Origin: Gracilibacteraceae bacterium
Lineage (GTDB): Bacteria; Bacillota; Desulfitobacteriia; Desulfitobacteriales; Syntrophobotulaceae
DNA: 34,695 nucleotides
Assembly: GCA_031263945.1 (NCBI GenBank)
Contig: JAISEW010000014.1
Span: 1-34,695, forward strand
Reading direction: 5' to 3'
In this document: in pieces, positions 1-34,695 of the stretch
How positions within the stretch are numbered: position 1 is the stretch's first letter
Layout: every line of letters starts with the position of its first letter
Notes under the pieces: model-generated
What the model was told of the DNA's origin: nothing
What the model saw: the letters and a program-made list of their open reading frames with translations, nothing else
The model's database searches: none
Made by a program: the position numbers and the translations under genes

Positions 1-57
1 CATGCCGGCGCGGCGCCGGCACAAACAGGCTGTGAAAAATCTACTTTCCCGTTTGCT

Positions 58-813
58 TTAATGGACCGCGTCAGCGTTGGAAGTGCCGCCGTCCACAGCG
101 ATAGTGACGGCGGTGATATAGCCCGCCTCTTTTGAAGCTAAAAGAATCGCCGTTTCATTGTACTCGTCGGGGACAGCCAGCCGCTTCACCGGAATGTTTT
201 GCGCTATCATCTCCAAAAACTGGGGCGGCATAGTGGTGTTCACCATGTCAGTGGTCGTGAGCCCGGCGGCGATGGTGTTGACGGTGACGCCGTGAGGACC
301 CAGCTCAGCGGCCATGGCCCGCGCCAGGGCGATAAGCCCTCCTTTGGCGGCGCTGTAGTGCGCCATCAAGGGCACGCCTCTGAGTCCCTGACCAGAGGTG
401 ATGAAGATGACGCGCCCATAGTTCCGCTTCACCATTTCTTTGGCGGCGGCCACGGCGCAGTAAAGGGGGCCGCTCAGGTTGACGTCTATGACGGAGTGCC
501 ATTCCTCGGGGGTGATCTGCGTGAAAGGGGTCACCGGATAGAAACCGGCGCTGTTCAGCAGGATGTCGATTTTCCCATACTCCGCCACCACTTGGGTGAC
601 CATGCCTTCCGCCTGGTCTGGAGAGGTGATGTCCGCTACGATGCCACCGCCCTGACCGATGGACTTGATAGCCTGCGTCACCTTGTCCACCCGTTCCCGG
701 TTCCTGCTGGCCACGACCACCGTTGCGCCCTCTCTGGCAAACGCCAGCGCGATCTGCTCGCCGATCCCGGATGTGCCGCCGGGGATGAGGGCCACATTTC
801 CTTTCAGTCTCAT
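58..813 (-). CDS. SDR family NAD(P)-dependent oxidoreductase
   Basis: ORF 58..984 trimmed to the internal ATG at 813, which is preceded by AAGGAG. It has the Rossmann motif IPGGTSGIG near the N-terminus and the catalytic Y-x3-K motif (YSAAK). About 251 aa is a typical SDR length. Confidence 0.9.
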   Translation of the reverse strand: MRLKGNVALIPGGTSGIGEQIALAFAREGATVVVASRNRERVDKVTQAIKSIGQGGGIVADITSPDQAEGMVTQVVAEYGKIDILLNSAGFYPVTPFTQITPEEWHSVIDVNLSGPLYCAVAAAKEMVKRNYGRVIFITSGQGLRGVPLMAHYSAAKGGLIALARAMAAELGPHGVTVNTIAAGLTTTDMVNTTMPPQFLEMIAQNIPVKRLAVPDEYNETAILLASKEAGYITAVTIAVDGGTSNADAVH

Positions 814-852
814 GTCGATACTCCTTTCCGTGCGTTGAACTGTTTTGGCTCT

Positions 853-879
853 CCGATGAAACCGATGAAACCGATGAAT
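853..879. repeat. Three tandem 9-nt repeats (CCGATGAAA x2 plus CCGATGAAT) in the 5' leader of the SDR gene
   Basis: Read directly at 853-861, 862-870 and 871-879. On the minus (mRNA) strand they read TTCATCGG(T) repeats between the predicted promoter and the RBS. Confidence 0.85.
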
Positions 880-913
880 ACGCTTTTTATCACCCCTTCC
901 GCCATCAAAAAAA

Positions 914-945
914 CTATTGATTAAAACATTTGTTTCAATCAATAG
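914..945 (-). promoter_or_regulatory. 32-bp AT-rich near-perfect palindrome (operator-like) overlapping the -10/+1 of the SDR promoter
   Basis: CTATTGATTAAAACA-TT-TGTTTCAATCAATAG has 15-bp arms with one mismatch. On the minus strand it is followed by T7 (907-913), so it also has intrinsic-terminator shape. Confidence 0.55.
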
Positions 946-972
946 TATACACCAGCCGTCTAATAAATGCAA
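944..972 (-). promoter_or_regulatory. Sigma-70/SigA-type promoter for the SDR gene
   Basis: The minus strand reads TTGCAT (972..967), a 17-nt spacer, then TATACT (949..944), about 130 nt upstream of the ATG at 813. Confidence 0.6.
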
Positions 973-1030
973 CTCCGATAACAATTATTTTTCCAAGTAT
1001 TCAGCAAACTTGGTTATACTTCACGCCATC

Positions 1031-1063
1031 GTCATTGCGAGAAGCGAAGCGACGAAGCAATCC
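1031..1063. repeat. REP-like GC hairpin motif (GTCATTGCGAGAAGCGAAGCGACGAAGCAATCC)
   Basis: CATTGC...GCAATC inverted ends flank a GAAGCGAAGCGACGAAGC core. This motif class recurs intergenically in many gut anaerobe genomes (from memory). It explains the spurious ORFs 917..1249 and 930..1184. Confidence 0.5.
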
Positions 1064-1222
1064 AGTTTTAAGCGAGGTCAAAGGGAAAAAAATCGTTCCC
1101 CAATATGTCAGCCACGAAGAAGCGATCGGGAGAGGTCTGAACTCCGGCTCTGTAGACTCGCACGATTACTTAAACGCCGCCTAATGCTGCGTTCGCCTTT
1201 CAGCATCACGGCATTTTTGGGC

Positions 1223-1250
1223 TTGACATATTTTCGGCTTCCGTTATAGT
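1223..1250 (+). promoter_or_regulatory. Promoter of the toxin-antitoxin operon
   Basis: TTGACA (1223-1228), a 16-nt spacer, then TATAGT (1245-1250). A small inverted repeat ATAG-N6-CTAT overlaps the -10. The RBS GGGGGTG lies 5 nt before the ATG at 1274. Confidence 0.65.
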
Positions 1251-1273
1251 TAAAGCTATTAGGGGGTGTTGAT

Positions 1274-1546
1274 ATGAAAATGATTAGGCCGGTGTCGGAT
1301 TTAAGACAGAATTTTGCCGAAATATCCAAAACGGTACACGAAACCGCGCAGCCGGTTTTCCTCACAAAGAACGGATTTGGCGACATGGTAGTATTGAGCA
1401 TGGAAGCATATGAAAATCTGCAATTTGAGAGCGAGATATATTTCAAATTGCAGGAAGCAGAGCGCGAAGCGAGGGCAACGAAACAGCGATATTCGTCCAA
1501 GGACGTACTAAAGGCCATGCAGAAAGCTATTAAAGAAAATGTATGA
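1274..1546 (+). CDS. Type II antitoxin, Phd/YefM (prevent-host-death) family
   Basis: 90 aa. The N-terminus MKMIRPVSDLRQNFAEISKTV...PVFLTKNGFGDMVVLSMEAYE is typical of Phd/YefM antitoxins. It overlaps the downstream toxin gene by 8 nt. Confidence 0.85.
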   Translation: MKMIRPVSDLRQNFAEISKTVHETAQPVFLTKNGFGDMVVLSMEAYENLQFESEIYFKLQEAEREARATKQRYSSKDVLKAMQKAIKENV

Positions 1547-1850
1547 CCTGGAATATCTGCCGATAGCAAAACAAGACATGACGGACATAGCACGGTATAT
1601 CAGCCATGATCTAGGCAATCCGGCAGCGGCTGAAAAGTTGGCCGGGGATATGATAAAAGCCGCCGGCAAGTTGAAGGATTTCCCTTATTCAAATGCCGTC
1701 TATAATCCAATTAGACCACTAAAGCAAGAGTATCGCCGCCTATTGGTGCAGAATTATATTTTGTTCTACTCTGTTGATGAAGCGCAAAAACTCATAACGG
1801 TGGCACGGGTGATTTACGCGCGACGGGATTACGAGAAATTGCTGGGATAA
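1539..1850 (+). CDS. Type II toxin, RelE/ParE family
   Basis: 103 aa. The pattern YLPIAKQDMTDIARYIS...FPYSNAVY...YRRLLVQNYILFY...ITVARVIYARRDYEKLL matches the RelE/ParE toxin pattern. It is translationally coupled to the antitoxin. Confidence 0.85.
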   Translation: MYDLEYLPIAKQDMTDIARYISHDLGNPAAAEKLAGDMIKAAGKLKDFPYSNAVYNPIRPLKQEYRRLLVQNYILFYSVDEAQKLITVARVIYARRDYEKLLG

Positions 1851-1982
1851 CTAAATTATCGGCGTTAAAATAAACGTTTTCAAGACGGTCGGCCCTATAC
1901 TGACGGCTGCGGGAAACGGCATTGTGTTAACGCTGTTTTTATTATATTCCTGATTTTGGAATCAAGGAATTGGAGCAGAACC

Positions 1983-2912
1983 ATGAAACGTAAAAATGTC
2001 GCATTGTTACTGCTGATCACAGCGATCATGGCGGTTGCCGTTCTCGTTTTTCACGAAATCGCCGCTCGCAACCCACAGGGAATAAATTCCATTTCTAGCG
2101 GGACTATCCCGCAAGAGGCGACATATTATGTCTTGGACGGCGCAATTTTGGGCGCTCGTTTTGGCGAAAATTGGTACGGCGCCGAGTCGTCTCATCCGTT
2201 TCAACTGAATAGCGCCCTTGCCCAGCCTTCGTATTCACTCTACAAACGAGGGGAATATGCAGGCGCCTCTGATACCGCCACTCTTTTCCCGCTTTGGGCG
2301 CAGGATATTCCAAGCGAACTGTCGCTGATCGGGAACATCAGAGAGATAGTATCCGCGGAGTTCGAGGCATATGCGGGTCATCCGCCGCTGTCGGAAGAAA
2401 GTACGCCGGTTTTAGACCTGAAAATCCCTCTGCGCGGCGAAATAAGCGAGGATATCAGCTCGGAGTACAGCGTTTTCTTCTCAAATCCCGCCGCTTATGA
2501 CTTAGCGGTGAGCGGGACAGCGGACGTCGCCTTTGCGGGAGACATCATCTGGCAGGGAGCGGCGGTGAATGATTTAGACGCGATAAAAAAACTGCTGCCG
2601 AAACCCATAGATTTGTTTATCAGTGAAACAGTCGAGGTCAAATCGCCGGAACGAAAAGAGGAGACGCTTATATTTGCTGCGTCTCCCGCGGATCATTTTG
2701 CCGCTGTTTTTCTGAAAACATCTGAAAATTATCAAATGCTCGAAGACTGGCAAGCTGACGATATCAAATTACTGGGCGTCTACGATTTGGAACAAGACGG
2801 CGATTACGAAGTATGTGTTCAAATCAGTTACAACGACAGCGGCGCTTATTTTGCCGCAAATACCGCCCATAACAGTTGGAACGTGCTGCTGTGTTCGCCT
2901 TTCGGCGTTTGA
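1983..2912 (+). CDS. Hypothetical membrane-anchored/secreted protein
   Basis: ORF 1956..2912 trimmed to the ATG at 1983, with GGAG 8 nt upstream. The N-terminus MKRKNVALLLLITAIMAVAVLVF is a signal-anchor helix. No family was recognised. Confidence 0.7.
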   Translation: MKRKNVALLLLITAIMAVAVLVFHEIAARNPQGINSISSGTIPQEATYYVLDGAILGARFGENWYGAESSHPFQLNSALAQPSYSLYKRGEYAGASDTATLFPLWAQDIPSELSLIGNIREIVSAEFEAYAGHPPLSEESTPVLDLKIPLRGEISEDISSEYSVFFSNPAAYDLAVSGTADVAFAGDIIWQGAAVNDLDAIKKLLPKPIDLFISETVEVKSPERKEETLIFAASPADHFAAVFLKTSENYQMLEDWQADDIKLLGVYDLEQDGDYEVCVQISYNDSGAYFAANTAHNSWNVLLCSPFGV

Positions 2913-2913
2913 T

Positions 2914-3282
2914 CTAAAATTGATATCCGCTTTCGACCCAATAGTGCCAGTCCTTAATGGCTTCCACCGTTTCTTCATCCGAATCAACTGGTAATATTTG
3001 TTCCAACGGAACACCAAATTGCCTGTTTTGCCATTCAACAATTACAAACATGCCATTTTTACAGCAATCAGAAGCCGCCATTTTTAACGCTACTATCTTT
3101 TCATCTTTTTTTAACGGCGATATTATAACCTCTTTGACGCATAGCGCTTCAAACGGAAACGTCAGGACATCGTCCAAATACGCTTCCCAGCCAATTGCGC
3201 GCTCTTCGGCATCATGAGCGTCTACAACAATTTCATTTATTATTCTATATTCCCGCAGTTCATCTTCTTTAATTTTTCCCAT
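2914..3282 (-). CDS. Small acidic protein, CcbP-like (calcium-binding protein family)
   Basis: 122 aa. The pattern REYRIINEIVVDAHDAEERAIGWEAYLDDVLTFPF ... EAIKDWHYWVESGYQF resembles my recollection of cyanobacterial CcbP and its homologues. It lies 14 nt downstream of the XRE gene. Confidence 0.6.
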   Translation of the reverse strand: MGKIKEDELREYRIINEIVVDAHDAEERAIGWEAYLDDVLTFPFEALCVKEVIISPLKKDEKIVALKMAASDCCKNGMFVIVEWQNRQFGVPLEQILPVDSDEETVEAIKDWHYWVESGYQF

Positions 3283-3296
3283 TACAAACTCCTTAC

Positions 3297-3668
3297 TTAT
3301 CCTACTGGATCAATCGTATATATTTCTGAAAGATTACGGATAAAATTTCGGATAACCTCTCGATGGGATTCAGGCAGAGCAATATAACATTCAAGGATTT
3401 TACGGTCACTGAAATCAAGTTTATGTTGCTTGACCAGCCGGGCAATTAAAGATTCTTCGCCATCAAGAAACATTTTGCCGTCGCCGGTTCGCAACCATTG
3501 CTCATTCACAGAAAACTCGGCGCACACAGCTTTATATACAGTGCCGGGAGGTACAACGACAGCACGCTCCCAATTATTAACTACACTCCGACTGACACCC
3601 AAACGAGCGCCAAATTCAGTTTGAGTAAGAGCAAAGTGCTTGCGCACTGCGCGGATCCGCTCATTCAA
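3297..3668 (-). CDS. XRE-family helix-turn-helix transcriptional regulator
   Basis: HTH segment LTQTEFGARLGVSRSVVNNWERA. I prefer the TTG start at 3668 (MNERIRAVRK...) because GGAGG lies 9 nt upstream. The ORF track extends to 3767 and an alternative ATG exists at 3719. Confidence 0.8.
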   Translation of the reverse strand: MNERIRAVRKHFALTQTEFGARLGVSRSVVNNWERAVVVPPGTVYKAVCAEFSVNEQWLRTGDGKMFLDGEESLIARLVKQHKLDFSDRKILECYIALPESHREVIRNFIRNLSEIYTIDPVG

Positions 3669-3792
3669 ATATAGACACCTCCATTCCTGTGGATTATTAT
3701 AAATCTTCTGTTTGAGCATGTCAAGCCAAAAAGTGAGTGCCTTCATTCCGGGTTCCGCCCAACCCAACCATATTCATGTGATAGTGCAAATC

Positions 3793-3906
3793 GTAGGGGC
3801 GATGGCAATCGCCCCGTGTCTTGCAATCGCCCCGTCTCCCGCGATTTCCCCGCATCGCGCAAATGGATTGAACAGGAACCACGGGCGGATTGCCATCCGC
3901 CCCTAC
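3793..3906. repeat. Cluster of REP-like GC-rich hairpins bounded by an imperfect inverted repeat
   Basis: GTAGGGGCGATGGCAATCGCCCC (3793-3815) is a near reverse complement of GGGCGGATTGCCATCCGCCCCTAC (3883-3906), and each is itself a hairpin. A direct repeat GCAATCGCCCCGT occurs at 3805 and 3823, and a CGCGAT-N8-ATCGCG hairpin at 3840-3859. Confidence 0.7.
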
Positions 3907-4016
3907 GGAAATTCGTTTCAAATATGTGCAGGGATTAAACGGCACATAGATCCGCAAAATTGGCATGACGATTGTTTTCGCGTGGGCAGAGACGGGTATC
4001 CATGAAGCCTCCTAAA

Positions 4017-4394
4017 TTAGGACCATATCACAAAGCAAAAGGGATGCCCCGCCGGGTCGATCATGGTAATCCACTTATCCCCGCCATATTGCGCGCCAGC
4101 TTTTACGGCCCCGCAGGAAACGGCGTGTTCCGCGGCAAGCTCCATCTGTTCCCTGTCCCGCACCGCAAAATCCAGATGCGCCATCTGCCGCTGTGCGCCC
4201 GGTTCGTCCGGCCATACTGGAGGCGCATAAGCGGCGTCTTGCTGGAACGCGATTTTTACGCCGCCTGACGGTGAAACAATGTCCGCCCACTCGTTTTCTT
4301 CCGTATAGTTTTTCTTCCAGCCGAGCAGACGGATATAGAAGGCGGATAAGGCGGCGGCGTCTCCGCACTCCAACACAACGGCGTCCAGCGTCAT
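4017..4394 (-). CDS. VOC (glyoxalase/bleomycin-resistance/dioxygenase) family protein
   Basis: The pattern MTLDAVVLECGDAAALSAFYIRLLGW...HLDFAV...GHPFCF is typical of small VOC proteins. The ATG at 4394 is preferred; the ORF track start is 4427. Confidence 0.75.
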   Translation of the reverse strand: MTLDAVVLECGDAAALSAFYIRLLGWKKNYTEENEWADIVSPSGGVKIAFQQDAAYAPPVWPDEPGAQRQMAHLDFAVRDREQMELAAEHAVSCGAVKAGAQYGGDKWITMIDPAGHPFCFVIWS

Positions 4395-4514
4395 GGGGAG
4401 CAGTTCCTTTGTGTCCCTTGGTTCCACGATGACACCTCTAATCTTTTTCCCTGATCATACCACCTCGGGCGCAGCCCGACAAATGCAGAATGAAGAATGC
4501 GGTTTTGGAATTTG

Positions 4515-4555
4515 AAAAAATGACGGCAATCCGGCGAGGAAAACGGGTGGATTGC
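4515..4555 (-). terminator. Candidate intrinsic terminator downstream of the eight-gene operon
   Basis: Minus strand: GCAATCC-N16-GGATTGC followed by CGTCATTTTTT. It lies 25 nt after the EamA stop codon. Confidence 0.45.
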
Positions 4556-4579
4556 GGCTGATGAGGTGAAGGCGCCATT

Positions 4580-5533
4580 CTAGCCGATACTTTTTTCGCG
4601 CTTGGGGTTTTTGGGCAAATTCAGCGCGGCCAGCCCCGCGAGGACCATCGCCATCCCGGTCAGCATAACGGTGTCCGGGCGTTCGCCGTAAATAAAAAAC
4701 CCCAGCGCGGCCGCGAAAACCGGATCGACAGAAGCCAGAATGGCGGCCGTCCCCGTTTCCATGAACCGCATCCCGTATGTATAAAGGATATAAGGCAGCA
4801 AAGCCGAAACCAAAGCGTGCGCCAACAGGAAGCCGCTCATTTTCAGCGGAGCAGCCGCCACCGTAGCGCCTATCAGGGTAAAATCCGCGAACGGCGCGCA
4901 GCCCAAGGCGCCGAAGAAAAACGTATAAAAATTGATCGTCAGCGCGTGATAACCGCGGTTCAGAGCGACGCGCGACATGACGCCCAGCATGGCCCAGCCC
5001 AGAGCGCCCAGCAGACCGACCAGCACCCCGAACGGGGAAAATCCGCCGCCACCGGGCGCGCCGGCAGCCCCGCTCCCGACGATCCCGCTTGTCAGGACAC
5101 TGCCGCCAAATACCACAATCATTGCCACAACCTTTTGGGTCGTGACGCGCTCACGGAAAAGCGGCGCGGACAGCGCGACGACGAAAATAGGCGCTGTCGC
5201 CAGTAAAATAGATGCCAGAGACAGCGCGTTCATCACGATGGAGATGGAATAGAACAAATTGAGCAGCACGGCGCTGGAAACGCCCGCCGCCACCATGACC
5301 CAGACGTCGCGGCGGCGAACGCAAAACAGCCGGCGGTCGCCGGTCAGGAGCAAAAAACCGCCCAAGAGCGCCGCCGCCAAGGACATGCGGGAAAAAACAA
5401 CAGTCAGAGGGCTGTACCCGAGACCGTCCAGATAACGGACGAACAGCCCGATAGAACCCCACATGCACCCGGCCGCCAGCACCGCGATAACGGCGATGGC
5501 GGCCGGGGTTTTTGCGGCGCGCGCGCCGGTCAC
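4580..5533 (-). CDS. EamA/DMT-family transporter (10-TM drug/metabolite permease)
   Basis: 317 aa, highly hydrophobic, with two EamA-like halves. It has a GTG start 1 nt after the upstream stop, so it is operonic. Confidence 0.8.
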   Translation of the reverse strand: MTGARAAKTPAAIAVIAVLAAGCMWGSIGLFVRYLDGLGYSPLTVVFSRMSLAAALLGGFLLLTGDRRLFCVRRRDVWVMVAAGVSSAVLLNLFYSISIVMNALSLASILLATAPIFVVALSAPLFRERVTTQKVVAMIVVFGGSVLTSGIVGSGAAGAPGGGGFSPFGVLVGLLGALGWAMLGVMSRVALNRGYHALTINFYTFFFGALGCAPFADFTLIGATVAAAPLKMSGFLLAHALVSALLPYILYTYGMRFMETGTAAILASVDPVFAAALGFFIYGERPDTVMLTGMAMVLAGLAALNLPKNPKREKSIG

Positions 5534-5534
5534 A

Positions 5535-6143
5535 TCAGCCCCCGTCTTTGACGCCGTTCAGCGTCACCGAGAGCCAGCCCAGGAAAGAACCCAGGAGCAT
5601 AGCGAGGACGGAGATGATCCAGCCGCCGAAAGCCGAGACGTAAAGATTGGGAGAATTGCCGATAAAAGAACCGCCTAACCCGATGAAAATGCAGCCCAGC
5701 GTAAGGGCGATCCCCGAGTAGTAAGCGAGTGTGCCCTGCTGAAACAGCGGCGCCAGTTCTATCACGCCGACTACGACACAGAAGCCGACGAAATAGGCGA
5801 TGACCAAACCGACATCCGGTTTACCCCAAACGCCGTCAAAAAACGCCTGCGGCCAGGTTTCTGCGGGACTGCCGTCGCCGAAAGCCCGAATCAGAGCTTC
5901 GGCCAGCATCTGGACCAGCATACCGCCGAAACCGCCGGCGGCGTAGCTGGGGATCAGGATTTTTAACCCTGCCGGCTTGGCGCCAAACACAAAATAAAGC
6001 CCCCACACGCTGAAAGAGACAAACAGCGGCAGACTGTAAGCGCCGAGCCAGGCCCCGAACGGTATCGCGACCACCACGGTGATGGCGACGGCCAGCCACA
6101 TCGGCATGAGCTGTTTTGGTTTACTCGGTGTATTATTTTCCAT
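5535..6143 (-). CDS. Integral membrane protein of unknown function (possibly DUF1097-like)
   Basis: 202 aa with 5-6 predicted TM helices and Gly/Ala-rich segments. It sits in the operon between fixX and the EamA gene. The family assignment is tentative. Confidence 0.7.
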   Translation of the reverse strand: MENNTPSKPKQLMPMWLAVAITVVVAIPFGAWLGAYSLPLFVSFSVWGLYFVFGAKPAGLKILIPSYAAGGFGGMLVQMLAEALIRAFGDGSPAETWPQAFFDGVWGKPDVGLVIAYFVGFCVVVGVIELAPLFQQGTLAYYSGIALTLGCIFIGLGGSFIGNSPNLYVSAFGGWIISVLAMLLGSFLGWLSVTLNGVKDGG

Positions 6144-6161
6144 ATTTTACCTTTCTATGCC

Positions 6162-6458
6162 CTAACCTTCGCGGTAAATCACGCCCATACCGCCGCGCGG
6201 GTAACTCCAGGACAGCACGCCGGGAGGCGCCGCCGCCAAACAGGTCCCGCACTCCAGACAGGCCGCGTACAAAACGCCGATCTCGCCGTTCGCCTGCTCC
6301 GAATAGACCCGCGCGGGGCAGATCCGCGCGAGCAGCGGCCCGGCCCCGGCGCGCTCCGCCTCCGCCTGATTGACCAAAATATGGGACTGTTCCGTGTCGG
6401 TCTCGTAGCGATTGCGGTCGAGCCGTTCCGCGACGGTTCCCCAGGGATTTTTACTCAT
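6162..6458 (-). CDS. fixX: Ferredoxin-like protein FixX
   Basis: 98 aa with ICPARVY...CLECGTC motifs typical of FixX. An ATGA start/stop overlap couples it to fixC. Confidence 0.85.
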   Translation of the reverse strand: MSKNPWGTVAERLDRNRYETDTEQSHILVNQAEAERAGAGPLLARICPARVYSEQANGEIGVLYAACLECGTCLAAAPPGVLSWSYPRGGMGVIYREG

Positions 6459-7771
6459 AAGGCTCTCACCCCCGCCAGCGCGTCTCTGACAGTCGGCAAA
6501 AGCGCCAGCGGACTGTTTTTCAAAGCGTCCCCGACGCCTGCCGCCAAGTGTCGGCGCGGCGTCGTATCCAGATTGTAGACGCCGTACATGATATCGCTCA
6601 AAAGCCTGCCATAATCCCCGTACATGTGCGGGTTTTCCAAAAAAAGCGGCGCCCGCCGGAAAGTGCGCATATCCTGGCCGACAAAGATCTTATCCAGTTC
6701 CCGGGGATAGGCGTCCAGCGCTTCCTGACTGTAATCCCCTCGTTTAAGCGCGGAGTCGACGACCCCGGCGGCGGCTAGGGCGGAACCGGCGGCCAAATCC
6801 ATGCCGCGCACGGTAAAACCGGTGTTCAGCGTCAGTCCGGCGGCATCGCCGACGACGACCAGCCCGGGTCTGGTCAGGTCATGCGCCATGGCCAGCCCTC
6901 CTTCGGCGACCAGGTGGCAGCCGTATTCCAGCAATTCGCCGCCGCGCAGGAAAGATTCCGTCGCCGGATGGGTCAAAAATCGGTCATGCAATTCCGCGGA
7001 ACTTTCACCGCTCCGCGCCAGATCATCCAGGCGCAGCACGACGCCGACGGACAGCGATTCCAGGTTTGTGTACAGAAAACCGCCGCCGCCCAGATCTTTG
7101 GTGCAATCGCCGACTATGGCGTAGGCGGCGCCGTTATCGCCGCTCAGGTTAAAACGTTCTTCAATAACACGCCGCGGCAGGCCGATCACGGATTTGACGC
7201 CTACAGCCAAATGTTTCAGCGGTTCCGGCCCCCGAACGCCGGCCTGACGGCAGAGCAAAGAATTCACTCCGTCCGCGGCGACCACCACATGGGCGCTCAA
7301 TTCGTCGCCGCCGGCGCGAATGCCCGTCACGCGGCCGTCTTCCGTGATCAGAGCGTCCACTCTGACGCCCGGCATAAGCATGACGCCGGCTTCTTCACAT
7401 TGCGCGGCCAGCCATTCGTCCAGTTTGGCCCGCAAAACAGAGACGGCGGTCACCGACTGAGCAAGCCTGTCGTCGGCGTAATCCAGATTGACAAAGGAGG
7501 ACGCCGAAAGAAAACTCAGGCAGTTACGCGTGATACGCCGCTCAATGGGCGCCGAGAGCAAAAAACCGGGCATGGCTTCTTCCATGACGCGGCAATAAAA
7601 CACCCCTCCGGACAGGTTTTTGCTGCCGGGACTCGGACCGCGCTCCACGAGCAGGACGGAGTGTCCCTGAAGCGCCAGCCGGTAAGCCGTGACGGAGCCG
7701 GCTATGCCGGCTCCCGCCACTATAACGTCAAAATCAACTTCTGCGGTCGCGGTAGTATCCATAGTTTTCAC
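6455..7771 (-). CDS. fixC: FAD-dependent oxidoreductase FixC (ETF:quinone oxidoreductase-like)
   Basis: 438 aa. The N-terminal dinucleotide fold is DFDVIVAGAGIAGSVTAYRLALQGHSVLLVERG. It lies between the flavoprotein gene and fixX. Confidence 0.85.
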   Translation of the reverse strand: MKTMDTTATAEVDFDVIVAGAGIAGSVTAYRLALQGHSVLLVERGPSPGSKNLSGGVFYCRVMEEAMPGFLLSAPIERRITRNCLSFLSASSFVNLDYADDRLAQSVTAVSVLRAKLDEWLAAQCEEAGVMLMPGVRVDALITEDGRVTGIRAGGDELSAHVVVAADGVNSLLCRQAGVRGPEPLKHLAVGVKSVIGLPRRVIEERFNLSGDNGAAYAIVGDCTKDLGGGGFLYTNLESLSVGVVLRLDDLARSGESSAELHDRFLTHPATESFLRGGELLEYGCHLVAEGGLAMAHDLTRPGLVVVGDAAGLTLNTGFTVRGMDLAAGSALAAAGVVDSALKRGDYSQEALDAYPRELDKIFVGQDMRTFRRAPLFLENPHMYGDYGRLLSDIMYGVYNLDTTPRRHLAAGVGDALKNSPLALLPTVRDALAGVRAL

Positions 7772-7782
7772 ACACAGTCCTT

Positions 7783-9258
7783 TTAGAGACCTTTGATGGT
7801 TTTGACGGCGTGCCGCGCGGCCACGCGGCCCGAGGTATGGGCGAAACCGTTAGCCGTGCCGGGGCAGTCCAGATTGTAAGTGTCGCCGAAAAGCCCGCTG
7901 GCGTCGTTGCCGACGGCATAGAGACCGGGAATAGGCTTATATTCGCGGTCTGTGACTTGCAGGTCGCCGTTGACGCGAATACCGCCGTCGGACACGAGTA
8001 CGCTGCCGGCCATGTTGATCGCGTAGAACGGGGCTTTTTTCACGGGCCGGAGGAATTGAGCGGGTTTAAAGAACAGCGGATCATAATTCTTGGCGCAGGC
8101 TTCGTTGTATTCGGCCACGGTCGCCGCGAATACGGCGGGATCCAGCCCGATATTTCGGCCTAATTCCTCAATAGAGCCGCCTTTCCAGGCGATGCCGTCG
8201 GCAACGTCCTGATCAAGTTCCGCCTGCAGCCGCGTGAGTTTCAGATGATATTCGATAAAATCGCCCAGCCCGATGTCCGAACCGTCTTCCATCAGATGTT
8301 TGATGGTGTCGGCGTCGATGATGGCGTAAATCGTGGCCTGGGGCTGTTTGGCGATCGTGTTGCCGGCGTCGGCGAAACTCATCGCGACGTGTTCGCTGGC
8401 AAAACGCCGGCCGGTTTTGTTGACCCACAGAACAGGCTGAGAGCCGGCGCCGCTCACATGCGAGGTCAATGTTTTGCCGCGGGCGCAGGGAATGATCATG
8501 ACCGGGCCGATATTATCCGTGTCGGCGCCGGTTTCGAGCGCCATTTTCAGCCCGTCGCCCGTGTTTTCGGTAGGCACGCATTTATAGGTGTCGTAAGCGG
8601 CGCGATGCAGCCAGGAGTATTTTTGCACGAGATCGGGATTGTTGCCGTAGCCGCCGGAGGCCAAAATCAGCGCCTTGCAGCCGATGGTCATGACATTGCC
8701 GTCTTTGTCCAGCGCCTGAACGCCGACGACAGCCCCGCCGTCGGTCAGGATCTTCTTGGCCGGGGTAGAGGTGAAGACATCCACTCCGGCGTTGACGCAG
8801 GCCCGGAGCAAAACTTCCTGCACGCGCTCGCCCAAACCGTCCGGCCGGTGGAAAGTGTAGAGTTCCAGCGGTTGGTCATAAGCGTAAATCGTGACGTCGG
8901 TGTAGACTATGCCCAGCGATTTCATGATGTCGATGGTTTCCGCCGTATTGTCCACATGCATCCGGACGACGTCGGGATTGGCGCGGTGGTGGCTGTATTC
9001 CGTGTAACGGCGGAAACCTTCCTCGCGGCTGGGAAAATGTTTGCCCGCGTCTTTGGGGACTTTGCGCTCTTTTTGCTCGCTGGACTCGAAAGCGCAGGTG
9101 CCTTCGGCGTAAATTGAGGAACCGCCTGTTTCCGCCATTTTTTCCAGGATGACCACGCTCAATCCGGCCTGAGCCGCCGTAAGCGCCGCTGATTTGCCGG
9201 ATCCCCCGCCGCCGACGACGACGAGATCATATTCCGTGTCAAAATTGTATTTCGCCAT
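7783..9258 (-). CDS. Soluble FAD-binding reductase/dehydrogenase of the fumarate reductase / 3-ketosteroid dehydrogenase (FAD_binding_2) family
   Basis: 491 aa with YDLVVVGGGGSGKSAALTAAQAGLSVVILEK...ETGGSS and a C-terminal PGLYAVGN motif. There is no signal peptide. AGGAGG lies 6 nt upstream of the ATG. Confidence 0.85.
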   Translation of the reverse strand: MAKYNFDTEYDLVVVGGGGSGKSAALTAAQAGLSVVILEKMAETGGSSIYAEGTCAFESSEQKERKVPKDAGKHFPSREEGFRRYTEYSHHRANPDVVRMHVDNTAETIDIMKSLGIVYTDVTIYAYDQPLELYTFHRPDGLGERVQEVLLRACVNAGVDVFTSTPAKKILTDGGAVVGVQALDKDGNVMTIGCKALILASGGYGNNPDLVQKYSWLHRAAYDTYKCVPTENTGDGLKMALETGADTDNIGPVMIIPCARGKTLTSHVSGAGSQPVLWVNKTGRRFASEHVAMSFADAGNTIAKQPQATIYAIIDADTIKHLMEDGSDIGLGDFIEYHLKLTRLQAELDQDVADGIAWKGGSIEELGRNIGLDPAVFAATVAEYNEACAKNYDPLFFKPAQFLRPVKKAPFYAINMAGSVLVSDGGIRVNGDLQVTDREYKPIPGLYAVGNDASGLFGDTYNLDCPGTANGFAHTSGRVAARHAVKTIKGL

Positions 9259-9273
9259 GATTTTCCTCCTAAA

Positions 9274-10200
9274 TTATGGATTTTTAGTCGCTGCAAACGC
9301 CGCGGTCAGTTCCGGTACGATTTTATACAGGTCGCCGACGATGCCATAATCGCAGTTTTTGAAAATACGGGCTTCCGGATCGCTGTTGACGGCCACGACG
9401 ACTTTGGCATCGCGCACGCCGGACATATGCTGCGGCTGTCCGGATATACCCAAAGCGATATAGAGAGTGGGCGCGATCCGGCTGTGAGAGGAACCGACCA
9501 CGCTGTGCGCGGCGAACCAGCGCATGTCGTCGCAGACCGGCAGCGTGCAGGCCGTCTCCGCGCCCAGGACCGCCGCCAGATCCTCAACGATCCTCAAATC
9601 GTCCCGCGCCCTGAGACCCATGCCCACGCCGACTACGCGAGCGGCCGTCAAAAGCCCGGCCGCGCCGCTTTCGGCCTCGGTGGACAGCACACGCAGCGCG
9701 GCGCCGGCCTCCGCGGGGACGATCTCCACTGTGACTGCCGCGTCGCCGCGCTGCTCCGCGTCGTCGCCGTCAAAAATACCGGCCAGCGCGCCCGACACGG
9801 CGATATCTTCCAATACTTTACCTTCCGCGGCGGCGCGGCTGACCACGATGTTTTCTTCCGCCGCGGCCACAGCGCGCACGGAAGCGACCACAGCGGCGTT
9901 CAGCGCGGCAGCCGCCGCTCCGAGCAGCACGCGGGCCGGGGGCGCGTCCGAAGCCAGCACCAGCCGCGGCGCGTCCTGAGCGGCCCGTTCGGCCAGGGCG
10001 GCCGCGTAAGCCTCGGCCGGCACGCCGTCCGCGGTCTCCCAACAAAGCACCTGGTCGAATCCCATGTCGGCGGCGCGTTCCGCCAGATCCCGCTTCCCCG
10101 CCACTGCCGCCGTCACCCGACCGCCGAGCCGGCGGGCCGCGTCCAGCATACCGCCGGCCCGATTTTCGTCAACGATGATAACCCAACTATCAATTGCCAT
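9274..10200 (-). CDS. etfA: Electron transfer flavoprotein alpha subunit (EtfA/FixB)
   Basis: 308 aa with the C-terminal FAD-binding signature LYIALGISGQPQHMSGVRDAKVVVAVNSDPEARIF...DYGIVGDL. Confidence 0.9.
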   Translation of the reverse strand: MAIDSWVIIVDENRAGGMLDAARRLGGRVTAAVAGKRDLAERAADMGFDQVLCWETADGVPAEAYAAALAERAAQDAPRLVLASDAPPARVLLGAAAAALNAAVVASVRAVAAAEENIVVSRAAAEGKVLEDIAVSGALAGIFDGDDAEQRGDAAVTVEIVPAEAGAALRVLSTEAESGAAGLLTAARVVGVGMGLRARDDLRIVEDLAAVLGAETACTLPVCDDMRWFAAHSVVGSSHSRIAPTLYIALGISGQPQHMSGVRDAKVVVAVNSDPEARIFKNCDYGIVGDLYKIVPELTAAFAATKNP

Positions 10201-10208
10201 TTTTTACC

Positions 10209-10946
10209 TCAAATGACCCCTTCCACTCGCAGCGCCGCAATCAACTGCTCGCAGGCAGTTCGGGGATCGCCGCCGTCGATGACGCGCGCGGGCGGCGTGT
10301 CGGGAAACCTGGTTCCTTGCGTCTGGACCCTGTATGCGATTGCCGCGTCCAGCAGATCGGCCGCCGCAATTTTTTCCGCCGGTTTTTTGCGCGCGGCCAG
10401 CACTTCCTTCATGCCCGGCACGTTTTTCTCCGCGCGGCTGGCCGTCACGGCCAGCACGACGGGACCCGCGGCGGCCAGCACCTGGATGGCGGCGCCCAGG
10501 CGGCGCGTCACCCGCAGTTCGCCCTGCTCAGAGCAGGCCGCCGCCGTGACTCCGGCCACGGCCGGCCAGCCCAGACGTCCCGCCAAGGCGGAAATCACCG
10601 CGTAGTCCCAGGCGGAATCGCCGATGAGTACCGCGCCGACACCCGCCATACGCCGCACCGCCTCAGCCAGCGCTGCGCCTGTCGCCGCGCTGTCCGCTTC
10701 GCCCGGCGTGCCGGTAACGACCACGGTGCGCGCCGCCCCTCTGGCCGCGGCCCAAGCCGTATCGCCGTCGCCTATCGTCAATCCGACGACCTCATCACCC
10801 GCGGCCAGAGCGACGGCAATTTCCATCGCCGCCGGGTCGTCGTCACTGGCCGCCAGCTTCACGCCCGGCCAACTGACGGCCGCGTCCGCCGATACCCTGG
10901 CGTCCAGCGGATTTCTCGCCCACTTGAAAACAACGACGATTTTCAT
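10209..10946 (-). CDS. etfB: Electron transfer flavoprotein beta subunit (EtfB/FixA)
   Basis: ORF 10209..11105 trimmed to the ATG at 10946 (MKIVVVFKW...), which is preceded by GGAGG. The EtfB-like N-terminus and its position next to etfA support the call. Confidence 0.85.
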   Translation of the reverse strand: MKIVVVFKWARNPLDARVSADAAVSWPGVKLAASDDDPAAMEIAVALAAGDEVVGLTIGDGDTAWAAARGAARTVVVTGTPGEADSAATGAALAEAVRRMAGVGAVLIGDSAWDYAVISALAGRLGWPAVAGVTAAACSEQGELRVTRRLGAAIQVLAAAGPVVLAVTASRAEKNVPGMKEVLAARKKPAEKIAAADLLDAAIAYRVQTQGTRFPDTPPARVIDGGDPRTACEQLIAALRVEGVI

Positions 10947-10956
10947 GCTGCCTCCG

Positions 10957-11718
10957 TTAGTGGGCGGTCTGGCCCGCGTCCACCGAATAGACCGAGCCCG
11001 TGATAAACGAGGCCAGCGGCGACGCCAGGAAAAGCACGAGACCGGCGATTTCGTTCGGTTCGGCGACGCGATGTACCGCGTTGAACGACTTGACCATCTC
11101 CGCAAACTCCGGATCCGCCAGCCAGCGGGCGGTCATTTCGGTTTCGGTGAGGCCGGGCGCGATGCAGTTAATGCGGACATTATGCTTGGCGTACTCGATG
11201 GCGGCACCTTTTGTCAGTCCCGCCGCGCCGTGTTTGGCGGCTACATAAGGCGCCATGCCCGGATCGGCGACCAAGCTGACGACGGAACCGCAGTTGATGA
11301 TGGAACCGCCGCCGTTTTTCAGCATCGCGGGGATCTGGTACTTCATGCACAGAAACACGCCCTTGAGATCGACGGCGATGATTTTGTCAAAATCCTCTTC
11401 CGTCTGTTCGGCCAAATCCGCCGTCACGGGCAGGAGACCGGAATTGTTGAACGCGGCGTCGAGACGTCCAAAGCTTTGCAATGTGGTTTGCACGATGTTT
11501 TGCACATCGGCGGCGACGCTGACGTCCCCTTTGATAAAGATCGCTTCGCCGCCGGCTTGCCTGATGAGCGCCATCGTTTCGTCGGCGTGGCTGCGCCCGG
11601 CGATGGCCACTTTGGCGCCCTGCTCGGCAAAAGCCACGGCGGCAGCCTGGCCGATGCCGGAACGTCCGCCTGTGATGAGTACCGCTTTGCCGGTGAAATC
11701 CAACAGGTTTTTGCCCAA
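10957..11718 (-). CDS. SDR family oxidoreductase (first gene of the ETF/reductase operon)
   Basis: 253 aa, TTG start preceded by AAGGAGAGG. It has the Rossmann motif ITGGRSGIG and the Y-x3-K motif (YVAAK). Confidence 0.9.
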   Translation of the reverse strand: MGKNLLDFTGKAVLITGGRSGIGQAAAVAFAEQGAKVAIAGRSHADETMALIRQAGGEAIFIKGDVSVAADVQNIVQTTLQSFGRLDAAFNNSGLLPVTADLAEQTEEDFDKIIAVDLKGVFLCMKYQIPAMLKNGGGSIINCGSVVSLVADPGMAPYVAAKHGAAGLTKGAAIEYAKHNVRINCIAPGLTETEMTARWLADPEFAEMVKSFNAVHRVAEPNEIAGLVLFLASPLASFITGSVYSVDAGQTAH

Positions 11719-11745
11719 GGTATCCTCTCCTTTCGACTTGTGGTT

Positions 11746-11761
11746 TTGTAAAAATTTACAA
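11746..11761. promoter_or_regulatory. 16-bp palindrome TTGTAAAAATTTACAA just upstream of the operon RBS (candidate operator or LuxR box)
   Basis: Read directly. The arms are TTGTAAA/TTTACAA. It lies 28-43 nt upstream of the SDR start codon, in the divergent intergenic region shared with the LuxR gene. Confidence 0.4.
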
Positions 11762-11846
11762 CGGTGTTACATGCTTCAATCATAGAGAAAGCTGCGCCTG
11801 CACACAATCGCCCGGGACGGTGATATCAAAATACCACTTTCGAGTG

Positions 11847-11875
11847 ATTGTCAAACGCGGAGCTTGGCCCTATAA
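11847..11875 (+). promoter_or_regulatory. Promoter of the LuxR-family regulator gene
   Basis: TTGTCA (11847-11852), a 17-nt spacer, then TATAAT (11870-11875), about 100 nt upstream of the ATG at 11974. Confidence 0.65.
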
Positions 11876-11973
11876 TGTTAATGTATGTAACGCTTTGAGC
11901 AAAATCTTATATTAACGAGGGGGATTTTCATTACATAAATAACGCGCAGATGAAAACAAGGAGGTGCGCCGCC

Positions 11974-13002
11974 ATGCAAAAAGTCTCGCTACGCATGCTT
12001 TCGACATTAAGCGATGTGGATTTGCTGACTTCCAGTGACGCGTTCTTTGACATGCTGCTGAATTTTTTGATAGAACTGGTGAACTCCAACGTCGGCGTGA
12101 TTTCGATTTTCCGCAAAGATGAGGAAATATTCCGCTCACAGCTCAATATCAGCGCCCAGGATCTGGAAGTTTATAAAGCGAGCTTTTTTGCTCATGACCC
12201 TCTGCATCCCTGCCGGATAAACCCGGCCGGACGCAATCCTAAATCTGTGACCGCCTCGTACAGAGATAAAAATTCCGCTGTCGTGGGCTCGGAAGAACAG
12301 TACTACTTCATGCGGGATTACAATTTGCACCATACGATCCGGGTAACGAAACGCCTGCGCGACAATTCCTTGTTGGCCTTTTGGCTTTACCGGCCGATCA
12401 CGCAGACGGGTTTTGGTGAAAATGAAAGCGATATGTTTCAGGAACTTTTACCTTTTATCGCGAATTTGGTTGAGACCAATATGCTGCTGACCCAGCTGGA
12501 CACTGAATCTTCGCTGCTGCTGAGTACAGAGGAAAAAGGCTTTGTATTCGTGGACGAGAATTTTCACCTGCTTTCCCACAACAAAAAAGCCGCGGCCTAT
12601 TTCGCTGACCTTGGTTCGGGGTGCAGTTTGCCGGAACACGTCCGGCAGCTGGCCGGTCGGCTGCCGCTGGAAAACGGCGCCCAGGTCCAGCTGTTTTCCC
12701 CTGACCGGGACGTCTATCTGGTCAAAGTGACGGCCTGCAACAGCAAACAATCCACCTATTTGCTGAAAATCACGCCGCAGGCGCAACCGCCCGCGCTGGC
12801 CGCGATGGACGCGCTGACGGCGAAAGAGAAAAAAATCGTCGCCCAGATCATCAAGGGTCTGAACTGCAAGCAGATCGCCAGTTTAATGTTTATCAGCGAA
12901 CACACCGTCAAAACGCATCTGCGCAATATTTACCATAAATTGGAAATATCCAGCCGCGCCGCTCTGCTGCATAAAATAAACGCCATGCCTGAAGCGGATT
13001 AA
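11974..13002 (+). CDS. LuxR-family transcriptional regulator with an N-terminal sensor domain
   Basis: C-terminal HTH: LTAKEKKIVAQIIKGLNCKQIASLMFISEHTVKTHLRNIYHKLEISSRAALL. The ATG at 11974 has AAGGAGG 9 nt upstream; the ORF track start is 11950. The roughly 270-aa N-terminal domain is unassigned and may be GAF/PAS-like. Confidence 0.85.
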   Translation: MQKVSLRMLSTLSDVDLLTSSDAFFDMLLNFLIELVNSNVGVISIFRKDEEIFRSQLNISAQDLEVYKASFFAHDPLHPCRINPAGRNPKSVTASYRDKNSAVVGSEEQYYFMRDYNLHHTIRVTKRLRDNSLLAFWLYRPITQTGFGENESDMFQELLPFIANLVETNMLLTQLDTESSLLLSTEEKGFVFVDENFHLLSHNKKAAAYFADLGSGCSLPEHVRQLAGRLPLENGAQVQLFSPDRDVYLVKVTACNSKQSTYLLKITPQAQPPALAAMDALTAKEKKIVAQIIKGLNCKQIASLMFISEHTVKTHLRNIYHKLEISSRAALLHKINAMPEAD

Positions 13003-13262
13003 TTCTGTTGGGGTTTTTCTTCCCGCAGCACCTCATACAGCGAACTCGCGTCTTCCGCCCGGACGCTGGCCGGCGTGGACAGCACCCGGACTTCCAAAAG
13101 GCGGCCGCGCATGCTCAAAGTCAACACGTCGCCGGCTTTGACTTCGGCCGCCGGTTTGGCGGCGCGCCCGTTGACGCTGATTTTCTCTCCGTCGCAGACG
13201 TCTTTGGCCACGCTGCGCCTTTTAATAAGGCGGGAAACTTTCAAATATTTATCTAAACGCAT
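12999..13262 (-). CDS. rqcP: RNA-binding S4-domain protein, YabO/RqcP (Hsp15-like) type
   Basis: 87 aa. MRLDKYLKVSRLIKRRSVAKDVCDGEKISVNGRAAKPAAEVKAGDVL closely follows the B. subtilis YabO pattern as I recall it. It lies next to the HU gene, as in many Firmicutes. Confidence 0.75.
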   Translation of the reverse strand: MRLDKYLKVSRLIKRRSVAKDVCDGEKISVNGRAAKPAAEVKAGDVLTLSMRGRLLEVRVLSTPASVRAEDASSLYEVLREEKPQQN

Positions 13263-13305
13263 ACTGCCTCAAAAATTGCAAATTCATAATTAACAATCGC
13301 TAAAA

Positions 13306-13338
13306 GCAAAAAACAGGCCGTTACAACCTGTTTTTTGC
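13306..13338. terminator. Bidirectional intrinsic terminator between the HU and S4 genes
   Basis: GCAAAAAACAGG-CCGTTACAA-CCTGTTTTTTGC is a 12-bp stem with A/T runs on both sides. It lies 22 nt downstream of the HU stop. Confidence 0.75.
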
Positions 13339-13360
13339 TCGCATGTACGCCGGGATACAA

Positions 13361-13636
13361 TTACTGTACGCCCTCTTTTAAGGCTTTCCCCGCCTTGAAA
13401 AACGGAACGTTACGGGCAGGAATCTTTAACGGTTTTTTCGTTTGCGGATTGCGCCCCGTGCGTTCTTTTTGATTTCTCACGCCAAATGTGCCGAAACCAA
13501 CTAACTGTACTTTGTCCCCTTCGCCCAGAGCTTCGCTGATGGCTTCAAAAACCGCGGCGATCGCTTTGTCGGCGTCTTTTTTGGTGAACTCAGTTTTCTC
13601 GGCGACCGCGGCTACCAGATCTGCCTTGTTCAACAA
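13361..13636 (-). CDS. hup: HU-family DNA-binding protein
   Basis: 91 aa with NKADLVAAVAEKTEFTKKDADKAIAAVFEAISEAL...VQLVGFGTFGVRNQKERTGRNPQT, a classic HU sequence. It has a TTG start; the adjacent in-frame TTG at 13633 is equally possible. Confidence 0.95.
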   Translation of the reverse strand: MLNKADLVAAVAEKTEFTKKDADKAIAAVFEAISEALGEGDKVQLVGFGTFGVRNQKERTGRNPQTKKPLKIPARNVPFFKAGKALKEGVQ

Positions 13637-13751
13637 GATCCCCCCTATAAAATAATTGCTTAGAAGCCGTTATTCGCTGTGTTTCCCGCGATTCCTCCCG
13701 GCGATTGAAAAAAAACTCCTTTCTTCCGCAAATTTAAGCAGATTTTAAGTT

Positions 13752-16700
13752 TTAAATCTCTTTTTTTCTAAATTTAGCGCCAAAATTATCCAGTGAGAGG
13801 TACAGCACCGGCACGACGATGAGCGTGACCAGAGTGGACAGCGAGAGACCAAATACTATCACCAGCGCCAAAGGCTGCGCCATTTCCGCTCCCGATCCGA
13901 TGCCGAGCGCCATAGGCAGCATACCGAGCACGGTGGTCAGCGTCGTCATCAGGATCGGCCGCAAACGGATAGGGCCGGCGCGCAAAATAGCCGTTTTATT
14001 GTCTTCTTTTAAAGTTCGCCGCCGCGTGTTTACATAATCAACGAAAACGATAGCGTTGTTGACCACGATGCCCGCCAGCATGATGATACCGATCAGACCC
14101 GGCACGCTCAGGGGAATGCCGGCGATGAACAGGCCGAACACGCCGCCCGCCAGGCCCAGCGGCATGGAGAACATGATGATGAAGGGATAGAGCAGCGACT
14201 CGAACTGAGAAGCCATGATCATGTAAACCAGAAGAATGGCGAGTACGAGCATGAGCAGCAGATCGCTGAAAGCGTCGGTCATGGTCTCCGTCATGCCGCC
14301 CATTTCAAAGCGGTAGCCCTCCGGCATATTATAGGCGGAAAGCGCCGTCAGGACGTCGGCGGAAATGGAGCCCAGGTCTCGGCCGCTGATTTCGGAGGAG
14401 ACGCTGAGGGTGGTCTCACGATCCACGCGGTTGATGCTGACCGGCCCTTGCGTGACCACGACGTCGGCCACCTGGTCCAGACTCACCTGCCCCGTGGAAC
14501 TCACGGGCATTTGACCGAGCGCGGCCATGTTTTCCTCATAATAACTGTCCCCGCGGATCACTACCGGGATCTCCGTGCCGCCTATACGAAACTGGGTGGC
14601 TGTGGAGCCGGAGATCACGCCGCGCACGGACTGCCCGATCTGCGCCGCCGTCAGCCCGAATTGGGCGGCGCGGTCACGGTTGACGGCCACGCTCACTTTC
14701 GGCGTTCCGTCCGCGAAACTGGAAGAAACTTCGCGCGTCCCCTCCACGGTTTTGATGATATCCACAAAATCGTCGGCGATATCCCGCAAAGTGCTGAGGT
14801 CGTCGCCGAAAAGCGCCACGTTAAGCGGGGCGCCCGTGCCCATGCTGAACGAGGTCATGGAACTGACGCTGACTTCCGCGCCCGGCGTTTCCCGTACCAG
14901 AACGCGGATCTGCTCCATGATCTCCTTGGCGCCCCGGTCGCGTTCCATGAGCGGCGTCAGTTCGATATACAAAGTCCCCTGATTTTCGCCGCCCGTCAAA
15001 GACTCCGAAGCGCCAGCCTCGATATAAACGCGGGTGATCTCCGGAATAACGCGCACTTTGGCTTCCAGTTCGTCCATGATGACGACGGCGTCCTGCACTT
15101 TGGCCCCCGCCGCCAAAGTCGCCTGCACCATGATGAAGCCTTCGTCCGTCTCCGGGAAAAATTCCTGGCCGACGGCGAACACGGAGGCGAGGCAGAGGAT
15201 AAAGGCGATAAAAGCGGTGATCGTCACGGTTTTGCGCCGCCGGAGCGCCCATGCCAGCATCCGGCCGTAAGCGCTGTGCAGACCGGCGAAACCGCGGTCA
15301 AAAGCGTCATAGATCCGGCCCAGCAGGCGAAAGCGCCGTTTGGTTTCTTCTTCCGTGTCAAGGCCCATCTGCTTTTGGATCATCAGGCCGAATTCGTCCT
15401 GCTCGTGGCTGCGGACGGATACTTTCAGCAGTTTGGAGCAAAGCATCGGCACCAGAGTGATGGCGACGACGAGGGAGGCGAGCAAAGAAAAGCTGACCGT
15501 GATCGCCAATTGCTCAAAGAGCAGGGCGGCGATCCCCTCGGCGAAGAAAATCGGCACGAAAACGGCGACGGTGGTCAAGGTGGAGGCGACCAAAGCCATG
15601 TTCACCTCAGCCGAGCCTTTGACGGAGGCGTCTATGCGGGAATAACCGTCCTGGCGGTATCTGTGGATATTTTCCAATACGACAATGGAATTATCTACCA
15701 GCATACCGACCCCGAGGCCGAGGCCGCCTACAGTCATGATGTTCAGCGTAATATCCGTGAAAAAGAGGAGGCAGAAAGTGGCGATGATGGAAATGGGGAT
15801 GCTGAGAGCGATGATCAGCGTCGTGCGCACGTTGCGCAGGAAAATATACAGGACGATGATAGCGAGCAGGGCGCCCTGCATCGCGCTGTTAGCCACCTGG
15901 TTCAGCGATTGTTTAATGTAGTCGGCGCTGTCGTACAGGATATTGATTTCGCCCTTGGGCAAATTCGCTCTGGTTTTTTCCAGCTGCGCCCGCACGGCGT
16001 CAGAAACAGTGACGGTATTGGAACCGGCTTGTTTGGTGATGACCAGATCGATGCTCGTGTAGCCGTCCGCCTTGGAAATCGCGCTCGGGTCTTCCCGTTT
16101 CATCTCCACCTGGGCCAAATCGCGCAGGCGCGGCTGGGCGCCGGTCGGCAGCGGGATGATCATATCGGCTATTTGCTCCACGGTTTGGAACTGGCCGTTC
16201 GTCGTCACCGTCAGCGCCTGATTGCCGCGCAGCACGCTCCCGGCCGGGATATCCATGTTTTCCGCCCGGATGATACCGGAGACATACTCGGGTGAAATGC
16301 CGTAGCCTCGCAGTTTTTCCGCGTCGAGGCGCACTTCGATCACATTGCTCACACTGCCGAAGATCTCGACGGAGGCGACGCCGGCCACGCTTTCCATCTG
16401 CGGCTTGACAGTATCTTCCACCAAGGCCTGGATCTCCGTCTGGGTCATATTTTCCGTGGACAGCGAGAGCATCATCATCGGCATGGAATTCAGGTCTATT
16501 TTGATCACGATCGGATCGGAAGCGTCTTCCGGCAAAATGGCGGACAGCGTTTCCACGCTGTTGCGCGCGTCGGCGACGGCCTGATCCAGATCGGATTTAA
16601 ACTCAAACTGCATGACGACGATGGACATGCCTTCCGCGGATATGGACTGCATGGTTTCGATATGGGAGACCGTGCCCACCGCGTCCTCGATCGGCCGCGT

Positions 16701-16889
16701 GATGAGTGTCTCGATCTCCTGAGGGCCGACGCCGTTGTAGGTGGTCATGATGATGGCGACGGGGATTTCGATATTCGGGATGAGATCCAGCGGGATCCCG
16801 GTCAGCGAGACGAATCCGAGCAAAACCACGATCAGAAATATCATGATCACGGAAACGGGCCGCCGCACGGATACTTCGGAAAGTTTCAT
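13752..16889 (-). CDS. RND-family efflux transporter permease (AcrB/HAE-type)
   Basis: 1045 aa with 12-TM RND topology and two large extracytoplasmic loops. The N-terminus MKLSEVSVRRPV... is typical. It overlaps the adaptor gene by 4 nt. Confidence 0.95.
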   Translation of the reverse strand: MKLSEVSVRRPVSVIMIFLIVVLLGFVSLTGIPLDLIPNIEIPVAIIMTTYNGVGPQEIETLITRPIEDAVGTVSHIETMQSISAEGMSIVVMQFEFKSDLDQAVADARNSVETLSAILPEDASDPIVIKIDLNSMPMMMLSLSTENMTQTEIQALVEDTVKPQMESVAGVASVEIFGSVSNVIEVRLDAEKLRGYGISPEYVSGIIRAENMDIPAGSVLRGNQALTVTTNGQFQTVEQIADMIIPLPTGAQPRLRDLAQVEMKREDPSAISKADGYTSIDLVITKQAGSNTVTVSDAVRAQLEKTRANLPKGEINILYDSADYIKQSLNQVANSAMQGALLAIIVLYIFLRNVRTTLIIALSIPISIIATFCLLFFTDITLNIMTVGGLGLGVGMLVDNSIVVLENIHRYRQDGYSRIDASVKGSAEVNMALVASTLTTVAVFVPIFFAEGIAALLFEQLAITVSFSLLASLVVAITLVPMLCSKLLKVSVRSHEQDEFGLMIQKQMGLDTEEETKRRFRLLGRIYDAFDRGFAGLHSAYGRMLAWALRRRKTVTITAFIAFILCLASVFAVGQEFFPETDEGFIMVQATLAAGAKVQDAVVIMDELEAKVRVIPEITRVYIEAGASESLTGGENQGTLYIELTPLMERDRGAKEIMEQIRVLVRETPGAEVSVSSMTSFSMGTGAPLNVALFGDDLSTLRDIADDFVDIIKTVEGTREVSSSFADGTPKVSVAVNRDRAAQFGLTAAQIGQSVRGVISGSTATQFRIGGTEIPVVIRGDSYYEENMAALGQMPVSSTGQVSLDQVADVVVTQGPVSINRVDRETTLSVSSEISGRDLGSISADVLTALSAYNMPEGYRFEMGGMTETMTDAFSDLLLMLVLAILLVYMIMASQFESLLYPFIIMFSMPLGLAGGVFGLFIAGIPLSVPGLIGIIMLAGIVVNNAIVFVDYVNTRRRTLKEDNKTAILRAGPIRLRPILMTTLTTVLGMLPMALGIGSGAEMAQPLALVIVFGLSLSTLVTLIVVPVLYLSLDNFGAKFRKKEI

Positions 16890-18094
16890 GCGCGGCCTCC
16901 TTCCGTATCAGGGTTTTCCTCGCCGGAGACCTCCGTCTCCGCTTCCGCGGCCGTTTCCGCCGCCGCGCCGTCCAGCTCGATGATCTTCACCTCCGAGCCG
17001 TCATTGACAAAACCCACGCCCCGCGTGATAAAAACATCGCCCGCGCTGAGACCGCTGACGATCTCCACGCGGTCGCCGTCCTCCAAACCCGTGGTCACGG
17101 GCGTTTCCACGGCATAGCCGTCCACGACGCGGTAGACCACGTCACGCCCGCCCCGGTAAACGACGGCGTCCAGCGAGACGACTACGACATTTTCTTTCGT
17201 CAGCGTCGTGATCCCCATCTTGGCGAACATACCCGGTTTGATGAGCTGACCGCTGTTGTCCAGATATACTTTCAGGGCGAACTGGCCGGTCATGGCGTCC
17301 GCCGCCAGACTCAAATCCTCCACCTGCCCGCTGAAAACCTCGGCGGAGGCCGCCGGCACTTCCACCGCCACCCGCTGTCCGTTTTGCACCAGATTGATGA
17401 ATTTTTCGCTGATCGCCGTTTGGATATAGACGCGCTCCAGCGCCGTCACCATGGCGGTCGGGCCGCTGGCCATATTGCCCACGCTGACGTTCAGGGCCGT
17501 GACCACGCCGTCGATCGGCGAGCGCACATCCATGTCGCTCATGGTTTTTTCCGCCGCGCTCACACCGGCGCGGGCCTGGGCCAGCTGGGCTTCCAGCGCG
17601 AGGATCGAAGAATCGGAGGCGGCGATCTCTATTTGCTCCAGGTCGGAGCGCGAGAGAGCGCCAGCCGCGAACAGTTCGCGGGAACGCTCCAATTGCAGTT
17701 TGGCGTTTTCGATTTTTTCCATCGTGGCCGTGTAGTTGGCTTCCGCCGCCTGATAACCGGCCATGGCCTGATCATAGGAGGCCTGGATCAATGATCTGTC
17801 CAGCGAAAACAACAGCTGACCCGCCGTGACGCTGTCGCCGACTTTGACCGCGACAGAACGCACGGTTCCCGGCGTGGTGGGGATCACGGTCACAGAATTA
17901 TCGGCTTGCACCTTGCCGCTGAGCTGGATGGAAACTTCCATATCGGCCAGAGCCGCCGTGGAGGCGTTGACCGCCGTATAGGTCAGCGCGGACGTCGCCG
18001 GCGGACGGTTTAATTGGGCAAAGAGACGCCAAGCCACAATAGCTACGGCTAACACCACAACAACGCCAAGGATTACTTTCGCTTTTTTACTCAT
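16886..18094 (-). CDS. Efflux RND periplasmic adaptor (HlyD/MFP family)
   Basis: Trimmed to the ATG at 18094 (MSKKAKVILGVVVVLAVAIVAW), which has GGAGG upstream. It has a signal-anchor, coiled-coil and beta-barrel regions, and an acidic C-terminal tail. Confidence 0.9.
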   Translation of the reverse strand: MSKKAKVILGVVVVLAVAIVAWRLFAQLNRPPATSALTYTAVNASTAALADMEVSIQLSGKVQADNSVTVIPTTPGTVRSVAVKVGDSVTAGQLLFSLDRSLIQASYDQAMAGYQAAEANYTATMEKIENAKLQLERSRELFAAGALSRSDLEQIEIAASDSSILALEAQLAQARAGVSAAEKTMSDMDVRSPIDGVVTALNVSVGNMASGPTAMVTALERVYIQTAISEKFINLVQNGQRVAVEVPAASAEVFSGQVEDLSLAADAMTGQFALKVYLDNSGQLIKPGMFAKMGITTLTKENVVVVSLDAVVYRGGRDVVYRVVDGYAVETPVTTGLEDGDRVEIVSGLSAGDVFITRGVGFVNDGSEVKIIELDGAAAETAAEAETEVSGEENPDTEGGRA

Positions 18095-18171
18095 CTTTTC
18101 CTCCGCGCGGCCACGCAAGCCGCGTAAACTCGATTTCGTCGCCGACTGACCCCCTCGGCCGATTTACTAGT

Positions 18172-18200
18172 ATTTTACTCTGACGGCTTGGAATTGTCAA
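18172..18200 (-). promoter_or_regulatory. Strong promoter of the RND efflux operon
   Basis: The minus strand reads TTGACA (18200..18195), a 17-nt spacer, then TAAAAT (18177..18172), about 75 nt upstream of the adaptor ATG. Confidence 0.7.
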
Positions 18201-18250
18201 TGCGGATTCTCCCGCGGGAACCATAGTCAGCACGCCCATCTTCCCTCCTT

Positions 18251-18280
18251 CGATGTCAAATGGTCTACCTTTTGACATCG
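18251..18280. repeat. Hairpin copy 1 (CGATGTCAAATGG-TCTA-CCTTTTGACATCG)
   Basis: 13-bp stem with one mismatch. It shares the core CAAAAGG-TAGA-CC(A/T)TTTG, in opposite orientation, with the hairpin at 18407-18436. It lies about 50 nt upstream of the RND -35. Confidence 0.7.
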
Positions 18281-18406
18281 CTCTCCGCGAGGTAAATATT
18301 TCACAAAACTTCGTCAAATTTGCAAAAATCCTTCTTGATCTTGGCGGAAATTCATGGTAGTATTAAGCGCTTTGATCAATTCATGCAAGTTAAGCCGACA
18401 TGAAGC

Positions 18407-18436
18407 GAGTCTCAAAAGGTAGACCTTTTGAGACTC
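18407..18436. terminator. Hairpin copy 2 (GAGTCTCAAAAGG-TAGA-CCTTTTGAGACTC), likely terminator after the glycosyltransferase gene
   Basis: Perfect 13-bp stem 22 nt downstream of the GT stop at 18459. A T4 run is present only on the plus-strand side. Confidence 0.5.
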
Positions 18437-18458
18437 TTTTGCAGGATACCTTTGCGTT

Positions 18459-19490
18459 TTATCGCCACGGATTTTTACCGCGATCACCCGCGATGGCGCG
18501 GGCTTCCGTATACGCCGCCAGCAGCCGCTGGCCGACAAACTCGAGCGCTCTTTCTTCCGCGACGGCGTGACCGTTTTGTGATAAATCCCGCAAGTCGCCG
18601 CTCGTCATGCCGATGATTTTATGACAAAATTCCTCCGTGCTTCCGCCTTTATACACATGGACGCCGTCCGCCAGCCAATCATGGTAAACGGGTATATCCC
18701 GCAGCAATATGGGCGTATTCATCGCCAAAGCCTCCAATACGGCGATGCCTTCCGTTTCCTCATGGCTGGGGAACAGAAACATATCGCAGCCGCGGTAGGC
18801 GTCGCGCAGTTCTTCCCGCCCGACATAGCCGGGAAAAATGAGATTCGGCAGCTCCGCGCGCACCGCTTTTCTGACCTTGGCCGGCACGGTCCGGAGATCC
18901 GCGTGGCCAAACCAGATGAATTTGTATGCGGGCAGCCGCCCAGCCAGTTCCACGAAATCCAAAATCCCTTTTCGCTCGATCCACAGACCGACGGACATGA
19001 TCACCTTGTCGCCGCCCTTAAAACCGTATTTTTTGCGAAAAGCAGCCCGGTCGCCCTTTTTTCTGTCAAAAAATGTCAAATCGACCCCGTTGGAAATGGC
19101 CCTGATCGGCGGTTTTATGCCGTAACCCTCCAGGATACGTTTGGCATAAGGCGTGGGCGTTATAACGAGGTCGGCGCGGCCGTAACAGCGCTTGAGCCAC
19201 AGCCGGAAAAGCGGCGAAGCCCAGTTGGAGCCGATAAAAGAATTCCGGAAATCCTCCTCCGTGGAATGGGCGTGAAAGACCACCGTTTTCTCCAGCGCCC
19301 GGGCGCGGCCGCTCACGCGCAAGGAGCCGGGAAACAGCGTGTTGATATGCGCGACGTCAAAATCGCCGTCCGCGTCGGTCGTAAACTCTATGCCGCTATG
19401 GGCCAGAGCTTTTTGCTGATGCTCCAGCGCGCGTCCCACGCCGCTTTTCCCAATCAGCTTCTGATACTCGAAAAACAGCAGTACTCGCAT
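18459..19490 (-). CDS. Glycosyltransferase family 4 (GT-B, glycolipid synthase-like)
   Basis: 343 aa. The N-terminus is MRVLLFFEYQKLIGKSGVGRALEHQ and the C-terminal half carries the E-x7-E region (FPSHEETEGIAVLEALA). Confidence 0.85.
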   Translation of the reverse strand: MRVLLFFEYQKLIGKSGVGRALEHQQKALAHSGIEFTTDADGDFDVAHINTLFPGSLRVSGRARALEKTVVFHAHSTEEDFRNSFIGSNWASPLFRLWLKRCYGRADLVITPTPYAKRILEGYGIKPPIRAISNGVDLTFFDRKKGDRAAFRKKYGFKGGDKVIMSVGLWIERKGILDFVELAGRLPAYKFIWFGHADLRTVPAKVRKAVRAELPNLIFPGYVGREELRDAYRGCDMFLFPSHEETEGIAVLEALAMNTPILLRDIPVYHDWLADGVHVYKGGSTEEFCHKIIGMTSGDLRDLSQNGHAVAEERALEFVGQRLLAAYTEARAIAGDRGKNPWR

Positions 19491-19502
19491 AGATCCTCCC
19501 TA

Positions 19503-20105
19503 CTAGCCGATCAGCCGCGCGACCCAGCCGGACGCGAAGGCGAGCCCCAGGCTGTACGCTATGATGGCGCCCGGCTTGCAAAGCAAAATAATGGCGATAA
19601 ACTTTTTCAGCCGCATACGCGTCATGCCCGCCACCAGGCACAGATAATCGTCCGGCGCGACCGGCAGGAAGATCGCCAGCGCGAACCACCTGTCGAAGGC
19701 GCTTTCCCTGTCCAGCCAGCCGATGTACTTGTCGTAGATCCGCTCCGGGACGACGCTTCGCACAAACGGTTTTCCGTATCTGCGCGCCAGCAGAAAATTG
19801 ATAACGGAGCCCGTGACGATGCCGATGTAATTGTAGACGCAGCCCCAAACGGGACCGAAAATCAGCACGCCGGCGAGGCAGCCGAGCCCTCCGGGTATAA
19901 CGGGGACGACGACCTGAACGATCTGCAGGAGGACAAACAGGGCGGGCGCCCATACTCCCGCCCGGGTCAGAAAATCTTCAAGCACGTCCGTCCGCGTAAA
20001 CAAACCGATATGATAGCCGAAAATACACAGGGCGATCGCGGCGGCGATCCCCAGAGCCGATAGGATATTGATGATTTTTCCGGCCTGCGCCCGCGTGTTC
20101 GTCAT
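19503..20105 (-). CDS. TVP38/TMEM64 (DedA-related) family membrane protein
   Basis: VVPVIPGGLGCLAGVLIFGPVWG...INFLLARRYGKPFV motifs. The ATG at 20105 has GGAGGTG 6 nt upstream; the ORF track GTG start is 20114. It is co-oriented with the GT gene, 12 nt apart. Confidence 0.85.
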   Translation of the reverse strand: MTNTRAQAGKIINILSALGIAAAIALCIFGYHIGLFTRTDVLEDFLTRAGVWAPALFVLLQIVQVVVPVIPGGLGCLAGVLIFGPVWGCVYNYIGIVTGSVINFLLARRYGKPFVRSVVPERIYDKYIGWLDRESAFDRWFALAIFLPVAPDDYLCLVAGMTRMRLKKFIAIILLCKPGAIIAYSLGLAFASGWVARLIG

Positions 20106-20411
20106 ACCCGCCACCTCCGCAATTATAGTAACACGCGCCGATTAAAGCGCGGCGGAACGTAGATTAAGCGTCTGTTAAACCTGGATGAAAAAACTGAGAC
20201 GGATTTTAATGTTCCGGTGCCGGCGACCCAGCCAGCGTTTCCCTATGGTAAAGCCGGCGTTCAAGAAGCCGAACGGGGCGCGCACATAATCGGGACCGAG
20301 CGCAGCGCGGCGCCGGCGCCCACCTACAGGAATCCCATGACAAATGTCGCGAGCAGATACTGATCACAGATTACCGGATAAAGGTAAACAGAAAACCCTT
20401 AAAAGTTGTAA

Positions 20412-20466
20412 ACTCCCCACTCCCAACTCTCAACTCTCAACTCTCAACTCTCCACTCCCCCACTCT
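20412..20466. repeat. Degenerate heptanucleotide tandem repeat with four perfect CAACTCT units (20424-20451) and C/T-rich degenerate flanks
   Basis: Read directly: ...CCCACTCC CAACTCT CAACTCT CAACTCT CAACTCT CCACTCC CCCACTC. It ends where the predicted -35 begins. Confidence 0.9.
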
Positions 20467-20494
20467 TGCCCGTCTCCGTTTTTTCCGCTATAAT
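20466..20494 (+). promoter_or_regulatory. Candidate promoter of the 757-aa gene
   Basis: TTGCCC (20466-20471), a 17-nt spacer, then TATAAT (20489-20494), 35 nt upstream of the ATG at 20529. Confidence 0.5.
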
Positions 20495-20528
20495 AATCTA
20501 GGATACCTCTAAAGAAAGCATTGGCGGT

Positions 20529-22802
20529 ATGGGGGTGAAAATCACGTTAAATCATGAAGCGGTTTTTCTGGGTTTGAATGAGCGTCATCCGGCCCAGACC
20601 TTGTTTTTCCGCTTTATCGGCACGGACGAGGACGGGAAAACAGAGGCTTTTCTGACGCGCTTCCGCGATCTGGCCGCCGAAGGGGGGCTGCTGTTCACAG
20701 AGCCGATCCCGGAACCGGGGGCAGGCGAGACGGCCCGTCTGGAGGAGGCGACCGGCGATTTCACTCGCGTCACGGAGCAAACGGTCGTCGCGCATGTGAC
20801 CGTCTGGCTGGCCCAGTTATGGCAGTCGCAGCAAGCGGAAACAGCCAAAGCGGTATGGTCGCTCGTCAAATTCCTCAAAGGACGCGGCACGCGCGAGGAA
20901 ACGCTGCGCTCCGTGTATACAGGTCTGCTCTGCCGCCTCTCGGTCCCCTGCGGTCGTGCCCTGCGCGCGATGGGCAGCGGTGATCCGCCCAAGGTGATGT
21001 ACGAGGGGGAGATCACGGCCCGGGAACTCTATCTGCTTTATACGCTTTCGCTGGCCGGCTGCGACGTGGTATACGCGCATCATAACGAGGAAAGTTATTT
21101 GGCCGCCGACCCGATCGGCCGTTTTTCCTCGCTCGTGCGCGGCTCGGTCTTCACGCCCCGGCCTGCCCGGACGGCCGCGGAGCGGGAAACGTCCGCCGGC
21201 TCGCCGGATCTTCCGGCGCCGGCGGCGGACGCGGCGACGGCGCGGGCGGACGCGGCGCGCACCGCCGGTCTCGTCTGCGTGAACTCCTGGCTTGAGGGCG
21301 GCGACGTTTGGAGCGCGGTCCTGGAAAACGCCGCCCGGCGCGGCGGCCGCGGCCCGGAACGGCGCAATATTTTTTCTCTTTGTTTCGGCGCCGACGAGCG
21401 GGAAGTCTACCGCAACCGCCTTTTCTTCCTGCGGGAAAAACTGCGCGCCTCTGGAAAAAAATGGATGTTAATGACTTTGCGCACCCCGCCCCCGACCGAA
21501 AAAGAAGCGGCGGTTTTTCAGGGAGCGGTCACGCCGGAGGAATTGGCCGCGCGCCTGACCGCCGGTGATGAACTCACGACTCTTCTGGCCCGGCGGGCGC
21601 TGCTCACGCTGCTGGACGAACGGGCGGCGGCGGAAACGGACGGCGGGACGGAAGCGGGCTTGCCGCCGCGGCTGGCCGCCTGGCTCGCGCGTTACGCGGC
21701 GGAGCTGTTCGCCGGAGAAGCGGCGGCGGACGCCCCGCCGATTTTCCTCTATTACGGCCCCATCACGGCGGATGAGACGGATTTGCTTTGGCTGCTGAAA
21801 GAAATCGGCGCCGACGTTCTATATTTCTCGCCGGATAAGGCAGACAGCGAAGTGTTTCACCGCCGCCTGGGGCCGCCGCTCGGGGCGCTGGAGACGGAAC
21901 TGCCGGGCGATTTGCCCTGGGAGCCTTTTCCGGAGGAAGAAATACGTCTGCGGGCGGAAACAACGGCCTACAACGCTTCCCGCGAATTGGACCGCGTTTT
22001 GTACAGCGGTTCCGGCCTTTACCGCCGCCGGCAATTCACCCGCAGCCGGCCGGTGACTCTCAAGACCACCTATGACGAGATCCCCCTGCTCTGGCCGGTC
22101 GAGGCCAAGTACCGCCCCAATTTCCAGGCGGAGGACGGCGTGGCGACGGTGCCGAATATTTTCGCTAAGATCTGCGGCGTGGAAAAAGGCCTGACCGAGA
22201 TGTACTGGGATCGGATCGCCGCCCTGACGACACAGCAGACCTGTCTGGTCACGCGTCTGCCGTTTTTTGCCCGCGCGGGCGCGGCGGAGACGAAGGAGGC
22301 GCGGAATTTCTGGCAGGACGATCAGCTTTCTCCGGACGTGAAAAAAAGTCCCTACTACCGTTACGAGCATCTGTCGCCTGACACGCAGGAACTGTGGCTG
22401 GAAAAAACGCGGGAACTCCTGCGCGGCGATCTGCTGCGTCTGACGGAGGAAGAAAAATTTCAGGCCCTCGCGGTCTTGCTCGCCCTGGAACCGGAGATCC
22501 TGCGCCTAGTGCAGAATTTCGACTATACGGGCGAAGTGCCCAAACTGCTCATAGTCTCGGCGACGGACGCCCTTTTCGCCTTGGAGGACTGCGTTCACGC
22601 CGCTTTTCTCAATATGATCGGCTTTGACGTTGTGATCTTCACGCCGACCGGCAACCGGGACATCGAGACTTATATCGACGCGCGGCATTTTGAGACCCAT
22701 CAGATCGGCGAATATATGCCCGGCCTGAGCCCGCCCGATTTGCGCCGGCGCCGGCTGGGCCTGAAGCCGCAGTCGTGGCTGGGCAAGTTGTTAGGGCGTT
22801 AA
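20529..22802 (+). CDS. Large cytoplasmic protein of unknown function with three internal repeats (possibly YceG-like 'biosynthetic module' family)
   Basis: 757-aa ORF with no TM segments. A three-fold module is visible: PPKVMYEGEITARELYLLYTLSLAGCDVVY / PPIFLYYGPITADETDLLWLLKEIGADVLYF / VPKLLIVSATDALFALEDCVHAAFLNMIGFDVVIF. There is an Ala/Arg/Pro low-complexity linker. The family name is from memory only. Confidence 0.75.
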   Translation: MGVKITLNHEAVFLGLNERHPAQTLFFRFIGTDEDGKTEAFLTRFRDLAAEGGLLFTEPIPEPGAGETARLEEATGDFTRVTEQTVVAHVTVWLAQLWQSQQAETAKAVWSLVKFLKGRGTREETLRSVYTGLLCRLSVPCGRALRAMGSGDPPKVMYEGEITARELYLLYTLSLAGCDVVYAHHNEESYLAADPIGRFSSLVRGSVFTPRPARTAAERETSAGSPDLPAPAADAATARADAARTAGLVCVNSWLEGGDVWSAVLENAARRGGRGPERRNIFSLCFGADEREVYRNRLFFLREKLRASGKKWMLMTLRTPPPTEKEAAVFQGAVTPEELAARLTAGDELTTLLARRALLTLLDERAAAETDGGTEAGLPPRLAAWLARYAAELFAGEAAADAPPIFLYYGPITADETDLLWLLKEIGADVLYFSPDKADSEVFHRRLGPPLGALETELPGDLPWEPFPEEEIRLRAETTAYNASRELDRVLYSGSGLYRRRQFTRSRPVTLKTTYDEIPLLWPVEAKYRPNFQAEDGVATVPNIFAKICGVEKGLTEMYWDRIAALTTQQTCLVTRLPFFARAGAAETKEARNFWQDDQLSPDVKKSPYYRYEHLSPDTQELWLEKTRELLRGDLLRLTEEEKFQALAVLLALEPEILRLVQNFDYTGEVPKLLIVSATDALFALEDCVHAAFLNMIGFDVVIFTPTGNRDIETYIDARHFETHQIGEYMPGLSPPDLRRRRLGLKPQSWLGKLLGR

Positions 22803-22830
22803 GGCGGTTTTGGCAAAGCGGATCCGAGTA

Positions 22831-22854
22831 TATGGAATAATATGGAATAATATG
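22831..22854. promoter_or_regulatory. Tandem 10-nt repeat TATGGAATAA x2.4 immediately upstream of argF (possible ArgR/AhrC operator)
   Basis: Read directly at 22831-22840, 22841-22850 and a partial copy at 22851-22854. The AT-rich TGGAATAAT cores loosely resemble ARG-box half-sites (TGAATAA). Confidence 0.35.
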
Positions 22855-22869
22855 TAAAAGGTGGTCAAA

Positions 22870-23823
22870 ATGGCGGATTTAAGCGCAAAACTGGCGGGGC
22901 GCGACTTTCTGACCTTGCAGGATTTCACGGCGGCGGAAATCAGCGTCTTTATCGCGACGGCCCGCGATCTCAAAGCCCGGCAGAAAGCCGGAACGCCGCA
23001 TCATTTGCTCGCGGGCAAAACTTTGGCGATGATATTCACCAAATCATCGACCCGGACGCGCGTCGCTTTTGAGGTCGGCATTTATCAACTGGGGGGAACG
23101 GCTCTTTTTCTCAGCGAACGGGATATCCAGCTGGGACGGGGCGAATCCGTCGCCGACACGGCCCGCGTCCTCTCCCGCATGGTGGACGGCGTCATGATCC
23201 GCACATTCAGTCACGCGGAAGTGGAAGAACTGGCGCGGCACGCGGCGGTCCCCGTCATCAACGGCCTGACGGACTATCTGCACCCGACTCAGGTCCTGGC
23301 TGATCTGATGACGATCGAGGAACATAAGGGCCGTCTGGCCGGCCTGAAACTGGCTTATATCGGCGACGGCGGTAATGTGGCCCACTCTTTGCTCATCGGC
23401 TGCAGCAAAATGGGTATGGATATCACTTTGGCCTGTCCGGCGGCGTATGAGCCGCGGGAGGAAATACTGCGGGCGGCGCTCGCCAACGGCGCGGAGAGCG
23501 GCAGCCGCGTGCGCCTGGTGCGTGATCCGCTGGAGGCGGCGCGGGATGCCGACGCCCTTTACACCGACGTCTGGGCCAGCATGGGGCAGGAAGGCGAATC
23601 AGCGGAAAGGCGCGCCGCTTTTAAGGGTTATTGCCTGGACGACGCGGCGCTGGCGGCGGCGCGGCCGGACGTTATAGTTTTGCATTGCCTGCCTGCGCAT
23701 AAAGGCGAAGAAATAACGGAAGCGGTTTTTGAAGGCCCGCGCTCCGTGGTGTTCGACGAGGCGGAAAACCGTCTGCACGCTCATAAAGCCGTCATGGCCC
23801 TTTTGATGGGAAACACTGATTAA
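22870..23823 (+). CDS. argF: Ornithine carbamoyltransferase
   Basis: STRTR carbamoyl-phosphate motif ([13 protein letters not shown]), HPTQ motif and HCLPA motif. The ATG at 22870 has AAAGGTGG upstream; the ORF track GTG start is 22861. Confidence 0.95.
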
Positions 23824-23852
23824 ACTATTTAACTAATACGAGGAGAGCAAAT

Positions 23853-25070
23853 ATGGGTAAAAAGGTTGTTTTGGCATACTCCGGCGGTTTAGACACTTCC
23901 GTGATCATCCCCTGGCTGAAGGAAAATTATGGTTATGAAGTTATCGCCATGTCCGCCGATCTGGGACAGGGCGAGGAACTGGAGCCGCTGCGGGCCAAAG
24001 CCCTGCAAAGCGGCGCGGCCAAACTCTACATCGAGGACTTGCGCGAGGAATTTGTCACCGATTATATTTTCCCGACGATCAGGGCCGGCGCCGTATATGA
24101 GGGGGAATACCTGCTCGGCACGGCTTTTGCCCGTCCGCTCATCGCCAAACGGCTGGTGGAGATCGCCCGCCGCGAAGGCGCGGTGGCGGTAGCGCACGGC
24201 GCGACCGGCAAAGGCAATGACCAGGTGCGTTTTGAACTGTCCGTAAAAGCTCTGGATCCGGAGCTGGCAATCATCGCCCCCTGGCGGCTGTGGGACATCC
24301 GCTCGCGCGAGGACGCGATCGACTACGCGGCGGCGCGGGGCATCCCCGTGCCCGTGACCAAAGAAAGCCCGTACAGTCTGGACCGCAATATCTGGCACCT
24401 CAGCCACGAGGGGGGCGATCTGGAAAACCCGTGGAACGCGCCGCGCGACAGCATGTACGCTTTGACGACGCCGCCGCGCCAGGCCCCGGACGAACCGGCC
24501 TATGTGGAAATCGAGTTCACCCGGGGCGACCCGGTGGCCGTCAACGGCGAACAAATGGCGCCTTTGGCCTTGCTGACCAAATTGAACGAAATAGGCGGCG
24601 CTCATGGCGTCGGCATCGTGGACATCGTGGAAAACCGGCTTGTGGGCATGAAATCCCGCGGCGTATACGAAACGCCCGGCGGCGCGATCTTGGTCGCGGC
24701 TCACCGAGCGCTGGAGCGGCTGACGCTGGACCGGACCACGCAGCATTTCAAGGAACAGGCAGCCCTGCGCTACGCGGAACTGGTTTACGACGGTCTATGG
24801 TTTTCCCCGCTGCGCGAGGCCCTGGACGCTTTTGTCGCCGTGACGCAGCGCCAGGTCACAGGAGTGGCGCGCCTGCAGTTATATAAGGGCAATTGCCGCC
24901 CGGCCGGGACGCGATCGCCTTACTCCCTGTACAATGAGGAATTTGTCACCTTCGGCGCCGACGAGGTCTATAATCAGAAGGACGCGGAAGGATTCATCAA
25001 TCTGTTCGGTTTGCCGCTCAAAGTGCGGGCCCTGATGGAAAAGCAGGCCTCCGTTATTCGTTCAAATTAA
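23853..25070 (+). CDS. argG: Argininosuccinate synthase
   Basis: N-terminal PP-loop AYSGGLDTS, plus [13 protein letters not shown] and the rest of the classic ArgG pattern. 405 aa. The RBS is GAGGAG. Confidence 0.95.
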
Positions 25071-25133
25071 GACTTGCGGCCAGAACGCCGTCATATCTTC
25101 AAGTTTCCTTACTCGGCGAGGACATACACCGCC

Positions 25134-26987
25134 TCAATCCGCGCCTTGATACAGCTGGTAATACCGCCCTTTGGCCGCCAGCAGCGACTCGTGGTCGCCG
25201 CGCTCGATCACGCGGCCCTGCTCCATCACCATGATCGCTTTGGCGTTTTGCACGGTGGAGAGGCGGTGGGCGATCACAAAAACCGTGCGCCCTTCCATCA
25301 GGCTGTCCATGCCTTTTTGCACGATAGCCTCCGTGCGCGTGTCGATGCTGGAAGTCGCCTCGTCCAGAATCATCACCGGCGGGCTCAGCACCGCGGCCCT
25401 GGCGATGGAGAGCAGCTGGCGCTGCCCCTGGGAAAGACTGCCGCCGTCGCCGTCGATCACCGTGTCATAACCTTCCGGCAGGCGCTCGATAAAATCATGG
25501 GCGTTCGCCAGCCGCGCGGCCGCGACCACTTCCTCGTCCGTGGCGTCCAGCCGCCCGTAGCGGATGTTTTCCCAGACCGATCCCGTAAAAAGGCGCGTGT
25601 CCTGCAGCACCATGCCCAGCGAGCGGCGGAGGGCGCTTTTGCTGATCTCGCCGATCGGCACTCCGTCAAAGAGGACGACGCCTTCCGTTATTTCATAAAA
25701 ACGGTTCAACAGATTGGTGACCGTCGTTTTACCGGCGCCGGTCGCCCCGACGAAAGCTATCTTCTGGCCGGGTTTCGCGTAAAGAGAAATGTCGCGCAGC
25801 ACGGGTTTGTCCTCGGTATAGCCAAAATTGACCCCCCGGAACTCCACCTGGCCCCGCGCCTCGACATATTCCGCGCCCGTCTCTCCCGGCCGGCGCCAGG
25901 CCCAGCGCGCCGCGGCCGCCTGGCTGGGGGCCAGGATCCCGCCCTTTTCCTCCACTGCCGCCAGCGTCACGACGCCGTCGTCCGTCTCCGTCTCTTCATC
26001 CAATAATTGGAAAATTCTCTCCGCCCCGGCCAACGCCATGACGACGGAGTTGATCTGCATGGAGATCTGGGCGATCGGCATGGCAAAACTGCGGGACAGG
26101 GAAAGAAAGGCCCCGATCGCCCCCAGCGTCACCCCGCCGACGCCGGCCGCGGCCAGAGCGCCGCCCAGCACCGCGATCAGCACATATTGCAGATTGCCGA
26201 TATTGGCCATGATGGGCATGAGGATATTGGCAAACCGGTTGGCCGACGCCGCCTGCCGGGCCAGAGCGTCGTTTTTGGCGTCGAAAACAGCCTTGACCTC
26301 CTCCTCGCGGCAGAAGACCTTCACCACTTTTTGCCCGTTGATCATCTCCTCGATGTAGCCGTTGACTTCGCCGAGCATTTTTTGCTGCGCCATAAAATGC
26401 CTGGCCGAACGACCGCCCACCTGCCGCACCACGAGCAGCATCAGGCCCACGCAGGCAAAAACGAGCAGCGTCAGCGGCGGATTGATCAGCAGCATGGCGC
26501 AAGTGACCGCCACGATCGTGATGGCGGAGGAAAAAGCCTGGGGGATACTCTGGGAGATCATCTGCTGCAAAGTGTCCACATCGTTGGTGTAGCGGCTCAT
26601 CAGGTCGCCGAACGAGTTGCGGTCAAAAAAACGCACGGGCAAGGACTGCATATGGGCGAACATGTCGTCCCGGACTTTTTTCAGCACGCTCTGCGTGATC
26701 GTGACCATCGCCCGGTTGTAAAACAAGGTCGCGGCGATCCCGGCGGCGTAAACCAAAGCCAGCCAGGCCACCGCTCTGGCCAGGGCGCTGAATTCCGGCC
26801 TCTCGCTCAAAAGCAGCGGCGTGATGTAGTCGTCCACCAGAGTTTCGATAAAACCGGAACCGGCCACGCCGGCCACGGAACTGACGATGATGCAGAGAAA
26901 AACGAAGGCCAAAAGCGCCCGGTAGCGGCCGATATAGCGCAAAAGGCGCAGCGCGGTCTTCAGGGGTTCAGAGTTCTTCTTCGTCAA
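25134..26987 (-). CDS. ABC exporter subunit (fused TMD-NBD), canonical-site half of a heterodimer
   Basis: 617 aa, TTG start with AAGGGGG upstream. Walker A is GATGAGKTT, Walker B ILDEATS (Glu present), H-loop IAHRLST. The signature is non-canonical, LSQGQ. Confidence 0.9.
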   Translation of the reverse strand: MTKKNSEPLKTALRLLRYIGRYRALLAFVFLCIIVSSVAGVAGSGFIETLVDDYITPLLLSERPEFSALARAVAWLALVYAAGIAATLFYNRAMVTITQSVLKKVRDDMFAHMQSLPVRFFDRNSFGDLMSRYTNDVDTLQQMISQSIPQAFSSAITIVAVTCAMLLINPPLTLLVFACVGLMLLVVRQVGGRSARHFMAQQKMLGEVNGYIEEMINGQKVVKVFCREEEVKAVFDAKNDALARQAASANRFANILMPIMANIGNLQYVLIAVLGGALAAAGVGGVTLGAIGAFLSLSRSFAMPIAQISMQINSVVMALAGAERIFQLLDEETETDDGVVTLAAVEEKGGILAPSQAAAARWAWRRPGETGAEYVEARGQVEFRGVNFGYTEDKPVLRDISLYAKPGQKIAFVGATGAGKTTVTNLLNRFYEITEGVVLFDGVPIGEISKSALRRSLGMVLQDTRLFTGSVWENIRYGRLDATDEEVVAAARLANAHDFIERLPEGYDTVIDGDGGSLSQGQRQLLSIARAAVLSPPVMILDEATSSIDTRTEAIVQKGMDSLMEGRTVFVIAHRLSTVQNAKAIMVMEQGRVIERGDHESLLAAKGRYYQLYQGAD

Positions 26988-28716
26988 AATCGCCCCCTTT
27001 CCGCTGCGAATGATAAACTTCCCGGTAAAGCTCGCTGCCGCGCATGAGTTCGGCGTGGGGGCCGACCGCCTGCACCCGGCCTCCGTCCAGCACGACGATC
27101 TTGTCGGCGTCCTGCACGGAAGCGACGCGCTGGGCGATGATCAGCTTGGTCATGGCCGGCAGTTCCTCGCGGAGCGCCCGGCGCAACGCGGCGTCTGTCC
27201 GCGTGTCCACGGCGCTGGTCGAATCGTCCAGGATCAGGATCTTCGGTTTTTTCAGCAGGGCGCGGGCGATGCACAGCCGCTGTTTCTGCCCGCCGGAAAT
27301 ATTGGCGCCGCCCTGCTCGATCACGGAGTCATAGCCGTCGGGCAGAGCGCGGATAAAAGCGTCGGCCTGGGCCAAGCGGCAGGCCCGGACCATTTCTTCC
27401 TCGCCGGCGTCTTCATTGCCCCAGCGCAGATTGTCTTTGACCGTACCGGAAAAAAGCTCGTTTTTCTGCAGCACCACCGCGACCTCGTCGCGCAAGACCC
27501 GCAGATCGTACTCGCGCACGTCGCGGCCGCCCACCTCCACCGCGCCGCCCGTCACGTCGTATAAGCGGGAAATAAGCTGGATCAGGCTGGTCTTGCCGCT
27601 GCCGGTGCCGCCGAGTATGCCGACGGTCTCCCCCGGGGCCACGGACAAGTCAATCCCGTCCAGACACGGTTTGCCGCCCGCGCCGCCGTAGCTGAAACTG
27701 GCGCCGCGAAAAGCCAGCGAGCCGTCCGGGACGACCGTCGCCGCCCCCGGTTCGCTGGTCAGGTCAGATTCCGCCGCCAGCACTGCCGCGATCCTCTCGG
27801 CGGAAGCGCGGGAGATGACGATCATGACAAAAAGCATCGACAGCATCATCAGGCTGAACAGGATCTGCATGGCGTAGGTAAACATGCTCATGAGCTGGCC
27901 GGTGGTCATGGCGCCGCCCACGATCAGCCGCGCCCCGATCCAGGCGATCAGCAGCATGCAGATGTACATGCAGAACTGCATCAGCGGCATGGCCAGAGCC
28001 ATCCTTTTCCCGGCCTTGGACATATCGGCGAAAATGGACTCAGAAACGCGCCCAAATTTTTCCTTCTCATAATCTTCGCGCACGAAGGATTTGACCACCC
28101 GGATGCCGCGCACGTTTTCCCGCACGATCTTGTTCAGGTGGTCGTAAGTGGTGAAAACCCGCATGAATATGGGGTGGACATGCCGCAGGATCAAGTAGAC
28201 GGCCAGCGCCAGCACCGGCACCGCCGCCAGGAAAACCAGCGAAAGCGTGGCCTGGACGCGAAAAGCCATGGCAAAGGCCAGCGTCAGCATCAAAGGGCTG
28301 CGCACCGCCATGCGCAGCAGCATCTGGAAGGCCATTTGCACATTCGTGACGTCGGAGGTGAGACGCGTGACCAGACTTTCTGTGGTAAATTTATCCAGCT
28401 GGCGGAAGGAAAAAGTCTGGATATTATAAAACATGGCCCGCCGAAGGTTGCGGGCAAACCCGGCGGAGGCGGAGGCGGCAAAAGAACCGCTCAGCACGCC
28501 GCAGAGCAGCGCCAGCGCCGCGCAGACAGTCAGGACAGCGCCCATTTTCCAAATATAATCGGTCTGTCCGCCGTCTATCCCGATGTCGATCAGACCCGCC
28601 ATCAAAAAAGGGATGACGACCTCCATGACGACCTCGCCGCCCATGAACAGCGGCGAAAGCCAGGCGTCCCGCTTATATTGCCCAATACAGCGGAGCAGAC
28701 GTTTTATCAATCCCAT
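26968..28716 (-). CDS. ABC exporter subunit (fused TMD-NBD), degenerate-site half of a heterodimer
   Basis: 582 aa. Walker A is GGTGSGKTS and the signature ISGGQ. Walker B is ILDDSTS (Asp replaces the catalytic Glu) and the H-loop is IAQRVAS (Gln replaces His). It overlaps the partner gene by 20 nt. Confidence 0.9.
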   Translation of the reverse strand: MGLIKRLLRCIGQYKRDAWLSPLFMGGEVVMEVVIPFLMAGLIDIGIDGGQTDYIWKMGAVLTVCAALALLCGVLSGSFAASASAGFARNLRRAMFYNIQTFSFRQLDKFTTESLVTRLTSDVTNVQMAFQMLLRMAVRSPLMLTLAFAMAFRVQATLSLVFLAAVPVLALAVYLILRHVHPIFMRVFTTYDHLNKIVRENVRGIRVVKSFVREDYEKEKFGRVSESIFADMSKAGKRMALAMPLMQFCMYICMLLIAWIGARLIVGGAMTTGQLMSMFTYAMQILFSLMMLSMLFVMIVISRASAERIAAVLAAESDLTSEPGAATVVPDGSLAFRGASFSYGGAGGKPCLDGIDLSVAPGETVGILGGTGSGKTSLIQLISRLYDVTGGAVEVGGRDVREYDLRVLRDEVAVVLQKNELFSGTVKDNLRWGNEDAGEEEMVRACRLAQADAFIRALPDGYDSVIEQGGANISGGQKQRLCIARALLKKPKILILDDSTSAVDTRTDAALRRALREELPAMTKLIIAQRVASVQDADKIVVLDGGRVQAVGPHAELMRGSELYREVYHSQRKGGDFDEEEL

Positions 28717-28783
28717 GGCTCACCTCGCCGCTTTCTCGCTCTTAAAGAAATACCCGCCCGGTTGGTCGGTCAGGCAACTTCAT

Positions 28784-28812
28784 ATTGTAGCCTGTTTTAG
28801 CGGAGGCGTCAA
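28784..28812 (-). promoter_or_regulatory. Promoter of the ABC exporter operon
   Basis: The minus strand reads TTGACG (28812..28807), a 17-nt spacer, then TACAAT (28789..28784), about 70 nt upstream of the ATG at 28716. Confidence 0.65.
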
Positions 28813-28937
28813 GCAATTTTTATAAAAGGGATATTTAGGTAAAACTGGGTTGTGTTGATAGTTGACGTTGCCCGCGGGACGCGGCATAAACGCGATAGGC
28901 GCGATAGCCAGGTTGGTTTGACGGGCCGTCGAAAAAT

Positions 28938-28966
28938 TTGACAAAAAAAATACCGCCATGTATAAT
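28938..28966 (+). promoter_or_regulatory. Perfect-consensus sigma-70/SigA promoter at the left edge of the low-GC island
   Basis: TTGACA (28938-28943), a 17-nt spacer, then TATAAT (28961-28966) with TG immediately upstream of the -10. It faces the GIY-YIG/DGQHR/PAPS-reductase operon, about 230 nt upstream of its first ATG. Confidence 0.7.
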
Positions 28967-29194
28967 CAAGATACAATAGCTATTTGACCTCGCCGCGAAA
29001 TGCAACTTCGGTTTAACAAATCTTATCGTAATTGAATCCGCACATACACAACAGCAGGTTATTGCCCCCGAAAACATAATCGCCGAGCTGGGCACGCAAC
29101 CAAATGCCAAAGACGTTTTATACTTACGGATACATTGACAGAAGCACGATCGATATTGATGAAATCATGGATAAGGCCAGAAGGAGGATGAGCG

Positions 29195-29713
29195 ATGGGA
29201 GAAATTGACCTTGTTGGCGCCAATATCGCCCTGTCAAGTATTCAATTTATACTAAACACTACTTTGTGGGATAGCTTTAATCCGAAGGTTATGAGCATTA
29301 TCTCACAGCCGCAGTCCTGGCGCGAAGTAAAACTGCTTGCTCCCGATGGAAAAAGTAATCCGCAGCTTCGTACAATCCCAAACGACAAAGGCGGCATATA
29401 TTTGATTCTGGCCAAACCAAACATTTTGCCTGAATCGTGCCTGTACTTAATGTACATTGGACGCGCTCATATAACGGCAGATCACAATTTAAGAAAACGC
29501 TGTTCGCAATATCCCACGGAAAAAGAACGCCCTAAGATAAAGCGACTGATTGAGCAATGGGGGCGATATTTATATGTCAGATACCTCCCGTTAGACGGCA
29601 ATGACATAATAGACGTTGTCGAAGACGAACTTATCAATATAATCCTGCCTCCTTTCAATGACAGGATACCAAATAAAAAAATAAGCGCTGCGGTCAAAGC
29701 GTTTGCCATGTAA
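29195..29713 (+). CDS. GIY-YIG domain nuclease-like protein
   Basis: 172 aa with AGGAGG 7 nt upstream. Motifs in order: GGIYLILAK (GIY), LMYIGRA (YIG), LRKR (conserved Arg region), EDELINIILPPFND (catalytic Glu ... Asn). Confidence 0.75.
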   Translation: MGEIDLVGANIALSSIQFILNTTLWDSFNPKVMSIISQPQSWREVKLLAPDGKSNPQLRTIPNDKGGIYLILAKPNILPESCLYLMYIGRAHITADHNLRKRCSQYPTEKERPKIKRLIEQWGRYLYVRYLPLDGNDIIDVVEDELINIILPPFNDRIPNKKISAAVKAFAM

Positions 29714-29726
29714 AGGGGTGTGAAAT

Positions 29727-30998
29727 ATGAAAATACCGGCCATACGCGCTAAAGTTGGAATATGGGTTTACTATGTTTCAACACTGACTTACGCGCAGGT
29801 TAAAGAACATGTTAAAATGGTGGACAAGGAACTCCATAAATCGGCTGTTCTCAGTGAAATGCTGCAGCGGAGCATAACAAACAACTATAAACAAATTGCC
29901 GCCTATATCATGCAGCAGGAGGAGCGTTTTTTCAATTCTCTGGTGCTGGCTGTATATGACGGCGACCCGCAATGGCATGAAATCCGCTTGGATTATGGCG
30001 ACGACGAAGAATACTACGATATCGGGCTGCTTGAGTTAACGGGCGAAGAAAAAATCTTTCCTGTGGACGGGCAGCACCGCGTTGAGGGCATTAAAAAAGT
30101 TCTCCGCGAATCTGATCAGTTTAACGAAGAACGTATTCCGGTGATTTTTATCGGTCACAGAAACGACGACGACGGCATGAAACGCGCGAGAAGACTGTTC
30201 AGCACTCTGAACCGTTACGCAAAACCGGTTTCCCAAAGAGATATCATCGCCCTTGACGAAGACGATTCTGTAGCCATCGCTTCGCGCGAGCTGATTGAAA
30301 ATCATCCGTTATTTGAAAACGAGCGGATATTGGATTCTAAGACCAAGGCTATTCCCGAAAACAATAAAAAAGCGTTTACAACGATCATCACTTTTTATGA
30401 GTGTAATTATGAGTTGATGCATCTTTTCCTAGAGTCCAGGACGGTGAAAGATTCTGACGGAAGGAAAATGCGCGGGCGCTCAAAGGCAAGAGAGTATATC
30501 CGATTCAGGCCGGATCAGCCGGAGCTTGACGGATTTATCAGCCTGTGCGTTGATTTTTGGAATGCCGTTTCCTCTGAAATTTCCTGCGTTCGCGAGTATC
30601 TGGCCGCGGCTCCCGCCGCCGAACGCTTCCGTAACAAGGTTGACGGGGGCTTATTGCCGTTTCGGCCCGCCGCCTTGATTCCTCTCGTTAAGGCGGTCGT
30701 TCATATCCATAAAAAAACCGGAGAATCATTTAATGAAGTGCTTCGAAAAATTAATACACTGCCTTTAAAAATATCTGACAATATTTGGGCCGGAATCCTT
30801 TGGGATAAAAATAACCAGAAAATGATCATGAATCACCAAAAGGTTGTTGAGCTTTGTCTTGTTCTTCTCTATGATCCCGCGTTATCATCAGAAAAAGAAA
30901 AGCAACATTTGGTGGATGGATATGCTTCCGCAACTCAAACGCGCAAAGAAGAGGCTGAAAGCGCGTTGGGTATCTGCGTAACGAAAAGTGATACCTGA
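29727..30998 (+). CDS. DGQHR-domain protein (DndB-like, ParB/Srx fold)
   Basis: 423 aa. It has the literal DGQHR motif in FPVDGQHRVEGI, the downstream RRLFSTLNRYAKPVSQRDIIALDEDD motif as in DndB, and the N-terminus IPAIRAKVGIWVYYVSTLTYAQV typical of the family. Confidence 0.8.
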   Translation: MKIPAIRAKVGIWVYYVSTLTYAQVKEHVKMVDKELHKSAVLSEMLQRSITNNYKQIAAYIMQQEERFFNSLVLAVYDGDPQWHEIRLDYGDDEEYYDIGLLELTGEEKIFPVDGQHRVEGIKKVLRESDQFNEERIPVIFIGHRNDDDGMKRARRLFSTLNRYAKPVSQRDIIALDEDDSVAIASRELIENHPLFENERILDSKTKAIPENNKKAFTTIITFYECNYELMHLFLESRTVKDSDGRKMRGRSKAREYIRFRPDQPELDGFISLCVDFWNAVSSEISCVREYLAAAPAAERFRNKVDGGLLPFRPAALIPLVKAVVHIHKKTGESFNEVLRKINTLPLKISDNIWAGILWDKNNQKMIMNHQKVVELCLVLLYDPALSSEKEKQHLVDGYASATQTRKEEAESALGICVTKSDT

Positions 30999-31037
30999 GC
31001 AGTTGCGTATTTGATAAACCTGAAAAGAGGATTGACC

Positions 31038-32768
31038 ATGTGGTGCAATAGTTGTCACCGCGAGACGACGAAAGATAAATGCGAACTTTGCGGGACGGAA
31101 ACCGAACGGGAAATCCCTCTTGAAGTTTATTGGTGTTCGACCTGCAGAGTTCCCGTGATTAAATACGTAAGCGCTGTTGACCGTGACGCTTGCCCTGCTT
31201 GCGGTAGGGAGACTGAATATTTATGCGCCGATTTACGCCCCGTGTTCCCGGAGGAACGTCTGCTATTTGAGATAATCCAAGGGAAGCCGCTCGCGCACAT
31301 CAATCATAGCGTTTGGGCATCGAACAACCGTTATTATATAGACGGAAAGCCGCTTGTGATTGGTTCGTCTTTCTATAAGAAACTCTCACCTGACGCGATA
31401 CGGACACAACTTGAAAAATATGCACCCAATAACTGCTATGAAGACTTCGACGCAATGGTTGTGCGCTTTGTCGAGGCGAACAAAGTTCGGCTTGACGAAA
31501 TCGTCAGTGAAGCCCATAGCTTCATAAAAGATACCGCCGCGCAATATCCGAACGAGAGCGTTGTCGTCTCGTTTTCGGGCGGCAAGGATTCTACCGTTAC
31601 AGCGGACTTGGCTATACGCGTTCTCGGTGATCCATGCCTTGTGCATGTCTTTGGGAACACAACGCTGGAGTTCCCTATGACGCTTGATTATGCCGCCCGT
31701 TATCGCAGGGACAATCCAAAAGCTATATTTAAGACCGCCATAAATAACGAACAGGATTTTTATTCCGTCTGTGAAGACATTGGCCCACCCGCGAGAATGT
31801 TACGTTGGTGTTGCTCAATGTTCAAAACGGGACCTATTACGCGCGTATTGAACAGGTTGTACGACGACAGCGGCATATTGTCATTCTACGGCATACGCAA
31901 GTGCGAGTCGCTTTCCCGAAGTCGTTATAACCGCGTGGAAGACAATGCAGAGTCGGTGAAGATTCAAAAGCAGAAAGTCGCCTCGCCGATTTTTCTGTGG
32001 AAAGACATTGACGTGTGGCTGTATATCCTCGGCGAGGGTATAGACTTCAATGACGCTTACCGTATCGGCTATGACCGCGTGGGGTGTTGGTGCTGTCCGA
32101 ATAACAACGCGAGGGCGCAGTTTCTCTCGAAAATCTATATGCCGGTGCAGTTTGATAAGTGGCGCAACTTTCTTGTTGGCTTCGCAAAACGCATCGGCAA
32201 GCCCGATGCGGAGGAGTATATTGACAGCGGCGCGTGGAAAGCGCGGCAGGGAGGCAACGGCGTGGCGGCGGCGCAGGACATTAAAATCCGCTACACGAAT
32301 TGCACGACCGAAGCACACGCGAAAGTTTATCGGCTAAACAAGCCGATTGATAACAGCTTTAGCAATCTTTTTATACCGCTCGGGCGTATTGCGCCCGAAC
32401 TGGGACGAAAACTCATAAATGAGATTATGGTTGTGGATGTGAATACGAACGTGCCGATACTTTCGATACAACCGTTCGCACAGGACGGGTATGACTACGC
32501 TGTCAAAGTCAAGACGCTAAACGTAGCGAGGCACGACGATTTACAGCGAATGGTCGGCTATCAGATAAAAAAGTACAACGCTTGCCGGAAGTGCTTAAAA
32601 TGCGAGTCGCTTTGCCGGCACAGGGCAATTTCTATTGTCGGCGGTGAATACCACATCAGCAATGAGCGGTGCAAGCGGTGCAAAATGTGCGTAACAGCGA
32701 AATACCTTGAGGGCGGTTGCCTGATGGATAAGTATTTGAAAACGAAAACAGGGGCGGCGAGTATATGA
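31038..32768 (+). CDS. PAPS-reductase-family PP-loop ATP pyrophosphatase (DndC/SspD/BrxP-like) fused to an N-terminal double zinc ribbon and a C-terminal 2x[4Fe-4S] ferredoxin-like motif
   Basis: ATG at 31038 (the ORF track begins at 31011). N-terminal CNSC-x9-CELC and CSTC-x17-CPAC. PP-loop VVSFSGGKDST. GCWCCP motif. C-terminal CRKCLKCESLC and CKRCKMC...C. Confidence 0.85.
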   Translation: MWCNSCHRETTKDKCELCGTETEREIPLEVYWCSTCRVPVIKYVSAVDRDACPACGRETEYLCADLRPVFPEERLLFEIIQGKPLAHINHSVWASNNRYYIDGKPLVIGSSFYKKLSPDAIRTQLEKYAPNNCYEDFDAMVVRFVEANKVRLDEIVSEAHSFIKDTAAQYPNESVVVSFSGGKDSTVTADLAIRVLGDPCLVHVFGNTTLEFPMTLDYAARYRRDNPKAIFKTAINNEQDFYSVCEDIGPPARMLRWCCSMFKTGPITRVLNRLYDDSGILSFYGIRKCESLSRSRYNRVEDNAESVKIQKQKVASPIFLWKDIDVWLYILGEGIDFNDAYRIGYDRVGCWCCPNNNARAQFLSKIYMPVQFDKWRNFLVGFAKRIGKPDAEEYIDSGAWKARQGGNGVAAAQDIKIRYTNCTTEAHAKVYRLNKPIDNSFSNLFIPLGRIAPELGRKLINEIMVVDVNTNVPILSIQPFAQDGYDYAVKVKTLNVARHDDLQRMVGYQIKKYNACRKCLKCESLCRHRAISIVGGEYHISNERCKRCKMCVTAKYLEGGCLMDKYLKTKTGAASI

Positions 32769-33655
32769 GCGTTAAATATAGGGCGCACGATACTTTTTTC
32801 ATAAGAAAAGGCTGGCTCAGTAAAGGCGTGAAGAATATCATAGTCGACCCCGCCGTCTTTGTGAGCCGCGACGCGAACCCGATGGATACGCTCGGCATGG
32901 GCGCGAATATGGTTAAGGCTCTCCGCTACTGGTTGCTGGCGGTAGGGCTGACGGAAGAATACAAAGGACTTAATAACCGCAACGAACAAAAGCTTACGCT
33001 TCTCGGCGAAATGGTTCACGAAAACGACCCGTATATGGAGGAACTTGGCACACTGTGGCTTCTGCATTATAGACTTGCCGCGAACAAAGAAGATGCTACG
33101 GCGTGGTATTTTTTCTTTAACGAGTTTCGTTCGCTGGAATTCACGCGTGATGATTTTATAATACAGACAGAGAATTATCTGCGCGAGCTTGACGAAACCG
33201 TAGCAGAGCGGTCGATTGAGGATGATTACAATTGCGTCATCAATACCTATATACCGCGAATCAAACTCAATCCCAAGAAATTCGACCCGGAGGACAACAT
33301 TGACTGTCCGCTCGGTGAGTTGGGCCTGATTGACATTGTGAACAAGAAGGCTAAAGTATATAAGAAAAGTTCGCCGAAGAAAGACACGCTCCACCCACTG
33401 ATTCTGCTTGCCGTTATACTCGACCAAGCAAACGGAGCGCGGGAGGTTCGTATATCAGAGATTCAGACTAACGCTCGCAATGTCGGAAAAGTGTTCAATC
33501 TGGATGTAATCGCGCTGACCGCATTGCTGTACAAATTGGAAATTTTAGGGTTTATTAAGGTGGTGCGGACAGCGGGGCTTGATGTTATAAAAATCGAAAC
33601 CGACCTTGACTTCTATGGGAGCGTTCGCGAATATTACCGCGCTATCAACGGATAG
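32765..33655 (+). CDS. DUF4007-like protein (SspB-like by my recollection)
   Basis: 296 aa. The N-terminus HDTFFIRKGWLSKG matches the remembered DUF4007 signature (tF-x-lR-x-gWL-x-K). An ATGA overlap couples it to the PAPS-reductase gene. Confidence 0.65.
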   Translation: MSVKYRAHDTFFIRKGWLSKGVKNIIVDPAVFVSRDANPMDTLGMGANMVKALRYWLLAVGLTEEYKGLNNRNEQKLTLLGEMVHENDPYMEELGTLWLLHYRLAANKEDATAWYFFFNEFRSLEFTRDDFIIQTENYLRELDETVAERSIEDDYNCVINTYIPRIKLNPKKFDPEDNIDCPLGELGLIDIVNKKAKVYKKSSPKKDTLHPLILLAVILDQANGAREVRISEIQTNARNVGKVFNLDVIALTALLYKLEILGFIKVVRTAGLDVIKIETDLDFYGSVREYYRAING

Positions 33656-33677
33656 GACTGTGAGGTGATAATGGGTT

Positions 33678-34695
33678 ATGCCATTGAATAAAATCAGCGT
33701 TGCTAAGGGATTTCAGACCGCCGTCAACATCGCTTATGACTTAAATAACAATGACAAGGTGCGCGGGTTTATCCCTACGCAGTCGAGTCTTGATATAATT
33801 GAGGATGTGCTGCTCTCTACCGCCGCGAGCGCAACGACTCGCGCCCGTATACTGATTGGCGCGTATGGCAGAGGCAAGTCACACATAGTCCTCGTGCTTT
33901 TGGCGCTCTTGTTCGGCAGAGACAAAGGGCTATTTGCCGCGCTTTTGGAGAAAATGAAGAAGAACAATCCGCCGCTGTATGAGTTTGCGGTTGAGTATCT
34001 GGACAGTGGTCGTCAATTGTTGCCTGTGGTCGTGCGCGGAAGCAGCGCAAGCCTGTCCTCGTCATTTTTGAGCGCGTTGCAACTGACGCTGAATGATGAG
34101 GGCTTATCTGATGTTATGCCCGAAACGCACTTTCAAGCGGCAATCGCAACAATTGAGAGTTGGAAGAAGTCTTACCCTAACACCTACAAGCAGTTGATAA
34201 AGGATTTGCCTTGCTCAATCGGCGACTTCATGTTAGCACTCCGTGAATATGATGTTTTCGCTTATGAGCGATTTGAGAGTATCTACCCGCAATTAACGTC
34301 AGGCAGCGCGTTCAACCCGTTTCTCGGATTTAATATTGCCGAACTTTACGAGAGCGTTACAAAAGGTGTTAAGGCGCGAGGGTACGGTGGCATCATTGTC
34401 GTATATGATGAGTTCAGCAAGTATTTGGAATCAAGTATCGCCACCGCGTCTATCAGCGATATTAAGCTGCTACAGGACTTTGCGGAGAAATGTGACCGCA
34501 GCGGTGAACGGCAAATGCACCTACTTCTTATTTGTCATAAGGACATCGCCAACTACATTGACGGCGGTCTCCCGAAAGAAAAGGTGGACGGTTGGCGCGG
34601 CGTTTCAGGGCGATTTAAGCATATCAACCTCCACAACAACTACACGCAGATGTATGAGATTATTTCGGAGGTTGTAAAAAAAGACTATAAATTTT
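33678..34695 (+). CDS. P-loop ATPase, BrxC/PglY/SspC (DUF499)-like, 5' partial (continues beyond the window)
   Basis: Not in the supplied ORF track. I translated it by hand from the ATG at 33678 (GAGGTG 10 nt upstream) and it stays open for 339 codons to the window end. Walker A is IGAYGRGKSH and Walker B IIVVYDEFSKY. Confidence 0.8.
   Translation, partial: MPLNKISVAKGFQTAVNIAYDLNNNDKVRGFIPTQSSLDIIEDVLLSTAASATTRARILIGAYGRGKSHIVLVLLALLFGRDKGLFAALLEKMKKNNPPLYEFAVEYLDSGRQLLPVVVRGSSASLSSSFLSALQLTLNDEGLSDVMPETHFQAAIATIESWKKSYPNTYKQLIKDLPCSIGDFMLALREYDVFAYERFESIYPQLTSGSAFNPFLGFNIAELYESVTKGVKARGYGGIIVVYDEFSKYLESSIATASISDIKLLQDFAEKCDRSGERQMHLLLICHKDIANYIDGGLPKEKVDGWRGVSGRFKHINLHNNYTQMYEIISEVVKKDYKF

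What the first reader, a model, noticed from the sequence alone, without database searches (positions are those of the whole stretch)
28938..34695. Low-GC island with a five-gene DNA-modification/defence-like operon mixing Dnd, Ssp and type-4 BREX parts
From about 28.8 kb the DNA becomes visibly more AT-rich than the flanking housekeeping genes (judged by eye, not computed). A perfect consensus promoter precedes five co-directional ORFs separated by 13, 39, -4 and 22 nt. They are: (1) a GIY-YIG nuclease-like protein; (2) a DGQHR/DndB-like ParB-fold protein; (3) a PP-loop PAPS-reductase-family enzyme like DndC/SspD/BrxP; (4) a DUF4007-like protein; (5) a BrxC/DUF499-style P-loop ATPase cut by the window edge. 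As I recall, PAPS reductase plus DUF4007 plus a DUF499 ATPase is the SspD/SspB/SspC core of single-strand phosphorothioation systems. PAPS reductase plus BrxC is the hallmark of type-4 BREX, and DndB plus DndC belongs to Dnd. This locus combines all three and adds a stand-alone GIY-YIG nuclease. No cysteine desulfurase, PglZ, BrxL, SspE or DndFGH is visible inside the window. It is therefore either an unusual Ssp/BREX-4 variant or an undescribed hybrid modification-restriction system.
Basis: partly seen in the sequence, partly recalled or inferred. Interest (0 to 1): 0.9.

Follow-up and report, generated by a model that had tools for sequence, protein, structure and literature searches.

The report
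Phosphorothioate DNA-modification island with portable nuclease cassette
This is the front end of a horizontally acquired Ssp-type system that puts sulfur into the DNA backbone, a known kind of phage defence; it is headed by an uncharacterised two-gene cassette (a GIY-YIG nuclease and a DndB-like protein) that moves between Ssp and BREX type 4 systems.

Summary
GC falls from 0.62 to 0.47, a perfect sigma-70 promoter sits at 28938-28966, and five co-directional genes follow.

Genes 3-5 are sspD (a long, BrxP-like form), sspB (DUF4007) and the first 339 residues of sspC. This is an Ssp phosphorothioate (PT) writer, not BREX type 4 and not Dnd. The BREX resemblance is homology that is already published: BrxP is an SspD-SspB fusion and BrxC is an SspC homologue.

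In 25 of 25 related genomes with sequence downstream, sspC is followed by a cysteine desulfurase (sspA). A Pbe-like restriction module follows in 21 and a helicase-HATPase-PLD set in 3. None has PglZ or BrxL.

Genes 1-2 are the interesting part. They encode a GIY-YIG nuclease with an invariant catalytic set and a DGQHR (DndB-like) ParB-fold protein. In 60 of 63 metagenome loci the two genes are adjacent. In 48 of 50 long loci they lie beside Ssp, Pbe or BREX-4 genes, at varying positions.

A sister genome, 94% identical in the flanks, carries the same cassette at the same site but followed by BREX-4. The locus is therefore a mosaic.

I found no paper describing this cassette. Its most likely role is a PT-linked auxiliary nuclease, a split analogue of SspE. 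A DndB-like regulator role is the main rival.

The parts
28717..29194 (+). Left edge of the island: intergenic region and about 230 nt of leader. GC is 0.46.
   Evidence: It is 94% identical to the same region in sister genomes L125 and L126.
28938..28966 (+). Perfect sigma-70 promoter TTGACA-17-TATAAT, the likely operon promoter.
   Evidence: 12 of 12; 2 matches in the window, 0 expected from shuffles. Both hexamers are conserved in L125 and L126. Function was not tested.
29195..29713 (+). Gene 1: 172-aa free-standing GIY-YIG nuclease with a 60-residue N-terminal extension. AGGAGG lies at 29182-29187.
   Evidence: 35 of 37 homologues hit PF20815. The AF2 model has pLDDT 88.8. The top six PDB fold hits are the UvrC GIY-YIG domain, probability 1.0, TM 0.72-0.76. 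G66 G67 Y69, Y87 G89 R90, R102, Y106, E143 and N155 are invariant.
29727..30998 (+). Gene 2: 423-aa DGQHR-domain, DndB-like ParB-fold protein. It is not an orthologue of DndB.
   Evidence: PF14072 scores 116.7 bits (cut-off 29.1) and TIGR03187 102 bits (cut-off 58.85). The DndB equivalog TIGR03233 scores only 74 bits against a cut-off of 328. The DGQHR, FSTLNRYAKPV and ALDEDD motifs are invariant. The fold search gives a weak ParB N-domain hit, probability 0.93.
30986..31037 (+). Recombination junction. Homology to the BREX-4-linked cassette ends here and homology to the split Ssp clade begins.
   Evidence: blastn: L125 and L126 match up to 30985, L045 up to 30963, and L002 from 31041 onward.
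31038..32768 (+). Gene 3: sspD, the long form. It has N-terminal CxxC zinc ribbons, a PAPS-reductase/PP-loop domain and a C-terminal Cys-rich region resembling a 4Fe-4S ferredoxin. An alternative TTG start lies at 31011.
   Evidence: PAPS_reduct 2e-26, Fer4 weak. BrxP 1.7e-72 over profile positions 22-517 of 779, SspD 2e-9. 71-76% identical to the sspD of L002 and L006, and 25-28% to BrxP. PMC12839542 describes this architecture for BrxP and 'a subset of SspD'.
32765..33655 (+). Gene 4: sspB (DUF4007, a triple-wHTH DNA-binding/nicking subunit). It overlaps sspD by 4 nt.
   Evidence: DUF4007 4.6e-81. PADLOC SspB 6e-60. PDB 6JUF SspB 6e-26.
33678..34695 (+). Gene 5: sspC, an ORC/Cdc6-like P-loop ATPase (Walker A GAYGRGKSH). 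Only the first 339 of about 1200 codons are present; the window end cuts it.
   Evidence: SspC 5.8e-38 against BrxC 5.6e-19. 70-82% identical to 1070-1251-aa SspC proteins in 37 genomes. 21% identical to BrxC.

Best explanation
The region is the first 5.8 kb of a horizontally acquired phosphorothioate (PT) DNA-modification and defence island. It is inserted next to an ABC-transporter gene in the chromosome of a Gracilibacteraceae-like Firmicute.

Genes 3-5 are sspD, sspB and sspC. By analogy with characterised Ssp and BREX-4 systems (inferred, not tested here), a cysteine desulfurase supplies sulfur and SspD, a PP-loop ATP pyrophosphatase, passes it on. The desulfurase would be sspA, expected just beyond the window end, or a housekeeping enzyme. 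SspB and the SspC ATPase select and open the DNA site, and a non-bridging backbone oxygen is replaced by sulfur. A restriction module that reads this mark, most probably Pbe-like (an HKD-helicase plus a CxC ABC ATPase), is expected downstream of sspA.

Genes 1-2 are a separate, portable cassette. They are a catalytically intact GIY-YIG nuclease and a DGQHR ParB-fold protein, translationally coupled and transcribed first from a consensus promoter.

My preferred mechanism for the cassette is inferred. It would be an auxiliary PT-linked nuclease, a split analogue of SspE/GmrSD. In SspE a ParB-fold NTPase domain senses PT-marked DNA or nucleotide state and licenses a nuclease to nick DNA. Here the GIY-YIG protein would take the place of the HNH domain.
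For: Core genes: HMM and solved-structure matches for SspD, SspB and SspC.

Synteny: 37 related genome loci share the order sspD-sspB-sspC-sspA. A Pbe-like module follows in 21 of 25 and a helicase-HATPase-PLD set in 3 of 25.

PT synthesis by SspBCD and by BrxP/BrxC is experimentally established in PMC12914056 and PMC8092258.

Cassette:
- The GIY-YIG fold and an invariant catalytic set are present.
- The DGQHR motif is invariant.
- The GIY-YIG gene lies directly upstream of the DGQHR gene in 60 of 63 metagenome loci, with gaps of -4 to +15 nt.
- 48 of 50 loci of at least 8 kb carry Ssp, Pbe or BREX-4 genes.
- Five further contexts found from GIY-YIG homologues of 36-52% identity (four look-ups) are all next to Ssp genes.
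- Nearly identical cassettes (80-89%) serve writers that are only 21-28% identical, including at the same chromosomal site. This points to recognition of a shared product, PT-DNA, rather than of a specific partner protein.

SspE is a ParB-fold NTPase plus nuclease, described as the equivalent of DndB in PMC10853773. About 84% of sspBCD loci lack any known restriction partner (PMC8092258).
Against: - The window ends inside sspC, so sspA and the restriction module are inferred from relatives only.
- No biochemical data exist for the cassette.
- DndB, the only characterised relative of gene 2, is a regulator and not an effector.
- The cassette usually co-occurs with a full restriction module, so it is not needed as the sole effector.
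- In one locus (L117) a GmrSD/SspE-like gene sits right beside it.
- In the sister genomes L125 and L126 the nuclease domain is deleted while the DGQHR gene stays intact. The DGQHR protein may therefore have a function of its own.
- Gene 2 does not match the GmrSD_N/DUF262 model, and its structural matches in the PDB are weak.
- Locus counts include near-duplicate metagenome contigs, so they are not independent.
Confidence: 0.55

Rival explanations
1. The cassette is a governor of modification in the manner of DndB. Gene 2 would bind the operon promoter or leader, or consume ATP, to limit PT density. The GIY-YIG partner would have a subsidiary role.
For: - Gene 2 matches Pfam DndB over the full model length.
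- DndB is a documented ATP-modulated autoregulator encoded first in dndBCDE (PMC4507180; cited in PMC10853773).
- In the window and in L045, L049, L050 and L125 the cassette is first in the operon, and in the window, L125 and L126 it lies behind a consensus promoter with a 230-nt leader.
- The DGQHR gene survives loss of the nuclease domain in L125 and L126.
Against: - In most loci the cassette sits mid-operon (between sspC and sspA) or at the 3' end after the Pbe genes, not at a promoter.
- The nuclease partner is retained in 60 of 63 loci with an invariant catalytic set. A pure regulator does not need one.
- Gene 2 scores far below the DndB equivalog cut-off.
- Many loci carry separate small HTH genes upstream of sspD.
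Confidence: 0.27
2. The cassette is an accessory part of the writing machinery. It would be a nickase plus a ParB-like ATPase that helps insert the modification, as DpdB does for 7-deazaguanine insertion.
For: - DpdB is described as a ParB-like ATPase that drives base insertion (as summarised in PMC12839542).
- The cassette is tightly linked to PT writers of three architectures.
Against: - Only about 4 of 25 genome loci of this Ssp clade carry it.
- BrxP plus BrxC and a cysteine desulfurase suffice for PT synthesis (PMC12914056).
- SspB is already the reported nickase.
- The nuclease is deleted in L125 and L126, next to an intact BREX-4 operon.
Confidence: 0.08
3. The cassette is a selfish free-standing homing-endonuclease element that invades ssp and brx operons and gives the host no benefit.
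For: - GIY-YIG enzymes include free-standing homing endonucleases.
- The cassette sits at many different intergenic positions inside otherwise conserved operons, and its GC3 differs from that of genes 3-5.
Against: - At least six different insertion contexts in three operon types do not fit a site-specific homing enzyme.
- The cassette is always co-directional and tightly spaced with its neighbours.
- Gene 1 has no recognisable DNA-binding domain.
- Both genes are conserved from 36% to 89% identity across several phyla.
Confidence: 0.06
4. The locus is a BREX type 4 variant with a split BrxP, and PglZ and BrxL follow beyond the window end.
For: - Gene 3's best PADLOC hit is BrxP.
- Genes 1-2 are closest to cassettes that head BREX-4 operons, one of them at the same site in a sister genome.
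- sspBCD next to brxCZL has been reported in some genomes (PMC12914056).
Against: - Genes 3-5 are 70-82% identical to the split Ssp clade and 21-28% to BrxP and BrxC.
- None of the 25 clade relatives has PglZ, and all 25 have sspA next.
- DNA homology to the BREX-4 sister locus stops exactly at the end of gene 2.
Confidence: 0.04

Closest known systems
SspABCD PT-modification system (Vibrio cyclitrophicus FF75, E. coli 3234/A; SspABCD-SspE and SspABCD-SspFGH)
   Same: It has separate PAPS-reductase (SspD), DUF4007 (SspB) and ORC/Cdc6-like ATPase (SspC) genes. Gene 4 matches the solved SspB structure. Relatives carry sspA next to sspC.
   Different: - The gene order is D-B-C-A, not B-C-D.
- SspD is the long BrxP-like form, with zinc ribbons and a ferredoxin-like Cys cluster.
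- There is no SspE or SspFGH; relatives pair with Pbe-like genes instead.
- A GIY-YIG/DGQHR cassette is added.
BREX type 4 (BrxP-BrxC-PglZ-BrxL), shown to make PT in Bacteroides salyersiae (PMC12914056)
   Same: The writer is homologous: BrxP is an SspD-SspB fusion and BrxC is an SspC homologue. The same GIY-YIG/DGQHR cassette heads true BREX-4 operons (L045, L049, L050, L125).
   Different: SspD and SspB are split, at 25-28% identity to BrxP. The ATPase is about 1200 aa in relatives, against about 1395 aa for BrxC, at 21% identity. No relative of this clade has PglZ or BrxL.
PbeABCD / CxC-ABC ATPase systems (Xiong 2019; re-analysed in PMC10853773)
   Same: Relatives of this locus carry PbeA (HKD plus SF2 helicase, PADLOC 4e-253), PbeC, and a small protein that hits the PbeD model only weakly (E 6.6e-4), directly after sspA.
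   Different: Pbe was described with DndCDEA, whereas here it is coupled to Ssp genes. Many loci add a sigma-70-like protein at the end. None of this module lies inside the window.
DndB (DGQHR protein of dndBCDE)
   Same: Gene 2 matches the Pfam DndB model over its full length and carries the DGQHR motif. In the window it is near the head of the operon.
   Different: It scores below the DndB equivalog threshold (74 against 328 bits). It accompanies Ssp and BREX-4 systems, not DndCDE. It is almost always paired with a GIY-YIG nuclease, which DndB is not.
SspE / GmrSD / BrxU (ParB-fold DUF262 NTPase fused to an HNH nuclease)
   Same: The logic is the same: a ParB-superfamily domain with a DGQ(Q/H)R motif combined with a DNA nuclease, encoded beside a DNA-modification system.
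   Different: It is two proteins rather than one. The nuclease is GIY-YIG, not HNH. Gene 2 has no significant match to the DUF262 model. PT-sensing activity is untested.

Membership tests
Ssp PT-modification system (SspABCD) | SspD: a stand-alone PAPS-reductase/PP-loop protein | tested here: met
   PF01507 at 2e-26, PADLOC SspD 2e-9 and BrxP 1.7e-72. It is a separate ORF.
Ssp PT-modification system (SspABCD) | SspB: a stand-alone DUF4007 protein | tested here: met
   PF13182 at 4.6e-81, PADLOC SspB 6e-60, PDB 6JUF SspB 6e-26.
Ssp PT-modification system (SspABCD) | SspC: a large P-loop ATPase of about 1000-1200 aa | tested here: inconclusive
   The N-terminal 339 aa match SspC at 5.8e-38 and are 70-82% identical to SspC proteins, full-length in most of the 37 related loci. 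The rest lies beyond the window end.
Ssp PT-modification system (SspABCD) | SspA cysteine desulfurase, adjacent or supplied in trans | not testable with these tools
   It is not in the window. It is present directly after sspC (or after the cassette) in 25 of 25 relatives. Attempts to extend the contig failed.
Ssp PT-modification system (SspABCD) | Produces phosphorothioate in DNA | not testable with these tools
   This needs LC-MS/MS or PT-seq.
BREX type 4 | BrxP: a single protein fusing PAPS reductase and DUF4007 (about 760-810 aa) | tested here: not met
   There are two ORFs with a 4-nt overlap. They are 25-28% identical to the BrxP proteins of L045 and L125.
BREX type 4 | BrxC of the BREX-4 type (about 1395 aa) | tested here: not met
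   SspC models score better than BrxC models (5.8e-38 against 5.6e-19). Identity to the L125 BrxC is 21%. Full-length relatives are mostly about 1200-1250 aa.
BREX type 4 | PglZ and BrxL present | not testable with these tools
   They would lie beyond the window end. None of the 25 clade relatives has them. They are present in the sister locus L125, but its homology to the window ends at gene 2.
Dnd system (DndABCDE) | DndC equivalog | tested here: not met
   TIGR03183 scores 22.9 bits against a cut-off of 290.4.
Dnd system (DndABCDE) | DndD/DndE pair | tested here: not met
   No such ORFs lie in 28938-34695.
Dnd system (DndABCDE) | DndB equivalog | tested here: not met
   TIGR03233 scores 74.1 bits against a cut-off of 328. 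Only the broader DGQHR domain (TIGR03187) and Pfam DndB thresholds are passed.
GIY-YIG nuclease superfamily (gene 1) | GIY...YIG motifs, catalytic Arg, metal-binding Glu and Asn, on the alpha/beta GIY-YIG fold | tested here: met
   Y69, Y87, R102, E143 and N155 are invariant in 37 sequences and align with the UvrC residues. PF20815 is hit by 35 of 37 members. The fold search returns the UvrC GIY-YIG domain at probability 1.0. The window protein alone has no HMM hit.
SspE / GmrSD type IV enzymes | DUF262 (GmrSD_N) domain plus DUF1524 HNH domain | tested here: not met
   Genes 1 and 2 hit neither Pfam model. The resemblance is one of functional logic only.

The most novel reading that the evidence does not exclude
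The GIY-YIG/DGQHR cassette would be a new, portable class of PT-linked restriction effector, joining SspE, SspFGH, DndFGH and Pbe. It would read the phosphorothioate mark itself. It could therefore be plugged into any PT writer (SspBCD, long-SspD Ssp, or BREX type 4). That would explain why nearly identical cassettes sit beside writers that are only 21-28% identical, and why most sspBCD loci seem to lack a restriction partner.
Probability: 0.3. Interest if true: 0.6.

Novelty: new variant of a known kind. Interest (0 to 1): 0.45.

Why it matters
The core of this locus adds nothing new. It is an Ssp phosphorothioate writer, and its kinship with BREX type 4 was published in 2026.

The value lies in the cassette. 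A conserved nuclease plus ParB-fold pair tracks PT writers of three different architectures and is exchanged between them, here at one chromosomal site in two near-identical genomes.

About 84% of sspBCD loci have no known restriction partner (PMC8092258), and how PT marks are read remains poorly understood. A small two-protein module that works with unrelated writers would be a simple system for studying PT recognition. It could also account for some of the apparently orphan Ssp systems.

The window and L125 form a natural experiment in module swapping within defence islands.

Tried and rejected
Extending the contig:
- Exact-protein look-ups gave only a 2.5-kb contig for gene 4 and nothing for gene 2.
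- A homologue search with the sspC fragment returned only fragments of 79% identity or less.
- What follows sspC is therefore inferred from relatives.

Searches that found nothing:
- Rfam and tRNA scans of the window gave no hits, so no tRNA integration site was found.
- The repeat scan of the leader showed nothing notable.
I used the DGQHR alignment instead.

Weak structural evidence for gene 2:
- The PDB sequence search gave nothing.
- The fold search gave only a weak ParB N-domain match.
- No structural link to SspE or DndB could be shown.

Ideas considered and rejected:
- That genes 1-2 are SspF/G/H. The paper shows SspFGH are a Walker-A protein, an unannotated protein and an FtsK-like protein with no such domains.
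- Membership of BREX type 4 and of Dnd (see the membership tests).

Gene 1 alone has no hit in Pfam, PADLOC or NCBIfam. Family-level and structural evidence was needed to place it.

Literature searches for the pair found only a general remark that URI/GIY-YIG nucleases occur at the borders of Dnd loci (PMC10853773). Supplementary tables of those papers were not searched.


Full report

Yes.
- GC is 0.470 over 28938-34695, against 0.616 for the genes immediately to the left (20529-28716). Third-position GC is 0.45-0.58 in the five genes and 0.70-0.75 in the flank.
- A 12-of-12 TTGACA-17-TATAAT promoter lies at 28938-28966. This exact pattern occurs twice in the window and never in 100 shuffles.
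- An AGGAGG lies 7 nt before the first ATG.
- Five co-directional ORFs follow, with gaps of 13, 39, -4 and 22 nt. The last ORF runs off the window end.

**2. What the five genes are**

- Gene 2 is a DGQHR-domain, DndB-like protein. Pfam DndB gives 1.5e-33 and TIGR03187 is above its cut-off. The DndB equivalog model scores 74 bits against a cut-off of 328.
- Gene 3 has a PAPS-reductase domain (2e-26). Its best PADLOC match is the N-terminal two-thirds of BrxP (1.7e-72, profile positions 22-517 of 779). SspD and DndC hits are weaker. The sequence also shows N-terminal CxxC pairs and a C-terminal Cys-rich, ferredoxin-like tail. PMC12839542 describes this architecture for BrxP and for 'a subset of SspD'.
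- Gene 4 is DUF4007/SspB (4.6e-81) and matches the solved SspB structure 6JUF at 6e-26.
- Gene 5 (339 residues) matches SspC models at 5.8e-38 and BrxC models at 5.6e-19.
- Gene 1 has no direct HMM hit. However, 35 of 37 homologues match Pfam GIY_YIG_2. An AlphaFold model (pLDDT 88.8) finds the UvrC GIY-YIG domain as its six best PDB matches, at probability 1.0 and TM 0.72-0.76. The residues equivalent to the catalytic set (Y69, Y87, R102, E143, N155) are invariant across the family.

**3. What lies beyond the window**

The contig could not be extended, so I used relatives.

A scan of one genome per species with the gene 5 fragment gave 37 loci in Bacillota, Bacteroidota, Victivallaceae, Helicobacteraceae and Caldisericota. 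Their conserved order is long sspD, sspB, sspC (mostly about 1200-1250 aa), then a cysteine desulfurase (SspA/DndA). Two kinds of module follow:
- PbeA (HKD nuclease plus SF2 helicase, PADLOC 4e-253), PbeC, a small protein that only weakly matches the PbeD model (E 6.6e-4), and often a sigma-70-like protein.
- In three loci, a helicase, a GHKL ATPase and a PLD nuclease.

Of the 25 loci with sequence after sspC, all have sspA. Twenty-one have the Pbe-like set, three have the alternative set, and none has PglZ.

Genes 3-5 of the window are 70-82% identical to this clade. The window therefore holds the front of an Ssp writer whose usual partner is a Pbe-like restriction module.

**4. Why it looked like a mixture**

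Two 2026 papers show that BrxP is in effect an SspD-SspB fusion and that BrxC is an SspC homologue. They also show that BREX type 4 makes PT (PMC12914056; PMC12839542). The BREX-4 signal is therefore homology, not a mixture of parts.

In the window the PAPS reductase and DUF4007 are separate genes. They are only 25-28% identical to BrxP, and the ATPase is 21% identical to BrxC. Nothing Dnd-specific is present apart from the DGQHR domain.

**5. The cassette formed by genes 1-2**

The pair occurs in only 4 of the 25 clade loci with sequence downstream of sspC. There it sits between sspC and sspA, not upstream of sspD.

Distant homologues of gene 1 (36-52% identity) gave five further contexts from four look-ups. 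In every one, the GIY-YIG gene is next to a DndB-like gene and beside Ssp genes. These include canonical sspB-sspC-short sspD loci.

A metagenome scan seeded with the DGQHR protein, and so not biased toward Ssp, gave 80 loci.
- The GIY-YIG gene is directly upstream in 60 of the 63 loci with room for it, at gaps of -4 to +15 nt.
- 48 of the 50 loci of at least 8 kb contain Ssp, Pbe or BREX-4 genes.
- The cassette's position varies. It is found between sspC and sspA, after the Pbe block, convergent with canonical sspBCD, or before or after true BREX-4 operons. In those operons PADLOC gives BrxP 6.5e-255, BrxC 0, PglZ 1e-269 and BrxL 2.5e-215.
- Some of these contigs are near-duplicates, so the counts are not independent events.

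**6. A natural swap**

The closest relative of gene 2 (89% identity) comes from a Gracilibacteraceae MAG.
- Its contig (L125) is about 94% identical in DNA to the window from 20360 to 29394. That stretch covers the YceG-like, ornithine carbamoyltransferase, argininosuccinate synthase and two ABC-transporter genes, the intergenic region and the promoter.
- It is 89.7% identical over gene 2. Homology stops at the end of gene 2.
- Downstream, L125 carries an unknown 594-aa protein, BrxP, BrxC and PglZ.

So the same chromosomal site in two close genomes holds the same cassette followed by either an Ssp writer or a BREX-4 system.
- GC3 also differs between genes 1-2 (0.45-0.49) and genes 3-5 (about 0.57).
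- L127 carries an 82%-identical DGQHR gene in the mid-operon Ssp-Pbe position.
- In L125 and L126 a deletion of about 300 nt removes the GIY-YIG catalytic domain but leaves the DGQHR gene intact.

**7. Mechanism**

Shown:
- Gene identities and synteny.
- The mobility of the cassette.
- Its tight linkage to PT writers.
- Conservation of the nuclease and DGQHR active-site residues.

Inferred:
- The writer makes PT as published Ssp and BREX-4 systems do.
- The cassette's role. Because nearly identical cassettes accompany writers of 21-28% identity, I think it acts on something the writers share. The most obvious candidate is PT-marked DNA.

SspE, GmrSD and BrxU join a ParB-fold NTPase to a nuclease, and PMC10853773 treats SspE as the equivalent of DndB. 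The cassette has the same logic, split into two proteins and with GIY-YIG in place of HNH. I therefore favour an auxiliary PT-linked nuclease, at about 0.4 within the overall reading.

The main rival is a DndB-like governor of PT level or transcription (0.27). It is supported by the operon-first position here and by survival of the DGQHR gene without the nuclease. Roles as a writer accessory, a selfish homing element, or part of a hidden BREX-4 continuation are less likely.

**8. Novelty**

The Ssp core and its kinship with BREX-4 are known. Coupling of Ssp to Pbe-like genes is evident from the PADLOC models, though I did not find it discussed in the literature.

I found no description of the GIY-YIG/DGQHR cassette. 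The nearest is a general note that URI/GIY-YIG nucleases occur at the borders of Dnd loci. SspFGH are unrelated to it.

I rate the finding a new variant of a known kind, with moderate interest.

Noticed in passing
L125:9777-10004 and L126:2103-2330 (equivalent to window 29195-29713): In two sister contigs about 94% identical to the window flank, roughly 300 nt inside the GIY-YIG gene are deleted. A 75-aa remnant keeps only the N-terminal extension, while the DGQHR gene stays intact. BREX-4 follows in L125 (594-aa protein, BrxP, BrxC, PglZ); the shorter L126 ends inside the gene after the 587-aa protein.
   Followed up: partly
L045:2214-4400, L125:11300-13084, L002:709-1941 (absent from the window): An unknown protein family of 410-730 aa has no Pfam or PADLOC hit. 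It recurs next to the PAPS-reductase gene of both BREX-4 loci and the closest split-Ssp relative (34-38% identity among the closer members; the L102 copy is about 20%). It may be another shared accessory of PT writers.
   Followed up: partly
L022:8040-9065, L038:8031-9062, L056; L127:3433-4497; L015:13610-14938: Other genes are inserted at the same intergenic slots of the Ssp operon. They are a RelA/SpoT-like protein (PADLOC PDC-S33, 1e-113) or a DUF2806 protein between sspD and sspB, and an Mrr-type nuclease between sspC and sspA. The operon appears to be a hotspot for accessory defence genes.
   Followed up: partly
L008:16030-17154, L063:8278-9405 and many other loci: A sigma-70-like protein (regions 2, 3 and 4; PADLOC MzaA-like, 6e-32) is conserved as the last gene of the Pbe-like module attached to Ssp. 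In a minority of loci an unrelated protein of about 330-376 aa replaces it.
   Followed up: no
L117:7171-9462: A GmrSD/SspE-like protein (GmrSD_N 1e-25, GmrSD_C 2e-9) sits directly upstream of the GIY-YIG/DGQHR pair, beside canonical sspBCD. In L039, L097, L101 and L123 that position holds a protein of about 800 aa with a weak GHKL-ATPase hit.
   Followed up: no
window 3696-3724 (-) and 1274-3767: A second perfect TTGACA-17-TATAAT promoter lies in another low-GC patch (GC 0.43-0.45). It is upstream of an XRE-type HTH ORF (3297-3767, -) and a 122-aa ORF. Nearby, at 1274-1546 and 1539-1850 (+), are two small overlapping ORFs that look by eye like a Phd/YefM-RelE/ParE toxin-antitoxin pair. None of these was tested with HMMs.
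   Followed up: no
L014:13606-17076: In Desulfallas sp. Bu1-1 a 426-aa ORF on the opposite strand separates the GIY-YIG gene from the DGQHR gene. It may be an insertion sequence. This is the only locus where the pair is split.
   Followed up: no
window 4580-28716: The rest of the window is ordinary chromosomal DNA. It encodes an EamA transporter, FAD oxidoreductases, an ETF alpha subunit, a LuxR-type regulator, an AcrB/HlyD efflux pair, a glycosyltransferase, a YceG-like protein, ornithine carbamoyltransferase, argininosuccinate synthase and two ABC exporters. The island is therefore chromosomal and not on a plasmid or phage.
   Followed up: partly

Follow-up and report, generated by a model that had tools for sequence, protein, structure and literature searches.

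Does a small nuclease gene directly before a DndB-like gene in an operon for phosphorothioate (PT) modification, which adds sulfur to the DNA backbone, act together with its neighbor, and if so, does the pair sense and restrict DNA or control the genes downstream? This question is raised by two genes on a contig of a Gracilibacteraceae bacterium (GenBank assembly GCA_031263945.1, contig JAISEW010000014.1), of which the whole stretch analyzed, 34,695 nt, is called the window here. An initial annotation had read the two genes either as a split analogue of SspE or as a DndB-type regulator, in both cases at the head of a PAPS-reductase operon. The relevant features are the following.

28938..28966, plus strand: sigma-70-type promoter-like site (TTGACA-17-TATAAT), ~230 nt upstream of ORF1
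29181..29187, plus strand: ribosome-binding site of ORF1 (AAGGAGG), 7 nt before the ATG
29195..29713, plus strand: ORF1, 172 aa, ATG start, TAA stop at 29711-29713, predicted GIY-YIG (URI) nuclease
29714..29726, plus strand: spacer between ORF1 and ORF2, 13 nt, holding the GGGGTG ribosome-binding site of ORF2
29727..30998, plus strand: ORF2, 423 aa, ATG at 29727, predicted DGQHR-domain protein (DndB-family, ParB/Srx-like)
31011..32768, plus strand: SspD/BrxP-type PAPS-reductase (PP-loop), 585 aa (PF01507, 2.2e-26)
32765..33655, plus strand: SspB (DUF4007), 296 aa (PF13182, 4.6e-81; PADLOC SspB, 6.1e-60)
33678..34695, plus strand: SspC/BrxC-type ATPase, N-terminal 339 aa, with a GAYGRGKSH P-loop (PADLOC SspC, 5.8e-38)

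The promoter-like site agrees with 12 of 12 consensus positions and, by this consensus match alone, is a candidate operon promoter. At the ORF1 ribosome-binding site, GGAGGATGAGCGATG is conserved in two relatives, L005 and L015. The PAPS-reductase matched PADLOC BrxP (1.8e-72) and SspD (2.3e-9), is 77% identical to its homologue in L001, and carries CxxC pairs in its N-terminal part and a 4Fe-4S-like motif in its C-terminal part. The start of sspB overlaps the stop of this gene by 4 nt, and the partial SspC/BrxC-type ATPase, 72% identical to a 1209-aa protein of L001, runs off the contig end. With SspD, SspB, and SspC encoded together, the window holds an Ssp-type PT modification module; SspA, which relatives have, is missing because the contig ends at 34695. 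BREX type 4 (brxP-brxC-pglZ-brxL) has a BrxP in which PAPS reductase and DUF4007 are fused, whereas here each has its own gene, so the window, as far as the contig reaches, does not match that type. Likewise, ORF2 is followed by SspD, SspB, and SspC, with DndD and DndE absent from the window, so it is not the head gene of a dndBCDE operon. No Rfam family was found at E<=0.1 in 28000-34695, including the ORF1 leader, and the window has no tRNA genes. Elsewhere in the window, a strong A-over-T skew at 5-6 kb reflects nothing more than minus-strand membrane-protein genes.

ORF1 holds the GIY-YIG motifs in the order first reported for it (G67-I68-Y69, Y87-I88-G89, R102, E143, and N155). Its GIY-YIG (URI) domain spans approximately residues 60-157 and follows a conserved N-terminal extension of ~60 residues (W25, W42, and K46). 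Counted over 230 full-length family members, the motif residues are near-invariant: Y69 is kept in 229, Y87 and G89 in all 230, R102 in 228, E143 in 227, and N155 in 224. A degenerate catalytic site, which would have spoken against the nuclease reading, is therefore not what the family shows, with conservation in at least 224 of the 230. The window protein matched no Pfam family at E<=0.1, and among 36 homologues, 26 matched PF20815 (GIY_YIG_2; best 6.9e-7) and nine matched PF01541. A direct sequence search against the PDB returned chance matches only, and a profile search with the family reached UvrC at E=0.17. In an AlphaFold model (pLDDT 82), as in the sequence, GIY lies on a predicted beta strand (66-73) and YIG on the adjacent strand (84-91), and the top six PDB matches of the model by Foldseek were all UvrC GIY-YIG domains (probability 1.00, TM 0.71-0.76 on target). 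In a profile alignment with the UvrC domain of Bacillus caldotenax (1yd6), R102 pairs with the R of LKERV, E143 with the E of LEMN, and N155 with the N of PKYN. Because the catalytic residues are kept and align with those of UvrC, and because the modeled fold matches its GIY-YIG domain, the nuclease looks active, and on sequence and model ORF1 is a GIY-YIG superfamily nuclease with an intact predicted active site. The UvrC N-terminal domain is its closest structure, with all five catalytic positions (Tyr, Tyr, Arg, Glu, and Asn) aligned, but ORF1 is a 172-aa stand-alone protein that has its own N-terminal extension, lacks the UvrC C-terminal domains, and reaches only 11.6 bits on the uvrC model, whose cut-off is 285.

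The second gene begins 13 nt after the first, as originally described (stop ending at 29713, ATG at 29727), and its predicted product is a DGQHR/DndB-family protein that is not a canonical DndB. It matched PF14072 (DndB) at 1.5e-33 with 116.7 bits (cut-off 29.1) and TIGR03187 (DGQHR) with 102.4 bits (cut-off 58.85), whereas the DndB equivalog model TIGR03233 gave 74.1 bits, far below its cut-off of 328. The QR pair, the DGQHR pentapeptide, and FxxxN have been described as signature motifs (PMC4619093), and ORF2 has all three: Q47 and R48, residues 114-118 within FPVDGQHRVEG, and F158 to N162. Among 30 homologues, Q47, R48, D114, G115, H117, R118, F158, and N162 are invariant, and Q116 is conserved in at least 90%. 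DUF262 is, like DGQHR, a ParB/Srx-like domain, and the two are related (PMC4619093). PF03235 (DUF262, GmrSD_N) matched ORF2 weakly, with 15.3 bits (cut-off 33.2) and E=0.022; domain-model searches of ORF2 found no HNH or DUF1524 domain. A HEPN domain has been reported for the C-terminal half of DndB (PMC3632139); in the ORF2 family, the R-x(4-6)-H motif was not found, there being no invariant or near-invariant His beyond residue 144 in the 30 homologues. Searches for solved relatives by phmmer, HMM profile, and Foldseek (with a pLDDT-85 model) gave nothing usable, and the SspE and DndI chains matched ORF2 in neither sequence nor fold. The ParB/Srx assignment therefore draws on Pfam, TIGRFAM, and the literature.

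Are the two genes a unit? Among testable non-redundant loci, the DGQHR gene follows the nuclease gene immediately and in the same orientation in 42 of 42, comprising 39/39 metagenome and genome loci and 3/3 plasmid types; a genome scan with an ORF1-family alignment found six genome loci. Spacers between the two genes in relatives range from -4 to +17 nt. The co-occurrence with modification genes proposed at the outset was borne out as well: of the 29 loci whose flanks were long enough, 28 have PT genes along with the dyad. Carriers belong to the Bacillota, Bacteroidota, Planctomycetota, Spirochaetota, and Alphaproteobacteria, the loci are of Ssp, BREX type 4, and Dnd types, and the phylogeny of the dyad is decoupled from that of the adjoining writer genes. 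Between the window and L005, 82.9% DNA identity is confined to window positions 29169-30961. These observations confirm that ORF1 and ORF2 are a real, tightly linked pair that moves as a unit among PT systems. Within it, the DGQHR protein (~420 aa) is better conserved than the partner nuclease. Two loci depart from the pattern. One is a solo dyad: PT genes are lacking within 10 kb, housekeeping genes flank it, and the dyad itself forms a low-GC islet of 1.8 kb whose upstream DNA shows no conservation with that of the window. The other is L015, a close, syntenic relative in which the nuclease domain is cleanly deleted, the promoter and dndB-like gene are retained, and the downstream cargo is swapped; the nuclease is therefore dispensable there. 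Natural (Rosetta-stone) fusions of GIY-YIG and DGQHR were absent from the best 150 and 120 relatives of ORF1 and ORF2, respectively, and no relative was found in viral contigs or GenBank phages.

The place of the dyad relative to sspBCD varies, being at the head, inside, or after. The pair heads the PAPS-reductase operon in the window (sspDBC), as the initial annotation had it, but that position is not conserved elsewhere. In Ssp-PbeA/C clusters, the dyad lies between sspC and sspA in some and at the tail in others. In BREX type 4, it lies inside BrxP-BrxC loci directly before BrxP, and these loci encode a full-length BrxP (3.7e-248) and BrxC. On Roseobacter plasmid pROLI83, it follows sspABCD, the usual position of SspE, and on Rhizobium pTiK1_93 its genes open an operon (GIY-DGQHR-sspF-sspG-sspH) that runs convergently to sspABCD. 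Rhizobium pRspNXC14a carries the dyad beside a dndBCDE operon with its own canonical dndB; the canonical DndB scores 443.6 bits on TIGR03233 compared with 63 bits for the dyad DGQHR protein. On a Pseudomonas aeruginosa plasmid, an HNH gene takes the place directly upstream of a DGQHR gene adjoining dndBCDE. Most relatives have the dyad among modification genes and already encode PbeA/PbeC or SspFGH as a dedicated restriction module. In two loci, apart from the dyad, an 815-aa GHKL-like protein is the only candidate restriction partner nearby. Genes of the SspE type (PF03235 or PF07510) were not found in any Pfam-annotated dyad locus.

We tentatively favor, at somewhat less than an even chance, the reading that the dyad is an obligate, co-translated two-gene accessory module of PT systems and a putative sensor-effector analogue of SspE/DndI. 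The DGQHR protein would be an NTP-dependent DNA-binding or PT-reading subunit that licenses or restrains the GIY-YIG subunit, which in turn would nick or cut DNA lacking the host PT mark. The dyad would thereby take the role of SspE and DndI, in which DUF262 and HNH are fused, but with two polypeptides and another nuclease fold; it would add a restriction layer usable with whichever PT writer is present, here SspD-SspB-SspC. Points in favor are the active-looking nuclease, the tight coupling, the mobility among PT modules, the effector positions, the co-existence with a canonical dndB, the non-homologous HNH nuclease in the same arrangement, the absence of SspE-type genes noted above, and the two loci where a GHKL-like protein is the sole other candidate restriction partner. 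Counted against this are the lack of fusions, the placement among modification genes, with a restriction module already present, in most relatives, the solo dyad, the loss of the nuclease in L015, the want of a solved relative of ORF2 (SspE and DndI included), and the fact that the only characterized DndB is a transcriptional repressor (PMC4507180). The split SspE analogue first proposed draws support from its context (the sspE position, the sspFGH operon, and the HNH-DGQHR pair), but its proteins are not SspE-family members. A bolder form, which we regard as doubtful, would make the dyad a third type of PT-reading restriction effector, besides SspE/DndI and the FGH complexes: a DndB-type NTPase would read PT status and gate a separate GIY-YIG nickase regardless of the writer, be it Ssp, BREX type 4, or Dnd. 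If it were true, DndB-family proteins in general would be nuclease-controlling sensors and not only transcription factors.

The strongest competitor, though rather unlikely, separates the two genes: ORF2 would be an NTP-modulated repressor like Salmonella DndB, and ORF1 an independent 'backup suicide' nuclease. ORF2 does belong to the DndB family, DndB represses dndBCDE from its own promoter (PMC4507180), and the window pair is promoter-proximal behind a perfect sigma-70 consensus. L015, which kept the promoter and dndB-like gene while losing the nuclease and exchanging its cargo, is what such a regulator might leave, and URI nucleases bordering Dnd neighborhoods have been proposed as backup effectors (PMC10853773). 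If the nuclease were independent, however, one would not expect to find it immediately before the DGQHR gene in each of the 42 loci, with reading frames that overlap or nearly do. The dyad is also often mid-operon or at the tail, away from the promoter, and repeats or palindromes resembling operators in 28700-29250 were short and unconvincing. Because the dyad co-exists on pRspNXC14a with a canonical dndB heading dndBCDE, it is not simply a canonical DndB regulator, and the DndB-type alternative of the initial annotation, as a purely regulatory role for the dyad, is weakened.

It is quite unlikely that the dyad instead serves modification, with a DGQHR NTPase and a GIY-YIG nickase that help or limit sulfur insertion, for instance by opening or nicking the DNA on which SspD/BrxP acts. 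Most loci do place it among the writers (between sspC and sspA, before BrxP, or before or after sspD). SspB/DUF4007 has been modeled as a triple-wHTH DNA binder without a nuclease fold (PMC12839542), which leaves room for a separate nickase, and a precedent is DpdB, a DndB-like ATPase on which DpdA of the 7-deazaguanine system depends (PMC10164549, PMC12839542). Characterized SspABCD and BrxPC, however, write PT without such genes (PMC12914056, PMC8092258), the pTiK1_93 dyad belongs to the sspFGH operon and not the sspABCD operon, and one dyad is solo while another locus has no nuclease.

Still less probable is a PT-independent, Type IV-like module, in which a GmrSD-style NTPase and nuclease act on modified or foreign DNA and PT genes are near through ordinary clustering of defense genes. 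The solo islet, the kinship of DGQHR and DUF262, and the weak GmrSD_N match of ORF2 would suit it, but with PT genes in 28 of 29 loci and the pairing maintained across four PT system types and five phyla, the association is much tighter than defense-island clustering ordinarily gives. Finally, a selfish cassette spread into PT loci by a homing-type GIY-YIG endonuclease would fit the discrete unit shared with L005, its variable position, and its decoupled phylogeny, but is extremely improbable given that ORF1 has no I-TevI-type DNA-binding domain, that it is always paired with a more strongly conserved 420-aa DGQHR protein, that relatives are absent from viral and phage collections, and that repeats and target-site structure were not seen.

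The PT defense effectors understood so far are DndFGH, SspE, SspFGH, PbeABCD, and DndI. A conserved nuclease and DGQHR dyad, of which we found no description in the literature, would add a new effector or controller to this list, and it would bear on the debated role of the DndB family, for which repressors, NTPases, or nucleases have been proposed. A PT-sensitive GIY-YIG nickase, if that is what ORF1 is, could also serve as a reagent. Cultured carriers (Roseobacter litoralis B14 with pROLI83, Rhizobium sp. K1/93 with its pTi, and Desulfallas sp. Bu1-1) make experiments feasible.

Compared with canonical DndB of Salmonella and Streptomyces, ORF2 shares PF14072, the DGQHR, QR, and FxxxN motifs, and linkage to PT genes, but it is ~60 residues longer, and the dyad DGQHR gene always follows a GIY-YIG gene, whereas canonical dndB genes do not. 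DpdB is likewise a DGQHR protein and an accessory of a DNA-modification system, although its chemistry differs (Dpd, 7-deazaguanine) and its partner is a transglycosylase rather than a nuclease; no DpdB match for ORF2 was among the models listed. URI nucleases encoded by stand-alone genes close to PT modification genes have been noted in Dnd neighborhoods (PMC10853773), and that survey very probably included the ORF1 family. Its text treats them as boundary-located independent backup effectors, describing neither an obligate DndB-like pairing nor URI nucleases in Ssp and BREX-4 loci. The closest functional parallels would be SspE and DndI, which have PT-DNA-stimulated NTPase and nicking activity (PMC11662687, PMC8092258). 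These are single polypeptides that join DUF262 (DGQQR) to HNH/DUF1524, whereas the dyad, as predicted from sequence, divides a DGQHR/DndB-family protein and a GIY-YIG protein between two genes. Both nevertheless combine a ParB/Srx-like NTPase-type domain bearing a D-G-Q-x-R motif with a nuclease, as accessories of a PT writer. On pROLI83, the dyad takes the place of sspE after sspABCD, and on pTiK1_93 it shares an operon with an FGH-type module, just as dndI does in dndFGHI (PMC11662687).

The pair reported in the initial annotation is real and was accurately observed: a GIY-YIG (URI) nuclease gene (ORF1) and a DGQHR/DndB-family gene (ORF2), together the dyad, have the positions and layout it described, followed by phosphorothioate (PT) modification, or writer, genes.

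28938-28966: promoter-like TTGACA-17-TATAAT, a perfect consensus match
7 nt 5' of ORF1: ribosome-binding site AAGGAGG
29195-29713: ORF1, 172 aa
29727-30998: ORF2, 423 aa, starting 13 nt past the ORF1 stop
31011-32768: PAPS-reductase/PP-loop protein, SspD-like (PF01507, 2.2e-26; PADLOC BrxP, 1.8e-72)
32765-33655: DUF4007/SspB protein (PF13182, 4.6e-81; SspB, 6.1e-60)
33678 to contig end: SspC-type ATPase, N-terminal 339 residues (SspC, 5.8e-38)

Near 28.8 kb, G+C content drops from ~60% to 43-50%. Over its last ~40 nt (29155-29194) the 230-nt leader is similar to the 3' end of a coding sequence, that of the ~600-aa gene found ahead of the dyad in BREX type 4 loci (GAAATCAT.GATAAGGC...), a likeness suggesting the remnant of a lost upstream gene. 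The SspD-like protein carries four N-terminal CxxC pairs, zinc-ribbon-like in appearance, and, at its C terminus, a CxxCxxC...CxxCxxC segment that weakly matches 4Fe-4S ferredoxin; its listed start is TTG, with an in-frame ATG 9 codons further downstream.

ORF1 itself matched no Pfam model. Its family consists of ~170-aa stand-alone proteins (124 relatives by word-indexed search; 262 clusters at 50% identity by exhaustive search), 26 of 36 members of which matched PF20815 GIY_YIG_2 (best 6.9e-7) and 9 of 36 PF01541. Checked for degeneracy, the GIY-YIG catalytic residues proved to be kept in 224-230 of 230 full-length members (Y69 in 229, Y87 and G89 in 230, R102 in 228, E143 in 227, N155 in 224), and all fall on conserved motif positions when the family profile is compared with the UvrC GIY-YIG domain (E=0.17). 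The six best PDB matches of the ORF1 AlphaFold model (pLDDT 82.2) are all UvrC GIY-YIG (prob 1.00, TM 0.71-0.76 on target), and a conserved N-terminal extension of ~60 residues (W25, W42, K46) sets the family apart. Judged by its sequence and modeled fold, ORF1 is a GIY-YIG nuclease with a predicted intact active site; databases label its homologues "hypothetical", "GIY-YIG domain-containing" or "excinuclease subunit".

ORF2 scores above cut-off with PF14072 (1.5e-33) and TIGR03187 (102 bits vs 58.85) and below that of the DndB equivalog model (74 bits vs 328), so that its profile matches mark it as a DGQHR protein and not a canonical DndB; its homologues are labeled "DGQHR domain-containing" or "DndB". 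The QR pair, the DGQHR motif and FxxxN do not vary across 30 homologues, whose C-terminal halves hold no conserved Rx4-6H motif. No solved structure like ORF2 was found by sequence or by fold.

Loci were drawn from exact-protein look-ups, genome scans, metagenome scans and annotated plasmids. Look-ups and scans gave 42 non-redundant loci, 39 with sequence 3' of the nuclease gene, and in all 39 a DGQHR gene comes next on the same strand, with spacers of -4 to +17 nt; the two genes are likewise neighbors in three plasmid types, where they overlap by 1-4 nt. Conversely, every DGQHR protein of the ORF2 clade that was found by its own sequence has the nuclease gene upstream; this gene is lacking ahead of a solitary DndB-like gene and of two dndB genes of the canonical type. 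The exceptions are of three kinds. In Desulfallas sp. Bu1-1 an insertion, called IS110-like from its sequence alone, separates the two genes. It comprises a 426-aa transposase-like gene on the opposite strand (L010 10590-11870), and both flanking frames are intact. One further locus is decayed, and the DGQHR gene shows three homopolymer frameshifts that may be sequencing errors. The two genes are thus a conserved, obligately coupled dyad. In a survey of its co-occurrence with modification genes, 29 loci had sufficient flanking sequence, and 28 of them carry PT genes. Full-text literature searches returned no description of the dyad, and papers on BREX type 4 mention neither a GIY-YIG/URI nor a DndB-like gene in those loci.

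The internal structure of the dyad is constant and its place in the loci variable. Ssp + Pbe clusters read sspD-sspB-sspC-[dyad]-cysteine desulfurase-PbeA (8e-245)-small ORF-PbeC (4e-105)-~172-aa protein-sigma-70 factor, some with the dyad at the tail. The terminal sigma-70 family gene (L001 17854-19008; homologues in L007, L009, L010, L012, L016, L017 and L039) is RpoD-like, its second-best match being the MZA-system sigma factor MzaA (4e-41), and one cluster encodes a 601-aa Mrr_cat (PF04471) protein between sspD and sspB (L016 3092-4897). BREX type 4 loci read ~600-aa protein-[dyad]-BrxP (3.7e-248)-BrxC; the ~600-aa protein (L026 8162-9997; homologues in L019, L021-L025, L031 and L015, 11300-13084) has no Pfam family, and its sole match is a short PADLOC PD-T4-3-like stretch. 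At two loci an 815-aa GHKL-like protein precedes the dyad, convergent with sspD-sspC-sspB; this protein (815-818 aa; L002 7526-9973, L013 35-2491) gives a weak HATPase_c_3 (GHKL ATPase) signal and forms a three-gene unit with the dyad. Roseobacter litoralis pROLI83 carries sspA-B-C-D-[dyad], the dyad in the SspE position, and Rhizobium sp. K1/93 pTi a [dyad]-sspF-sspG-sspH operon (4e-237, 1e-217, 0) converging on sspABCD. Rhizobium sp. NXC14 has [dyad]-methyltransferase-dndB-dndC-dndD-dndE, in which the second DndB is canonical (444 bits) and the dyad DGQHR protein scores 63 bits. On one Peptococcaceae contig the dyad stands solo, a 1.8-kb islet of 43% G+C among housekeeping genes, 82.9% identical to window 29169-30961. 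This MAG locus (L005 9975-11765) is flanked by a ComM/YifB-like Mg-chelatase gene on one side and polysaccharide deacetylase, bactofilin and recG on the other, with no PT genes within 10 kb.

By these comparisons the window is a recombinant. Its dyad has its nearest relatives in BREX-4 loci, at 72-79% and 80-89% identity, whereas its writer genes are nearest to Ssp-Pbe loci (77, 64, 72%) and only 25-31% identical to BrxP, so the dyad would work beside unrelated writers. L015, a Gracilibacteraceae contig, is ~94% identical to 20360-29394; its DGQHR protein is 89% identical to ORF2, and similarity ends at 30985, the end of the DGQHR gene, beyond which its cargo is BREX-4-like vs sspDBC in the window. 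Its ORF1 counterpart has a clean deletion from residue 68 on, with the stop codon and DGQHR ribosome-binding site kept; the whole GIY-YIG domain is gone (L015 9777-10004 vs window 29395-29695), leaving a 75-aa N-terminal stub.

What the dyad does, beyond domain identity and linkage, we infer throughout. The split sensor/effector proposed in the initial annotation is plausible and now better supported, though unproven: the facts would, we tentatively suggest at slightly under even confidence, be explained best by a sensor and nuclease in two subunits, analogous to SspE and DndI. Against this reading stand the loss of the nuclease in L015, the solo locus and the other restriction modules that most clusters hold; in its favor are the dyad's co-existence with a canonical DndB, its independence from any one writer and its SspE-like and DndI-like placement. 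A regulator with an independent backup nuclease is a doubtful alternative; PMC10853773 counts URI nucleases with those encoded close to Dnd genes and suggests that they are boundary-located backup effectors. The dyad is unlikely to be an accessory of the writing reaction, a PT-independent Type IV-like module is quite improbable, and a selfish cassette very improbable indeed.

The two-subunit sensor/nuclease is further preferred for its intact nuclease active site, obligately coupled to a ParB/Srx-like protein, and because a P. aeruginosa plasmid carries an HNH + DGQHR pair arranged alike. On that plasmid (ppae01, NZ_CP133095; L053 5379-7290) an HNH endonuclease gene (272 aa) is immediately followed by the gene for a 363-aa DGQHR protein, which scores 90 bits on TIGR03187, and a canonical dndBCDE operon converges on the two genes. 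The two-gene layout is that of the dyad, but the nuclease fold differs (HNH vs GIY-YIG). SspE and DndI, as described in PMC11662687 and PMC8092258, each join an NTPase that PT stimulates to an HNH nickase in a single fused protein.

Follow-up and report, generated by a model that had tools for sequence, protein, structure and literature searches.

In Bacteroides salyersiae, phosphorothioate (PT) is made by BrxP of BREX type 4, in which a PAPS reductase and DUF4007 form one polypeptide. For proteobacterial proteins, a complex of SspA with SspD has been demonstrated. The build of BrxP and of a subset of SspD has been described as a PAPS reductase followed by an alpha/beta domain, called Mog1p/PsbP-like, and a 4Fe-4S ferredoxin-like region (PMC12839542, NAR 2026). 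According to the same paper, this long arrangement is found in just a subset of SspD, and the Cys dyad specific to DndC is absent from the BrxP type, which carries the alpha+beta and ferredoxin modules instead.

The stretch of DNA analyzed here (hereafter the window) comprises 34,695 nucleotides, and its features of interest are collected in Table 1. The sspD-like gene very probably encodes a sulfur-inserting PP-loop enzyme, a long SspD of an Ssp-type DNA PT module, its predicted product corresponding by orthology to the first 520 residues of BrxP.

Table 1. Positions of the features at the sspD-like locus, in the numbering of the window.
Feature	Positions	Strand	Remarks
Promoter candidate TTGACA-17-TATAAT	28938..28966	+	12/12 consensus match only
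orf172, first operon gene	29195..29713	+	GIY-YIG-like motif order; conserved GG[IV]Y...YIGR...LRKR...E.EL...N
DndB-like DGQHR-domain accessory gene, 5' of sspD	29727..30998	+	Pfam DndB 1.5e-33; TIGR03187 3.5e-29
sspD-like gene, long-form (BrxP-type) PAPS-reductase-family PP-loop enzyme	31038..32768	+	576 aa
Zinc ribbon 1 (C3, C6, C15, C18)	31044..31091	+	C3xxC6-x8-C15xxC18
Zinc ribbon 2 (C33, C36, C52, C55)	31134..31202	+	C33xxC36-x15-C52xxC55; YWCxxCxVP...CxxCG
N-terminal linker module, before the PP-loop domain	31215..31547	+	RPVFPEE motif, small beta-sheet, helices
PP-loop / PAPS-reductase domain	31560..32102	+	Pfam PF01507 match over residues 175-355
Alpha+beta insert domain, residues ~376-505	32163..32552	+	AF2 strands/helices at residues 418-515
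Ferredoxin-like region, eight Cys, predicted 2x[4Fe-4S]	32565..32732	+	C516/519/522/526 and C545/548/551/561
sspB (DUF4007)	32765..33655	+	Pfam DUF4007 4.6e-81; PADLOC SspB 6.1e-60
sspC 5' part, cut by the window end	33678..34695	+	Walker-A ATPase, GAYGRGKSH; Pfam DUF6079

All of the Cys and PP-loop motifs reported in the initial annotation were found in the plus-strand reading frame of the sspD-like gene. A ribosome-binding site, AGAGGA, lies about 7 nt 5' of the start codon ATG 31038, and the same start is used by 110 of 118 close homologues with both zinc ribbons. The database gene call for the contig starts at GTG 31242, with the result that both ribbons are lost. The 576-aa protein contains nine CxxC motifs (overlapping count) against a mean of 1.2, and none of 20,000 shuffles reached nine. 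Its AF2 model has a pLDDT of 94.3 and a pTM of 0.92. Neither of two antisense ORFs within the gene (minus strand, 31881-32318 and 32561-33427) was retained, because homologues of the plus-strand frame number in the thousands.

Membership in the PAPS-reductase/PP-loop family was confirmed by profile and by structure. The Pfam model PAPS_reduct (PF01507) scored 93.4 bits against a cutoff of 22.5 (2.1e-26), and Foldseek of the AF2 model returned the PAPS/APS reductases 1sur, 2goy and 7lhr at E values of about 1e-8 (TM 0.70-0.73 on target); TtuA was also matched. When the full model was compared with PDB and BFVD, the PAPS-reductase core alone was matched, and no full-length or DndC/SspD structure was found there. 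The SGGKDS motif occupies residues 180-185 (nt 31575-31592), of which G182, K183, D184 and S185 do not vary among 60 sequences, and GCWCCP occupies residues 349-354 (nt 32082-32099). A further Cys pair, C258-C259 (RWCC, nt 31809-31814), had been overlooked earlier. Together with C350 and C353 it forms a CC-X90-CXXC motif; CC-X~80-CXXC has been defined as the [4Fe-4S] site of APS reductases (PMC1175818). In the alignment with the APS reductase of M. tuberculosis (7lhr), RWCC corresponds to ECC and GCWCC to GCAPC, which provide the cluster ligands. Conservation of Cys residues was counted in 83 diverse full-length representatives; C258, C259, C350 and C353 are kept in 80-82 of them and C352 in just 19. 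These facts suggest that C258, C259, C350 and C353 form a predicted [4Fe-4S] site of the APS-reductase type.

The presence of this cluster motif would also agree with a metabolic function, namely a ferredoxin-dependent APS/PAPS reductase of assimilatory sulfate reduction, similar to archaeal homologues with fused Fe-S domains. Some archaeal homologues of APS/PAPS reductase do carry additional 4Fe-4S domains (PMC6286981), and the top NCBIfam matches of our protein were the archaeal PRK13795 models (3e-58), with the ferredoxin end included. The PRK13795 scores, however, were far under the curated cutoffs (198 against 456 and higher), and TIGR00434 and TIGR02055 (CysH/APS reductase) gave 34 bits against cutoffs of 165 and 235. 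The catalytic Cys near the C-terminus that every sulfonucleotide reductase requires is absent: the stretch from residue 354 to 421 contains no Cys, and there is no EC.[LI]H motif. Moreover, its neighbours in a defence island of low GC content are sspB and sspC, and none of the genes nearby belongs to sulfate assimilation. We therefore regard a metabolic reductase as extremely improbable.

The C-terminus had been described as resembling a dicluster ferredoxin, and this description is sustained by the family profile, which matches polyferredoxins (FwdF, 2.4e-18) and the clostridial ferredoxin 1fdn (2e-7), and by the eight Cys residues, which are conserved in 77-81 of the 83 representatives. The first motif, CRKCLKCESLC, covers residues 516-526 (nt 32583-32615). 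The second, CKRCKMC at residues 545-551 followed by C561, is non-canonical (CxxCxxC-x9-C, no CP), and Pfam Fer4 scored 17.4 bits on this sequence, under its cutoff of 21.1. In the alpha+beta domain, which separates the PP-loop domain from the ferredoxin-like region, C422 (nt 32301-32303) is kept in 65 of the 83 representatives. Since this separate domain and the APS-reductase-type Cys motif had both been missed, the three-part build proposed earlier was correct in the motifs that it named but not in the number of parts, and at least five modules should be counted. Members of the family normally have this order of zinc ribbon(s), PP-loop domain with CC...CxxC, alpha+beta domain and eight-Cys ferredoxin region.

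At the N-terminus, the CxxC motifs are present and the predicted strands fit a zinc-ribbon-like fold. The CxxC pairs were as described in the initial annotation, but the spacings were not: they are x8 instead of x9 in ribbon 1 and x15 instead of x17 in ribbon 2. The Cys residues of ribbon 2 are conserved in 69-74 of the 83 representatives. In a set of 60 sequences that includes DUF4007-fused BrxP forms, C33 and C36 never vary, whereas at least 90% keep C52 and C55. Ribbon 2 forms a three-stranded sheet in the AF2 model (E28-33, E38-43 and E58-63). Ribbon 1 was found in just 4-7 of the 83 diverse representatives, yet in 110 of 118 close homologues, and by this distribution is an extra ribbon specific to the clade. 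Its motif, WCxxC...CxxCGxET, is like that of ribbon 2, and ribbon 1 may therefore be a tandem duplicate. Thus the expected conservation of the Cys motifs among orthologues was observed for ribbon 2, the PP-loop and the eight ferredoxin Cys residues (about 70-82 of 83), with the exception of ribbon 1.

The linker module that follows the ribbons has the invariant residues P68, F70, E73, G103 and N148. Residues 1-172, with the ribbons that the initial annotation supposed to be of a nucleic-acid-binding type, were modelled separately with a pLDDT of 92.8, and Foldseek of this model against PDB gave no significant match (best E value 0.33). The weak matches include the zinc-binding proteins PolD DP2, Spt4, Nop10 and MCM. 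The zinc ribbons are probably structural or docking elements.

More than 7,000 homologues are present in the database, and the best 120 are all about 571 aa long, with a query coverage of 95-100%. Among the named relatives, the nearest are from a Synergistales bacterium (81%) and from Cloacibacillus evryensis (74%), and thousands of close relatives occur in gut, rumen and anaerobe genomes. A tblastn search against plasmids gave one good relative, in Treponema saccharophilum (61%), whereas the other matches listed spanned just part of the query; the search yielded no canonical SspD. The PADLOC model of BrxP matched residues 60-572 (model positions 22-517 of 779) at 1.7e-72, and the same build is already contained in PMC12839542. 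The architecture had been called unusual on the understanding that it was not the standard form of SspD or BrxP. It cannot be so regarded, because both BrxP and a large SspD subset have this build as their standard form. Judged by its homologues, the gene is an ordinary member of the large, already described long SspD / BrxP family.

The surroundings of the gene were then compared with orthologous loci. The promoter candidate sits at the boundary where the GC content falls from about 0.6 to about 0.45. The product of orf172 matched nothing in Pfam (to E = 5), NCBIfam, PADLOC or PDB, the last of which was searched both with the single sequence and with a 3-sequence profile, and it is the motif order alone that suggests a likeness to GIY-YIG proteins. 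Among 83 other related loci, the DndB-like gene occurs in just two (L005 and L023), in both of them paired with orf172. Downstream, the TGA of sspD (32766-32768) overlaps the ATG of sspB at 32765 (ATGA), and the two genes are translationally coupled. For the order of the genes farther downstream, we counted the 61 orthologous loci whose sequence extends 6.5 kb or more downstream. The order SspD-SspB-SspC-SspA was found in 54 of these, and a cysteine desulfurase gene follows sspC in 55; the desulfurase of one locus (L002) matched PADLOC SspA at 2.9e-36. Beyond SspA, the orthologous loci have PbeA-like genes (31 of 61), SspF/G or DUF262-type restriction genes.

These counts bear on the proposal of the initial annotation that the enzyme is a self-contained sulfur inserter, whose own ferredoxin and zinc-ribbon modules stand in for the desulfurase and for DndE-type partners, so that no SspA/DndA would be expected. 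Indeed, no desulfurase gene is seen in the window, and the enzyme does have extra redox-type and zinc modules. The window, however, ends inside sspC, about 1 kb into a gene of about 3.6 kb (SspC orthologues have about 1,210 aa), and it is after sspC that the desulfurase gene is located in most of the orthologous loci. Because most of these loci run in the order SspD-SspB-SspC-SspA, the inference of a self-contained enzyme is an artefact of the window edge. Nor does a missing DndE call for such an explanation: Ssp/BREX-4 systems use SspB (DUF4007), the functional counterpart of DndE, and sspB adjoins sspD here. In addition, a ferredoxin domain moves electrons and does not mobilise cysteine sulfur, and PT was made by BrxP with BrxC in a reconstitution carried out solely in a host with SufS (PMC12914056). 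A self-contained sulfur inserter is accordingly very improbable.

The gene could instead be regarded as BrxP of a BREX type 4 system, split into a PAPS reductase gene and a DUF4007 gene, with PglZ and BrxL lying past the window end. BrxP is the best PADLOC match of the protein, and the sspB product also matches the C-terminal part of the PADLOC BrxP model (positions 540-767). Fusion of the PAPS reductase with DUF4007 is stated to occur just "frequently" (PMC12839542). The ATPase fragment, however, fits SspC far better than BrxC (PADLOC, 5.9e-38 against 5.7e-19), and the cysteine desulfurase gene that follows sspC in 55 of the 61 loci is as in SspABCD. Three of the orthologous loci (L001-L003) have no PglZ or Lon/BrxL within 10 kb. 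When seven other loci were sampled, six had PbeA-, SspF/G-, DUF262- or MzaB-like genes in place of PglZ; in the seventh, a distant locus from Ktedonobacter (L082), a PglZ-like gene is found nearby. On this evidence a split BREX type 4 BrxP seems unlikely, and a long SspD of an Ssp-type module is the reading that we prefer.

The gene lies in the operon orf172 - dndB-like - sspD - sspB - sspC, which was very probably acquired horizontally and in which sspA should follow a little beyond the window end. For a long SspD of this type, the following mechanism may be considered. A persulfide would be formed by SspA or by a housekeeping cysteine desulfurase and handed to SspD. The PP-loop would then spend ATP in converting the target phosphodiester into an adenylate; this step is proposed because ATP pyrophosphatase activity of SspD has been reported and because the title of the TdpC paper names an adenylated intermediate. 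As in APS reductase, the [4Fe-4S] cluster on C258/C259/C350/C353 would lie in the active site, where it may bind or position sulfur and phosphate. Electrons from a cellular low-potential donor would be relayed by the dicluster ferredoxin, the persulfide would be reduced to sulfide, and the sulfide would displace AMP. DNA nicking/binding and target selection would be supplied by SspB and SspC.

We put forward only tentatively, as a possibility that is less probable than its opposite, that long SspD/BrxP proteins carry out a ferredoxin-dependent, three-cluster insertion of sulfur, unlike DndC and short SspD, and that the invariant N-terminal zinc ribbon is a docking element new to these enzymes, duplicated in this clade. 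In such a three-cluster enzyme, the dicluster ferredoxin would be wired to the PP-loop [4Fe-4S] cluster and would reductively cleave the incoming persulfide. As a finding of a genome scan the gene adds little, since its architecture is family-standard and published and the missing desulfurase is an effect of the window end. The protein is nevertheless a reasonable subject for biochemistry, because a confidently modelled chain of 576 aa combines three predicted cluster sites with one or two zinc sites.

Comparison with known systems places the protein as follows. With the assimilatory APS reductases (7lhr of M. tuberculosis and 2goy of P. aeruginosa) it shares the fold (TM about 0.7 on target), and the [4Fe-4S] motif aligns residue for residue. 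It differs from them in being without the catalytic C-terminal Cys and without thioredoxin-dependent chemistry, in adding the zinc, alpha+beta and ferredoxin modules, and in its defence-island context. The archaeal PRK13795-type proteins align over residues 102-553 (model positions 178-625 of 635), whereas the N-terminal region differs. Since this alignment runs from the helices before the PP-loop to the ferredoxin end, the core-plus-ferredoxin arrangement is common to both. [quoted passage not shown] The DndC model TIGR03183, however, scored 22.9 bits against a cutoff of 290.4, and neither DndD nor DndE was found in the window, SspB and SspC being present instead.

Canonical SspD of the Vibrio cyclitrophicus / E. 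coli type has the same operon partners (SspB and SspC, with SspA, which is expected past the window end here), the same PP-loop core and the same presumed role as an ATP-dependent sulfur acceptor/inserter for single-strand PT. It appears to have no zinc ribbon, alpha+beta or ferredoxin modules, in view of the length and alignment of the PADLOC model and of the statement in PMC12839542 that the long form is a subset. The PADLOC SspD model (277 positions), which begins at the PP-loop, matched residues 176-305 alone (2.2e-9, model positions 3-132). By sequence, therefore, the protein is BrxP-like and not a canonical SspD. It differs from BrxP in that DUF4007 is a separate, coupled gene, that the ATPase is nearer to SspC and that a second N-terminal ribbon is added in this clade; the orthologous loci also have SspA and Pbe/SspFGH-type partners, not PglZ/BrxL. 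With BrxP it has in common the order of zinc ribbon 2, PP-loop, alpha+beta domain and eight-Cys ferredoxin and a partner ATPase of the same family (DUF6079), and C33, C36 and the ferredoxin Cys residues are kept in the fused BrxP representatives P0169, P0203 and P0233.

An AGAGGA ribosome-binding site lies some 7 nt ahead of the ATG with which the sspD-like gene opens. The database gene call on the contig, of 508 aa, starts at GTG 31242; it omits positions 31038-31241, and both zinc ribbons are lost with them. Since 110 of 118 close homologues have four CxxC motifs ahead of an RPVF motif, the long start at ATG 31038 is the correct one. The motifs listed in the initial annotation were all found in the plus-strand ORF, with spacings slightly different from those it gave. 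The product contains 27 Cys in total, and the nine CxxC motifs (overlaps counted) compare with 1.2 expected; at least nine were obtained in 0 of 20,000 shuffles.

Features of the sspD gene, its product and the surrounding operon (residue numbers are those of the SspD-like protein)
Feature	Position	Strand	Remark
sspD	31038-32768	+	576 aa, ATG start
Ribbon 1	C3xxC6-x8-C15xxC18	+	read in translated ORF
Ribbon 2	C33xxC36-x15-C52xxC55	+	read in translated ORF
PP-loop SGGKDS	residues 180-185	+	read in translated ORF
GCWCCP	residues 349-354	+	read in translated ORF
First ferredoxin motif	C516xxC519xxC522xxxC526	+	read in translated ORF
Second ferredoxin motif	C545xxC548xxC551-x9-C561	+	read in translated ORF
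Sigma-70 consensus, perfect, TTGACA-17-TATAAT	28938-28966	+	left edge of low-GC island
orf172	29195-29713	+	first operon gene
DndB/DGQHR protein gene	29727-30998	+	second operon gene
sspB/DUF4007	32765-33655	+	ATGA overlap with sspD
SspC-type ATPase, first 339 codons	33678 to window end	+	fifth operon gene

Pfam assigned PAPS_reduct to residues 175-355 (93 bits) and, below threshold, Fer4 to residues 539-554. The top NCBIfam matches were archaeal PRK13795 PAPS-reductase/ferredoxin models (3e-58), which reached the ferredoxin end; all were far under their cutoffs. Among the PADLOC models, BrxP matched residues 60-572 (1.7e-72), SspD residues 176-305 only (2e-9), and DndC gave 1e-7. The AlphaFold2 model, calculated from an input alignment of 60 sequences, was very confident (pLDDT 94.3, pTM 0.92). 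In this model ribbon 1 forms small hairpins and ribbon 2 a three-stranded sheet; a short beta/helical linker then leads into the PP-loop domain, and an alpha+beta domain (about 376-505) separates this from the Cys-rich C-terminus. In Foldseek searches of the PDB only the PP-loop core was matched, by PAPS/APS reductases (TM about 0.7 on target) and further by FAD synthase, CysD and TtuA, and the matches among viral models were single-domain phage PAPS reductases only. Residues 1-172, modelled separately (pLDDT 92.8), gave no significant match in a PDB fold search.

When 1.84 billion cluster representatives were scanned in full with HMMER, 2,690 relatives were obtained at E <= 0.001, 390 of them at <= 1e-30; conservation was counted in an alignment of 83 representatives, each 480 aa or longer. 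Conservation of the Cys motifs in orthologues, which the initial annotation had set as a test, was borne out in these proteins with the exception of ribbon 1. Each of the eight ferredoxin Cys is present in 77-81 of the 83, and C258, C259, C350 and C353 in 82, 80, 81 and 81, respectively; C352 is kept in only 19. The Cys of ribbon 2 are present in 69-74, the rest being N-terminal gaps. The curated alignment of 60 sequences shows no variation at the PP-loop residues, at C33, C36, C258, C350 and C353, or at six of the ferredoxin Cys. This conservation argues that the Cys motifs, save ribbon 1, are real functional sites. The Cys of ribbon 1 are found in 4-7 of the 83 representatives, and we regard this ribbon as a clade-specific addition; the resemblance of its WCxxC...CxxCGxET sequence to ribbon 2 suggests a tandem duplication.

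Two Cys outside the recognised motifs are conserved as well: C245 (31770-31772), kept in 55/83 representatives, and C422 (32301-32303), kept in 65/83. C422 is located where the alpha+beta domain begins and might serve as a persulfide carrier. One representative of 698 aa (P0201) carries, after its two zinc ribbons and PP-loop domain, an RNA polymerase alpha C-terminal domain (PF03118, 3e-25) in place of the usual C-terminus; the fusion may be real or the product of a chimeric gene call.

In an alignment with the M. tuberculosis APS reductase (7lhr), C258-C259 (RWCC) pairs residue for residue with ECC, and C350-x2-C353 (GCWCC) with GCAPC. In APS reductases, CC-X~80-CXXC is the motif that ligates a [4Fe-4S] cluster (PMC1175818). 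SspD would thus have three predicted [4Fe-4S] sites, besides two predicted zinc sites. The initial annotation did not contain this correspondence, and the available main text of PMC12839542 mentions neither it nor a family-wide N-terminal zinc ribbon. Identity as a sulfonucleotide reductase was rejected, since the C-terminal Cys that is essential for catalysis is missing; the EC.[LI]H motif was not found, and residues 354 to 421 contain no Cys. CysH and APS-reductase models scored far under their cutoffs.

The three-part architecture had been thought unusual. This view did not hold, because the architecture is already standard for SspD/BrxP. A word-indexed search retrieved 7,353 proteins at E <= 1e-5, and the best 120 of them, which include the window's own gene call, show 71-85% identity over 95-100% of the query at about 571 aa. 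Ribbon 2, the alpha+beta domain and the ferredoxin region are retained in representatives down to about 30% identity, a range that includes DUF4007-fused BrxP forms of 783-797 aa with the same modules. The available text of PMC12839542 (NAR 2026) describes an additional Mog1p/PsbP-like alpha+beta domain in the type-4 BREX PAPS reductase and notes that a subset of SspD has the same arrangement.

The sspD gene is part of a low-GC island (about 28900-34695; GC 0.44-0.51 versus 0.55-0.68 upstream) that adjoins ABC-transporter and arginine-biosynthesis genes. The fall in GC where the Ssp operon begins points to a defence island acquired by horizontal transfer, and the sigma-70 consensus is likely the promoter of the five-gene operon. 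The 172-aa product of orf172 had no match in Pfam, NCBIfam, PADLOC or the PDB; it carries a conserved GG[IV]Y-x14-YIGR...LRKR...E.EL...N in the same motif order as GIY-YIG. The pair of orf172 and the DndB/DGQHR gene recurs in two further SspDBCA loci (L005:16250-19723 and L023:400-2257), and might represent two regulators or an SspE-like module that has been split into a ParB-like sensor and a nuclease.

Of the 83 related loci collected, 80 come from GTDB species genomes and the other 3 from assemblies; reference proteins were used to scan the ORFs of these loci, and partners were counted in the 61 GTDB loci having at least 6.5 kb downstream. SspB was found in 58, SspC in 56 and a cysteine desulfurase in 55; all three occur together in 54/61, in the order SspD-SspB-SspC-SspA. 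The desulfurase of one locus (L002) matched PADLOC SspA at 2.9e-36. SspA was not visible to the initial annotation because the window contains only the first 1 kb or so of the approximately 3.6-kb sspC, and SspB, the counterpart of DndE in Ssp systems (PMC10853773), is encoded by the gene adjoining sspD. The proposal of a self-contained enzyme lacking such partners is therefore not supported. The genes after the module vary: a PbeA-like PLD-helicase in 31/61 loci, SspF and SspG (L010, L052), DUF262/HEC-05-like genes (L039, L050), MzaB-like genes (L004, L031) and a PglZ-like gene (L082 only). This variability argues for interchangeable restriction partners of what we take, from gene content, to be an Ssp-type modification module. 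Between sspD and sspB of Natranaerovirga hydrolytica sits a gene of 607 aa with an Mrr_cat domain (L001:11725-13548), for which a PADLOC search gave no match.

In relatives, SspD acts as an ATP pyrophosphatase and is bound by SspA in a complex (PMC7188994). BrxP and BrxC suffice for phosphorothioate (PT) synthesis in a host supplying SufS (PMC12914056), and the title of a Tdp-system paper cited there names a PT pathway that runs through an adenylated intermediate. We infer a mechanism in which the PP-loop of SspD would drive ATP-dependent activation of the phosphodiester, with the CC...CxxC cluster at the active site by analogy with APS reductase. Electrons from the fused dicluster ferredoxin would turn a desulfurase-derived persulfide into the attacking sulfide, with C422 as a candidate sulfur-relay residue, and the zinc ribbons might be structural or docking elements.

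The protein belongs to a known, published kind, and its value lies in the predicted Fe-S and zinc modules of the family. CysH identity was rejected on model scores and the absent catalytic Cys, and the protein is not DndC (TIGR03183, 23 bits versus a cutoff of 290). By sequence the nearest protein is BrxP, from which it differs in having no DUF4007 fusion and, as far as the window extends, no BREX context. By operon it is SspD, in a long form as compared with the canonical form of 277 positions.
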